Assembly: GCF_004010195.1 (NCBI RefSeq)
Contig: NC_057760.1
Coordinates: forward strand, 1,802,776-1,866,775
Direction of reading: 5' to 3'
DNA: 64,000 nt
From: Chiloscyllium plagiosum
Taxonomy: Eukaryota
The notes below the pieces were generated by a model that did not search any database, was not told where the DNA came from, and saw nothing but the letters and a program-made list of their open reading frames with translations. Below, in pieces: positions 1 to 64,000 of the stretch (the first letter of the stretch is position 1; every line of letters starts with the position of its first letter). Made by a program: the position numbers and the translations under genes.

Positions 1-830
1 ATGTCGTTGGTTCCAATGTGGACAATGTCCTCCTGCTGGCCCCTCTCCCCTGTGAGAACATTCTGCACCCTCTCTGAGACATCCTTGATCCTGACACCAG
101 GGAAACAACACACCATTCTGCTTTTTCTCTGCTGGCCACAGAAACGTCTGTCTGCACCTCGGCCTAGAGAATCCCCGAACACAATTGATCTCTTGGAAAC
201 CGTACCCCTCATTGCATTACAGCCAGTCTCAATACCAGAGACGTGGCTGTTTGTGATACGTTCCCCTGAGAATCCATCACCCCCTACATTTTCCAAAACA
301 GCATACCTGTTTGGAATGGGTATATCCACAAAAGATTCCTGCCCTAGGTGCCGACCTCTCTCACCCTTCCTGGAGTTAACCCATCTATGTGACTATCTGA
401 GACTTTCCCCCCTTCCTGTAACTGCCATCCATCACATACTGTTGCTGCTGTAAATTCCTCCTCGCTTCTATCTGTCTCTCCAACCGATCCACTCGATCTG
501 GTAAGATTCACATCCAACAGCATTTATGTCAGATATAATCCGCAGTAACCCTTAAACTCTCTTTAAACACCCACATCTGACAAGAAGTAAATATCACTGC
601 AAAGGCCATTTTTGCTCCTTCACAATCTACAGACCCAGAAAATAATACTGTCTTATTCCTCTACAAACTGCCCCAGGTTAAATTAATAGCTATGGCTTAT
701 ATTTTAAGTTTAATCAAGAGACTTATCTCCAAAGAACATATAATCAAGAAATAACCCACTGTACTCACTACTGCAGCCTTAGTATTGGACAGACTGAAAA
801 CAACGATTAACTTATCTGATTCTGCGTTCA
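1..830 (-). mobile_element. 5' part (ORF1, SGNH-esterase type) of a decayed CR1-clade LINE, running off the window edge
   Basis: Reverse strand near position 1-30 reads VHIGTND, the GxND esterase block of CR1 ORF1. Right boundary approximate. Confidence 0.6.
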
Positions 831-899
831 CAGAGATCACAGAGTTAAGTAGCATAGATAGGTAACTAATAGGTAAACAGTGGCAAAAACAAAAATATA

Positions 900-1275
900 G
901 GGACAGGCGAATGCTAAGCGTTTGTGAGTCCATTCAGTATTCTAACAACAGGAGGGTAGAAACTGTTTTGAAACCGGCTGGTGCGTGTGTTCAGGCCTCT
1001 GTACCTTCTCCCCGATGGGAGAGGTTGGAGAAAAACATTGCCAGGGTGGGAGGGATCTTTGAGAATGCTGGCGGCCTTTCCCTGATTCTGTAGATGGGAG
1101 GTTGGCCTTTGTGATTGTCCGGGCCGAGTTCACCGCTCTCTGTAACCGTCTCCGATCTTGAATGGTACAGTTGCCATACGAGGTAGTGATACATCCAGAC
1201 AGAATGCTCTCGATGGCGCACCTATAAAAGTTGGCAAGGGTAATCACCATCATGCCAAATTTCCTCAGCTGCCCT
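900..1275 (-). mobile_element. Rex1/Babar-like LINE 3' fragment
   Basis: ORF 942-1253 (LANFYRCAIESILSGCITTSYGNCTIQDRRRLQRAVNSARTIT) is typical of the region after the RT in Rex1-type LINEs. Same family as 55300-56570. Confidence 0.7.
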
Positions 1276-1625
1276 CACCAACATCCTGTACAACCTCAAC
1301 ATGACGTCCCAATAACTGACTTATCAATGATGACAAGGGAGCTGACGTAGTCCATTCATCCCATCGAGTCTGCTGTGCCAACCCATTGGCTGACCTGATA
1401 ATTCTCAGATCTCTAAAGTGTCTCTCCACACCCTCCCGCTCGAATCCTGGGGTTGACCTCTTCCCCCCTCCTCCAGTCTGACCTCCCCGGGTTCAGTTTG
1501 GATCGCCCTGGGGGGAGAGAGAAAGAGAGAGACATCTGAGCTTTGCCACTCCCACTACCCCATAACTTTTATTCAGCTTTTACCTTGTCCTGGGAACATC
1601 CCTGTAAATCTTCTCCGAACCCTTT

Positions 1626-4600
1626 CAAAGAACAAAAAAAATTTACAGCCCAGGAACAGGCCCTTCGGCCCTCCAAATGTACTGTCTAAATCTGTCGGTC
1701 AATTCCTAAGCATTTGTATCCCTCTACTCCCCACCTACTCATGCATCTGTCCAGACTTTTCTTAAATGAATCGACCGTGCCTGCCTCTACCACCTCTGCT
1801 GGCAACACGTTCCAAACGCCCACCACCCTCTGTGTGAAGTACTTGCTGCGTGTATTCCCCTTAAACTTTCTACCTCTCACCTTGAAAGCGTGACCTCTCG
1901 TTATTAAATCCCTCACCCTGGGAAAAAGCTTGTCTCTATCCACCCTGTCTATACCTGTCATGATTTTGTAAACCTCAATCAGGTCCCCCCTCAATCTCCT
2001 TTTTTCTAGTGAAAATAAACCTAACCTACTCAACCTGTCTTCATAGCTAGCACCTTCCATACTAGCATCTTCGTAAACCTTCTCTGCACCCTCTCCAGTC
2101 CACATCCTTTTGGTAATGTGGCGACCACAGTATCCTAAATGCAGCTGAACTAATGTCTTGTACAATTTTAACGTGACTTGCCAGCTCTTATACTCAATAC
2201 CTCATCCAATGAAGGCAAGCATACCATATGTCTTCTTGACCACTCTATCCCCCTGTGCAGCAACCTTCAGGGTACAATGGACCTGCACTCCCAGATCTCT
2301 CTGCCCATCAGCTTTTCCCAAGGCTCTTCCATTCATTGTATAATTTGCTCTATAATTAGTCTTGCCTAAATGCATCACCTCACATTTGTCTGAATTGAAA
2401 ATCATTTGCCACTTTACCACCCAACTCTCCAGTCTATCTATATCCTCCTGTATTCTCAGACAGTCCCTTATGCTTTCGGCTACTCCACCAATCTTTGTGT
2501 CATCTGCAAACTTGCTGATCATACCAACAGTGCCCTCTTCCAGATCATTTATGTATATTACAAACAACAGTGGCCCCAGCACTGATCCCTGTGGCTCACC
2601 ACTGGGCACCTTTGTCCATTTCGAGAAACCTCCCTTCAACTACTACTCTCTGTCTCCTGTTGCTCAACCAGTTCTTTATCCACCTGCTAGAACACCCTGC
2701 ACACCATGTGACTTCACTTTCTCCATTAGTCTACCATGGGGAACCTTATCAAACGCCTTACTAAAGTCCATGTATATGACAACAACAGTCCTTCCTTCAT
2801 CTAACAACTTGGTCACTTCCTCGAAGAACTCCATTAAGTCGGTAAGGCATAATCTCCCCTGCACAAAACCATGTTCCTATCACTGATTAGCTCATTCTTT
2901 TCTAAATATAAATAGATCCTATCTCTCAGTATACTCTCCAGCAACTTCCCCACCACCGACGTCAGGCTCATTGGTCTGTAGTTACCCGGAATATCCCTAC
3001 ATGTTCCTCTCCTCAGTGAACACTGATGCAAAGTAATCATTCAGAATCTCACCCAGTCTCTCAGGTTCGGCACACAGCCTTCCTTCATTATCTTTCGGTG
3101 GACGAATCCTTTCTATAGTTACCCGCTTGCTTCTTATATAAGAATAAAATGCTTTGGGATTTTTCTTAATTCTGCTCGCTAAAGCTATTTCATGAACCCT
3201 TTTAGCCCGCTTGATTCCTTGTTTAAAATTTATCCTACTCTTCCGATATTCCTCCAGGACCCGTTCTGTCCTCAGCTGCCTAGACCTTATGTACGCTTCC
3301 CTTTTCCTCTTGGCTAGTTGTACAATTTCTCCTGTCATCCACGGTTCATGAATCTTGCCCTTCTTATCCTTTGCCCTCAATGGGACATATCTATCCTGCA
3401 CTATCTTTGACCTATCTTTGACCTATCTTTGAAAGCCTCCCACATATCAAATGTGGACTTCCCTTCAAATAGCTGTGTCCAGCTCCTGCCTAATTTTGAT
3501 ATAATTGGCCTTGGCCTAGTTTAGTACTCTTCCCTTAGGACCACTCTCGTCTTTATCTACGAGTATTCTAAAACTTACAGAATTGTGGTCACTGTTCCCA
3601 AAGAAATCCCCCACCACACGTTCTACCACCTGTCCTGGCTCGTTCCCCAGTACCAGGTCCAATATGGGCCCTTCTTTCGTTGGACTATTGATATACTGCT
3701 CTAGAAAACTCTCCTGGACGCTTCTTACAAATTCTACACCATCCAGACCTCTGACGCTAAGTGTATCGCAGTCAATGTTGGGAAAATTAAAATCTCCCAT
3801 CACCACTACCCTGTTGCCTCTACATCTTTCCATAATCTGTTTACCTATTTGTTCTTCTACCTCACGCTCACTGTTGGGAGGTCTGTAATACAGCCCCAAC
3901 AATGTAACTGCACCCTTCTTATTTCTCAGCTCCACCCATAATGCCTCACTACCCAAGACCGCCATTGTGTCCTCCTTTAGCACAGCCGTGATATCGTCCC
4001 TGACCAGCAATGCAACTCCACCCTCTCTTTTACTTCCCTCCCTGTCCTGTCTGAAGCGTCTATATCCTGGAACATTTAGTTGCAATCATCATGCCCTTCC
4101 TTCAACCAAGTCTCTATGATGACAATAATGTCATACTCCCAGATATCAATCCAAGCCCTAAGTCCATCTGCCTTACACACTATGCTCCTTGCATTAAAGT
4201 AGATGCATTTCAGGCCACCAGCTCTTTTGCGCTCACCTGCTCTCGGCCTATTCTTCCCTTTATTAATGCTATCTTCATAATTCTTACAGTCTCCAGTCTC
4301 CACCTCACTGCTTCCTTGTTTTCTCTCTGGTTCCTAGCCCCCTGCCACATTAGTTTAAAACCTCCCCAACAGCAGCAGCAAAAACTCCCCCAAGGACATT
4401 GGTTCCAGTCTGGTTCAAATGTAGACCATCCCTTTTGTAATAGTCCCACCTTCCCCAGAACCGGTCCCAATGTCCAACAAATCTGAACCCCTCCCTCCTA
4501 CACCATTTCTCAAGCCACGAGTTCATCCTGCCTATTTTTTCATTTCTACACTGGCTAGCGTGTGGCACTGGTAGTAATCCCGAGATCACTACCTTTGAGG

Positions 4601-4690
4601 TCCTCCCCTTTAACTTCCCCCTGACCACCCCACTTGATGCCTGGAGGGAGTTAAGTGTCTCCTCCCCTCGGGGTGACTGGTCCACGTCTT
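1626..4690 (-). mobile_element. Near full-length frameshifted CR1/HER1-like LINE (ORF1 esterase C-terminus, APE endonuclease, RT)
   Basis: Collinear ORF pieces: DGLHLN (4350-4685); YFNARSI, VMGDFN and SDHNSV (APE, 3516-4303); NYRPMSLTS, YMDFSKAFDKVPH, PQGSVLGPLLF and FADD (RT); RRLRGDLIEVYK and YFTQRVV (C-terminus). Confidence 0.93.
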
Positions 4691-5649
4691 CCGGGAGCTA
4701 TGACAGGTGCTCCGAAGAAACCTGTAAGAGTTTAACAAGCCCGCAGAGGGTAGGGGTGAAAGAAGCCTGCAGGCAGTATTTGCTTGGTGCAGCTAAAAAA
4801 TGTTGGGTCCTGGAGAAACCCTGAGGCAGCGCTAGCTTGGTGAAGCTTACCAGCTGTGAAAAAGCTGAAGTTGTGTGTTCTTTATTAAGGGGGCTCTGGT
4901 CTAGGGCTTTGAAAGCGGAGAATTATGGGTAGTGGAAGCAGTCTGCAACAGGCGTACAGGGGTGGGTGGTGGTAGTGATGGACTCCTGTCAAGACGTTGA
5001 CAACTGTGGCCCTTCGAAAGGAGGATCATGTTTGCACAGGAGGCAGTTAGAACATAGAACATTAAAGCGCAGTACAGGTCTTTCAGCCCTCGATGTTGCA
5101 CCGACCTGTGAAACCAATGTGAAGTCCACCTAACCTACACGATTCCATTCTAATCCATATGCCTATCCAATGACCATTTAAATGCCCTTAAAGTTGGCGA
5201 GTCTACGATTATTGCAGGCAGTGCATTCCACGCCCCTACTACTCACTGAGTAAAGAAACTACCTCTGACGTCTGTCTTATATCTATCACCCCTCAATTTA
5301 AAGCTATGTCCCCATGTGCTAGCCATCACCATCCAAGAAAAAAGGCAGTCACTGTCCACTCTATCTAACCCTCTGATTATCTTGTATGCCTCAATTAGTT
5401 CACCTCGCAACCTTCTTCTCTCCAACGAAAACAGCCCCAAGTCCCTCAGCCTTTCCTCGTAAGAGCTTCCCTCCATACCAGGCAACATCCTAGTAAATCT
5501 CCTCTGAACCCTAATCCAAAGCTTCCACGTCCTTCCTATAATGCGGTGACCAAAACTGCACACAATACTCCCAAGTGCAGCCGCACCAGAGTCCTGCACA
5601 GCTGCAGCATGACCCCATGGTTCTGAAACTCAATCCCTCTCCCAATAAA

Positions 5650-5806
5650 GGAGAAAGTGAGGTCTGCAGATGCTGGAGATCAAAGTTGAAACTTTATTGA
5701 TGGAACAGCACAGCAGGTCAGGCAGCATCCAGGGAACAGGACATTCGACGTTTCGGGCACAGGCCCTTCTTCAGGAATCCTGAAGAAGTGTTCAGCAGGA
5801 GAAGAT
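5650..5806 (-). mobile_element. Short Penelope-like pLTR-derived insert
   Basis: Shares sequence with 29192-29360, 30591-30899 and the ends of the GIY-YIG-bearing element at 61205-62016. Flanked by a ~130-bp duplication. Confidence 0.75.
5743..5778 (-). ncRNA. Minimal type I hammerhead ribozyme motif
   Basis: Minus strand reads attc-CTGAAGA-a-GGGC-ctgt-GCCC-GAAAC-GTC-gaat. Catalytic core intact, stems I and II pair. Identical to 30807-30842. Confidence 0.75.
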
Positions 5807-5969
5807 AGCTTCCACGTCCTTCCTATAATGCGGTGACCAAAACTGCACACAATACTCCCAAGTGCAGCCGCACCAGAGTCCTGCACAGCTGCAGCCTGAC
5901 CCCATGGTTCTGAAACTCAATCCCTCTCCCAATAAAAGCTAACACACCATACGCCTTCTCAGCAAACCT

Positions 5970-6400
5970 CAGAAAATTGCTGGGATTGAAAGGGCTTGGC
6001 CTATAAGGGAAGGTTGACCACCATGAGCTTTCGGAAGCTTAGAAGATCAAGAGGTGATTCTATTGAAAAGTATGGGATCCCGAGGGTGGTCTTGAGGGGG
6101 TGGATGCTGACAGAGCGTTTCCCTCGAATGGGGGAGTCGGGAAATCTGGGCTGTCGGAATGACGGGGTTTCCCATTGAAGACAGAGATGAGGAGCACACT
6201 CCACTCTCTGAGGGTCGTACGCCTGTGGATAGCAGGGGGGAACACTGAATACATTCAAGACTCGAGTTAGACAGATTTCTGATCAACATGCAAATCCAGG
6301 GTAAAGGGGGACAACAGGACATTGGCCTGAAAGGTAATGATCTTATTCAACAGTAGATCAGGCTTGAGGGACCGAGTGGACTACACCCTCTCCTAATTCT
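5970..6400 (+). mobile_element. Old CR1-like 3' fragment
   Basis: Decayed RRSRGDSIE…ERFP motif and CR1-type 3' end. Confidence 0.55.
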
Positions 6401-6669
6401 TATCAAGTGAATCACAAGATGTCCAGGAACCCTTGCTGGTTCTAAGTCATATACCCTCCACACTAGCCTAGGTCTATAGCAACCTGCAGAACTGGGATGT
6501 GCACAAGGACTTAATTCCCCCCAATATACTCTTCACCAGCTGAAGGGAAGGAGAGCTTTGGCACTGATCACCTCGACCTAGCAGCTCAAAGTTAAACTTC
6601 TTTTCATGAATATTCTCATGATTCGTATCTTAAGAAGGTGGGAACAAACTCTATTCTGAGTAGCTTTGA

Positions 6670-7330
6670 GATCCTACTCCAGAAAGCAGAGCTCATAATC
6701 AAAGTTGACACTTCCAGTGCCAGAACTGAGGGAGTGGCGCACACAGTCGGAGGGTCAGCGCTGATGGAGTGGCGCATGGAGTCAGAGTGTCTGCGTTGAG
6801 GGAGGGCTACTCTGTAGTGGGTCAATACTGCACTGTTGGAGGGTCAGTGCTGAGAGAGTGCCACACAGTCAGAGGGTCAGTGTTGAGGGAGCGAGTGCTG
6901 CCCGAGGATCAGCGCTGAGGGAGTGCCATGTTTTCAGAGGGTCAGTGCTGAGGGAGCGGGCACTGTCGGAGGGTCAGTGCTGAGGGAGTGGGCGCTGTCG
7001 GAGGGTCAGTGCTGAGGGAGCGGGCACTGTCGGAGGGTCAGTGCTGAGGGAGTGGGCGCTGTCGGAGGGTCAGTGCTGAGGGAATGGGCACTGTTGGAGG
7101 GTCAGTGCTGAGGGAGTGGACACTGTTGGAGGGTCAGTGCTGATGGAGTGGGCGCTGTCAGAGAGTCAGTGCTGAGGGAGCGGGCACTGTCAGAGGGTCA
7201 GCGCTGAGGGAGCAGGCGCTGTGGGAGGGTCAGCGCCAAGGGAGCGGGCACTATCAGAGGGTCAGCGCCAAGGGAGCGGGCACTGTCAGAGGGTCAGCGC
7301 TGAGGGAGTGGGCGCTATCGGAGGGTCAGA
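6670..7330 (+). repeat. 32-bp minisatellite (ctgtcggagggtcagtgctgagggagcgggca) expanded within a DeuSINE/SacSINE-like element
   Basis: Period 32 (units at 6963 and 6995). Preceded by ctccag…gttgacacttccagtgc…ctgagggag, resembling the Deu core. Inverted counterpart at 35585-36600. Confidence 0.8.
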
Positions 7331-7670
7331 CCTAAGTGAGTGCAGGTGCAGTCTAAGCTTTCAAGAGGGAACTTGGTGATTGGAAAAGTGGGAATTATGG
7401 AGAAAAAGGTTGGGGTGGGTATGGAATGGTGTGACTTGTCATTTGGAGAACTGACAGAGGGGGCTACACAGCATCGCTCTGTGATTCCATGAAGCTTTTT
7501 GAATTCCATCGCGCTGTCCCAGTTAAATCGATCGTTGATTCACAGTTGCTGGAGAAATGGGCAGTACCCGGAGGAGGGTGGACAAAATGTACAAAGGCCC
7601 ATTACACAAGATGTTAGCGACACGAGCTCCCGTGGTTACAGGTTCCAATCATACCTTACCTTTTGCTTAG

Positions 7671-7741
7671 GAACTTGAACAACACCTACCTGCAGCCGGA
7701 CCCCACATACCTGAACGACCCACCACTTGGAACAGCTCAGA
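7671..7741 (+). CDS. Putative internal exon of an unidentified gene (NLNNTYLQPDPTYLNDPPLGTAQ)
   Basis: ccttttgcttAG acceptor and GTGAGT donor. 71 nt, phase 2 to 1, compatible with the next exon. Confidence 0.6.
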
Positions 7742-7904
7742 GTGAGTAATGCAGACACTGTGAGATGTGAATCAGATCCCCGTGATTACCGGAACGGTCA
7801 ACTCAGACATTTCGAGAGAGGCGGAGGCTGAGGCGTCATGGTAACGCCACTGAACTGGTGTTCCGAGCGCCCAAGTTGATGATCCATGGTTCAAACCCCA
7901 ACTT

Positions 7905-8110
7905 GGCTCCACAGAGGCCGATACCTGTCACCCTTTACTGACACATGACGTTAATCCTGCCACACTCAGAGTCAGGTACCAGAGTGTCAGCATCTCTGAC
8001 AGTCCCCTTTTTATCTGTCAGCCAGGGCTCCCGGTTTGGTCCAGGTTAATGGCCCCAATCAGGGACCTCATATGCTATGGGATCCACCTGGCTGACCTCA
8101 ATACAATCAG
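7905..8110 (-). mobile_element. LTR fragment of the Gypsy family also seen at 16410, 23240 and 44510
   Basis: Shared ctgtcagccagggctccc…ccccaatcaggga core. Confidence 0.6.
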
Positions 8111-8164
8111 AACGATGGCTGATCGTGAAAGATGGATTTAATTTAGACAAAATCCTGATGTAAT

Positions 8165-9105
8165 AACCAGATGGAATCCCTACAGATGGCGGCCATTCGG
8201 TTCATCAAGTCTGCACTGACCCCTCCAAACAGCGTCCCACCCAATTCCTGTAACTCCACATCTCCCATGGCTAACCCCACCAGGCCTGCATACTAAGGGA
8301 CAATATAGCACAGCCAATCCACCCTAACCTGCACATCCCTGGGCACTATGGGACAATTTAGCATGGCCAATCCACCCTAACCTGCACATCCCTGGGCACT
8401 ACGGGACAATGTAGCATGGCCAATCCACCCTAACCTGCACATCCCTGGACACTNNNNNNNNNNNNNNNNNNNNNNNNNNNNNNNNNNNNNNNNNNNNNNN
8501 NNNNNNNNNNNNNNNNNNNNNNNNNNNNNNGGGAGGGGGAGGGGGTCTTTTGGATTGACAACGGCACTGCCCAGTCAGTCCAGAGACGGGTGGGCGGGGG
8601 GAGCAGAGGCAAAGAAGCAGGGAGCAGAGAAAGGCACCCTGGGACCGTCAGAGGCTGAGGGGTGACCTTGTAGGTTCGTAACACTACAGGACAATTTAGC
8701 ATAGCCAATCCACCCTATCCTGCACATCCCTGGGCACTATGGGACAATTTAGCATGGCGAATCCACCCTAACTTGCACATCCCTGGGCACTACAGGACAA
8801 TTTAGCATGGCCAATCCACCCTAACCTGCACATCCCTGGGCACTACGGGACAATTTATTATGGCCAATCCACCCTAACCTGCACATCCCTGGGCACTATG
8901 GGACAATTTAGCATGGCCAATCCACCCTAACCTGCACATCTTTGGATTGTGGGAGGAAACTGGAGTATCCAGAGGAAACCCACACAGACACGGGGGAGGG
9001 GGGTGGGAATGTGCAAATCCCACACACAGTCACCCGAGGCTTGAATCGAACCTGGGTCCCGGGTGCCGTGAGGCAGCTGTGCTATCTGCTGAGCCAGCAT
9101 GTCAC
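8165..9105 (-). mobile_element. HE1-like tRNA-derived V-SINE with internally amplified 53-bp unit (contains a gap)
   Basis: tRNA-like head near 9040-9105, gtgggtttcctctgga V-domain, and tandem gggacaatttagcatggccaatccaccctaacctgcacatccctgggcactat. Confidence 0.8.
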
Positions 9106-9489
9106 CCCTATTCCATAACGTCTCTTGTGGGATGTGGGCGTCGTGAACAAGGCCAACATTTGTTGCCCGTCCCTAATTACCCCTTGGTCTGTGTGTCCTC
9201 CTGGGGGCAGTTTAGAGTTGAACCAAAATTGCTGTAAATTATTGAGTGCCACCCCTGAGGAGGGCTGAAACGGGTGAGTTGTGATTCCATTGCGTGCTAG
9301 ATGGAATTGGAGGGGCACAATGGCCTCCTCCTACTCTGGGAATCTCCCCCTCTCTGGCTGCAGCGGCCATGACGGCAGAAGTGATAGCCTGACGCATCAC
9401 AAATGTAAGACCTGCTCTGTCGTATCCTTGGTTTGACCTGCGCACACCCCTACCCCATTCTTTTTCTCTCTCTCCCCCCCCCAATGCAG

Positions 9490-9544
9490 GTGATCATTTC
9501 TACGAAACGTTACAGACGAGGCAGCTGCCAGCAGCTGAGGAGAG
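9490..9544 (+). CDS. Putative penultimate exon of an unidentified gene (DHFYETLQTRQLPAAEE)
   Basis: Long pyrimidine tract with tgcAG acceptor and AG/GTAGGT donor. 55 nt, phase 1 to 2. Confidence 0.7.
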
Positions 9545-9744
9545 GTAGGTGTGAATATTCCCTGTGCCGGTCAGAGCGTCCAGCCCATCCAGCAGTGAAT
9601 GAACACTCTGATCTGACCGTGTCAGATCTCACATTGTGTCACCTGAGCGCTGTGCTTGCTTCTGGTTTGTTCAGTCCAGTTCATCTCTGGGAGTACAGAC
9701 TCCACCCGTGCTAACCTGTGGATATCCACTGCAGCCTTCTGAGA

Positions 9745-10865
9745 CAGTGTAGAGGGAGCTTTACTCTGTACCTAATTCGGTGCTGTCCCTCGCCTCGGAG
9801 TGTTTGGTAGGGACCGTGTAGGGAGAGCTTTACTCTGTACCTGACCCCATGATGTCGCTGTCCCTGGGATGGTGGGGACAGTGTAGAGGGAGCTTTACTC
9901 TGTACCTGACCCCATGATATCGCTGTCCCTGGGATGGTGGGGACAGTGTAGAGGGAGCTTTACTCTGTATCTAATCCTGTGCTGTCCCTGTCACTGGGAA
10001 TGTTTGATGGGGAACAGTATAGAGAGAGCTTTACTCTGTATCCATCCCAATGCTGTCCCTGTCTTTGGATTTTGATGGGGGGGGGGCAACGGTGTAGAGG
10101 GAGCTTTACTCTGTATCTAACTTCGTGCTGTCCCTGTCCCTGGGAGTGTTTGGTTGGGGGACATTGTAGAGGAAGCTTTACTCTGTACCTAACCCCATGC
10201 TGTCCCTGTCCCTGGGATGGGGGGGACAGTGTAGAGGGAGCTTTACTCTGTATCTAACCCCGTGCTGTCCCTGGGGGGTGGGGGGACAGTGTAGAGGGAG
10301 CTTTACTCTGTATCTAACCCCGTGCTGTCCCGATCCCTGGGATGGGGGGGAGGACAGTGTAGAGGGAGCTTTACTCTGTACCTAACCCCGTGCTGTCCCT
10401 GTCCCTGGGACAGGGGGGGTACAGTGTAGAGGGACCTTTACTCTGTATCTAACCCCGTGCTGTCCCTGGGATGGGGGGACAGTGTAGAGGAAGGTTTACT
10501 CTGTACCTAACCCCGTGCTGTCCCTGTTCCTGGGATGTAGGGAGGGGACAGTGTAGAGTGAGCTTTACTCTGTATCTAACCCCATGCTGTCCCTGTCCCT
10601 GGGATGGGGGGTACAGTTTAGAGGGAGCTTTACTCTGTACCTAACCCCGTGCTGTCCCTGTCCCTGGGATGGGGGGCGGGGGGACAGTGTAGAGGGAGCT
10701 TTACTCTGTATCTAACCCTGTGCTGTCCCTGTCCCTGGGATGGGGGGGGACAGTGTAGAGGGAGCTTTACTCTGTATCTAACCCCGTGCTATCTCTCTCC
10801 CTGAGATGGGGGGGGGACAGTGTAGAGGGAGCTTTACTCTGTACCTAACCCCGTACTGTCCCTGT
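9745..10865 (+). repeat. Intronic minisatellite of the 72-bp family (gtgtagagggagctttactctgtatctaaccccgtgctgtccctgtccctggga…gggaca); many units here are shorter variants
   Basis: Directly visible tandem units. The same family fills introns at 46.3-64 kb. Confidence 0.95.
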
Positions 10866-10957
10866 CCTCGGGGTGCCTCCTCCAGTATTGTGGTGTACAT
10901 CCTGGCAATGGTGAGGGTGTAGTTTCTTGATTCCTACCCCTTCCCTTTCTGTTTCAG

Positions 10958-11063
10958 TGCGGTTTCGGGATCACAGAATTCCAGGAGTTCCAGCGGTGAG
11001 AATGGTCAGGACTCTCCAAACTGGAGGACCAAGTGGGAATCCAAAATGTGCAAAGTCATGTGA
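10958..11063 (+). CDS. Putative terminal coding exon ending in a CaaX box (AVSGSQNSRSSSGENGQDSPNWRTKWESKMCKVM*)
   Basis: ttccctttctgtttcAG acceptor. Phase 2 matches the previous exon. Stop TGA at 11061-11063 directly after CKVM. Confidence 0.7.
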
Positions 11064-11244
11064 GGTTGGGTTTCCCAGTGCGTGATCATCCTGATGATGA
11101 GATTCCGGCTGCAAGAGCAGCCAGTCGTGACTCCCTCCCCCCAGGAGGACACCACGTTACCTCATTGCTCAATCATCTTGTGGCATCACCTTTTCCCCCG
11201 GACTCTCGCAGCTCAACTCGGCGTTTCAGACTCTCACAAGGCGT

Positions 11245-12365
11245 ATCAGTGCTGACCTCTCACCCCGACCAATGTGGGAGGGGGTAGTCCAGAGTAGGTG
11301 CTGACCTCTCACCCTGTCCCTGTGGGTCGGGGTCAGTGCTGACCTCTCACCCTGTCCCTGTGGGCAGAGTCAGTGCTGACCTCTCACCCTGTCCCTGTGG
11401 GCAGGGTCAGTGCTGACCTCTCACCCTGTACCTGTTGGCGGAGTCAGTGCTGACCCCTCACCTTGTCCTGTGGGCAGAGTCAGTGCTGACCCCTCACCTT
11501 GTCCTGTTGGCGGAGTCAGTGCTGACCCCTCACCTTGTCCTGTTGGCGGAGTCAGTGCTGACCTCTCACCTTGTCCTGTTGGCGGAGTCAGTGCTGACCC
11601 CTCACCTTGTCCTGTTGGCGGAGTCAGTGCTGACCCCTCACCTTGTTCTGTGGGCAGAGTCAGTGCTGACCTCTCACCTTGTCCTTTAGGTGGGGTTAGT
11701 GCTGACCTCTCACCCTGTCCCTGTGGGTGGTGTCAGTGCTGACCTCTCACCTTGTCCTGTAGGTGGGGTCGGTGCTGACCTCTCACCCTGTCCCTGTGGG
11801 TGGAGTCAGTGCTGACCTCACCCTGTCCATGTGGACGCCGTCAGTGCTGACCTCTCACCCTGTCCTGTGGGCAGTGTCAGTGCTGATCTCTCACCTTGTC
11901 TCTCTGGGTGGTGTCAGTGCTGACCTCTCACCTTGTCCTGTGGGTGAGGTCAGTGATGACCTCTCACCTATCCTTGTGGGTGGAGTCAGTGCTGACCTCT
12001 CACCTATCCTTGTGGGTGGAGTCAGTGCTGACCTTTCACCTTGTCCTGCGGGTGTCAGTGCTGACTTCTCACCCTGTCCCTGTGGGCGGGGTCAGTGCTG
12101 ACCTCTCACCCTGTTCCTGTGGGCAGGGTCAATGTTGACCTCTCACCCTGTCCCTGTGGGCAGGGTCAGTGCTGACCTCTCACCCTGTCCCTGTGGGTGG
12201 AGTCGGTGCTGACCTCTCACCTTGTCCTGTGGGCGGGGGTTAGTGCTGACCTTTCACTCTGGCCATGTGAGTGGAGTCAGTGCTGACCTCTCACCTTGTC
12301 CCAGTGAGTGGGATTAGTGTTGACCTCTCACCTTGTCCTGTGGGCGGTGTCAGTGTTGACCCCTC
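11245..12365 (+). repeat. 36-37-bp minisatellite (gtcagtgctgacctctcaccttgtcctgtgggcgga)
   Basis: Tandem units; 12-aa periodicity in the ORF track (GGVSADPSPCPV). Confidence 0.95.
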
Positions 12366-12999
12366 CTCTCCCCATCCTGTGGTAGCCCTCGCTGCCCTGG
12401 AGAGAGCGTGCAGCCCTGACATTGCTGCCATGATATCCCTTGGGTACTTCACCAGGAACTGATTGCCTCCTGATACTCAGATCGTCTCAAAATGCAACAG
12501 ACCCAGACTTAATAGCCCCCTCTTGTTCCTGTGTAACAGTCCCAAGGGGTTGAATGACCTGCTCCTGTTCCTGAATAGTAGTCTCGAGGGGCTGAATGGC
12601 CTCCTGTCCCCATCAGTCTCACTGGGCTCATTTGTTTTTTGGATTAGAGAGCAGAATGGGAGAGTTAATTTCAGCACTTAAAGTTATTCTGAATCTGTCT
12701 TTATATTTCCCTGCTCTGCCTGCGTTATATAAATGTTTTAATAATGAACAATTCTAATATTCTTTTTGTAAAAAGTGATTAACTGCTTTGATATTGTTTT
12801 AAAAGCATAAGGTCTCTATATTTTTATACTGGTGAATACCTCTATTATGTATATAATCTGACCCTGTGTTATTTCTTCCTGTAATTCCTCAAATCAGATT
12901 GACTGTAGAATATATGGGTTACACTTTCTGCATCCAGTACTGCATTTGAAATATTTTATTTACAATGGTGCCTTCTCCTCATAGAATACTGTAAGACAG

Positions 13000-14560
13000 A
13001 AGGAGAGGATGTGCAGGACATCGGTGAGGCACCTTCTGGAGTACTGCATCCAGTTCTGGTCGCCCTGTTATAGGAAGTGAAGATTTGGAGATGCCGGTGT
13101 TGGACTGGGGTGTACAAAGTTAAAAATCACACAACACCAGGTTATAGTCCTGATAAAAGCTCCGAAAGCTAGTGTGCTTCCAAGTAAACCTGTTGGACTA
13201 TAACCTGGTGTTGTGTGACTTGTGTATTATAGGAAGGATATTATTAACCTGGAGAACAGATTTACCAGGATGTTGCCGGGAATGGAGGGTTTTAAGTATT
13301 GAGGAGGGGCAGGATAGGCTGGGACTTTTTTTCACTGGCGCGTAGAAGGTTGAGGGGTGACCTTATAGAGGTTGGTAAAATCATGAGGGGTAGGGATAAG
13401 ATGAACGGCAGGTGTCTTTACCCAAGGGTGGGGAACTTCAAGACTAGAGGGTGTATTTTGAAGTTGAGAGGAGAAAGATTTTAAAAAGATATGAGGAGCA
13501 ATTATTTTTTACACAGGGAGTGGTACGTATATGGAATGTACTTTCAGAGGAAGTGGTGGATGCTGCTACAATTACACCGTTGAAAAGACATGTGGATAAA
13601 TACATGGATAGGAAAGGTTTGGAGGGATATGGGCCAAGTGTAGGCAGGTGGGACCAGTAGAGTTTGGGATAATGGTTAACATGGACTGGTTGGGGAAGGT
13701 CTATTTCCATGCTGTATGTCTCTAACAGCCATATATAGTCATGACAGGGTTCCCAAATAAGCAGTGCCTTAAACCAATGTATTAATTATCCTTCTCCTGT
13801 ACAATCCTGCCTCATAAATGATTTGGATGTGAACATAGGAGGTATAATTAGTAAGTTTGCAGATGACACCAAAATTGTCAGTGTGGTGGACAGCGAAGAA
13901 GGTTACCTCAGATTACAATGGGATCTGGACCAGATGGGCCAATGGGCTGAGGAAGGCGTTTGGTATGCTTTCCTTTATTGGTCAGAGCATTGAGTACAGG
14001 GGTTGGGAGGTCATGTTGCGGCTGTACAGGATATTGGTTAGGCCACTGTTGGAATATTGTGTGCAATTCTGGTGTCCTTGCCATAGGGAGGAAGTTGTTA
14101 AACTTGAAAGGATTCAGAAAAGATTTACAAAGATGTTGGAGGGTTTGAGTGACAGGGAGAGGTTGAACAGGCTGGGGCTGTTTCCCCTGGAGCGTCGGAG
14201 GCTGAGGTTTATAAAATCATGAGGGGCATGGATAGGATAAATAGACAAAAGTCTTTTCCCTGGGGTGGGGGAGTCCAGAACTAGAGGGCATAGGTTTAGG
14301 GTGAGAGGGAAAAGATTTGAAAGGGAGCTAAGGGGCAACGTTTTCACACAGAGGGTGGTGCTTGTATGGAATGAGCTGCCAGAGGAAGTGGTGGAGGCTG
14401 GTACAATGACAATATTTAAAAGGCATTTGGATGGATACATGAATAGGAAGGGTTTGGAGGGAGAGGGGCCAGGTGCTGGCAAGTGGGACGAGATGAGGTT
14501 GGGATATGTGGTTGGCATGGACAAGTCGGACCGAAGGGTCTGTTACCGTACTATATTTCT
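13000..14560 (+). mobile_element. Two tandem CR1 3' fragments
   Basis: LEYCVQFW, RRRLRGDLIE, FTQRVV and WNELPEEVVEAGT motifs each appear twice. Confidence 0.88.
13078..13226. mobile_element. Short foldback Penelope-derived insert with 10-bp TSD
   Basis: ttataggaag at 13068-13077 and 13227-13236. Inverted cacacaacaccaggttatagtcc arms. Same family as 48734-48946. Confidence 0.75.
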
Positions 14561-14926
14561 CTGTCTTGGTTTATTGTCTGTGGTTTAAGAAGGCACTAGT
14601 GAGGGGGGAATGTTATACAACACTTTTCACTGTATTTGTAACAAGTACATGTGGCAATAAATCAATCCAATCAAATTCGATAATCTTACAGCTGAGGCAA
14701 AGCTAAGCCTGCAGAGCTGCTTAGAATCCAGGGTCGTGAATATGTGCCGTCCCTGCGCAACATTGATAAAGATGTCTCCCCAGCATGTCGTGTATCAGGT
14801 TAGAGCCCAAGGTGGGAGATAGGCTTCGTCTGCTGAGCGTCAATCCAAAAAGTGGGATTCACAGCCCTGGCCAGCACAGGCACTCCTTCGTTGAATATGT
14901 CCATTCTCACAAGTACCACGCCGAGA

Positions 14927-15205
14927 GGCGGCACAGTGGCTCAGTGCCTCACAGCGCCAGGGGCCCGGATTCGATTCCAGCCTCGGGGCGACTGACTGCG
15001 TGAAGTTTGTACATTTTCCCCGTGTCTGCGTGGGTTTCTTCTGGGTGCTCCGGATTCCTCACACAGTCTGAAGATGTGCAGGTTAGGGTGGATTGGCCAT
15101 GCTAAATTGTGCAGTAGTGCCCAGGAATGTGCAGGTTAGGGTGGATTGGCCATGCTAAATTGTCCCATAGTGTCCAGGGATGTGCATGTTAGGGTGGATT
15201 GGCCG
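14927..15205 (+). mobile_element. HE1-like V-SINE running into a gap
   Basis: ggcggcacagtggctcagtg A-box, ttcgattcc B-box, ccccgtgtctgcgtgggttt V-domain, repeated 53-bp unit. Confidence 0.85.
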
Positions 15206-15705
15206 NNNNNNNNNNNNNNNNNNNNNNNNNNNNNNNNNNNNNNNNNNNNNNNNNNNNNNNNNNNNNNNNNNNNNNNNNNNNNNNNNNNNNNNNNNNNNNN
15301 NNNNNNNNNNNNNNNNNNNNNNNNNNNNNNNNNNNNNNNNNNNNNNNNNNNNNNNNNNNNNNNNNNNNNNNNNNNNNNNNNNNNNNNNNNNNNNNNNNNN
15401 NNNNNNNNNNNNNNNNNNNNNNNNNNNNNNNNNNNNNNNNNNNNNNNNNNNNNNNNNNNNNNNNNNNNNNNNNNNNNNNNNNNNNNNNNNNNNNNNNNNN
15501 NNNNNNNNNNNNNNNNNNNNNNNNNNNNNNNNNNNNNNNNNNNNNNNNNNNNNNNNNNNNNNNNNNNNNNNNNNNNNNNNNNNNNNNNNNNNNNNNNNNN
15601 NNNNNNNNNNNNNNNNNNNNNNNNNNNNNNNNNNNNNNNNNNNNNNNNNNNNNNNNNNNNNNNNNNNNNNNNNNNNNNNNNNNNNNNNNNNNNNNNNNNN
15701 NNNNN

Positions 15706-16145
15706 TGGTCATCCTGCTATAGGAAGGCTGCTATTAAACTCGCAAGGGTGCAAAACAAGATTTACAGGGATGTTGCTGAGACTGGAGGGCTTCAGTTATG
15801 AGGAGACAGGCTGTGATGTTTTTCCCCTGGAACCGTTGGAGGCTGAGGGGCTGAACTTAGGGAGGTTTATAAAATCACGAGGGGCACAGATCAGGTGAAT
15901 AGACAAAGTCTTTTCCCCAGGGTAGGGGTATCGGAAACTACAGGGCAAAGGTTTAAGGTGAGAGGGGAAAGATTTAAAAGGGACCTGAGGGGTACCTTTT
16001 TCACACAGAGGGTGGTGCGTGTATGGAATGAGCTGCCAGAGGAAGTGGTGGAGGCTGGTACAATGGCAACATTTAAAAGGCATCTGGATGGGAACATGAA
16101 TAGGAAGGGTTTGGAGGGATATGGGCCTGGTGCTGGCAAATGGGT
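15706..16145 (+). mobile_element. CR1 3' fragment
   Basis: FFTQRVVRVWNELPEEVVEAGT (ORF 15895-16170). Confidence 0.85.
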
Positions 16146-17384
16146 TTTCTGTTGTTCATTCATGGGATGAGGGTGGACCAGGATTTATTGCCCATCCCTA
16201 ATTGCCCTGAGGGCATTTGAGAGTCAACCATATTGCTGTAGGCCTGGAGTGACATGGAGGCCAGGCCAGATCAGGTAAGGATGGCAATTTCAGAAATGGA
16301 GTCTGCTGGGGGCGGAGGGGGTCGGGTGTGTGTGTNNNNNNNNNNNNNNNNNNNNNNNNNNNNNNNNNNNNNNNNNNNNNNGGGGGGGGGGGGGGGGGGC
16401 GGAGAGAAATCTAGTGATTGGAACAGGGTCAGCAACTGGACCTCACAGCAACTGAGCTCCCTGACTGGGGCTGTCAACCCTGGTCCAATCGGGGAGCCCT
16501 GGCTGACAGATAGAAACAGGGGGGGTCTGTATTGTCTGTAGTTTTGTATGTAACAGTACTGTGTAACGTACAACTGTCATTGCTGTTGTCTCTTTATATC
16601 TTTATGTGAAACCGGGATTTGAGGTTTGTCCTCATGTCCCTGTAAACTGTTTGAACGGTAGGGTTTGGGGCCCTGGCTTTGCTGCTCCTCTCCCTTGTAA
16701 AATTGCTGCTGTACACAGCTGTAAATGTTAACTGTTTTTTGTAAACTGTTTTGTAATTTGTTTAATAAAATAATAACAAATAGGTTAAAAAACAAACAAA
16801 CAGGAGGGTGACCAGTGTGGAGCTGGTGGTAGAACAGGATTTGAAACCCGAGACGAAGGACAGGCCTTCAGTTCCAGAGGAAGAAACACATGGATCAACT
16901 AAAGATCAAAAGCATGATCTTTAGTTTCCTGCAGTATCTGGTGCAGTGATTGAGGTGAAAAACACCAACAAAACTGCAGACTACACAAGACGATGGACCC
17001 ATTGCTTTGAGAGCGTATGAACTTAACTCGGACAGTGGAAAATCAACTCCATCCAATGACAGGAAGAAAGGGGCTAGCTCAGACATCAGTGAGGGCTGGG
17101 AAAAGGAATTGGATTTGGATATGACCCAGGAAGAAGTCCAGTTAGCCCTATCCCGTTCGGATGTGTCAGAACAGCTTAGAAGATGAAGATTAGGACAATT
17201 GGGAATGAAATGAAATTGGACATTGCTGCTTCAGTTGGTATCTTGAATTCTTTCATTCGAATGTAATGACATTAGTGTTTATAGTCTTAGCCTGGAGTGT
17301 ATATACAGGTTTCCTGTGCCATTGCTTCTGTAAGTCAGGGTAACATGTTTTATACTGCATGTTATTGTATTATATAGGAGTGGT

Positions 17385-17718
17385 GTCCCAGTTTATCATA
17401 GGACAAGCCAAACAGAGAACAGCCAGGGAATTCCTAGAGGCATGGCACTCATCCACAGATTCAATCAATAAGCACATCGACCTTGACCCAATATACCGAC
17501 CACTGCAGCGGACAGCTGGAACTGACAACCGGAAGCGGCAGGGACAGACCACTATAAATGCCGGAGGAAAGATCACAGAAGCGCTTCACAGGAGGCTCCC
17601 AAGCACTGAGGATGTCACCTAGACAGGGGACGAAACGTCTGCAACACAAATTCCCAGCTCGGCGAACAGAACCACAACAACGAGCACCCGAGCTACAAAT
17701 CTTCTCCCAAACTTTGAA
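17385..17718 (+). mobile_element. Penelope-like element 3' end (GIY-YIG C-terminus and pLTR)
   Basis: IIGQAKQRTAREFLEAWHSSTDSINKHIDLDPIY followed by a hammerhead motif. Confidence 0.8.
17603..17642 (+). ncRNA. Minimal type I hammerhead ribozyme motif
   Basis: gca-CTGAGGA-t-GTCACCT-agac-AGGGGAC-GAAAC-GTC-tgc. Core intact; stem II has one mismatch. Confidence 0.72.
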
Positions 17719-17789
17719 TCTCAGTGATCTTTTACAGATTTGCACTTACGTCGATTAAACTTAAATTATACAAGGTTTAAAAAAAAAGA

Positions 17790-18145
17790 AACAGGAGGGA
17801 CTCCCAGCCCAATGGCTTGTTCTGTGGCGCTGTGGAGTCCGTGGACCACGTGTATATTGGGTGTGGGCGTTTGCACTCCCTTTTTGATTTTCTTAAAAAC
17901 CTCCTCCTCTGCTTTTGGCTGCACTTCAGTCCCACGCTCCTGATCTTTGGGCACCCGGTGGCCGACTGCCTGCCCCTCTTCCGCGGTTACGTTAGAGCTC
18001 GGGTGTCCTTGGAGAAGGAGCACGTGGTGTCCACCAACACCCTGGAGTTGTCCAGGGAGAGGTGGGTACCGCAGGGAGTGGAGTGTATTATTTCTCCCTC
18101 CAACTCTATTTTGATTTAATCCCTGCCCTCCCCTTCACTGTTTGG
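17790..18145 (+). mobile_element. Tx1-like LINE 3' fragment (zf-RVT C-terminus)
   Basis: CGAVESVDHVYIGC…FSPTLLIFGHP…RERWVPQGVEC. Related copies at 20890-21450 (+) and 23870-24180 (-). Confidence 0.7.
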
Positions 18146-19397
18146 TCTCTCTGGTAGCTTGGTTGCGATGAGAGAGATTCACACCCCTGTCGCAATTGTC
18201 ACCTTTGAGATGGGGGACGCGTTTCTGGCATCACGCTTGTACTTGGGAAATTGACTCATTCGATCCAGACTGGGCCCAGTATGTGGAAATAAGGCGTCTT
18301 GGTTTTCCTGGGCCAACAACGTGGGAACAGATCAAAACCAACGAGTAATGCTGACGGTACGTGGACCTGCAGCTTTTTCGGTTACTGGGGGGCCTAACGT
18401 TTCCCGAGGTACAGGATACCAAAACCTTTCAGGAGTTGGACAGATTTGGTTAATGAGTATTCCAACCCCACACCAACTCCGATTCTGAGACGCTAATTAT
18501 GTTTGACTCAGCGGTTTGAGGGCCCGGGTGGGAGTCCGCGTCGGGGTTGAACCGGAGTTTGTGAGTCCATTCGGTAATCTAACAACAGGATGGTAGAAAC
18601 TGTTACGAAACCGGCTGGTGCGTGTGTTCAGGCTGGGTTTTTGATGAGGTTAGGAAGAGACAATGTGATGCTGACAATGTGAAGCGAGATGCTGAGAGGC
18701 CATTTGGGGTGTGGGGTTAATGATGTGACCATAGAGAAGCGCCGCCTCACTGAAGGCCGAGAGGATTTCAAACAGGAACCGCAAAGGGTTTCGTCATTAG
18801 AAAATGCAGCAAGTGGAGCTTATGAGTTGGAGGGTATTCAGGTGGAAGTGGACACTCTGGCCAGGCTGACTGAGGTTGGGGGGAAAAGACTTGAGTGAAG
18901 GAAATTGCACAGCCTCACTCAAGGACATATCCTGAACAGAGGGACTGTAGGTCAGCCCACAGCCACAAAGCCAAGCTTCAGCCAAGCAGCTGATTGTTGT
19001 AGTTGCTGCCGGTATGTAGACTGGAGAGAGCAAAACAATCCCACCCGGCCTGAACTGAGTAAGAGAACTCATCGCTGGTATCCAATGTGGGGGGGGTGGG
19101 GGGGGGGGGAAACACCCTGGAGAGTCCACCAACAGCTGGTTTGGAACAACTAAACTGCTTAGCAACATCCAAACCAGAGCCAATCAAAATACACCTCTGG
19201 TTAAACGGTCACCTGGTTCTAATGGAGGTTAGTACCAGCACAGCCATTCCAGTGATCGCCGGACAAAAACGCACTCTGGGCTCCAACCCTCAGGTTTGTG
19301 CAAGACCTCAGTTAGACTGAGAACCCGTGACCTTTACGGATGAAGGGTACAGCTTCAGTTCCAGTCTCTTATGAGAAGCAGCTGGTGTAGTTACCAC

Positions 19398-20419
19398 TGT
19401 TGTGAAATTGAAGGTGTGCACTGTTCCTTTCAGAGAGAGTGAATGGTGTTCTGCCCTGAGAGCTCACAAGCATGTGACTAGGTGGCAGTCCCAGAGTGTA
19501 CTGGAAAATTGAAAATACATAACATTTGGTGTGTGAAACGGATACCTGAGTTGGTCGCAGTTTTGACAACAATTCAAATTTAACCAGTGGGTTTAAATTA
19601 TGCCCCAGGATACTAAGCCCCAATTGGTTTGAATTTATTGTGTTGCCAACATCAAACCATGATCCGATGTTGAGGGGTATAAATAAGGCAGGCATTTTGA
19701 AAATCGGACAGAGCAACTGCCACTGAGAGAGAGGACCAAGACATTGAAACACTCTCTATCAAAGAAACGTTTTCATATAAAACAGTAAAAAAAAAGATGA
19801 CCCAGGGAGCTCTTCAGACAGAAGAGGAAAGACACCAAAGACGATAGCAGCTGTGCGGTTTTGAAATTAAGTTGATGTGATATTAATAAGTGTTTTATTG
19901 GAACAGCATATTGTTATAGAGTTGGAGGCACGTAATAAGCAGTTAAGAGAAAGGGGGGTTAGAGTTGTGAATGTTGTTTAATGTTCACTTTTAGAGTTAA
20001 AGAGTAAATTGATATTATTTTCTTTAAATAGTGGAATTTGGGAGTTCTCTGTCCCTCATGTTTTAACAGATTACAAGGTGAGTGAACTTTTCTGGGTGTT
20101 TAATCAACAGAAGGATTCACCACGATATCATAACAGTTCGGGGGCTCGTCCAGGATTTGGACTAGCTTAGACAGATCCAGTCTGAACAGATTTGGGGTAC
20201 GAAAGATTTAAACCGATGGATTGGTTAAGTTCAAATTGTTGTCAAAACGGCAACCAACTCAGGTATCCATTTCACAGCCAAATGTTAAACATAGTTTCAA
20301 TTTTCCAGTACTCTCCCAGACTGCCATCTAGTCACATACACAGGTACTTGTGAGCTCTCAGTGCAGAACAGCATTCACGCTTTCTTAAAAATATAGGACA
20401 CGCCTTCGACTTCATAACA
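19398..20419 (+). mobile_element. LTR, tRNA-Pro PBS and inverted partial LTR inserted with 4-bp TSD (ccac)
   Basis: TG…CA LTR at 19398-20135. cgggggctcgtccaggat at 20139-20156 resembles PBS-Pro. 20190-20419 is an inverted homologue of 19398-19630. ccac flanks both sides and the host Gypsy frame resumes. Confidence 0.75.
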
Positions 20420-20889
20420 CCACTGATGGTAGTGAAAGGCTCGGGCCCAAGGTTGGTGGGACGAAATTGGCTGAGGAAGATCCAACTTGATCCGCTCACC
20501 ATTTTTTCCATCAGAAAATAGCTGCCCGAGTGAAGCCCCGGTTTTCAGGAAGGTGCCAGGACTGTCAGAAGGACCAAACCAACCTCACGCGTCGACCAGG
20601 AAGCAATTCCACGGCCTGCCGGGCAGAGGTCAGCAGGCCGGGACAGCAAAGGAGACCAGCTTGAGGAATGGGCAGCACCGAATGTGAAGCCTGAGACCTC
20701 GGTGGGGATTTTTAAACAAATGATAAACCGCTTCTTGCAGCCGGGTAAATACCCCAGCCCTCGCCCGGAGGCCTTACAACGCAGAACTGGGCAGGGCGGC
20801 TCTGTCCTTCAGGACGCAGGACATGAACCACACGTACATACAACTGTGGTGAGATGAGGATTCCCAGAGGTGTGCCACAATTTATACCC

Positions 20890-21450
20890 ATCAGGGCGCT
20901 TACACTCCCTTTTCGATTTTCTTAAAAACTTTCCTCTTTCCGGCTGCATTTCAGTCCCACGCTCCTGATCTTCGGGCACCCAGTAGGGAGGAGGGAGGCC
21001 ATGTCTCCCCGTGGGTCTGGTCCTGGGCCTGGCCAAACTGGCCATAAACAGGTCCAGGCAGCGGGCCGTGGAGGGGGGTCATTGGAGCCGACTGCCTAAC
21101 CCTCTTCCGTGGTTACGTTAGAGCCCGGGTGTCTCTGGAGAGAGAGGACATGGTGCCCACTGACACCCTGGAGTTGTTCAGGGAGAGGTGGGCGCCGCAG
21201 GGAGTGGAGTGCATTATTTCACCCTCCAATTCCATTTTGATTTAATCCCCACCCTCCCCTTCACTGTTTGATCACACAGCATTGCCCTTTGATGTGAAGG
21301 GCACTGCTTGTCACTGGCCACTCGGGTGTTTCCTTTCTTCCTGGTGGTGGAAATTGAATAAAGATTTACACACTTGTTCACTGTGTCTGCACACAGACGA
21401 CAGGGGTGCTGGGGAAAAATAAGTACTACCGCTGTTAGGCAGTATTGCGG
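20890..21450 (+). mobile_element. Tx1-like LINE 3' end
   Basis: Homologous to 17790-18145, with an AATAAA-containing 3'UTR. Confidence 0.7.
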
Positions 21451-21894
21451 GGGGAGAAAAACCAAACACAAGAAAAGAATTCCCATCAGGGGTTTGCCAT
21501 TTGGGGTATAGTCAGGCTGTGCCATTTGCCAGCAGATGACAGAGAACGTTGTACAAGGGCTAACCCACGTTATCATTGATCTGGATGACCTACTAAGGCA
21601 CACTAATGAAGAGAACTTGGAGATAGTGCTTAAATGTTTCTCCCAGGTGGGTGTAGGTCGGAGAAGGGGAGAGCGTGTGTTCCGGGCTCTTGGGTTATGG
21701 AGTCACAAGAGCGGGTTACGCCCGAGAAAGTGAGGGGGATGAAACGTGCCCGGCTTCCCCCCTCCCCGTAGTGGAGCTTACATCTTCTCTTGGGTTGGAA
21801 AATTCGTCGGTAACCTGACCTGCCTCCCGGTACCCTTCCATCCACTATTGCCAAAAGGTTATCCTTGGAAATGGTCTCATATTCAAGCTATATC

Positions 21895-22500
21895 GCAGGT
21901 GGACAGGATAGTGAAGGTGGCGTTTGGTATGCTTTCCTTTATTGGTCAGGGCATTGAGTACAGGAGTTGGGAGGTCATGTTGTGGCTGTACAGGATATTG
22001 GTTAGGCCAATACTGTGCGTCAGTTCTGTCTCCCCACTAATGGAAGGATGTTGTGAAACTTGAAAGGGTTCAGAAAAGATTTACAAGGATGTTGGAGGGT
22101 TTGAGCTACAGGGAGAGGCTGAACAGGCTGGGGCTGTTTTCCCTGGAGCGTCGGAGGCTGAGGGGTGACCGTATAGAGGTTTATAAAATCATGAGGGGGC
22201 ACGGANNNNNNNNNNNNNNNNNNNNNNNNNNNNNNNNNNNNNNNGGAAAGATATAAAAGAGACCTAAGGGGCAACTTTTCCACACAGAGGGTGGTACGTG
22301 TGTGGAATGAGCTGCCACAGGATGTGGTGGAGGCTGGGACAGTGACAGCATTGAAAAGGCATCTGGATGGGGACATGAATAGGAAGGGTTTGGAGGGATA
22401 TGGACCAAGTGCTGGCAGGTGGGACTAGATTGGGTTAGGATACCCCGACAGCATGGACGAGTTGGGCCGAAGGGTCTGTTTCCGTGCTGTAGAGCTCTAT
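21895..22500 (+). mobile_element. CR1 3' fragment nested in the Gypsy relic
   Basis: AFGMLSFIGQGIEYRSWEVML and RRRLRGDRIEVYK. Confidence 0.85.
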
Positions 22501-23869
22501 TTGTGTCACCTTGAGGGAAATAAGGAGACAAATATTACCATCTAAGGCGTAGCAGACGACAATCCCCGAGTGAGGGGTAGTGCTGGCATGTGATATCTCC
22601 CCGTACGGTTTTGGGATAGTGGCCCAGTAGACAGAAACGCCCGATAGCATACTTTGGTTGATGCGAAGGAAAATTTGGTGGGCAAAAGGTCCACCAGTAC
22701 CTTTGTCGACGTACATCTGCAATTGCAATGGACCACAAATCCCTGCTAGGGCTACTTAAAGCAGACAGGGCCGTGCCACCCATAGCTCCTGGTTGAATTC
22801 AGCAGTGGGCTCTCGTTCTAAGTGCATTCATGGGAACGGTCCCGCCTGCGTAAGAGGCAAGGACGACACAACGTGACGTATAAAGTCCGGGTCGGAGAGA
22901 CGGCACTGTACAAGCAGGTAAAACTGGGCAGGAGCAACACAGAACCGGCCCCTCGCGACAGGGCAGGAGTGGCTGAACCCCTGGGTTCTCCCCCCCGCCC
23001 CCCCTCCATCTATGAGGCATCTGAGGACAAGATGGACGCCGTAGATGTCACGGCCTAGACGCCATTACCGCCTGGAGAAGATCATTTTCCGCCGACATGC
23101 TCCGAGGACACGAGAGGCGGGCTACAGCTCAGCCCACACTCCCCCGATTCAGGAACCAGAACTGGTGCAAAAACGCCCCCAGGAAAAGCGACAGGGAACA
23201 GAATGGGCCATCGTCCCAGGACGTAGAGGGGGAAGCAATGTAGTGATTGGGAAGAGCTCAACCAGCTGAAACTGAGAGAATACAAGTTCCCTGAACGGAC
23301 CAGGTTAACAGCCCCAATCACAGAGCCCTGGCTGACAGGCATAAACCAGAATGTCAGAGGTTCAGATCACCCTAGGGGCCGGCTCTGTGATAACTGGGTC
23401 AGTGTCACGTCCTCTGCACGTCTAAACGAGGGGGTCACTTGGCAACGGGATATCGGCCCTCATGTGGAGTTACTTCCGGGGGGAGGAAGCTGAGACAGCT
23501 ATCCTCAGAGCGGAAAAGGTTAAGGGAGGAGATTGTGAATTGAGGTGTTCAAATTCACGAGGAATGGTGGGGGTCCTGATCGAGGGGAGTGTGAACAGTC
23601 CAACTAGGGAAGGGTATGCTAGACCTGGTTTTGAGGAATGATCAGCCAAATGATCAAAGATTCAGTGGGGGAGCATGTTGGGAACAGTGATCATAACTCT
23701 AAGCTTTTAAAGTTACCCAATAGGTTAGAGATCACAAAGCACAGCTCGAAATGAAATTGACAATCAGTCTATTACAAGCTGGAAGAGAAATGGACGAGGC
23801 TTGACACCGAACTGACAGTCTATAAAGATAGATCAAATTTCTCTTCCCAGAGCTGAGGATGAGACCAGT

Positions 23870-24180
23870 TTTATTTTTTTTTTACTTTTTCTACAGAATC
23901 CCCGACACTCCTGCTTTTTTTTCTCTGCTCAGTTTAATTTTTTTTTAAACATTACCCCCACACTCCCGCCTAACTGCGCTAGTGCTTATTTATTCCCCAG
24001 CACCCGTGTTGTGTGTGTGCAGGTGTGAGACACAGTCAGAGATACAAGGTGTACGAATCTTTATTCAGTTTCCACCACCAGGAAGATAGGAAAACACCCG
24101 AGTGGCCAGTGACAAGCACTGCCCTTCACATCAAAGGGCAATGCTGTGTGATCAAACAGCGATGGGGAGGGCAGGGATAT
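23870..24180 (-). mobile_element. Tx1-like LINE 3' tail with TSD
   Basis: Reverse complement of the 21250-21450 tail, T-rich end, atgagaccag(t/c)tttat on both sides. Confidence 0.65.
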
Positions 24181-27100
24181 GAGACCAGCTTTATAGTAAT
24201 GATGCACAATGACACTGATTAAGAAATGGGGAAATTACAATATATCTGGAAATGGAGTAATCTAGTTGCAAGTTTGTTAATTGGAAAACAGTTATTGGAT
24301 GAATGTCCTGTTCTTTCACACAATGCAACATCCTGACAGTATCGATGGTTCCATTCCTCCTCACAGGTAGGTGTTAATGTCTCCTCTGAAGTGGTGAGAT
24401 GCTTCCGTTGTCCTGTTTCTGGAGCATGTCTTTGTGGTGCCTCTCTGTCTGACCTGCTCTTTGTGTGGCTTTGGTATTGCTGGGTTGTGAAACTGCCCTT
24501 GGGGCTTTGAGATATCTGTGGTGCTCTGTCATGTCCATGGGAGCTTAAAGTGTATTCTCTTGTCTGTGTGCTGTCTGATTCAGCTTGTGAGCTGTTTGGG
24601 AATTCTGGGTGTTTTGGTACAGTTTGGCCAAGTTTGCTTTTGTGGGCTTATCCGTGGGTTAGCAAATCTTTTCCCAAACTCAGCAGAAATGGTTTATGCT
24701 AGACCTGGTTTTGAGGAATGATCAGCCAAATGGTCAAAGTTTCAGTGGGGGAGCATGTTGGGAACAGTGATCATAACTCTAAGCTTTTAAAGTTACCTAT
24801 GGCTAAGTAGACCTTGGGTGAAAGTTTTAAACTGATAACTACGGCAATATTAGGCAGGAACTGGGGAAGCGTAGATAGTGGGGGGGACTGGCAGCTGTTT
24901 AAGTCAACATCGGGCATGTGGGAATGTTTTAAAGGCCTGTTGGTTGGTGTTCCTGTCAACGTGAAGGATAAGGATGGCAAGATTCGGTAACCTTGGATGA
25001 TGAAAAATTGAGAGTTTAGTCAGAGACATACACGGAGTTTAAGAAACTGAAGGTAGAGCAACCCGTTGAAGAAATCAAAATGGCGGAAAATAACTCGAGC
25101 AAGGAACCAGGAGGGCTAAACCCGTCATGAAATGTCAACGGGATTAAGGGAAATCCCAAGGCGGTTTATACGTATCTAAGAAGCAAGAGGGTAGCTAGGG
25201 AAAAGATAGGTTGACTCGAGGATAGAGGAGGGAATTTATGCATGGAGACAGAGGCAGTGGGTGAGCTCCTTAACAAATACTTTGCATCGCTATTGACAAA
25301 GGAAAAAGACATGGTGGATGGGGAGTCTTGGGAGGGCTATGTTGATACTCTGGGATGTTTCAATATGTTAAAAACAAACCAAGTGGTGTTCGGAAAAGCA
25401 TTAAGATAGACAAGCCTCCAGGAACAAATGGGATCAATTCCCAAATGCCGAGGGAGACAGGTGTGAAAATTGCTGGGGTCTTGTGCGGAATCTTTGTGTC
25501 ACAGAGTCACAGAGATGTACACCACGGAAACAGACCCTTCTGTCCATCTCGTCCATGCCGACCCAGATATCCCAACCCAATCTAGTCCCACCTGCCAGCA
25601 CCCGGCCCATATCCCTCCAAACCCTTCCTATTCATATACCCATCCAAATACCGCTTAAATGTTGCAATTGTACCAGCCTCCACCACTTCCTCTGGCAGCT
25701 CATTCCATACATGTACCACCCTCTGNNNNNNNNNNNNNNNNNNNNNNNNNNNNNNNNNNNNNNNNNNNNNNNNNNNNNNNNNNNNNNNNNNNNNNNNNNN
25801 NNNNNNNNNNNNNNNNNNNNNNNNNNNNNNNNNCTGTACAGCCGCAACATGACCTCCCAACTCCTGTACTCAATACTCTGACTAATAAAGGAAAGCATAC
25901 CAAACACCTCCTCCACTATCCTATCTCCCTGCAACTCCACTTTCAAGGAGCTATGACCCTGCACTCCAAGGTCTCTTTGTTCAGCAACACTCCCCAGGAC
26001 CTTACCATTAAGTGTCATCTTTAGATCACAAGAGGTCCCACAGGACTGGAGAGTAGTTGTTTGTTTGTTTAAGAAGGGCAACAGGGATAATCTGGGAAAT
26101 TACAGTCAGCCTCACATCAGTGGGAGGGAAATTATTGGAGAAGATTCCTTGGGATAGGATTTACTCCTATTTGGAAAAAAAAATGGACTTATTAACCGTA
26201 AGCAGCTTGGCTGTGTTCAGGGGAGGTTTTGTCTCACAAACTTGATTGGAGATTTTTGAGAAAGCGACAAAGATGATTGATGAGGGCAGAGCAAGGACTT
26301 TTAAAAAGGTCAATCTTGGCAGAGATATACAAACGGTCAAGTCACATGCAACCCGCAGTGAGTTGGTAAGATGGATACAGAACTGGCCTAGTTAATAGAA
26401 ATGTGACAATGCTGCCCTTTAACAAGGTTATGTTGTCCTTGGGTTTTGCTGAAGAGGGGTCATAAAGGCAGAGGTTCCGATATGTCTGGAAATATCTACT
26501 TGAAAACAAAAGCAGGGAGTGGCCAGTTCTCCTAGACCAGGTTTTTAAAAACTAGTTTGGTTTAGTTTTGAGCAGCCACTGCTGGGGACCTAGAGAAGCA
26601 GCCACAGTGAAAAGATGTTCCATGTTTTAACAGAGATCTTGCCTGAACTTCCTCTCTGAAATCTCACTGGTCTGTAAGAACCTGTGTTTGAATTTACCTT
26701 TTGCCAAAGGGGTGTGTTTATGGGATGTTGCAAAGATTGGAACAACTTCGTTAAGATGTGATATCACGTTAGTTGGGTTATCAAATAAGTTATACTAAAT
26801 TCTGTTTTAGAGTCATAGACTCATAGAGCTGTACAGCACAGAAATAGACCCTTCAGTCCAACCCGTCCATGCCGACCAGATATCCCAACTCAATCTAGTC
26901 CCACCTGCCAGCACCCGGCCCATATCCCTCCAAACCCTTCCTATTCATATACCCATCCAAATGTCTTTTAAATGTTGCAATTGTACCAGCCTCCACCACT
27001 TCCTCTGGCAGCTCATTCCAAACACATAACACCCTCTGAGTGAAAAAGTTGCCCCTTAGGTCCCTTTTATATCTTTCCTCTCTCACCCTAAACCTCTAAT

Positions 27101-28029
27101 TCTGGACTCCTCCACCCCAGGGAAAAGACTTCCATTTACCCTATCCGTGCCCCCTCATGATTTTATAAACCTCTATAATGTCACCCCTCAGCCTCCGGTG
27201 CTGCAGGGAAAACAGCCCCAGCCTATAGCTCAAACCCTCCAACCCTGGCAACATCCTTGTAAATCTTTTCTGAACCCTTTCAAGTTTCACAACATCCTTC
27301 CATAGAACATAGAACAGTACATCACAGAACAGGCCCTACAGCCCACGATGTTGTGCCAACCATTGATCCTCATGTGAGGTAAACCTAATGTACGAACTCT
27401 AAAATTTCTGTGACCATATGCATGTCCAGCAGTCTCTTAAATATCCCCAATGACTTCGCTTCCACAACTGCTGCTGGCAACGCATTCCATGCTCTTACAA
27501 CTCTCTGCGTAAAGAACCCGCCTCTGACATCCCCTCTACACTTTCCTCCAACCAGCTTAAAGCTATGACCCCTCGTGTTAACAATTTCTGCCCTGGGAAA
27601 AAGTCTCTGGCTATGAACTCTATCTATGCCTCTCATTATCTTGGATACCTCAGTTAGGTCCCCTCTCTTCCTTCTCTTTTCCAATGAAAAACGTCCGAAC
27701 TCAGTCAACCTCTCTTTGTAAGAGAAGCCCTCCATTCCAGGCAGCATCCTGGTAAACCTCCTCTGAACCCTCTCCAAATCCACATCTTTCCTATAATAGG
27801 GTGACCAGAACTGGACACAGTATTCCAAGTGCGGTCTAACCAAAGTTTTATAGAGCTGCAACAAGATCTCACGGCTCTTAAACTCAATCCCCGTGTTAAT
27901 AGGAAGGAGAGCTTGACAGTTGCGATAGAAGGGGGTTTTTCTGACTGGAGGTCTGTGACCAGTGATGTTCTACAGGGATCAGTGGTCCAATCCCTGTTGT
28001 TTGTAATTTATAGATATAAATGATTAGCG

Positions 28030-28565
28030 AGCTTTGAGAAGATTTGTAACTCAGGTTGAGGTTCTGGATTTAGGTTTGCTCACTGAGCTGCAAGGTCCGT
28101 TTTTAGATGTTTTGTCACCATACTGGGTAACATCGTCAGTGAGTCTCTGAAAGAAGCGCTGGTAGTATGGCCCACTTTCTGTTTGTATGTTTGGGTTTCC
28201 TTGGGTTGGTGATGTCATTTCCTGTGGTGACATAATTTCATATGGTGATGTCGTTTCCTGTTCTTTTTCTCGGGGGGTGGTAAATGGGGTCCAAATCGAT
28301 GTGTTTGTTGATAGAGTTCCTCATCCGTATGTAAGGATACTAGTGAGAGTGGGTCATGTCTTTTTGTGGCTAGTTGATGTTCATGTATCCTGGCGGCTAG
28401 TTTTCTGCCTGTTTGTCCAATGTAGTGTTTGCTACAGTTCTTGCAAGGTATTCTATAGATGGCATTTGTTTTGCTTGTTGTCTGTATAGGGTCTTTCAAG
28501 TTCATTAGCTGCTGTTTTAGTGTGTTGGTTGGTTTGTGGGCTACCATGATGCTAAGGGGTCTGTG
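28030..28565 (-). mobile_element. Penelope-like element fragment (GIY-YIG endonuclease and pLTR)
   Basis: AIYRIPCKNCSKHYIGQTGRKLAARIHEH (ORF 28215-28547). Decayed hammerhead core ctgacga…gacaaaac near 28105-28140. Confidence 0.85.
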
Positions 28566-29191
28566 TATAGATGGGCCAATGGGCTGAGAAGTGGCAGAAG
28601 GCGTTTGGTATGCTTTCCTTTATTGGTCAGAGTATTGAGTACAGGAGTTGGGAGGTCATGTTGCAGCTGTACAGGACATTGGTTAGGCCACTGTTGGAAT
28701 ATTGTGTGCAATTCTGGTCTCCTTCCTATCGGAAAGATGTTGTGAAACTTGAAAGGGGTCAGAAAAGATTTACAAGGATGTTGCCAGGGTTGGAGGGTTT
28801 GAGCTACAGGGAGAGGCTGAACAGGCTGGGGCTGTTTTTCCTGGAGTGTCGGAGACTGAGAGATGACCTTATAGAGGTTTATAAAATCATGAGGGGCATG
28901 GATAGGGTAAATAGACAAAGTCTTTTCCCTGGGGTGGAGGAGTCATGAACTAGAGGGCATAGGTTTAGGGTGAGAGGGGAAAGATATAAAAGAGTTCTAA
29001 GGGGCAACTTTTTCACAGAGGGTGGTGTGTGTATGGAATGAGCTGCCAGAGAAAGTGGTGGAGGCTGGTACAATTGCAACATTTAAAAGGCATCTGGATG
29101 GGGACATGGATAGAAAGGGTTTGGAGGGATATGGGCTGGGTGCTGGCAGATGGGACTAGATTGGGTCGGCATGGACGGGTTGGGCCGAAGG

Positions 29192-29360
29192 TGGAAGTGA
29201 GCACTGCAGATGCTGGAGATCAGAGTCAAGATTAGAGTGGTGCTGGAAAAGCACAGCAGGTCAGGCAGCATCCGAGGAGCAGGAAAATCGACGTTTCGGG
29301 CAGGAGCCCTTTATCAGGAATTCCTGATGAGGGGCTCCTGCCTGAAATGTCGATTTTGAG
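29192..29360. mobile_element. Penelope-derived insert with two inverted hammerhead cores
   Basis: TSD ttgg(g/a)ccgaagg. Palindrome centred on gaattc at 29318-29323. Confidence 0.7.
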
Positions 29361-30590
29361 TTGGACCGAAGGGTCTGTTTCTGTGCTGTACATCTCTATG
29401 ACTCCACCTACCTCAACCACTCCACTAACAGCTCATTCCTTATACATATCACCCTCAGTGTTAAAAAGTAGCCCCTCAGGCTCCCTTTTATTCTATAACC
29501 TGAAACTGATGCCCTCCAGTCCTCGAATTCCCAACCCTGGGAATGAGTGCATTCACCCTATCCAAGCCTCTCATGATCTTATACACTTCTATAAGGTCCC
29601 TCCCTCAGTCTCCTACGCTCTAAAGAAAAAAGTCCTCGCTTGTCCAACCCCCTCCGTATAACTCAGACCATTGAGTCCAGGCAACGTCCTTGTAAATTCC
29701 TTCCGCACACTTTCCAGTTTAACAACATCCTCCCTATAGCAAGGTGACCAAAACTCAACACAATACTTTAAGTGTGGCCTCACCAACGTCCTGTCCAACT
29801 GCAACATAACTTCCCAACGTCTATACTCAGTGCCCTGCCTGATGAAGGCCAGTGGGCCAAAAGCCTTCCTCACTGCCCTGTCTACCTGGGACTCCACTTT
29901 CAGAGAACTCTGCACCCAAACCCCAAGCTCCCTCTGTTCCACTACACTCCTTAACACCCTACCATTCAATGTGAAACTCCTACCTTGGTGTGACTTTACA
30001 AAATTCAAGACCTCCACTTACCTCTATTAAATTCCATTTGCCATTTCTTGGCCCACTTCCCCAGCTGATCAAGGTCCTGCTGTAATTTCTGATCACCTTC
30101 CTCGCTGTCCACGATACCATCCATTTTAGCGTCATCAGCAAACTTACTAATCATACCTTGTACATTCTCATCCAAGTCATTGATATAGACAACCACTGAC
30201 TAGAAATTGGACTGGATCCAGCCATATAAATGCTATGGCTACAAAAGCAGGCCAGAGGCTCTATGGTGTGGGCATTGATGACCAGTATATAGTGCCCATT
30301 CCATAACTATCCCCTTGAGAAGGTGAGGGTGAGCTGCTAGGAATCCTGCAGCGAGTATCTCACCTCCTGACTCTCCCCAGCCCCACCAAAGCCTGTCTAC
30401 TATCAGCAAGGCAGGAATTTGAGGGAACACTCCCCATTTGCCATGGATGGGGTGGGGTTGGACAGATCCAATATTCTAGAAGCTCAACACCATCCAGGAC
30501 AAAGCAGCCCCACATGATTGGCACCACATCCAGAAACATCTACTCCCTCCACCACCAACTTTCAGTTGCAGCAGTGTGTACCATTTACAA

Positions 30591-30899
30591 CCTGGCCTGC
30601 TGTGCTGTTCCAGCAATAAAGTTTCAACTTTGATCTCCAGCATCTGCAGACCTCACTTTCTCCTCGAAGATTTCAACCTACTGCGAATCCTCTTACAAGG
30701 ATGCCTTCATTGAAGAAGCTCTCTGCCTCTCCTTACAAAGATTTCAGTGAGTCCCTCTCTCACTGCACACCCCAGGTCATCTTCTCCTGCTGAACACTCT
30801 CTGCTCATTCCTGAAGAAGGGCCTGTGCCCGAAACGTCGAATCTCCTGTTCCCTGGATGCTGCCTGGCCTGCTGTGCTGTTCCAGCAATAAAGTTTCAA
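30591..30899 (+). mobile_element. Non-autonomous Penelope-derived element with terminal direct repeat and 10-bp TSD
   Basis: ccatttacaa at 30581-30590 and 30900-30909. cctggcctgctgtgctgttccagcaataaagtttcaac at both ends. Confidence 0.8.
30807..30842 (+). ncRNA. Minimal type I hammerhead ribozyme motif
   Basis: attc-CTGAAGA-a-GGGC-ctgt-GCCC-GAAAC-GTC-gaat. Confidence 0.78.
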
Positions 30900-31911
30900 C
30901 CATTTACAAGACCCACTCACCAAGGCTCCTTACCACCTTCTAAACCCATGACCACCCTAAAAGGGCAAGGGCAGCAGATACATGGTAACACCACCTCCCC
31001 CGGCCAGTTCTCCTGTGAGGCCCCCCCCCCCCCACACAAGCAATCTCGACTTGGAAACACATCAGCCATTTCTTCAATGTCCAAATCCTGGAACTCCCTC
31101 CCTAACGCTTCTGTGCAGAGCTTCCCTACACCACACTGGGGTGGGGGGGGGGGGGGGTGGGGCAGCATTTCAAGATGGTGGCCCATCCCCCACCTTCTCA
31201 AGGGGGTAATTATGGAAGGCATTAACTACTGGCCATCAATGTACACATCCTGTGAATATACAACATGTTAATTGTGCAATTGAAACCAAAGAGTGATGTG
31301 GTGCATTGGTAATTTCCCAGGGCTAGTAATCCAGGACCCAGACTAATGCTCTAGAATACATGGATTCAAATCCACTTAATAAAATCCACCAGCATGTCGA
31401 GACCACACTTTTCAGTTTTGTGCTTTTTAAAAAAAATTATGGGCTAAAATGAGAACTGTTTTAAAACCAAGGATTGCTGCAAGGTGTGAAAGCAACTTAT
31501 TTGATCCTCATTGTGAGCACTGTTTACACAGCTATTGGTTACAGTTGTGTTCGCAGGTAAACTGGAACCGTGGGGCTGTGTACAAATGGAGCTTTGGCTG
31601 GCAACAGGCAGCTGATTGGTTTGTGTGCAGGTGACTAGTGACCAATAGCAAAGGCCTTCCGTCTGCCAACAACGAAGTGATCTCTCCACATGTAAATAAC
31701 GGGTGACTTAGTGATGGGATACTGGCCTCTGTGGAGTATTTCAGTGGCAATGAGAGAAGAGCACGCTCCTGATTCAATCACAACAGTCACCTTTGAGTTG
31801 GGATAAGCATTTCTGACATCATGCCATTATTTGGAAAGCTTGACTTCTTCAAAACAAAAAAAAATCAACGAAATGACTGGTAGCTGAGCAGTGAACAGGA
31901 AAGGCATTACA

Positions 31912-32015
31912 CCATCTTGGTAAAGGAAGGCCTGCCTTCTTGCTGCAGTGTGGGCCATCTTGGTAAAGGAAGGCCTGCCTTCTTGCTGCAGTGTGGGCCA
32001 TCTTGGTAAAGGAAA
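31912..32015. repeat. 43-bp perfect tandem duplication (about 2.4 copies)
   Basis: ccatcttggtaaaggaaggcctgccttcttgctgcagtgtggg starts at 31912, 31955 and 31998. Confidence 0.9.
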
Positions 32016-33039
32016 GATACACAGAGGCCTTCAACCCAAGACGTGCTCAGGAACTCTCGCTCTGTTCTCCGTAGTAAAAGCCGCTTTAAGCCTGAAGAAA
32101 GCCAGATTACCTTTTGTTTGGCTGTTACTTTGACCTTTAATCAATAAGTCAGAGACTCTTTAAGCGGTGAATCAGCCACCCTGCCCCTTTTACAAACTAG
32201 TGGAAGCATCTGGAGAAGGAAGATTGAGCAGCAGTATTCTGAACAAGCATCATCTCAGCAGATCCTGTAAACACCTCCCAGTTTTCCCCATGTCCACAAT
32301 ACCCATGTTTTTCCTCCCCTCTCTCCATGGGTATGTCAGTTTATAGGGAACTGGAATTTTAATTCATAGAGTTATGTCCAACAGTTTATATTTTTCCCTG
32401 AAGCCAGAGGCAAATTACTCGTAGTAAGCAGCAATTTTTGTTCAGTACAGAAAACCCGTCCGTGTATTCTATGACCCTGGAAACTGGGGGATTCTGCCAA
32501 TCATTAAAAATCTTTGACGGTTGTGTCGTCTCTGGGAATGAAGGGGCTCCGTCTCCTGCACTCTAACCCAGTGAGGTGTGACAAAAGCTGGTCACACCTC
32601 ACTGTGTGACCCGTGACAACCAATTGGGGGTAACATCTCCACCCAGATTCACGAACGGGGGAGGGAAATCTGCCGGCCTTCCCCAGTCTGGGCCTACACG
32701 TGACTCCAGACTCCCTCCCACACAGCGACAGGGGGGGTTGCTGTCCGTCGGTCTGAGCGTAATTAAGGGCTGGTGTTGCCTGTGTCACTCAAATCCTGAG
32801 AAGTAAAACTGATCGAAAGCTTCACAATTACGTTAAGACACATGCGCGTGGTCATGCTGGGCAGAGACAAGTTAAATCGCAGCACCCTTTAACGCAACGT
32901 CCATTTTGAACAGCTTTGAAATGTCCTTTTACAAATTTTGAGGGCATATTTTTGGGAAAATTGAAAAACACATGACGCAGAAGGATTCAGTTAAAAATCT
33001 CACAACACCAGGTTATAATCCAATGTTGGACTATAATAA

Positions 33040-33418
33040 GGTCCTGGGGAGTGCTGCTGAACCTTGGAGTGCAGGTTCATAGCTCCTTGAAAGTAGAGTT
33101 GCAGGTAGATAGGATAGTGAAGGCGGCGTTTGGTATACTTTCCTTTATTGGTCAGAGTATTGAGTACAGGAGTTGGGAGGTCATGTTGTGGCTGTACAGG
33201 ACATTGGTTAGGCCACTGTTGGATTATTGTGTGCAATTCTGGTCTCCTTCCTATCGGAAAGATGTTGTGAAACTCGAAAGGGTTCAGAAAAGATTTACAA
33301 GGATGTTGCCAGGGTTGGAGCTATAGGGAGCGGCTGAACAGGCTGGGGATATTTTCCCTGGAGCGTCGGAGGCTGAGGGGTGACCTTATAGAGGTTTATA
33401 AAATCATGAGGGGGCATG
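33040..33418 (+). mobile_element. CR1 fragment running into a gap
   Basis: LVRPLLDYCVQFWSPSYRKD (ORF 33051-33326). Confidence 0.85.
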
Positions 33419-35584
33419 NNNNNNNNNNNNNNNNNNNNNNNNNNNNNNNNNNNNNNNNNNNNNNNNNNNNNNNNNNNNNNNNNNNNNNNNNNNNNNNNNN
33501 NNNNNNNNNNNNNNNNNNNNNNNNNNNNNNNNNNNNNNNNNNNNNNNNNNNNNNNNNNNNNNNNNNNNNNNNNNNNNNNNNNNNNNNNNNNNNNNNNNNN
33601 NNNNNNNNNNNNNNNNNNNNNNNNNNNNNNNNNNNNNNNNNNNNNNNNNNNNNNNNNNNNNNNNNNNNNNNNNNNNNNNNNNNNNNNNNNNNNNNNNNNN
33701 NNNNNNNNNNNNNNNNNNNNNNNNNNNNNNNNNNNNNNNNNNNNNNNNNNNNNNNNNNNNNNNNNNNNNNNNNNNNNNNNNNNNNNNNNNNNNNNNNNNN
33801 NNNNNNNNNNNNNNNNNNNNNNNNNNNNNNNNNNNNNNNNNNNNNNNNNNNNNNNNNNNNNNNNNNNNNNNNNNNNNNNNNNNNNNNNNNNNNNNNNNNN
33901 NNNNNNNNNNNNNNNNNNNNNNNNNNNNNNNNNNNNNNNNNNNNNNNNNNNNNNNNNNNNNNNNNNNNNNNNNNNNNNNNNNNNNNNNNNNNNNNNNNNN
34001 NNNNNNNNNNNNNNNNNNNNNNNNNNNNNNNNNNNNNNNNNNNNNNNNNNNNNNNNNNNNNNNNNNNNNNNNNNNNNNNNNNNNNNNNNNNNNNNNNNNN
34101 NNNNNNNNNNNNNNNNNNNNNNNNNNNNNNNNNNNNNNNNNNNNNNNNNNNNNNNNNNNNNNNNNNNNNNNNNNNNNNNNNNNNNNNNNNNNNNNNNNNN
34201 NNNNNNNNNNNNNNNNNNNNNNNNNNNNNNNNNNNNNNNNNNNNNNNNNNNNNNNNNNNNNNNNNNNNNNNNNNNNNNNNNGCGGAACCCGGGAGGAGGA
34301 GGGGGGAGGGGGGGGGGGGGGGGGGGGGGGGGCGCGAGTGGCTCGGCTTTCCAAGCTGCACTGCCTGGGACGTGCTGGGGGGGGGCGAGTTTGGGGGATG
34401 GTGGGGAGAGGGGGTAGCGGGTTCAACCGATGGGGAAGCTGGGATCCTCCCCCCACCCCAGGAGTGGATGAGGTCTCAGGGCCATGGTGGGAATGTGGAG
34501 CTGCTCCCTTCGCAGAGCCGGCGACGATACGACAGGCCGAGTGGTCACCGTGCTGAGCGCCAGGAAGAAAGGGAAACGCGAGACCGGAGTCAGATAAATT
34601 CACCTGATAGTTTAATAGCACGTACACCATCTCACAGAGGAGATTTAACCGGTTCCCTTATTTTAAACACAACCTGCAAGTAATAAATACTACAAAGGTC
34701 TTTTTTTTTTGAAAAACTTGCTTATTTCTTTTTTTTTGTTTTCCCTAGCCATTGGATGACTGTCTGTTGGCAGTTTGTACTCCCATTGGTATATAACATT
34801 TGTAATACATTGCCAAAGTACACAAATCTAGCACAATACAAAATGATAATACAGGCTGAGCAACAACAATACAGAAAAAATCTTTTTTTTTAAAAAAAAG
34901 CAAAATGGAAGGAAGAAAAATTCGTTTTGCCTAAATTAAACTTTTAAAATGAAAAACAGAGGCGGGGAGAGAGGAAGGGGGTGCGTTGGGAGGGATTGAC
35001 TCTGTTACGAGAGAGAGAGAGAGAGAGAGGGGGGATAAAGGACAGTTAATGTCCAGCTCAAACTGTAACATGCCATTAAAAACCATTTACATTACCCGAT
35101 GCAGTCACGTTCAGATATACAGGAAGACTGTACACAAGGAACATCAGGAAATGAGCATCTTGGGTCCGACTTAAGTCAACAACGCCAAAGGTTGCACAAG
35201 TTAGCTTTTGATGTGGACAAACGTCGTCTGTTCAGGACCACTCTTGGGGAAGTTGACCCATCGTCTGTCTCTCATACACACACACACACACACACACCAC
35301 CCCCTTCCCCCCTCTCCCGCTATGAGCGTTACCGAGCTGCAGGATCATTCCCAAGACCACCGCTTGGGGCTTAGTCCCCCTCCCACATGTGCGCATGGTC
35401 CGGTGGGTGGAACACGGCAGCCAGCACACGCTCACACCCGTCCAGAGGGTAAACGGGGGGGATTGTGCCCAGTGTGGTAATCGGGATGAACAATCGCCTC
35501 CACAAAGCCTCACCCCCCAAACCCCACATCCCCAAACTTCGCCCCTCCCCCACCTCAAACCCTGCTCTTCTGTACAAGAGGAAT

Positions 35585-36600
35585 CTTTAACGTCCGCCTG
35601 AAAAGGCAGACGGGGCCTTGGTTTAACGTCTTGACCGACAGACAGCACCACTGACAGTGCGGCACTCCCTCAGTGCTGACCCTCCCACAGCACCCGCTCC
35701 CTCAGCACTGACCCTCCGACAGTGCGGCACTCCCTCAGCACTGACCCTCCCACAGCGCCCGCTCCCTCAGCACTGACCCTCCCACAAAGCCCACTCCCTC
35801 AGTGCTGACCCTCTCACAGTGCCCGCTCCCTCAGCAGTGACCCTCCGACAGTGCGGCACTCCCTCAGCACTGACCCTCCCACAGCGCCCGCTCCCTCAGC
35901 ACTGACCCTCCCACAGTGCCCACTCCCTCAGCACTGTCCCTCCGACAGCACCCGCTCCCTCAGCACTGACCCTCACACAGTGCCCACTCCCTCAGCACTG
36001 ACCCTCACACAGTGCCCACTCCCTCAGCACTGACCCTCACAGTGCCCACTCCCTCAGCACTGACCATCCCACAGTGCCCACTCCCGACCCTCCCACAGCA
36101 CCCACTCCATCAGCACTGACCCTCCCACAGCACCCACTCCATCAGCACTGACCCTCCCACAGCACCCACTCCATCAGCACTGACCCTCCCACAGCACCCA
36201 CTCCATCAGCACTGACCCTCCCACAGCACCCACTCCCTCAGTGCTGACCCTCCGACAGCACCCGCTCCCTCAGCGCTTACCCTCCCACAGCACCCACTCC
36301 CTCAGCGCTGACTCTCCAACAGCACCTACTCCCTCAGCGCTGACGCTCCAACAGCGCCCGCTCCCTCAGCACTGACCCTCCAATAGCGCCTACTCCCTCA
36401 GCGCTGACGCTCCAACAGTGCCCGCTCCCTCAGCACTGACCCTCCGACAGTGTCCACTCCCTCAGCGCTGACCCTCCAACAGTACCTGCTCCTTCAGCGC
36501 TGACCCTCCGACAGTGCCCGCTCCCTCAGTGCTGCCCCTGAGGGTGTCAGCCTGGATTATGGGCCTGGAGTTTCTGGAGGGAGGTCGCGAACTCACTTGG
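35585..36600 (-). repeat. 32-bp minisatellite inside a DeuSINE/SacSINE-like element
   Basis: Reverse complement of the 6720-7330 unit. Flanked by Deu-like ggcagacggggccttggtttaacgtc and gtgtcagcctggattatg. Confidence 0.8.
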
Positions 36601-37084
36601 CCAGCTAAGTCCGAGCCGAGAGAAGGATGCCAGCTGACCCAAAGCTGGCATCTCGTGTAACAGATGGTCAGAGGCCCGTAGGTTAAGTCTCTTGCAGAGT
36701 AACTTGACCTTTTCAATATACAATTACCACAAACCCCATCCCCATCACTCCCACCCACCCACCAACCCACAAGCAACAACCACATACAATGTAGAATCGA
36801 AAGCTCAGGGACCTTTCCAAAGTACAACTGGAGTGTGCCTGAGGAATCAGTTGCTTTGCCTGATGCCTTTCGGACAGGACGGGCACCACTGAGTCAGTGT
36901 GTCCTACCGTCCTCTGCACCGACCGAGGGGAGCAGAGAGACGGTCTCCTCATCCATCCCTTTCTTCACAAACTGCCCCCCCCCACCCGTCTCTGAACACA
37001 CTCGCCAGTGGACTAGCTCTTTAAAACACCCAGCGTTGGGTGGGACGTGTGTGAGAGAACTGCAAGTGAGCAAACACGCTGAGC

Positions 37085-37400
37085 ATGACACACATGGATA
37101 CACACACAGACACAGACACAGACAGACACACACACACGGATACACACACAGACATAAACATACAGACACACACAGACACAAACACACATAGACTCGTGCA
37201 CACAGACATAAACACACACACACACGGATACACACAGACACAGACACACACCCACATAGACTCGTGCACACACAGACATAAACACACGCGGATACACACA
37301 GACACAGAGACAAACACACAGACTCGTGCACACACAGACACAGGCTCATGCACACACACACACACACAACACACTCGTACACACAGAGACATACACACAC
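37085..37400. repeat. Degenerate (CA)n/(CAGA)n microsatellite
   Basis: Visible low-complexity tract. Confidence 0.95.
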
Positions 37401-39629
37401 CCCCTCCACACCTCGCCTTGGCGCACCCAGGCCGCAGACGGCAGGGAAATTTAGCCCCGTCTCTGTTGTATCCCAGGGGGAGCCGCCTGTGGTCCAACTG
37501 AGTCATGTCCCCACCGCCCTACCCTGGTGAAAACTCCCTCCCCACCCCCACCTGACCGCTCTAAGCCTGTTGATATCCCCATTCCGCCCAGTAAGGGAGC
37601 CCACTGGAGGTAAAGGTTAGGCCTCAGGGCTGAGGGGTGGCAGGAGCCACGTGGAAATGGGCTGGGGGGGGGGGGGGGGGGGGGTTAGGCACAGCGAGAC
37701 AGAGTTTCCAGTGTCACAATCCACGCCTGCCCCGGTCGGCCCGGATCGTTCGGGGGGGGGAGTGGCTTCAATCGACGGTCAGAGGTCAACGATAATTTTT
37801 GTCACGTTTAAGGATTTCAACACCGTCAGCCCGGACGGAACTCAGAATGGGGGCGTGGGGCCGGAGAGGCAGTTCCTCCTCTTATTCTCCTGCCCCTCGA
37901 ATGCTGCCTGACCGACTGTGCTTTTCCAGCACCACACTCTCAGAGATGCTTGGAGTGCTGTCAGGCTTAAAAGGGAGAGGGGGGTGGGATATGAAGGTTT
38001 AGAAGCAGGTCAATGCAGTGATGATAGAGACCAGCAGTGGTCTGATTGAACGGCTGACAGAACACAATGGCCTCATCCTGTTCCTATGTCAAAGCTGCGA
38101 TTATTCTGGAAAGGTACAGACAGGGACTAGACAGGCGAAGTATTTACAAGTCCAGAAGTGCTTTCAGCCCTCCATTTCTTAAAGTGGCTGGGGAGCCAGG
38201 ACAGGAAATTTAATTTGTCTGTTGCAAAGTGCAACCGCGCCACAGTCCGAAAAAAAACACTGCAGCAACGGCCCCCTCACACAGACCCTACCTCTCTCAT
38301 ATACACAAACATTCCCAAATACACTCACAAATATCGACACACACATTCCCACGCAAACCAACAGCCCCCACANNNNNNNNNNNNNNNNNNNNNNNNNNNN
38401 NNNNNNNNNNNNNNNNNNNNNNNNNNNNNNNNNNNNNNNNNNNNNNNNNNNNNNNNNNNNNNNNNNNNNNNNNNNNNNNNNNNNNNNNNNNNNNNNNNNN
38501 NNNNNNNNNNNNNNNNNNNNNNNNNNNNNNNNNNNNNNNNNNNNNNNNNNNNNNNNNNNNNNNNNNNNNNNNNNNNNNNNNNNNNNNNNNNNNNNNNNNN
38601 NNNNNNNNNNNNNNNNNNNNNNNNNNNNNNNNNNNNNNNNNNNNNNNNNNNNNNNNNNNNNNNNNNNNNNNNNNNNNNNNNNNNNNNNNNNNNNNNNNNN
38701 NNNNNNNNNNNNNNNNNNNNNNNNNNNNNNNNNNNNNNNNNNNNNNNNNNNNNNNNNNNNNNNNNNNNNNNNNNNNNNNNNNNNNNNNNNNNNNNNNNNN
38801 NNNNNNNNNNNNNNNNNNNNNNNNNNNNNNNNNNNNNNNNNNNNNNNNNNNNNNNNNNNNNNNNNNNNNNNNNNNNNNNNNNNNNNNNNNNNNNNNNNNN
38901 NNNNNNNNNNNNNNNNNNNNNNNNNNNNNNNNNNNNNNNNNNNNNNNNNNNNNNNNNNNNNNNNNNNNNNNNNNNNNNNNNNNNNNNNNNNNNNNNNNNN
39001 NNNNNNNNNNNNNNNNNNNNNNNNNNNNNNNNNNNNNNNNNNNNNNNNNNNNNNNNNNNNNNNNNNNNNNNNNNNNNNNNNNNNNNNNNNNNNNNNNNNN
39101 NNNNNNNNNNNNNNNNNNNNNNNNNNNNNNNNNNNNNNNNNNNNNNNNNNNNNNNCACACAGTCCCCCCTGCTCCCCCCCCCCCACCCCCACAAATACTC
39201 ACACACACAGACACGCAGAAAAAACACATTCAGGGCTGCAGAGGCTCCACCTCTCGGCACAGTCACGATTTGTGCTTCTGCAAGTCTTGGCTCCCACCCT
39301 ACCCCTCTCCCCTCTCCCCCCACCCAGGGGACACAGCTCACCTCCTGCTGCTGCTGAGAGGCTCAGGTGGGAATAGGACTGCCACTCCCTTCCCTTCTAC
39401 TCACCCCCATCCCTCACCCCCTTCTCCGCCAGAACACACCAGTCAGAGCTCTCAGTGGGGGTGGGGAGGGGGACGAGCTGGGCATCGAGCGAAATCCCTC
39501 TGCCGTCTCCGTGGCACGCCAAATGGGGCCAAGTGAGTGCTACGGGTACCCTGAGGTGCCCAGGGAAAGAAGCTGTCGTCAGGGGCAAAGAGGGTGGTGA
39601 AGGGAGAGGAAGCAGGAAAACAACAGGTA

Positions 39630-40120
39630 AACACACACACAGAGGCACATGTACACACACATACAGGCGCACCCATACACGCACAGGTTCAAGCATGCAT
39701 GCACACAGGTACACACACAGGCACCCAGGCATGGGTGCGCACATGCACACACGTACAGACACCCAGGTACAGGTGCACACATGCACACACATACAGGTTC
39801 AGGTGCACACATACACACACATACAGGTGCACACATGCACACATACAGGCACATGTACAGGTGCACACACATATAGGCACCCACATGCACACACATACAG
39901 GAACACATACATACACACACAGGTACAAGCGTGCATGCACACGGGTACACACGTACAGGCACGTGTGTGCTCATGCTCATATACTCACACACAGATACAC
40001 ACTCCCACATATACTCACACACAGGCACACTCCCACATATACTCACACACAGACACACACTCCCACACATGCTCACACACAGATAGACATCCAGACAGAC
40101 AGACACACACACACACAGAC
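39630..40120. repeat. Degenerate (CA)n/(CATA)n microsatellite
   Basis: Visible low-complexity tract. Confidence 0.95.
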
Positions 40121-40397
40121 ACCCCTTCCTGAAGGCTGCCACTTGCATTGTGAGGTGGTGCGAGCAGCAGAGTGTTGGGGAAGCCCATTCTCCATTCCCC
40201 TACCCCCACAAGGCCGAGGACACGGTTAGCAACAGATACAGAGAACGATAATACTGGGGTTGAGGGTGGGGCCGGGAGGAGCAGGAGTGTGGAGGAGGGA
40301 AGGGGAGGGGGTAAAGTAGGGGGTTCTGCTCCCTCCGAAGCGGTGGGTTAAGTAACGAGGCACCAGGACAGGCACTGCATGCGACGGGAGCAGCCCT

Positions 40398-40655
<258 letters not shown>

Positions 40656-40667
40656 TTAATTAATATT

Positions 40668-41105
40668 CATAGAGTCATAGAATCATTACAGTGTGGGAAG
40701 AGGCCATTCGGCCCATCCAGTCCGCACCGACTCTCCGAACAGCAACCCACCACTCCCTGTCCCAACCCTGTACTCGTGCATTTCCCGTGGCTAGCCCCTC
40801 TAACCTGTACATCCCTGGGCACTATGGGACAATTTAGCATGGCCAATCCACCCTAACCTGCACATCCTTGGGCACTATGGGACAATTTAGCATGGCCAAC
40901 CCACCCTGACCTGCACATCCCTGGACACTACGGGACAGTTTAGCACGGCCAATCCACCCTAACCTGCACATCTTTGGATTGTGGGAGGAAACCCACACAG
41001 ACACAGGGAGAATGTGCAAACCCCACACAGTCACCCCGAGGCTGGAGTAAATCCTGGGTCCCTGGCGCCATGAGGCAGCAGCGCCAACCACTGAGCCACC
41101 ATGCC
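40668..41105 (-). mobile_element. HE1-like V-SINE with about three 53-bp units
   Basis: tRNA head (tggctcagtggttggcgc on - strand), V-domain, catagagtcatagaatc tail. Confidence 0.85.
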
Positions 41106-42174
41106 AGTCCCAGAAGGGGTAGGGGCCCATCTCAGTTGGAGGGTGGGCACCCCAGGACAACCATGCCCGGTGCAGCCCAGAGTTGTACCAATGAAATCAC
41201 CTTTCCACTGAACCAAGTTGAAGGGAGTGGAGAGTGAGCGGGTTGGGGGGTGGGGGGGGGGAGTTCAGAAAGGACTGCGCGCTGACGCTTGTTCTCAACA
41301 TTAATCCCTGTGTCCCCTCAGCTTGAACACGGGATGGAGGGGTGGTCTCTGCGCCCAGCGGCTGGGAGCCTGGACCTTGCCAACAGGCACTGGCAGTGGG
41401 CCAACCGGTTAGTGAAGCGGAATGGGTGGGCGGCACTGGCAGGGTTTGTGTTCCCCCACCCGCCCTCCAGCTATGGGCACCAGCCTCCAAGTCAGGACTG
41501 ACCTGCCCAGCACTTGTTGGTGAGGGGCCTTTGGTGGAAGGAAGGGTGAGGGTGAGTGTCAATAACAGATCTGCTGACCCCACACTTTCAGTGTGGGGGC
41601 AAAGGGCGCCGTCGATTACCCCCCCCTCGCAACTCCCACCGGGCCTGGTGCCGCACTGAGGGAGTGCCACACTGCCCTCACAGTCAGAGCCGTTCCAAAG
41701 GGGTGGGCTGTCTCAAGTGGAACAGGGTGGGTGTGCGACTGAGATGCCTGGATGGGTGCTTCCCCTACACTCTCCGCTCCCCCTCTACCCCCACAATGGT
41801 ACGCTATACCCACTGCAGAGTGTGGCACCGATGCCACAGTGGCAGACTCAGGAACCCACTGCTGCTGCCTCCATCCCAATCCAGGCATCAACACGACCGG
41901 ATTCTGGGGCTGCAGCCCAGGGATACCCAGGCAGGGCTGGGTCAAAGACAACGCTCACATCCCCAGGGCCTCTTTCAGACCCTCAGCAACCCACCCCACC
42001 CCCCCACAAACCTCCACCCTGGGCACCTGACTGACTGTTCACTGACCATTGGAACGCTGGCCGCTGGGTTTGCAAACAGGTCCCCAAGTCTATCCTGAGC
42101 TGTGCTGCTGCTGTAACACATGTCAAATAACGTCACCTCAGGTTAAATTAATTTCGCCGAACCATCTTAACGTA

Positions 42175-42705
42175 GCGGAGAGCTCCCTCTACACTGTCGC
42201 CATCAAACACTCCCAGGACAGGGACAGTACAGGATTAGAGTAAAGCTCTCTCTACACTGTCCCCCCCATCAAACACTCCCAGGACAGGACAGCACGGGGT
42301 TAGATATAGAGTAAAGCTCTCTCTACACTGTCCCCATCAAACACTCCCAGGACAGGGACAGCACAGGATTAGAGTAAAGCTCCCTCTACACTGTCCCCAT
42401 CAAACACTCCCAGGACAGGGATAGCACAGGATTAGAGTAAAGCTCTCTCTACACTGTCCCCATCAAACACTCCCAGGACAGGGATAGCACAGGGTTAGAT
42501 ACAGAGTAAAGCTCCCTCTACACTGTCGCTATCAAACACTCCCAGGACAGGGACAGCACAGGATTAGATACAGAGTAAAGCTCCTTCTACGTTGCCTCCC
42601 CATCAAATGCTGCCAGGACAGGGGCAGCACAGGGTAAATCTCCCTCTACACTGTCCCCACATCAAACACTCCCAGGACAGAGACAGCATGGGGTTAGATA
42701 CAGAG
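42175..42705 (-). repeat. 72-bp-family minisatellite, inverted orientation
   Basis: Reverse complement of the 9745-10865 unit. Runs into a gap. Confidence 0.95.
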
Positions 42706-43205
42706 NNNNNNNNNNNNNNNNNNNNNNNNNNNNNNNNNNNNNNNNNNNNNNNNNNNNNNNNNNNNNNNNNNNNNNNNNNNNNNNNNNNNNNNNNNNNNNN
42801 NNNNNNNNNNNNNNNNNNNNNNNNNNNNNNNNNNNNNNNNNNNNNNNNNNNNNNNNNNNNNNNNNNNNNNNNNNNNNNNNNNNNNNNNNNNNNNNNNNNN
42901 NNNNNNNNNNNNNNNNNNNNNNNNNNNNNNNNNNNNNNNNNNNNNNNNNNNNNNNNNNNNNNNNNNNNNNNNNNNNNNNNNNNNNNNNNNNNNNNNNNNN
43001 NNNNNNNNNNNNNNNNNNNNNNNNNNNNNNNNNNNNNNNNNNNNNNNNNNNNNNNNNNNNNNNNNNNNNNNNNNNNNNNNNNNNNNNNNNNNNNNNNNNN
43101 NNNNNNNNNNNNNNNNNNNNNNNNNNNNNNNNNNNNNNNNNNNNNNNNNNNNNNNNNNNNNNNNNNNNNNNNNNNNNNNNNNNNNNNNNNNNNNNNNNNN
43201 NNNNN

Positions 43206-45300
43206 TGGTTTTGAAACTTCATTTTTTTGTAAATCTTAAGCAGGGGTTTAATCAGATCAGTATAGTGTTGTAGGTTGGGGAGAGGTATAAATCAATTAGC
43301 TAAGGGAGGCTTATAGTGAGGATAGTTGTTGTTTAATGTCCTTTTTTTTGGAGTTAAAGAATAAATTGTTAAGTTTTCTTTAAATAGTGGAATTTGGGTA
43401 GTTCTTTGTCACTCATACTTTTACAGACTACAAGGTGAGGTGAGTTTTTCTGTGTGTCTGGTTTAAATTAGCAAAAGGGTTTACCCCATAATGTAACACG
43501 ATATTCTATATTCTTATCCAAATTATTTATATAAATGACAAACAAAAGAGGATCCAGCACAGATCTCTGTGGAACACCTCTGGTCAAAGGCCGCCAGTCC
43601 TTGAAGCAACCCTCCACCATCACCCTCTATCTCCTGCCGTTAAGCCAATTTTGTATCTAATTGGCAAACTCACCCTGAATCCCATGTGACGTAATTCTTT
43701 GGTAACTTCCTCAAAAAACTCAAATCAAGTTTCTCCTCACACAAAACCATGCTGACTATCCCTAATCAAGTTTTGCCCCTCAAAATGTATATAAATCTTA
43801 CTTTTTATCATCATCTCCAACTATTTGCACATACCCAAAGTCAAACGCACAGGTCTACTGTTCCCTGGTTCGTCTTTCCAGCATTTCTTAAACAAAGGTA
43901 CAACATTGACCACTCTCCCGTCATCAGGCACCTCATCTGGAGTTATAGATGATGCAAATATATCTCCAAGGGATCTGGCAATTTCCTTCCTTACTTCCCA
44001 CAACGTTGTGGGATAAATTAGATCAGGTCCCAGAGATTTCTTCTCCTAAGAACATGCTCTTCTGTGATGTGAACTGATTCTAAGACATACAGTTTTATTT
44101 CTTTGTGTTCTTTAGCCTCCGTTTCTTTCTCTACAGTAAATATTCATTTAGTGGCTCTCTCATCTCCTGGGCTTCAACACCAAGACAAGATCTTTAAGAG
44201 ACCCTACCATCTCTCTAGTTATCCTCTTACTTAAAAAGTACTTGTAGAATCTCTTTGGACTATCCTTAACCTTACCTGCCCAAGATTTCTCATATCCCCC
44301 CTTTACCTTCCTGATTTCTCTGTTAAGAATGCCCCTACACTCTTTATATTAATGAAGTGATTCAATAGAACCAAGTTACTTACATTTAAAATAAGATTCT
44401 CTTTTATTCTTGACTAGAATGTCAATATTTTTATTCATTTTTTTGTTCCTTAATCTTGCCAGCCTTACCCTTCACTCTCACGGGAATATGATACCCCTGA
44501 ACGCTCAGTGTCGGTATCTCTGACACTCCCTGTTTTTACCTGTCAGCCAGGGCTCCCTGATTGGGGCTGTAAATCTGGAACAATCAGGGAACTCATATTC
44601 TGTGAAGTCCTCCTGCCTGACCTTGTTGTAATCATTACTTCGCTCCCCCATGTATGTCCAGGGACATGGGCCTGTTCTTTTCCTGTAGCTTCTTGTGGGG
44701 CATTTTTGGACTAGGTCTGATTCCTCTGACTCTGCCGCAGATACAGGCAGTGTGTCTCAGATTGTAGCCTGGCTCTTGCACCCAGAGCGTCCTGGAAGAA
44801 ATCCCTCATCATCATCAGGTAGTAAAGGCGTTGAGGCTGCGACATCTGCTGTCTCCACCTCAGACTCCAAGGTTTCTTCAATGTTGGATAGAGGGGCAGA
44901 ACCCAAGGGTTCCTACAGCCTTTCCGGCTGTTCTGAGGGGCTGAGAATGCCCCATTTGCAGGGTTGAAGCTTTTATGTGGTGTCCACGTTTGTTCAGGAT
45001 CGCCTCACATTCCTGAACTTTGTACGTCGTGGGACCTGACCTCATCCCCAGAAGTAAACTGGCGGTTTACTGTTGGTAAACAGTCTCATTGACAGGAACA
45101 ATTGGCGTTCCTGATGGGGTTTCACTCTGCCCCTCCACCTGATCCAGGAAGATCAGACTGAACCTAGTGCAGAGTCTTCTCCTCATTAGTAAGTCTGCCA
45201 GTGCTCTCCCAGTAATCGCATGTCAAATAAGAACCATGACATCTAGGTATCTAGTGAGGCTGGAGGCTGTTTCTTCAAGTCAGTCTTCAGAGTTTGGACC
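43206..45300. mobile_element. Composite: LTR 3' end (43206-43497), CR1 fragment (-, ~43500-44500), Gypsy LTR/PPT/integrase tail (-, ~44510-45300)
   Basis: Similarity to 19850-20135; VVNVVPLFKK…PGNSRPVRLT; ctgtcagccagggctccctgattggggc LTR core. Confidence 0.6.
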
Positions 45301-45637
45301 CCTCTTTCTGTCAGACTATTGGATGATGGGTGGTATGGAGCTGTCCTTGTATGCCGGAGAGCCAACTACCCATCGATCAGAGCTAATACCACCCCTGATG
45401 CCAAATAGGGAGGCATCTCGGGTCAGTCTGTCTTTGGACCACAGTGTGGCAACACCTTATAGGATTATAGCTGTTTCTTTACTTTATTGAAAGCCAGGGA
45501 CTTGTCTAGGAGACCCTTTTCCAGTTGGTGCCAGTAAGTGTTAGGATGGATGCCAGCTTCTGTATGAGCTTCCCATAATACTTTACCATACCAAGGAACG
45601 ACCTTAGCTCCTGGACAGATGTGGTTTGATTGCAGCC

Positions 45638-45681
<44 letters not shown>

Positions 45682-46303
45682 CCACACACGTGNNNNNNNN
45701 NNNNNNNNNNNNNNNNNNNNNNNNNNNNNNNNNNNNNNNNNNNNNNNNNNNNNNNNNNNNNNNNNNNNNNNNNNNNNNNNNNNNNNNNNNNNNNNNNNNN
45801 NNNNNNNNNNNNNNNNNNNNNNNNNNNNNNNNNNNNNNNNNNNNNNNNNNNNNNNNNNNNNNNNNNNNNNNNNNNNNNNNNNNNNNNNNNNNNNNNNNNN
45901 NNNNNNNNNNNNNNNNNNNNNNNNNNNNNNNNNNNNNNNNNNNNNNNNNNNNNNNNNNNNNNNNNNNNNNNNNNNNNNNNNNNNNNNNNNNNNNNNNNNN
46001 NNNNNNNNNNNNNNNNNNNNNNNNNNNNNNNNNNNNNNNNNNNNNNNNNNNNNNNNNNNNNNNNNNNNNNNNNNNNNNNNNNNNNNNNNNNNNNNNNNNN
46101 NNNNNNNNNNNNNNNNNNNNNNNNNNNNNNNNNNNNNNNNNNNNNNNNNNNNNNNNNNNNNNNNNNNNNNNNNNNNNNNNNNNNNNNNNNNNNNNNNNNN
46201 NNNNNNNNNNNNNNNNNNNNNNNNNNNNNNNNNNNNNNNNNNNNNNNNNNNNNNNNNNNNNNNNNNNNNNNNNNNNNNNNNNNNNNNNNNNNNNNNNNNN
46301 NNN

Positions 46304-46785
46304 GTGTAGAGGGAGCTTTACTCTGTATCTAACCTCGTGCTGTCCCTGTCCCTGGGAGTGTTTGATGGGGGGACAGTGTAGAGGGAGCTTTACTCTGTAT
46401 CTAACCCCGTGCTGTCCCTGTCCCTGGGAGTGTTTGATGGGGGGACAGTGTAGAGGGAGCTTTACTCTGTATCTAACCCCGTGCTGTCCCTGTCCCTGGG
46501 AGTGTTTGATGGGGGGACAGTGTAGAGGGAGCTTTACTCTGTATCTAACCCCGTGCTGTCCCTGTTTTTGGGAGTGTTTGATGGGGGGGACAGTGTAGAG
46601 GTAGCTTTACTCTGTATCTAACCCCGTGCTATCCCTGTCCCTGGGAGTGTTTGATGGGGGGGACAGTGTAGAGGGAGCTTTACTCTGTATCTAACCCCGT
46701 GCTGTCCCTGTCCCTGGGAGTGTTTGATGGGGGGACAGTGTAGAGGGAGCTTTACTCTGTACCTAACCCCGTGCTGTCACTGTCA
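46304..46785 (+). repeat. 72-bp intronic minisatellite upstream of repeat exon A
   Basis: 24-aa periodic translation CRGSFTLYLTPCCPCPWECLMGGQ. Further arrays at 47160-47320, 51408-51835, 52240-52750, 53515-54355, 62710-63295 and 63650-63935. Confidence 0.95.
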
Positions 46786-46836
46786 GTGTGCAATGTGTGC
46801 TTTACTCACCATTAATTACATGTGGTTTAATTTCAG

Positions 46837-47121
46837 GAGATAGATGATGATGATGATGATGATATCTCTGAGATCCTGAAAACCTCTCCGATGTCAATGA
46901 GGGACCGTCTGGAGATGAAGGCCAATGAGCTGGTGGAGGAATTTAAGCAGCAACTGGAAGTGGGTGAGGAACCGAGAGAGAGTGAGGTCACGGTGTTGGA
47001 TAATCTCCTGAAGAAAGACACTGAGAACTTCTGCAAGGCTTATACGACAAACTATAACTGGGCCATTGGCAAGCTGAGGCAAACGTTGCTGAAGGGGTTT
47101 GAATGTTTCATCAAGGAGCAG
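46837..47121 (+). CDS. Repeat exon A (95 aa), RNF112/atlastin-like helical middle-domain unit
   Basis: tttaatttcAG…CAG/GTAACT, 285 nt, phase 0-0, open: EIDDDDDDDISEILKTSPMSMRDRLEMKANELVEEFKQQ…FCKAYTTNYNWAIGKLRQTLLKGFECFIKEQ. Confidence 0.85.
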
Positions 47122-47324
47122 GTAACTCAGATCCAAAATGTACAGTGCTTGTGAATGCAACAGTGTAGAGGGAGCTTTACTCTGTATCTAACCCTGTGCT
47201 GGGAGTGTTTGATGGGGGGGACAGTGTTGAGGGAGCTTTACTCTATATCTAACCCCGTGCTGTTCCTGTCCCTGGGAGTGTTTGATGGGGGGTGGGGGGA
47301 CAGTGTAGAGGGAGCTTAACTTGT

Positions 47325-50300
47325 GTTTTTGGGATCCTTGAGGGGGAGCAGCCCAAGTCGTTATCCGCATAGGCACCAACGGCATTGTAGGAAAAGGGAT
47401 GGAGATGTAAGGCAGATATTCAGGGAGATAGGGTGTAAGCTTAGAGGTAGAACAAACAGTTGTTATCTCTGGTTTGTTGTCTGTCCACGTGCGATTGAGG
47501 TGAGGAACAAGGAGCGAACAGAGCTGAGCACATGACTACAGGTTTGGTGCAGGAGGGAGGGATTCAGATACCTGGATAATTGAGGCTCATTCTGGGACAA
47601 GTGGGACCTCTACAACTGGATGGTCTACACCTGAACCAGAGGGGTACCAATATCCTGGAGGGTGGAATTTGCTAATGCTCTTTGGGAGAGTTTAAACTAA
47701 TTCAGCAGGGGAATTGGAACCTTAAACGTAGTTCCAGTGTTCAGGAGGTTCGCGTAGTGAGGTCAGTAATAATGTTTCAAGGTTGTAGGAGTGTACTGGC
47801 AGGCAGGGAGGTGGTTTGTAGTGTGTCTAGTTCAACATCAGGAGCATCCGGAATAAGATGCTCTGGAATAAGGTGAACTTGCAGCATGGGTTGGTACCTG
47901 GGACTTCGATATTGTCATTTTGGAGATATGGATAGAGTAGAGACAGGAATGGTTGTTGCAGGTTCCGAGATTTAGATGTTTCAGTAAGAAAAGAGAAGAT
48001 TGTAAAAGAAGAGGAGGTGTGGCAGTGTTAGTCAAGGACTCTATTACGGTGGCAGAAAGGACATTAGAGAACTTGTCAACTGAGGTAGTATGGGCTGAGG
48101 TTAGAGACAGGAAAGGAGAGGTCACCCTGTTGGGAGTTACATATCAGCCTCGGAAAAGTTCCAAAGATGATCGCAAAGATGATCCTGGATAGGAGTGAAA
48201 GTAACAGGGTAGTTGTTATGGGGGGGCTTTAACTTTCTAAATATTGACTGGGAATACTATAGTTCAAGTACTTTAGGTGGGTCAGTTTTTGTCCAATGTG
48301 TGCAGGATGGTTTCCTGATACAGTATGTAGACAGGCCAATAAGGGATGAGGCCACACTGGATTTGGTAATGGGTAATGAACCTGGCCAGGCATTAGATTT
48401 GGAGGGAGGTGAGCACTTTGGTGATAGTGACCACAATTCAGTTTACTTTATTGATGGAGAGCGATAGGTATATACCGCAGGGCAAGAGTTATAGCTGGGG
48501 GGAAAGGCAATTATGATGCGATTAGGCAAGATTTAGGACACACAGGATGGGGAAGTAAACTGCCGGGGACATGCACAATTGAAATGTGAAACATATTCAA
48601 GGAACAGCTACTGAGTGTCCCTGATAAGTATGTACCTGTCAGGCAGGGAGGAAGTGGTTGAGCGTGGGAGCTGTGGTTTACTGAAGAAGTGGAATCTCTT
48701 GTCATGAGAAAGAAGAAGGCTTACGTTAGGATGTACAAAGTTAAAAATCACACAACACCAGGTTATAGTCCAACAGGTTTAATTGGAAGCACACTAGCTT
48801 TCGGAGCGACGCTCATTCATCAGGTGAAGGAGTGTCGCTTTGAAAGCTAGTGTGCTTCCAATTAAACCTGTTGGACTATAACCTGGTGTTGTGTGATTTT
48901 TAACTTTGTTCACCCCAGTCCAACACCGGCATCTCCAAATTATGACTACGTTAGGATGAGATGTGAAGACTCGGGGCGCTTGAGCGTTACAAGTTAACCA
49001 GGAAGGACGTAAAGAGAGAGCTAAGAAGAGCCAGGAGGAGACATGAGAAGTCCTTGGCAGCGAGGATCAAGGAAAACCCTAAAGCTTTCTATCGGTATAT
49101 CAGGTTAAAAGAATGACTCAAGTGAGATTAGGGCCAATCAAGGACAGTAGTGGGGAATTGTGCATGGAGTCCAAAGAGATAGGAGAGACACAAAATGAAT
49201 ATTTTTTGTCAGTATTCACACAGGAAAAAGACAATGTTGTCGAGGAGAACAGAGATACAGGCTACTACACCAGGTGGGATTGAGGTTGATAAGGACATGT
49301 TAGTAATTCTGGAAAGTGTGAAAATAGATAAGTCCCCTGGGCCAGATGGGATTTATCTGAGGATTCTCTGGGAAGCTGGGGAGGAGATTGCCAAGTCTTT
49401 GGCTCTGATCTTTATGCCGTCATTGTCTACAGGAATAGTGCCAGGAGACTGGTGGATAGCAAATGTTGTTCCCTTGTTCAAGAAGAGGAGTAGAGACAAC
49501 CCTGGTAATTATAGACCAGTGAGCCTTACTTCGGTGTGGGTAAAGTGTTGGAAAGGATTATAAGAGATGGGATTTATAATCATCTAGAAAGGAATAAGTT
49601 GATTAGGGATAGTAAACATGGTTTTGTGAAGGATAGTTCTTTGAGATGGTGACCGAACAGGTGGATGAGGGTAAAGTGGTTATGTGGTGTATATGGATTT
49701 CAGTAAAGTGTTTAATAAGGTTCCCCCCGGTAGGCTATTGCAGAAAATACAGAGGCATGGGATTGAGAGTGATTTAGCAGTTTGGATCAGAAATTGGTTA
49801 ACTGTAAGAAAACAGAGGGTGATGGTTGATGGGAAATGTTCATCCTGGAGTTCAGTTACTAGTGGTGTACCGCAAGGATCTGTTTTGGGGCCACTGCTGT
49901 TTGTCTATGAATGACATGACCTGGATGAGGGTATAGAAGGATGGGTTAGTAAATTTGCAGATGACANNNNNNNNNNNNNNNNNNNNNNNNNNNNNNNNNN
50001 NNNNNNNNNNNNNNNNNNNNNNNNNNNNNNNNNNNNNNNNNNNNNNNNNNNNNNNNNNNNNNNNNNNNNNNNNNNNNNNNNNNNNNNNNNNNNNNNNNNN
50101 NNNNNNNNNNNNNNNNNNNNNNNNNNNNNNNNNNNNNNNNNNNNNNNNNNNNNNNNNNNNNNNNNNNNNNNNNNNNNNNNNNNNNNNNNNNNNNNNNNNN
50201 NNNNNNNNNNNNNNNNNNNNNNNNNNNNNNNNNNNNNNNNNNNNNNNNNNNNNNNNNNNNNNNNNNNNNNNNNNNNNNNNNNNNNNNNNNNNNNNNNNNN

Positions 50301-50642
50301 NNNNNNAGGTATACAAGATAATGAGAGGCATAGATAGAGTCGATAGCCAGAGACTATTTCCCAGGGCAGAAATGACTAACACGAGGGGTCATAGTTTTAA
50401 GCTGGTTGGAGGAAAGTATAGAGGGGATGTCAGAGGCGGGTTCTTTACACAGAGAGTTGTGAGAGCATGGAATGCGTTGCTAGCAGCAGTTGTGGAGGCA
50501 GGGTCATTGGGGACATTTAAGAGACTCCTGGACATGCATATGGTCACAGAAATTTGAGGGTGCATACATGAGGATCAGTGGTCGGCACAATATCGTGGGC
50601 TGAAGGGCCTGTTCTGTGCTGTACTGTTCTATGTTCTATGTT
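47325..50642 (+). mobile_element. Near full-length decayed CR1 LINE in the A-B intron
   Basis: IRIGTN and DGLHLN (ORF1); GFNFLNIDW and SDHNSV (APE); NYRPVSLTS and VPQGSVLGP (RT); ctatgttctatgtt tail. Contains a gap. Confidence 0.9.
48734..48946. mobile_element. Foldback Penelope-derived insert with 12-bp TSD and hammerhead core
   Basis: tacgttaggatg at 48722-48733 and 48947-48958. Inverted arms of about 85 bp. Minus strand 48792-48826 reads cac-CTGATGA-a-TGAGC-gtc-GCTCC-GAAAG-CTA-gtg. Confidence 0.8.
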
Positions 50643-50644
50643 TT

Positions 50645-51400
50645 AGCTGCGACTCCACTTTCAAGGAGCTATGAACCTGCACTCCAAGGTCTCTTTGTTC
50701 AGCAACTCCCCAGGACCTGACCATTATGTGTATAAGTCCTGACCTGATTTGCTTTTCCAAAATGCAACACCTTGCATTTATCTAAATTAAACTCCATCTG
50801 CCTCCCCTCAGCCCATTGGCCCATCTGATCCAGATCCTGTTGTAATCTGAGGTAACCTTCTTTGCTGTCCACTACACCTCCCATTTTGGTGTCATCTGCA
50901 AACTTACTAACTCTACCTCCTATGTTCACATCCAGATCATTTATATAATTTAAAAGCAGTAGACCCAGCACCGATCCTTGTGGCACTCCACTGGTCACAG
51001 GCCTCCAGTCTGAAAAACAACCCTCCAATTCCACCCTCTGTCTTCTACCTTTGAGCCAGTTTTGTATCCAAATGGCTAGTGCTCCCTGTATTCCATGAGA
51101 TCTAACCTTGCTAATCAGTCTCCCATGGGGAACCTTGCCAAACACCTTATTGAAGGCCATACAGATCACATCCACTGCTCTGCCCTCAACAATCCTCTTT
51201 GTTACTTCTTCAACAATGCAATAAAGTTAGTGAGACATGATTTCCCACGCACAAAGCCATGTTGACTATCCCTAATCAGTCCTTGCCTTTCCAAATACAT
51301 GTACACCCTCTCCCTCAGGATTCCCTCCAACAACTTGCCCACCACCAATGTCAGGCTCACTGGTCTTCGTTCCTGGCTTTTCCTTACCACCTTTCTTACT
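50645..51400 (-). mobile_element. CR1 RT fragment
   Basis: VPQGSVLGLL…SKFADDTK (ORF 50699-51175). Confidence 0.88.
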
Positions 51401-51883
51401 TAGTCAATATCTAACCCGGTGCTGTCCCTGTCCTGGGAGTGTTTGATGGGGGACAGTGTAGAGGGAGCTTTACTCTGTATCTAACCCGGTGCTGTCCCTG
51501 TCCTGGGAGTGTTTCATGGGGGGACAGTGTAGAGGGAGCTTTATTCTGTATCTAACCCTGTGCTGTCCCTGTCCCTGGGGGTGTTTGATGGGGGGGACAG
51601 TGTAGAGAGAGCTTTACTCTGTATCTAACCCCGTGCTGTCCCTGGGAGTGTCTGATGGGGGCACAGTGCAGAGGGAGCTTTACTCTGTATCCAACCCCAT
51701 GCATACTCTGTTCTGGCTGTGTCGGATGATGACCGGTGCTCAGGAAGCTTTACATTGTGTCTAACTCCCAGGAATGTTTGATGGTGGGACAGTGTAGAGG
51801 GAGCTTTACTCTGTATCTAACCCTGTGCTGTCCCTGCCAGTGTGTGTTTTACTCTTCATTAACAGCATGCGGTTTGATTTCAG

Positions 51884-52159
51884 GAGATAGATGACGACAA
51901 TTTCAATGAGATCCTGAAAATCTCTCCAATGTCAATGAGGGACCGTCTGGAGACAAAGGCCGATGAGCTGAAGGGTGAATTTAAGCAGCAACTGGAAGTG
52001 GGTGAGGAACAGAGAGAGAGTGAGGTCACGGAGTTGGATAATCTCCTGAAGGAAGAGATTGAGAACTTCTGCCCAGCCTACACGAGGCAGTTCCATCGGG
52101 TGATTTGTACCCTGAGGGAGAGGTTGCTGCAGGAGTTTAAAGACTTCATCAAACTGCAG
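51884..52159 (+). CDS. Repeat exon B (92 aa)
   Basis: tttgatttcAG…CAG/GTAACT, 276 nt, phase 0-0: EIDDDNFNEILKISPMSMRDRLETKADEL…FCPAYTRQFHRVICTLRERLLQEFKDFIKLQ. Confidence 0.85.
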
Positions 52160-52800
52160 GTAACTGTTAGAAAATGATCAGAGCTTCGTGACAGGACAGG
52201 AATACCAACAGTTAAAATGCACCTTTATCCAGTACTAATGCTGTGCTGTCCCTGTCCCTGGGAGTGTTTGATGCGGGGGACAGTGTAGAGGGATCTTTAC
52301 TCTGTATCTCACCCCATGCTGTCATTGTGCGTGTTTGATGTGGGGATAGTGTAGAGAGAGTTTTACTCTGTATCTAACACTGTGCTGTTCTTGTCCTGGA
52401 AGTGTTTGATGGGGGGACAGTGTAGAGGGAGCTTTACTCTGTATCTAACCCCATGCTGTCCCTGACTCTGGGATTGTTTGATGGGGGGACAGTGTAGGGG
52501 GAGCTTTACTCTGTATCTAACCCCGTGCTGTCCCTGTCCCTGGGTGTTTTTGATGGGGAGGACAGTGTAGAGGGAGCTTTACTCTGTATCTAACCCCGTG
52601 CTGTCCCTGTCCCTGGGAGTGTTTGATGGGGGGACAGTGTAGAGGTAGCTTTACTCTGTATCTAACCCCGTGCTGTCGCTGTCCCTGGGAGTGTTTGATG
52701 GGGGGACAGTGTAGAGGGAGCTTTACTCTGTATCTAACCCTGTGCTGTCCCTGCCAGTGTGTGTTTTACTCTTCATTAACAGCATGCGGTTTGATTTCAG

Positions 52801-53076
52801 GAGATAGATGACGACAATTTCAATGAGATCCTGAAAACCTCTCCGATGTCAATGAGGGACCGTCTGGAGACAAAGGCCAATGAGCTGGTGGAGGAATTTA
52901 AGCAGCAACTGGAAGTGGGTGAGGAACCGAGAGAGGGTGAGGTCACGGAGTTGGATAATCTCCTGAAGAAAGAGACTGAGAACTTCTGCAAGGCTTATAC
53001 CACAAACTATAACTGGGCCATTGGCATCCTGAGGCAAACGTTGTTGAAGGGGTTTGAATGTTTCATCAAGGAGCAG
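52801..53076 (+). CDS. Repeat exon C (92 aa)
   Basis: tttgatttcAG…CAG/GTAACT, 276 nt, phase 0-0, open. Confidence 0.85.
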
Positions 53077-53203
53077 GTAACTCAGATCCAAAATGTACAG
53101 TGCTTGTGAATGCAACAGTGTAGAGGCAGCTTTACTCTGTATCTGTGCTGCCTCTGTCGTTGTGTGCTTTGCTCACCATTAACTGCATGTGGTTTAATTT
53201 CAG

Positions 53204-53479
53204 GAGGTAGGTGATGATGATATCTCTGTGATCCTGAAAACCTCTCTGATGTCAATGAGGAACCGTCTGGAGACAAAGGCCAATGAGCTGAAGGGTGAAT
53301 TTAAGCAGCAACTGGAAGTGGGTGAGGAACAGAGAGAGAGTGAGGTCACGGAGTTGGATAATCTCCTGAAGAAAGACACTGAGAACTTCTGCAAGGCTTA
53401 TACCACAAAATATAACTGGGCCATTGGCAACCTGAGGCAAATGTTGCTGAAGGGGTTTGAATGTTTCATCAAGGAGCAG
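53204..53479 (+). CDS. Repeat exon D (92 aa)
   Basis: tttaatttcAG…CAG/GTAACT, 276 nt, phase 0-0. The preceding intron is only 127 nt. Confidence 0.83.
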
Positions 53480-54410
53480 GTAACTCAGATCCAAAATGTA
53501 CAGTGCTTGTGAATGCAACAGTGTAGAGCGAGCTTTACTCTGTACCTAGGCCCATGCTGTCCCTGTCCCTGGGAGTGTTTGATGGGGGGGACAGTGTAGA
53601 GGGAGCTTTACTCTGTACCTAAGCCCATGTTGTCCCATGCCTGGGAGTGTTTGATGGGGGGACAGTGTAGAGGGAGCTTTACTCTGTATCTAACACCGTG
53701 CTGTCCCTGTCCCTGGGAGTGTTTGATGGGGGGACAGTGTAGAGGGGGCTTTACACTGTATCTAACCCCGTGCTGTCCCTGTCCCTGGGAGTGTTTGATG
53801 GGGGGACCGTGTAGAGGGAGCTTTACTCTGTATCTAACCCCGTGCTGTCCCTGTCCCTGGGAGTGTCTGATGGGGGGACCGTGTAGAGGGAGCTTTACTC
53901 TGTGTCTAACCCCGTGCAGTCCCTGTCCCTGGGATTGTCTGATGGGGGCACAGTGTAGAGGGAGCTTTACTCTGTATCCAATCCCATGCATACACTGTTC
54001 TGGCTGTGTCTGATGATGACCGGTGCTCAGGAAGCTTTACATTGTGTCTAACTCCCAGGAATGTTTGATGGGAGCAGAGTAGAGGGAGCTTTACTCTGTA
54101 TCTAACCCCGTGCTGNNNNNNNNNNNNNNNNNNNNNNNNNNNNNNNNNNNNNNNNNNNNNNNNNNNNNNNNNNNNNNNNNNNNNNNNNNNNNNNNNNTAA
54201 CTCTGTGCTGTCCCTGTCCTGGGAGTGTTTGATGGGGGACAGTGTAGAGGGAGCTTTACTCTGTATCTAACCCCGTGCTGTCCCTGTCCCTGGGAGTGTT
54301 TGATGGGGGGACAGTGTAGAGGGAGCTTTACTCTGTACCTAACCCCGTGCTGTCACTGTCAGTGTGCAATGTGTGCTTTACTCACCATTAATTACGTGGT
54401 TTAATTTCAG

Positions 54411-54680
54411 GAGATAGATGATGATGATGATGATGATGATGATATCTCTGAGATCCTGAAAACCTCTCCGATGTCAATGAGGGACCGTCTGGAGACGAAG
54501 GCCAATGAGCTGGTGGAGGAATTTAAGCAGCAACTGGAAGTGAATGACCTGGAGTTGAATAAATCCCTGAAGAAAGAGACTGAGAAGTTCTGCAAGGCTT
54601 ACACGAAACAGTTTAACAGGGCGATTGGCAAACTGATGGAGCAGATGCTGAAGCAGTTTGAACATTTCACCAAACAGCAG
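54411..54680 (+). CDS. Repeat exon E (90 aa)
   Basis: ttaatttcAG…CAG/GTAACT, 270 nt. Nine-Asp run and an in-frame 7-codon deletion. Ends …FCKAYTKQFNRAIGKLMEQMLKQFEHFTKQQ. Confidence 0.85.
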
Positions 54681-55299
54681 GTAACTCCGATACAAATTGA
54701 ACAAAGCTGTGCTACGGGACAGGGGATAGCAAGGCAGACCCAGTCAGCATCATCAACACTGGATTTGCAACAAAGTGAAATTAAAATGTTCCATGGCCCT
54801 CACAATTGCTCACTTATTCCTCAGCAAACATTAGGAATACTAGGTCTTGGACACTAAGTTTACAACTTCAACAAAATGAAGAATTGGGTATTAATATTGT
54901 AACTTCAGCAGAGCACAGATGGACAACAAAACAGTCTAACTGATATCTATAATCTCTGGCCAATCTTCTTTCATCCTCACCCCCACTCACACCAACAGAC
55001 AGACTGACCCAGTTCCAGTTCAATAACGGTTTCAGTGGTGAATACCAAGCCTTCATGAAATCCTTAGACTAATGGTTATTATATCCCATGCACATCTGAC
55101 TATATATTAATTGATCTGATTTATTATCAGGTGTACTGAAATCCAGTGAAAAGCTGTGTTTCTGAGCAGTACAGGCAGATCATCGAAAGGAAGGATGCAC
55201 AGATCAGAAAGACTTAGACAGAGGCGTACAGGTTATATTGCACAGGGCGTGTACTAGACGAGATCAGTGTTAGCCAGGACAGCAATGTTTCAGGCTAGA

Positions 55300-56570
55300 C
55301 AGTCCATTCATCAGTCTAATAACGGCCAGGAGGAAGCTATCCATGAACCTGCTGGTGCGTGCGTTCAGGTTTCTGTTTCTTCTGTCTGATGGAAGAGTCA
55401 GGGATCATTACCACGCGTGGGGGTGGGGGGAGGATGGCGATGGGTCTTTGATGTTGTCAGCAGCCTTTCCGCAGCAGCGAGCCTTGTAAATGGAGTCCAT
55501 GGATGGAAGGTTGGCTTCCCTGATGGTCTGGGCTGTGCACATCACCCTCTGTAGCTTCTTACTGTCCTGGGCAGAGCAGTTGCTATACCAGGCTGTTCTG
55601 GACCAGGACAGTGTGCGGTCAATGGTGCACCTGTAGCCACTGGCAAGGATCCGTATGGACACACCGAATTTCCTGAGGAAGAAGAGCCATTGTTGTGCCT
55701 TGGACCACTTGCCAACGCATGAAAGTCGGACAGGTGGTCAGTTATTGTCACTCCAAGCAACTTGACACTCTCCACCCTCTCACACTCTACTCCATTGATG
55801 TAGATGGGGCTGTGTTCTCTTTCTTCCTTTCTAAAGTCATTGATCAGACCTTTAGTTTTGCTGATATGGAGAGAGAGGTTGTTCTCATTGCACCACATCA
55901 TCAAGCCCTCTATCTCCCTTCTGTATTTTGACTCGTTGTTGTTAGATAGTCGTCTACCATGGTGGTGTCATCAGTGAACTTGTAGATAGTATTCATTTGG
56001 AATTTGGAAACACAGTCATGGGTGTACAGAGAGTTCGGGAGGAGGCTGAGGATGCATCCTTGGTGGGCGGGGGGGGCTCTAGTGTTGAGCATTATTGTGG
56101 AGGAGGTGCAGTTCCTATCCTCAATGATTACAGTCTGTGGGTGAGAAAGCTGAGGATCCAGTGGCAAAGGCAGAGCCCTGACCAAGGTCACAGATTTTTG
56201 AGATCAGTCTGGAGGGGATAATGATGTTGAACGCAGAACTGTAGTCAATGAGCAGGAGTCTGATGTAAGTGTCCTTGTTGTCCAGATGTTCCAGGAATGA
56301 GTGCACGACTTCGGGAAGTGACACCCGCTGCTGACCGGTTACATCGATAGGCAGATTGTAGGGGATTGAGGCAGGCTAGGAGACTGGAGTGGATGTGGGC
56401 CATGATCAGCCTCTCGAAGCACTTCATGATGACTGAGGTCAGAGCCACTGGGCGGTCATCATTAAGGCACATTGCATGCACTTTCTTAGGTATGGGGATG
56501 ATGATGGTGGTCTTCTTGAAGCAGGAGGGGACTATGATATGTAGGAGAGAGAGTTGGAATTCTGAAGTCA
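55300..56570 (-). mobile_element. Rex1/Babar-like LINE RT remnant
   Basis: PSCFKKTTIIIPIPKK…RPVALTSVIMKCFERL; LLIDYSSAFNII; QGCILS…YTHDC…YKFTDD. Confidence 0.85.
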
Positions 56571-56989
56571 CCAGTTAATGCAAACAGCCTCGGAGACATC
56601 TCGAGATTTTTACTTATTTCTTATTCTGAGGGATTCTTTCTCTGAATTTTCAAACAGTTAATAAAGAGAGAATAACTTGTAAAAGCTGTTTGTCCCTGAA
56701 CATAGCAACGTCTCAGTGTGAAAACATCTACTGTAGCCTTTGAACAGTAGTTAACCTGAATTATCTGTCCAGGCCAGTTCCCAACAGCAAATGTCTTCCT
56801 GTTGTTCTCTTCTTTCTTTCAACAAGTTGCTGTTCAAAGTTCAAAGCTCAATTCTCACCCTCATCTCTCAGTTTCAAATCAAAAAGGGCAAAGATCAAAG
56901 TAAAACAATGATGACCTCAGAATGTGTCCACCCTCAAAAGAGTGAAATGCCATTTCAATTGTGCAATTCATGACAAGGTTAATAACATG

Positions 56990-59000
56990 GAAACAATCAA
57001 CCAGGTAAAGACAGGCCAGATCAATATGTGGCTGAGGAGCTGGTTTTGGTGGCAGGGTTTTCAGTTCTTGGATCATTGGTATCTCTCATGGGGTAGAGGT
57101 GACCTGTACAAGAGGGACAGGTTAATTTGCTAATGTTACCTGGGAGGGTTTAAACTACTTTGGTGGGGGGGAGGGGGAAGGTGGGACTCTGAATAAGAGA
57201 TTGACCATTGAGACTGAGGACTGGGATATTATAGCCATAACAGAAACGTGGCAGAGAAGGGTAGGACTGGCAGCTCAGTGTTCCAGGATACAGAAGATAC
57301 AGGCGTGACAGAAGGACAAGTAAGCAAGGAGGGGGCAGAAATTGCCCTTTTGTTAAACGAGGACATAACAATAGTACTTAGAGAGGATATTCTTAAGGGG
57401 TCATCAAATAAGGCCATATGGTTTGAACTTCGAAACAAGAAGGGAATGGTCACTCTATTGGGACTGTATTATAGACCCCCAAATAGTCAGCTCCTCTTCC
57501 ACCTCATATGGCGTTAACATAGAATTCACCAACGTCCAAATCTCTCCACCCCCAACCTCATCCCAGGTCCAGCCCTCCCTCTCCACTCCACCCCTTAACC
57601 TGACCCTACCTGTCCATCTTCCTTCGAACCTATCCATTCCACCCTTCCCAATGACCAATCACAATCACCTCCTACCTGCATCCACCTATCACCATCCCAC
57701 CTACCTTTCCCCAGTCCCAGTCTCTCCCTCTATTTAGTTCTCAGCCCCCTAGCCCTCCCCCAGTCCTAATGAAAGGTTCCAACCTGTAATATCGACTCCT
57801 GTGATGCTGCTTGACCTGCTGTGCTTTTTCAGCTCCACTCTTATCCACTCTGGATTAACCACAGGAAATGCAGGCTTACAGGGTTAGGTGAGTGGGGGCA
57901 GGTCCAGGTGGAATGCTGTTTGGAGAGTTAGTATGGATTTATTGGGCCAAATGGTTTGTTTCCATTATGTAGGGATTCTGTGATCGATCTATGATGAGTT
58001 AATCTTATAATAGAGAGCTCTATTTGGGAATTGTCCAATTCTCTTCAGTTCTCATTCTTCTTTCTCATATCCTCCTCTACTTACTAGTTGACACACCTGT
58101 ATATTCACATACAACACGAGAAAATGCTAGAGAAACTCAACAGGTCTGGTAGAGAGAAACCAAAATTAAAATTGAGTCCAGTAACCCTTTGTTAGGAGAG
58201 TTCCAAGACTTAATGACCCGCCTTGGAAACTGTTTAATTTTCACTTCCATGAGAATTACAGTGTAAGTGGAAGAGCCTTGGGAAAAGTTGATGAACAGAG
58301 GGATCTGGGAGTTCAGATCCATTGTACCCTGAAGGTTGCTGCACAGGTGGACAGAGTGGTGAAGAAGGCATCTGGTATACTTGTCTTCATCGGACTGAGT
58401 ATTGAGTATGAGAGCTGGCAGGTCATGTTAAAACTGTACAAGACTTTGGTTCGGCTGCATTTGGAATACTGTGTACAGTTCTGGTCACCACATTACCAAA
58501 AGGATGTGGACGCTTTGAAGAGGGTGCAGAGAAGGTTTACGAGGATGTCACCTGGTATAGAAGGTGATAGCTATGAAGAGAGGTTGAGTAGGTTATGTTT
58601 GTTTTCATTAGAGAAAAGGAGATTGAGGGGGGACCTTATTGAGGGCTACAAAGTCATGAAGGATAGAGACAAGTTGGGTAGAAACAGGCATTTTCCCAGG
58701 GTGAGGGATTCAATAACGAGAGATCACGCATTCAAGGTGCAATGTGAAACATTTAAGGGGGATACATATGGAAAGTACTTCACACAGAGGGTGATAGATG
58801 CCTGGAACACGTTGCCAGCGGAGGTAGTAGAGGTAGGCACAGTAGATTTATTTAAGGTGTGAGATGCATGATGCATGAGTCGGAGTGGTGGGAGTAGAGC
58901 GATACAGATGCTTTGGAAATGGGTGATAGGTTTTGACAGTGGATTTGGATCAGCTCAGGTTTGGAGGGTCAAAGTGCCTGTTCCTGGACTTTAAATTATT
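56990..59000 (+). mobile_element. CR1 fragments (APE piece 56990-57490; 3' end 58250-59000) with a Penelope piece (~57490-57850)
   Basis: IWFELRNKKGMVTLLGLYYRPPNS; ORF 58278-58862 is the CR1 C-terminus. Confidence 0.8.
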
Positions 59001-60111
59001 TTTGTTCTTTAATTGGTATTATTTCTGGATCAGGATGGCATGTAACTTTACTCTCTGGACAATATGCCTAATAATTTTTTTTTTGTTCAACGTTTTACAA
59101 GTTGGCAAACACATGACACACTAACAGTTTGTGGTCAACAAAAATACAAAGAAACAGGTCCCAAAAACAAACGCTCCATGTCCCCCATAGCCAACAGGAA
59201 AAGCAGCACACAGGACCAACAAAGTAAACTATATCACATTCCTCCAAATAAAAACACACAGTGAAACAGCAGGAAAACAGTGCAGGAAAGCAAGCCGCCT
59301 TCAAAATTAACTCTTCCTCAGAGGTACACAAAACACAATGCACATAATGGAAACACGATTCAATCACATCCAGCATGAGAAGATACAGTGCAAACAGTGA
59401 GGGAGCAGATCCATTCCAAGGCAGAGTCCACTCACAAACTGGGGTCCACCCCCAATACAGAAGCCGTTCCCAGAGTTCACCATCTGACCTAGAACCCACT
59501 TCCCAAACCAGAACCTGCCTCCGACAACAGGTTTCGCTCCCGGTGGCAGGTCCTTCTTCTGTCGGCAGGGTTCACACACTGAATGCAAAGGCTTGACACT
59601 CCCATGAGGTCTGGTCTACTCACACTGCCACAATCTGTTCCCAGGGGCCAAGCCCCTACTCAGTGAATTTGGAGCCACCAAACAGGTTCAAGTCCATGAA
59701 CAGGAATCAGGGCAGGGCAGGGCAGGTAAGAAGTTCAGTCCAAACAGCTGACTGTGGAACAATGAATATGCCCCACCATCAAATTGCCTCTTCCACTCCC
59801 ACATCTTCTCCCAAGATCACAGTATGCGTAATACATTCTGTTGGTCAGCCAGGACTTTCCTGTTTGGTCCTGGTTGGTCCTGGTTGACAACCACAATTAA
59901 TGTGATCAACCTGGTTCCAATTGCTACAACAAGCAACTTAAACACCAAGGTTAAAACGTTAACAAAAATTAACAATTTGCAATGAATAATGTGACTTTAG
60001 TAGAGCATATCTGAAGAAAGAGGCAATCCAATTAATATCCAGTCTTTTGGGTGAACACAAGGGAGAATTTTAAAGGCAACATAAAAGAATTGTAATTTGC
60101 CAGTTCAATAC

Positions 60112-60877
60112 TGTTACGACATGGTGGTGAATCCCTCTGTTAACTAATCCAAATGCACAGAAAAGCTCACCTCGCCTCGTAATCTGTTCAAGTATAAGTG
60201 ACTGACAACTCCCAATTTCACTGTTAAAAGAAAAATATCAATTTAGTCTTTAACTCTAAAAGTGAATATTAAGCAACAACTATTTACAACTCTAAGCCTC
60301 CCTTCTCCGAACTGCTTGTTATCTGCCTTCAGATCTCTAACAATATACTGTTCCAATAAAAGCCCGTATGAAAATTACATCAACTTAATTTTCAAAACCA
60401 GACAGCTGCAGTCACTGGTGTTCTCTTCCCTCTGGCTGTAGATCTCCCTGGGTCATCTTCAGTCTTTTGCTACAAAGACGTTTCATATGAAAAGGTACCT
60501 TTGATAAAATGTTTTGAATGGCAGTCTGTTTTCATGGCAGTTTGTCTCTCTCACTGGCCAACTCTCAAAATGCCTGCTTTTTTATACCCCAAACATCGGA
60601 TTGTCTCATTGGTTCCAGGTTGGCGAAAACAATAAATTCAAATGTGATTGGGTTTTAGTATCTTGGGACATAACTTAAACTGGTTAAATTCAAATGCTTG
60701 TTAACGTAGCAACTAAAACTCAGGTAATTGTTTCACAGCCAAATGTTACATATTTTCAATTTTCCAGTACACTCTGAGACTGCTACTCAGTCATATGACA
60801 GGTGCTTGTAAGCGCTCCGTGTGTAATACAGCTTTCACTCTCTCAAAGGTACAGTGCATGCCTTCAACTTCCTTACA
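60112..60877 (-). mobile_element. Solo LTR, 766 bp, 4-bp TSD atac
   Basis: TGTTAC…TTACA termini. atac at 60108-60111 and 60878-60881. Homologous (inverted) to the LTR at 19398-20135. Confidence 0.85.
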
Positions 60878-61204
60878 ATACACATTTCAACAGTGAATAC
60901 TGGGAATATTCGATAGTGTTGACCTCCCCTCTGATAATTAAAACTGAAACACCCAGTGCAGACCACCTCCTCTGTAATCTGATAAAGAAGTGTGACAAGG
61001 GGTATAACCTACCTGTCATGCCCAGAATCTGTTATAAAGGGTTGGTTAAATGAAATGAATCCTCTTACTCACTCACCAATTAACAAGTAACAATTTATTT
61101 ATCTAACTCCAACAGTGAACAAATTTACAGACTTCCTAACAAACTGAACAATTACTCCCAAACTACTGCCTGTTCCCTCACTGAACATAATCCCGTTGGT
61201 AGGC

Positions 61205-62016
61205 AAAAGTGAGGACTGCAGATGCTGGAAACCAGAGTTTAGATCAGAGTGGTGCTGGAAAAGCACAGCAGGTCAGGCAGCATCTGAGGAGCAGGAGAAT
61301 CGACGTTTTGGGCATAAGGCCTTCTTCAGGAACTTCATCAGCGTGCCTGCAGGGTGGAGAGATAGGTCAGACGGGAGGGTGAAGCAGTTAGGTGGGAAGG
61401 GAGATTGGCCGGTAGGACAGGTCATGAGGATGGTGCTGAGCTAGAATGTTGGAATTGGGGTAAGGTGGGGAGAGGGGACATGAGCAAACTGGTGAAGTCC
61501 ACATTGATGCCCTGGGGTTGGAGGATCCTGAGGCGTTCTTCCTCCAGGCATCGGGTGGTGAGGGCATGGTGGTGGAGGAGGCTCAGGACCTGCATGTCCT
61601 CGGCTGAGTGGGAGGAGGAGTTGAAATGTTGGGCCACAGGGCGGTGGAGTTGATTGGTGCGGGTGTCCCAGAGATGTTCCCTGAAGCGCTCTGCGAGGAG
61701 GCTTCCAGTCTCCCCAATGTAGAGGAGACCGTTTCGGGACCAACCTTCCAGCTCAGCACCTGTCCTACCTGCCAATCTCCCTTCTCACCTAACCACTCCA
61801 CCCTCCTGTCTGACCTATCACCTCCATCCCCACCCCCATTCACCTATTGTACTCTTTGCTACCTTCTCCCTAGCCCCACCCCTCTCTCATTTATCTCTCC
61901 ACCCTGCAGGCACCCTGCCTCTTTTCCTCATGAAGGGCTTTTGCCCGAAATGTCAATTTTCCTGCTCCTCTGATGCTGCCTGACTTGCTGTGCTTTTCCA
62001 GCAGCGCTCTGATCTA
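61205..62016. mobile_element. Penelope-like element with GIY-YIG remnant and inverted pLTRs, inserted in an LTR-like sequence (~60990-62656)
   Basis: GLLYIGETGSLLAERFREHL…VAQHFNSSSH (ORF 61422-61775). Degenerate TSD aatccc(g/a)tt(g/a)gta(g/t)gca. Decayed hammerhead cores at both ends. Confidence 0.8.
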
Positions 62017-63335
62017 ATCCCATTAGTATGCAGTTTCAATAACCCAGGCCCCACTTATATAAATCCAATTAATAAGAATAGTAAATTAAACTTAGTCTCT
62101 CGAGGTTCACACAGAATGGATCGTACTGGATTTTCTGTATTTTACGTTCCGCTGATTGTACTGTCAGGCATGTTTTCTCTACGAATCATCTGTTCTCAAA
62201 GCCTCGCTCTTTAAATTCTGGTGTCAACAATATTTGCTAAATGTGCCACATACGTTTCAGATGGACAGTGTTTTTTTTAAGAGAGCTTTCTTGTGGAGAT
62301 TTCTTGTGAAAGCCTGATATCTCTTTCTCAGATAGCACTTTACTCTCATCGCTTTAGATGACAGTTCTTTCTCCCTCTAACTTTTAAATACATGCTTCTT
62401 TTATCCCCATGATTATATTTTAATTTCTTTACAATCGGATTGGTTCGAGGTTGTCAAAGTCATCAGATTTGAATTTAGTTGATCCTTAGTCTCCAAGTGC
62501 CTTTGTGAATTAATTGGCTGAATTTAAACTGTTGTCTGGGTAAAAATGCTGCTTGGGCCTACGAACTGAACAGCTTTTTGAGACATTGTCAATTCGAGCA
62601 CCTGCAGCTGCTCACAGACATTTATTTTTAAATCTCGAAGCAGCAAGGGACGTCACAGTGCTTACCCCAATTTACAATTTCCCCATTTTTACAGACCAAC
62701 TTCGTGGCAATAGGGACAGTTTGGAGAGAGCTTTAGAGGTAGCATTGCTCTGTAGCTAATACTGTGCTGTCCCTGTCTTGGGAGAGTATAATAGGGGCAG
62801 TGTAGAAGGAGTTTTACTCTGTATCTAACATGGTGCTGTCCCTGTATCCATGTCCTTGGAGTGTTTGATCAGGGACAATGTAGAGGGAGCTTTACTCTGT
62901 ATCTAACCCCATGCTGTCCCTGTCCCTTGGAGTGTTTGATGGAGGCACAGTGTAGAGGGAACTTTACTCTGAATCTAACCCCGTGCTGTCCCTGTCCCTG
63001 GGAGTGTTTGATCAGGGACAATGTAGAGGGAGCTTTACTCTGTATCTAACCCCATGCTGTCCCTGTCCCTTGGAGTGTTTGATGGAGGCACAGTGTAGAG
63101 GGAACTTTACTCTGAATCTAACCCCGTGCTGTCCCTGTCCCTGGGAGTGTTTGATGGGGGACAGTGTAGAGGGAGAGTTACTCTGTATCTAACCCCGTGC
63201 TGTCCCTGTCCCAGGGTGTGTTTGATGGGGGGACAGTGTAGAGGGAGCTTTACTCTGTATCTAACCCCGTGCTGTCTCTGTCCCTGGGCGTGTTTAATAA
63301 AGAGGTCTAAGCTAATCCGTGTGTGTTGATTTCAG

Positions 63336-63611
63336 CATCGGGGTAATGAGGATATCATGGTGAGACTGAAGACCACTCCAGCATCGATGAGGAAGTGTCT
63401 GGATAAAAAGGCCTGTGAGCTGATCAGGGATTTCCAGTCACATCTGTTGCTGAGTGAGGGGGAGAGTGAGAAGGAGGTCACTGAATTGAAGGAACATCTG
63501 AATGAGATGATTGAGAACTTCTGCATATCACACGGGAATACATTCACCTCAGCAATCGAGAAACTGAGGCAGGAGAAACTGAAAGAGTTTGAAAGTTTCA
63601 TCAATCAACAG
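63336..63611 (+). CDS. Repeat exon F (92 aa, divergent paralogous unit)
   Basis: gttgatttcAG…CAG/GTAAGT, 276 nt, phase 0-0: HRGNEDIMVRLKTTPASMRKCLDKKACELIRDFQSHL…FCISHGNTFTSAIEKLRQEKLKEFESFINQQ. Confidence 0.85.
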
Positions 63612-63984
63612 GTAAGTCAAATAAAACAAGAACAAAGCATTTAAGTATTGCAGTGTGGAGGGAGCTTTACTCCGTATCTAACCCCGTGCTGTCCCTGTCC
63701 TGGGAGTGTTTGATGGAGGCACAGTGTAGAGGGAGCTTTACTCCGTATCTAACCCCATGCTGTCCCTGTCCTGGGAGTGTTTGATGGGGGGGACAGTGTA
63801 GAGGCAGCTTTACTCCGTATCTAACCCCGTGCTGTCCCTGTCCTGGGAGTGTTTGATGGGGGGGACAGTGTAGAGGGAGCTTTACTCTGAATCTAACTCC
63901 CTGCTATCCCTGTCCTGGGAGTATTTGATGGGGATGTCAAAGCTGAGCATTTCTCTCAATTTAATCTGCATGTATTGATTTCAG

Positions 63985-64000
63985 CAGCAGGATAACAAGG
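63985..64000 (+). CDS. Start of probable repeat exon G (QQDNK…), truncated by the window
   Basis: Same ttgatttcAG acceptor after a minisatellite array. Tandem CAGCAGCAG acceptor, so the exact start is ambiguous. Confidence 0.6.

Follow-up and report, generated by a model that had tools for sequence, protein, structure and literature searches.

The window analysed here, a 64-kb stretch of the Chiloscyllium plagiosum genome, carries on its forward strand a tandem series of homologous exons. Exon A (46837..47121, 285 nt), of the D-type, encodes an acidic loop followed by helices 2 and 3 of one bundle and helix 1 of the next. Exon B (51884..52159, 276 nt), left out of the NCBI model P0001, is C-like in its 5' part and resembles the repeats of the paralogue P0003/P0005 in its 3' part. 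It is followed by exon C (52801..53076, 276 nt), again D-type; by exon D (53204..53479, 276 nt), the best match (77-87%) of the twelve D-type repeats of P0177, a 2133-aa model from a congeneric shark; and by exon E (54411..54680, 270 nt), which closes the D-type block, starts with a (GAT)n poly-Asp tract and has an in-frame deletion of seven codons in the helix 2-3 loop. Exon F (63336..63611, 276 nt) belongs to a second subtype, with 40-45% identity to exons A-E and 84% to repeat 15 of P0177. Exon G starts at the very end (63985..64000), is completed past it (267 nt in total) and matches repeat 16 of P0177 at 85%. Repeats 14-16 of P0177 reproduce the window order D-type/F/G.

Each of exons A-F is preceded by TTTCAG, ends in CAG/GTAA, is in phase 0-0 and contains no stop codon, with a mean column identity of 75% across the six. 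The preliminary description had reported six such exons, and their lengths and splice sites were all recovered; the seventh, which it had called probable, is real and has the same splice sites. Two further intact copies lie downstream of the window on the opposite strand, inside a gap-bounded block. An Rfam scan of the window returned no matches, and Pfam gave no family at cut-off for any of the six single exons.

The introns contain arrays of a 72-bp minisatellite, one at 46304..46784 on the forward strand and similar ones at 51408-51697, 52243-52753, 53518-53978, 54205-54360, 62858-63295 and 63651-63933. The satellite core lies no more than 130 bp away, on at least one side, from every one of the six exons, and would be a likely substrate for unequal crossing-over.

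Identity and permutation of the repeat unit

Searched against 18 single-bundle RNF112 proteins, the exon profile matched with a probability of 96.2% (E 2.7e-9, 67 columns), and its top match in the PDB was Xenopus RNF112 (9JJU, E 0.0027). Six of the nine longer proteins that it matched have a GBP N-terminal GTPase domain. The repeat unit is the RNF112 middle three-helix domain, and these two matches bear out the kinship with RNF112 that had been proposed. A profile search had been expected to return RNF112, atlastin and GBPs alike. The first of these held, but against nine non-vertebrate atlastins the profile probability was 0.3%, so that an alignment to atlastin-1 given in the preliminary description was not seen at profile level and an atlastin origin of the repeat is rejected. 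The Pfam GBP C-terminal domain (PF02841) was absent from all seven RNF112-type proteins scanned and present in the atlastin control P0138; Pfam gave no Sey1/RHD3 and no spectrin match. In the ESM Atlas every feature match was below 0.9 and every structure row under the naming bar; a GBP row, at 0.80, is below the bar too; Sey1/RHD3, at a feature score of 0.86 and a TM of 0.41, is a lead only.

Within a repeat exon, helices 2-3 come from bundle n, whereas helix 1 already belongs to bundle n+1. That the exons are circularly permuted, as had been suggested, is confirmed by alignment to two separate exon types. The first ~70 residues of all nine repeat exons align to the terminal exon, with at most 1 of 500 shuffles scoring as high, and the last ~15 align to a separate helix-1 exon (75 nt, phase 0-0), with 0-22 of 500 shuffles scoring as high. 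The structural match of 9JJU to the P0004 model stops at residue 450, which is mid-exon. Such exons could have arisen from duplication of a segment that began within the helix-1 exon, crossed the intron and reached into the terminal exon; the product would have been a symmetric exon, which may then have been multiplied by unequal crossing-over aided by the intronic satellite.

The gene as seen in relatives

P0177 has no RING; it joins a GTPase whose G motifs are intact to 19 bundles and a hydrophobic Gly/Ala tail whose 19-residue hydropathy reaches 2.26. Exons on contigs C30283, C61282 and C18897 correspond to P0177 repeats 17-19 at 88, 68 and 76%, respectively. The motifs G1 GEERKGKS, G2 STTKG, G3 DTEG and G4 RD occur in P0177 and in C. 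plagiosum exons unlinked to the array. The G1 arginine aligns with RNF112 Arg195, which is required for hydrolysis (PMC12012479). GTPase and array stand in one gene model in P0177, P0004 and P0002. P0004 matches 9JJU with an E of 4.9e-71, over a span that runs from the GTPase into repeat 1, and ATL1 with an E of 1.4e-43. In a quick tree, the ten GTPase rows from sharks group together (SH-aLRT 100) within 49 RNF112-type rows, apart from five atlastins. No RING family was found in P0004, P0163 or P0177, nor in 11 shark rows; some turtle multi-bundle proteins retain the RING (P0087). A C-terminal hydrophobic membrane segment is predicted from sequence in P0177 and in most full-length relatives.

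An upstream GB1/RHD3 GTPase and a downstream Gly/Ala-rich tail, which had been forecast, are seen outside the window, in relatives and on other C. plagiosum scaffolds, and the multiplied stalk amounts to at least seven tandem units at this locus and 19 bundles in P0177. On identity and architecture, the exons very probably form the middle of one RNF112-branch GTPase gene with a RING-less head, a many-bundle stalk and a C-terminal anchor.

The locus and its transcripts

No GTPase exon was found in the window or in the following 119 kb (183 kb in total); matching GTPase exons are present on other C. plagiosum scaffolds, none linked to the array. The DNA upstream of the window was covered by whole-genome searches only, two of them with a stricter first look. 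The 183-kb region has 20 gaps, and the exon types missing from it are present on small contigs without a placement, flanked by the same satellite. The single terminal exon found in C. plagiosum, on C18897, loses the reading frame of P0009 in the tail. P0001 has no GTPase; its start lies within exon A, and the frame at its end is one that we take to resemble a decayed LTR gag. No kinase domain was found to match its name ('dst2-like').

Contigs of public runs, none of them recorded as RNA, show that repeat copies are transcribed and that splicing joins them head to tail. Contigs from three such runs, the only ones to yield any, stop at exon borders. A contig of run X1 equals 46951-47082 in exon A with no differences, and a contig of the same run departs from the genome at 54677 in exon E. 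At exon F, contigs of the three runs start or stop at the border or within 3 nt of it and continue in non-intron letters; no RNA sample containing exon F was listed, and in the roughly 6% of the raw single-cell run X17 that was covered no read aligned. One contig of run X10 joins the 3' end of exon D head to tail to the start of a B/C-type exon. The chaining of exons in reads that had been anticipated is seen in one contig joining two repeats, but in a joint that differs from the exon order of the assembly.

Predicted structure of the stalk

AlphaFold was run on P0004, which has six bundles, with 84 sequences, and gave a mean pLDDT of 79.5 and a pTM of 0.51. The series of three-helix bundles that had been expected of a structure prediction appears in this model, joined by continuous linking helices of ~50 residues (421-473, 513-565, 608-658, 701-750 and 797-838). 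Helix 3 is thus predicted to continue into the next helix 1, as in a spectrin-like rod; the overall rod shape is unsure because the pTM is only 0.51. Compared with beta2-spectrin repeats 14-16, the model gave a Z of 8.8 (rmsd 11.9, 274 aligned), a value that widespread helical arrangements also reach. A single-sequence AlphaFold model of P0001 (mean pLDDT 44.7) was set aside for the fold search; its helix pattern agrees with that of P0004. From helix lengths, each bundle would add ~4.5 nm, which would make a rod of ~55 nm if the 12 units of C. plagiosum belong to one gene and ~85 nm for P0177.

Spread among vertebrates and relation to known systems

The architecture is not confined to sharks: multi-bundle forms were also found among the proteins of gar, frogs, turtles, crocodilians and echidna, and bundle number in the family ranges from 1 to 19. 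The diverged subtypes F/G, J and K keep their order across the Stegostoma, Hemiscyllium and Chiloscyllium models (J and F/G are absent in Hemiscyllium).

RNF112/neurolastin/ZNF179 (Xenopus 9JJU-9JJX; PMC12012479) is the closest GTPase by sequence, structure and tree, and shares the middle bundle that became the repeat, the arginine finger and, as predicted for P0177 and most full-length relatives, a hydrophobic C-terminal segment. It differs in having a single bundle where the shark proteins have many; the RING is absent in shark models, and canonical RNF112 is described as brain-specific. Atlastins (ATL1-3) share the GTPase fold and the order GTPase-bundle-anchor (Foldseek E 2.5e-22), but form a separate clade, have a single bundle and, in the nine non-vertebrate members, give no repeat profile match. 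Sey1p/RHD3 also combines a GB1/RHD3 GTPase, a long stalk of several bundles (four in its case) and an anchor, and 5CA8 matches model residues 46-731 (Z 17.8, rmsd 15.2, 529 aligned). However, identity is 11%, its bundles are diverged and fixed in number whereas the exon copies here are near-identical and vary from 1 to 19, and the shark GTPase is far closer to RNF112. GBP1-5 have a related GTPase and an elongated helical part, but score much below RNF112 and end in a prenylated terminus rather than a hydrophobic tail, and RNF112-type proteins lack a GBP_C Pfam match. Spectrin-repeat rods are a structural analogy only, with no kinship claimed: they likewise consist of three-helix bundles linked by a continuous helix, but identity is 6%, the unit here is shorter (92 residues) and derives from the RNF112 stalk, and no spectrin Pfam match was found. 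In a literature search that covered subscription journals sparsely, we found no description of multi-bundle RNF112-like proteins; the species alignments of PMC12012479 may show such paralogues.

Although RNF112 is known as an E3 ligase/GTPase of the brain with a single gene copy, it belongs to a fast-changing vertebrate family. Models of atlastin-type fusion invoke a short lever, in which a GTPase dimer pulls on one membrane-adjacent three-helix bundle. Relatives that naturally carry 1-19 bundles, an intact catalytic site and an anchor would form a series for testing what stalk length contributes to the choice between tethering, fusion and coat formation.

Function and alternative explanations

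RNF112 forms dimers in the transition state and, once re-anchored, remodels the ER (PMC12012479). A tail-anchored protein of the present build would keep an active GTPase head far from its own membrane, and heads dimerising during GTP hydrolysis as in RNF112 could tether membranes, or collect them, at a distance that depends on the number of exons. Through a stalk of this length, bilayers are unlikely to be fused by the hinge movement alone, which favours tethering over fusion. A tethering function taken by itself has, on this analysis, about an even chance of being right; as the reading of the data overall, a tail-anchored, long-reach, GTP-driven membrane tether of the RNF112 branch seems to us somewhat more probable than that. 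More tentatively, the proteins could represent an unproven 'telescopic' class of GTPases in non-therian vertebrates, a membrane-anchored counterpart of GBP coats in which exon copy number, through recombination and alternative splicing, would set the anchor-head distance from ~5 to ~85 nm, and in which host-pathogen pressure would have led to separate extension or re-homogenisation in sharks, gar, frogs, echidna and two clades of turtles and crocodilians.

GBPs coat pathogen membranes, and the same shark protein might act as a GBP-like cell-autonomous immune effector that coats or attacks membranes containing pathogens, its repeats serving as multivalent or decoy surfaces shaped by pathogens. 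We consider this unlikely, but it is the leading alternative, and several observations would suit it. There are several paralogues with fast turnover, the GTPase domains of carpet sharks being 71-90% identical in three pairs while bundle number ranges so widely, and among structural relatives GBPs come directly behind RNF112 and atlastin. GBPs are described in PMC9005921 as interferon-inducible defence GTPases. Repeats cluster by lineage, often by protein, in a repeat tree of 73 columns with long-branch warnings, in which gar repeats fall, probably falsely, inside a shark group. The dN/dS of nine copies is 0.75 (0.65-0.84 by model) and not distinguishable from 1 under GY, a high value that would suit a tether no better than it suits immune pressure or weak constraint. 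However, no dN/dS above 1 was supported, amino-acid changes were not significantly clustered where helix 3 meets helix 1 (permutation p 0.07), the literature searched showed no link to immunity or infection, and Pfam finds no GBP C-terminal domain.

The same dN/dS, together with the satellite beside every exon, would also agree with a near-neutral expansion, in which satellite-driven unequal crossing-over keeps duplicating a symmetric exon. The added bundles would then be spacers that do no harm or that splicing removes, and an ordinary short RNF112-like fusogen would do the work. Blocks of identical repeats within single proteins and database isoforms with fewer repeats (P0004 versus P0006; Dermochelys with 3-5) point the same way. 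Against this stands the retention of frame and splice sites in all nine copies: in a neutral simulation on their nucleotide tree, all nine stayed stop-free in none of 2000 runs and a mean of 6.1 of 9 gained a stop. The order of diverged subtypes in models of three genera and the recurrence of multi-bundle forms in gar, frogs, turtles and crocodilians also argue against it, and we regard it as improbable. Least probable is a GTPase-less rod gene, as in P0001, or a copy recently broken in C. plagiosum: the missing GTPase exon, the frame of the C18897 terminal exon and the two opposite-strand copies would fit, but the gaps, the satellite-flanked exons on unplaced contigs, the two ends of P0001 and the complete congeneric model speak against it.

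Ordinary atlastin exons of C. plagiosum lie on C9 and C10, and the family described here is hidden in databases under names such as 'dst2-like kinase', 'golgin-like', 'trichohyalin-like' or 'AKAP9'.

The repeated exons

Six tandem exons lie on the forward strand of the window, exactly where the preliminary description had placed them: A (46837-47121), B (51884-52159), C (52801-53076), D (53204-53479), E (54411-54680) and F (63336-63611). Each is preceded by TTTCAG, ends in CAG/GTAA, is in phase 0-0 and stop-free. The probable seventh copy proposed there is real; exon G, on the same strand, starts at 63985 and is full once the DNA past the window is included. Protein identity is 64-91% among A-E (the D-type block) and 39-45% between A-E and F, the latter of the second, F/G subtype. 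Two further intact F/G-type exons, sharing 96% and 78% identity with F, occur downstream and on the opposite strand (G000:C51:1872473-1872748, locus L003, and G000:C51:1884252-1884527, locus L002), in an 18-kb block with assembly gaps at both ends. This block is probably a misoriented contig with a second F/G block resembling repeats 7-8 of P0177, a 19-bundle congeneric shark model, or possibly a true inversion.

The introns carry a 72-bp minisatellite, whose core lies within 130 bp of all six exons. At the exon starts, (GAT)n tracts (46843-46863 in A and 54417-54443 in E) encode poly-Asp loops that lie between helices 1 and 2 and vary in length: A has 7 Asp, E has 10, and B and C have 3-4. 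As a mosaic, exon B combines a C-like start with a 3' half resembling the repeats of paralogue P0003/P0005; paralogues may have exchanged sequence, or the repeat type may be an older one.

Kinship and architecture of the stalk

Pfam assigned none of the six repeat exons to any family. Against solved structures, the top match of the exon profile was a Xenopus RNF112 construct (9JJU, E 0.0027), and against 18 single-bundle RNF112 proteins the profile scored a probability of 96.2% (E 2.7e-9, 67 columns), over the same stretch on which the preliminary description had based kinship with RNF112. The atlastin-1 alignment proposed alongside found no profile support, with a probability of 0.3% against nine non-vertebrate atlastins. 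According to the structural study (PMC12012479), RNF112 combines a RING, a GTPase, a single middle domain of three helices and a helix predicted to lie in the membrane. In the transition state the protein dimerises via its GTPase, and Arg195 is required; a term search of the main text found neither paralogues nor sharks nor repeated domains mentioned.

We modelled P0004, a six-bundle relative, with AlphaFold (84-sequence alignment; mean pLDDT 79.5, pTM 0.51). As had been anticipated, stacked three-helix bundles are predicted, joined by long continuous helices: past the GTPase the model has a helix at 353-385 and then a repeating short helix, 22-residue helix and 42-53-residue helix. The 9JJU match to P0004 stops at residue 450, midway through both the first long helix and the first repeat exon; therefore, helix 3 of one bundle is predicted to run into helix 1 of the next. 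Foldseek ranked RNF112 (E 1.4e-26) first for this model, followed by atlastin-1 and then GBP1. Sey1p aligned to residues 46-731 (Z 17.8, rmsd 15.2). The alignment of beta2-spectrin to residues 445-733 (Z 8.8, rmsd 11.9) is not strong enough for spectrin kinship to be claimed; spectrin rods likewise have helix 3 continuous with the next helix 1, a likeness seen in the predicted RNF112-like model. From the helix lengths, (53-22) x 0.15 nm, the rise per bundle would be about 4.5 nm.

The suggestion that each exon is circularly permuted is borne out by the exon layout, since helix 1 is encoded by a separate 75-nt phase 0-0 exon and the terminal exon holds helices 2-3 plus the tail. In all nine repeats the first ~70 residues align to the terminal exon and the last ~15 to the helix-1 exon, the latter match being weak in C (22 of 500 shuffles as high) and in D (16 of 500).

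The whole gene

The clearest view of the whole gene is P0177, a 2133-aa model recorded under Chiloscyllium punctatum, which runs from a GTPase through 19 bundles to a Gly/Ala-rich hydrophobic tail, so that the predicted upstream GTPase and downstream tail are both present in this congeneric model. In order, its repeats are six of D-type, two of G-type, six more of D-type, one F, one G and three diverged units. The window order recurs in repeats 14-16, with 84% identity to F and 85% to G, while repeats 17-19 correspond to exons on unplaced contigs of the present genome (C30283 88%, C61282 68%, C18897 76%). GTPase exons lie on C17, C84494, C99885 and C34267; of six tblastn stretches compared with P0177, five are 78-92% identical and the sixth (66%) extends into an intron. 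Neither the window nor the following 119 kb holds a GTPase exon, and we therefore infer, rather than see, the link between head and array in this genome. Motifs G1 GEERKGKS, G2 STTKG, G3 DTEG and G4 RD are all intact, and the G1 arginine aligns with Arg195 of RNF112 (numbering inferred from Lys198). No RING domain was found in the shark models. Canonical RNF112 has a RING and a single middle domain, whereas the shark multi-bundle protein departs from both defining features.

More distant GTPase exons on C16843 and C54734 (L031, L038) belong to an RNF112-like paralogue, 49-69% identical to close models, and the genome therefore holds two or more genes of this kind. On C18897 the terminal exon (L050, about 600-990, minus strand) is out of frame relative to the database protein P0009 at the start of the hydrophobic tail; it may be an error, or else a dead allele or a paralogue.

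When 8000 candidates were scored in a search for longer proteins, nine matched, of which six carry a GBP N-terminal GTPase domain. The top match, P0001 (Chiloscyllium plagiosum), consists of window exons A, C, D, E, F and G; its NCBI name, 'dst2-like kinase', is ruled out, as no kinase domain was found. Its last exon (L014:3069-3212) sits in a decayed frame, which presumably resembles LTR gag, and is likely an annotation artefact.

Splicing

Of 24 public sequencing runs listed for exon F, 15 contain it, none of them recorded as RNA. Four runs were aligned to 46800-64000. Among the matches listed, letters 7-282 of a 329-nt contig in X10 match 63336-63611, letters 32-306 of a 306-nt contig in X11 match 63336-63610, and X1 has a 306-nt contig that matches 63333-63608 and has 30 other letters, with a second contig that departs exon E at 54677, again with 30 other letters. 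Depth in the unique intron bin 59428-60001 was 0 in X1, X10 and X11; X17 (raw reads, ~6% of the run) placed 0 reads on 46800-64000 and has no bearing either way. The expected exon chaining is seen in X10 (record 11), where a contig joins 53380-53476, the end of D, to 52798-52910, a B/C-type start; repeats are thus spliced head-to-tail, though out of assembly order and in a run with no RNA record. The D end has 0 differences from D and 4 from A and C; the start has no exact counterpart among the assembled exons, the nearest being C with 3 differences, against 6 for B. Since this joint departs from assembly order, extra copies in gaps or allelic arrays are indicated, and the array is probably collapsed or polymorphic in the assembly.

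Distribution and evolution

The exon profile found 37 proteins at E <=0.001 among 1.84 billion representatives, at least two being spurious by eye (P0037, P0041); the named matches belong to sharks, Xenopus, Hyla, sea turtles and alligators. We counted bundles in 122 fetched proteins with a GTPase match of at least 250 residues (after removal of 10 atlastins, with isoforms counted separately and P0177 left out): 56 have at least two, 23 at least four, 61 one, and none was detected in 5. Among other chondrichthyans, Scyliorhinus has 8; elsewhere, Lepidochelys has 10, Xenopus 7, gar 6 and echidna 2, and Dermochelys has 5 together with a RING. Rows from therian mammals and squamates show one bundle at most. 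Names of birds or teleosts are missing among the rows listed, absence not being implied by these word-seeded searches.

Multi-bundle proteins spread over several separate clades of a quick GTPase tree. On a tree of 108 repeats, seven lineage labels required 7 changes (minimum 6; shuffled mean 46.7, 0/200 as low). Such clustering reflects separate expansions or within-lineage homogenisation, which the trees do not tell apart. Among the nine copies in this genome, dN/dS is 0.75 (GY; 2 x delta lnL 1.8 against 1), 0.65 (MG; 5.2 against 1) and 0.84 (MGK). In exons A-I, amino-acid changes reached their highest density at the helix 3-helix 1 junction (1.4 per site vs 0.6-0.9 elsewhere), though not significantly (p 0.07). 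The turtle proteins P0087, P0057, P0093 and P0079 keep the RING with 3-5 bundles, and database isoforms differ by whole bundles. The RING of coelacanth RNF112 (P0054) matches dozens of RING exons clustered on G000:C37 at about 18-34 Mb, which make up most of 67 non-GTPase matches. This cluster is probably TRIM-type, and hints that RNF112 acquired its RING from a gene of such a cluster.

Proposed function

We somewhat favour a tail-anchored rod, a membrane-tethering GTPase, as the best reading. The RNF112-like GTPase belongs to the RNF112 GTPase clade and would work as RNF112 and atlastin do. The hydrophobic tail would anchor the rod in the membrane, the rod would place the putatively active GTPase head tens of nanometres away from its own membrane, and head dimerisation could then tether or gather membranes, with a reach determined by exon number. 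Sey1/RHD3 and GBPs have stalks of several bundles, in fixed number. The parts of the literature covered by our search describe no copy-number-variable stalk with one exon per bundle and as many as 19 units.

A GBP-like immune effector is a weaker candidate, and the two readings are not mutually exclusive. Near-neutral expansion appears unlikely. None of 2000 neutral simulations, run along a tree built from the nucleotide sequences of the nine copies, left all of them stop-free, so they have been maintained as coding sequence. A headless or broken locus is very improbable.

Other elements

Sixteen long frames tested upstream of the array revealed no other gene families. P0178 (Allacma fusca, 1622 aa) combines a GB1/RHD3 GTPase with precomputed PF00012 (HSP70) and PF06723 matches, possibly through fusion or mis-joining. 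The window also contains minisatellite arrays at 6830-7329, 8292-8940, 9743-10867, 11298-12365, 35663-36529 and 42181-42688, with units of 32, 53, 65, 36 and 63 bp, and a LINE endonuclease fragment at 3519-4085 on the minus strand.
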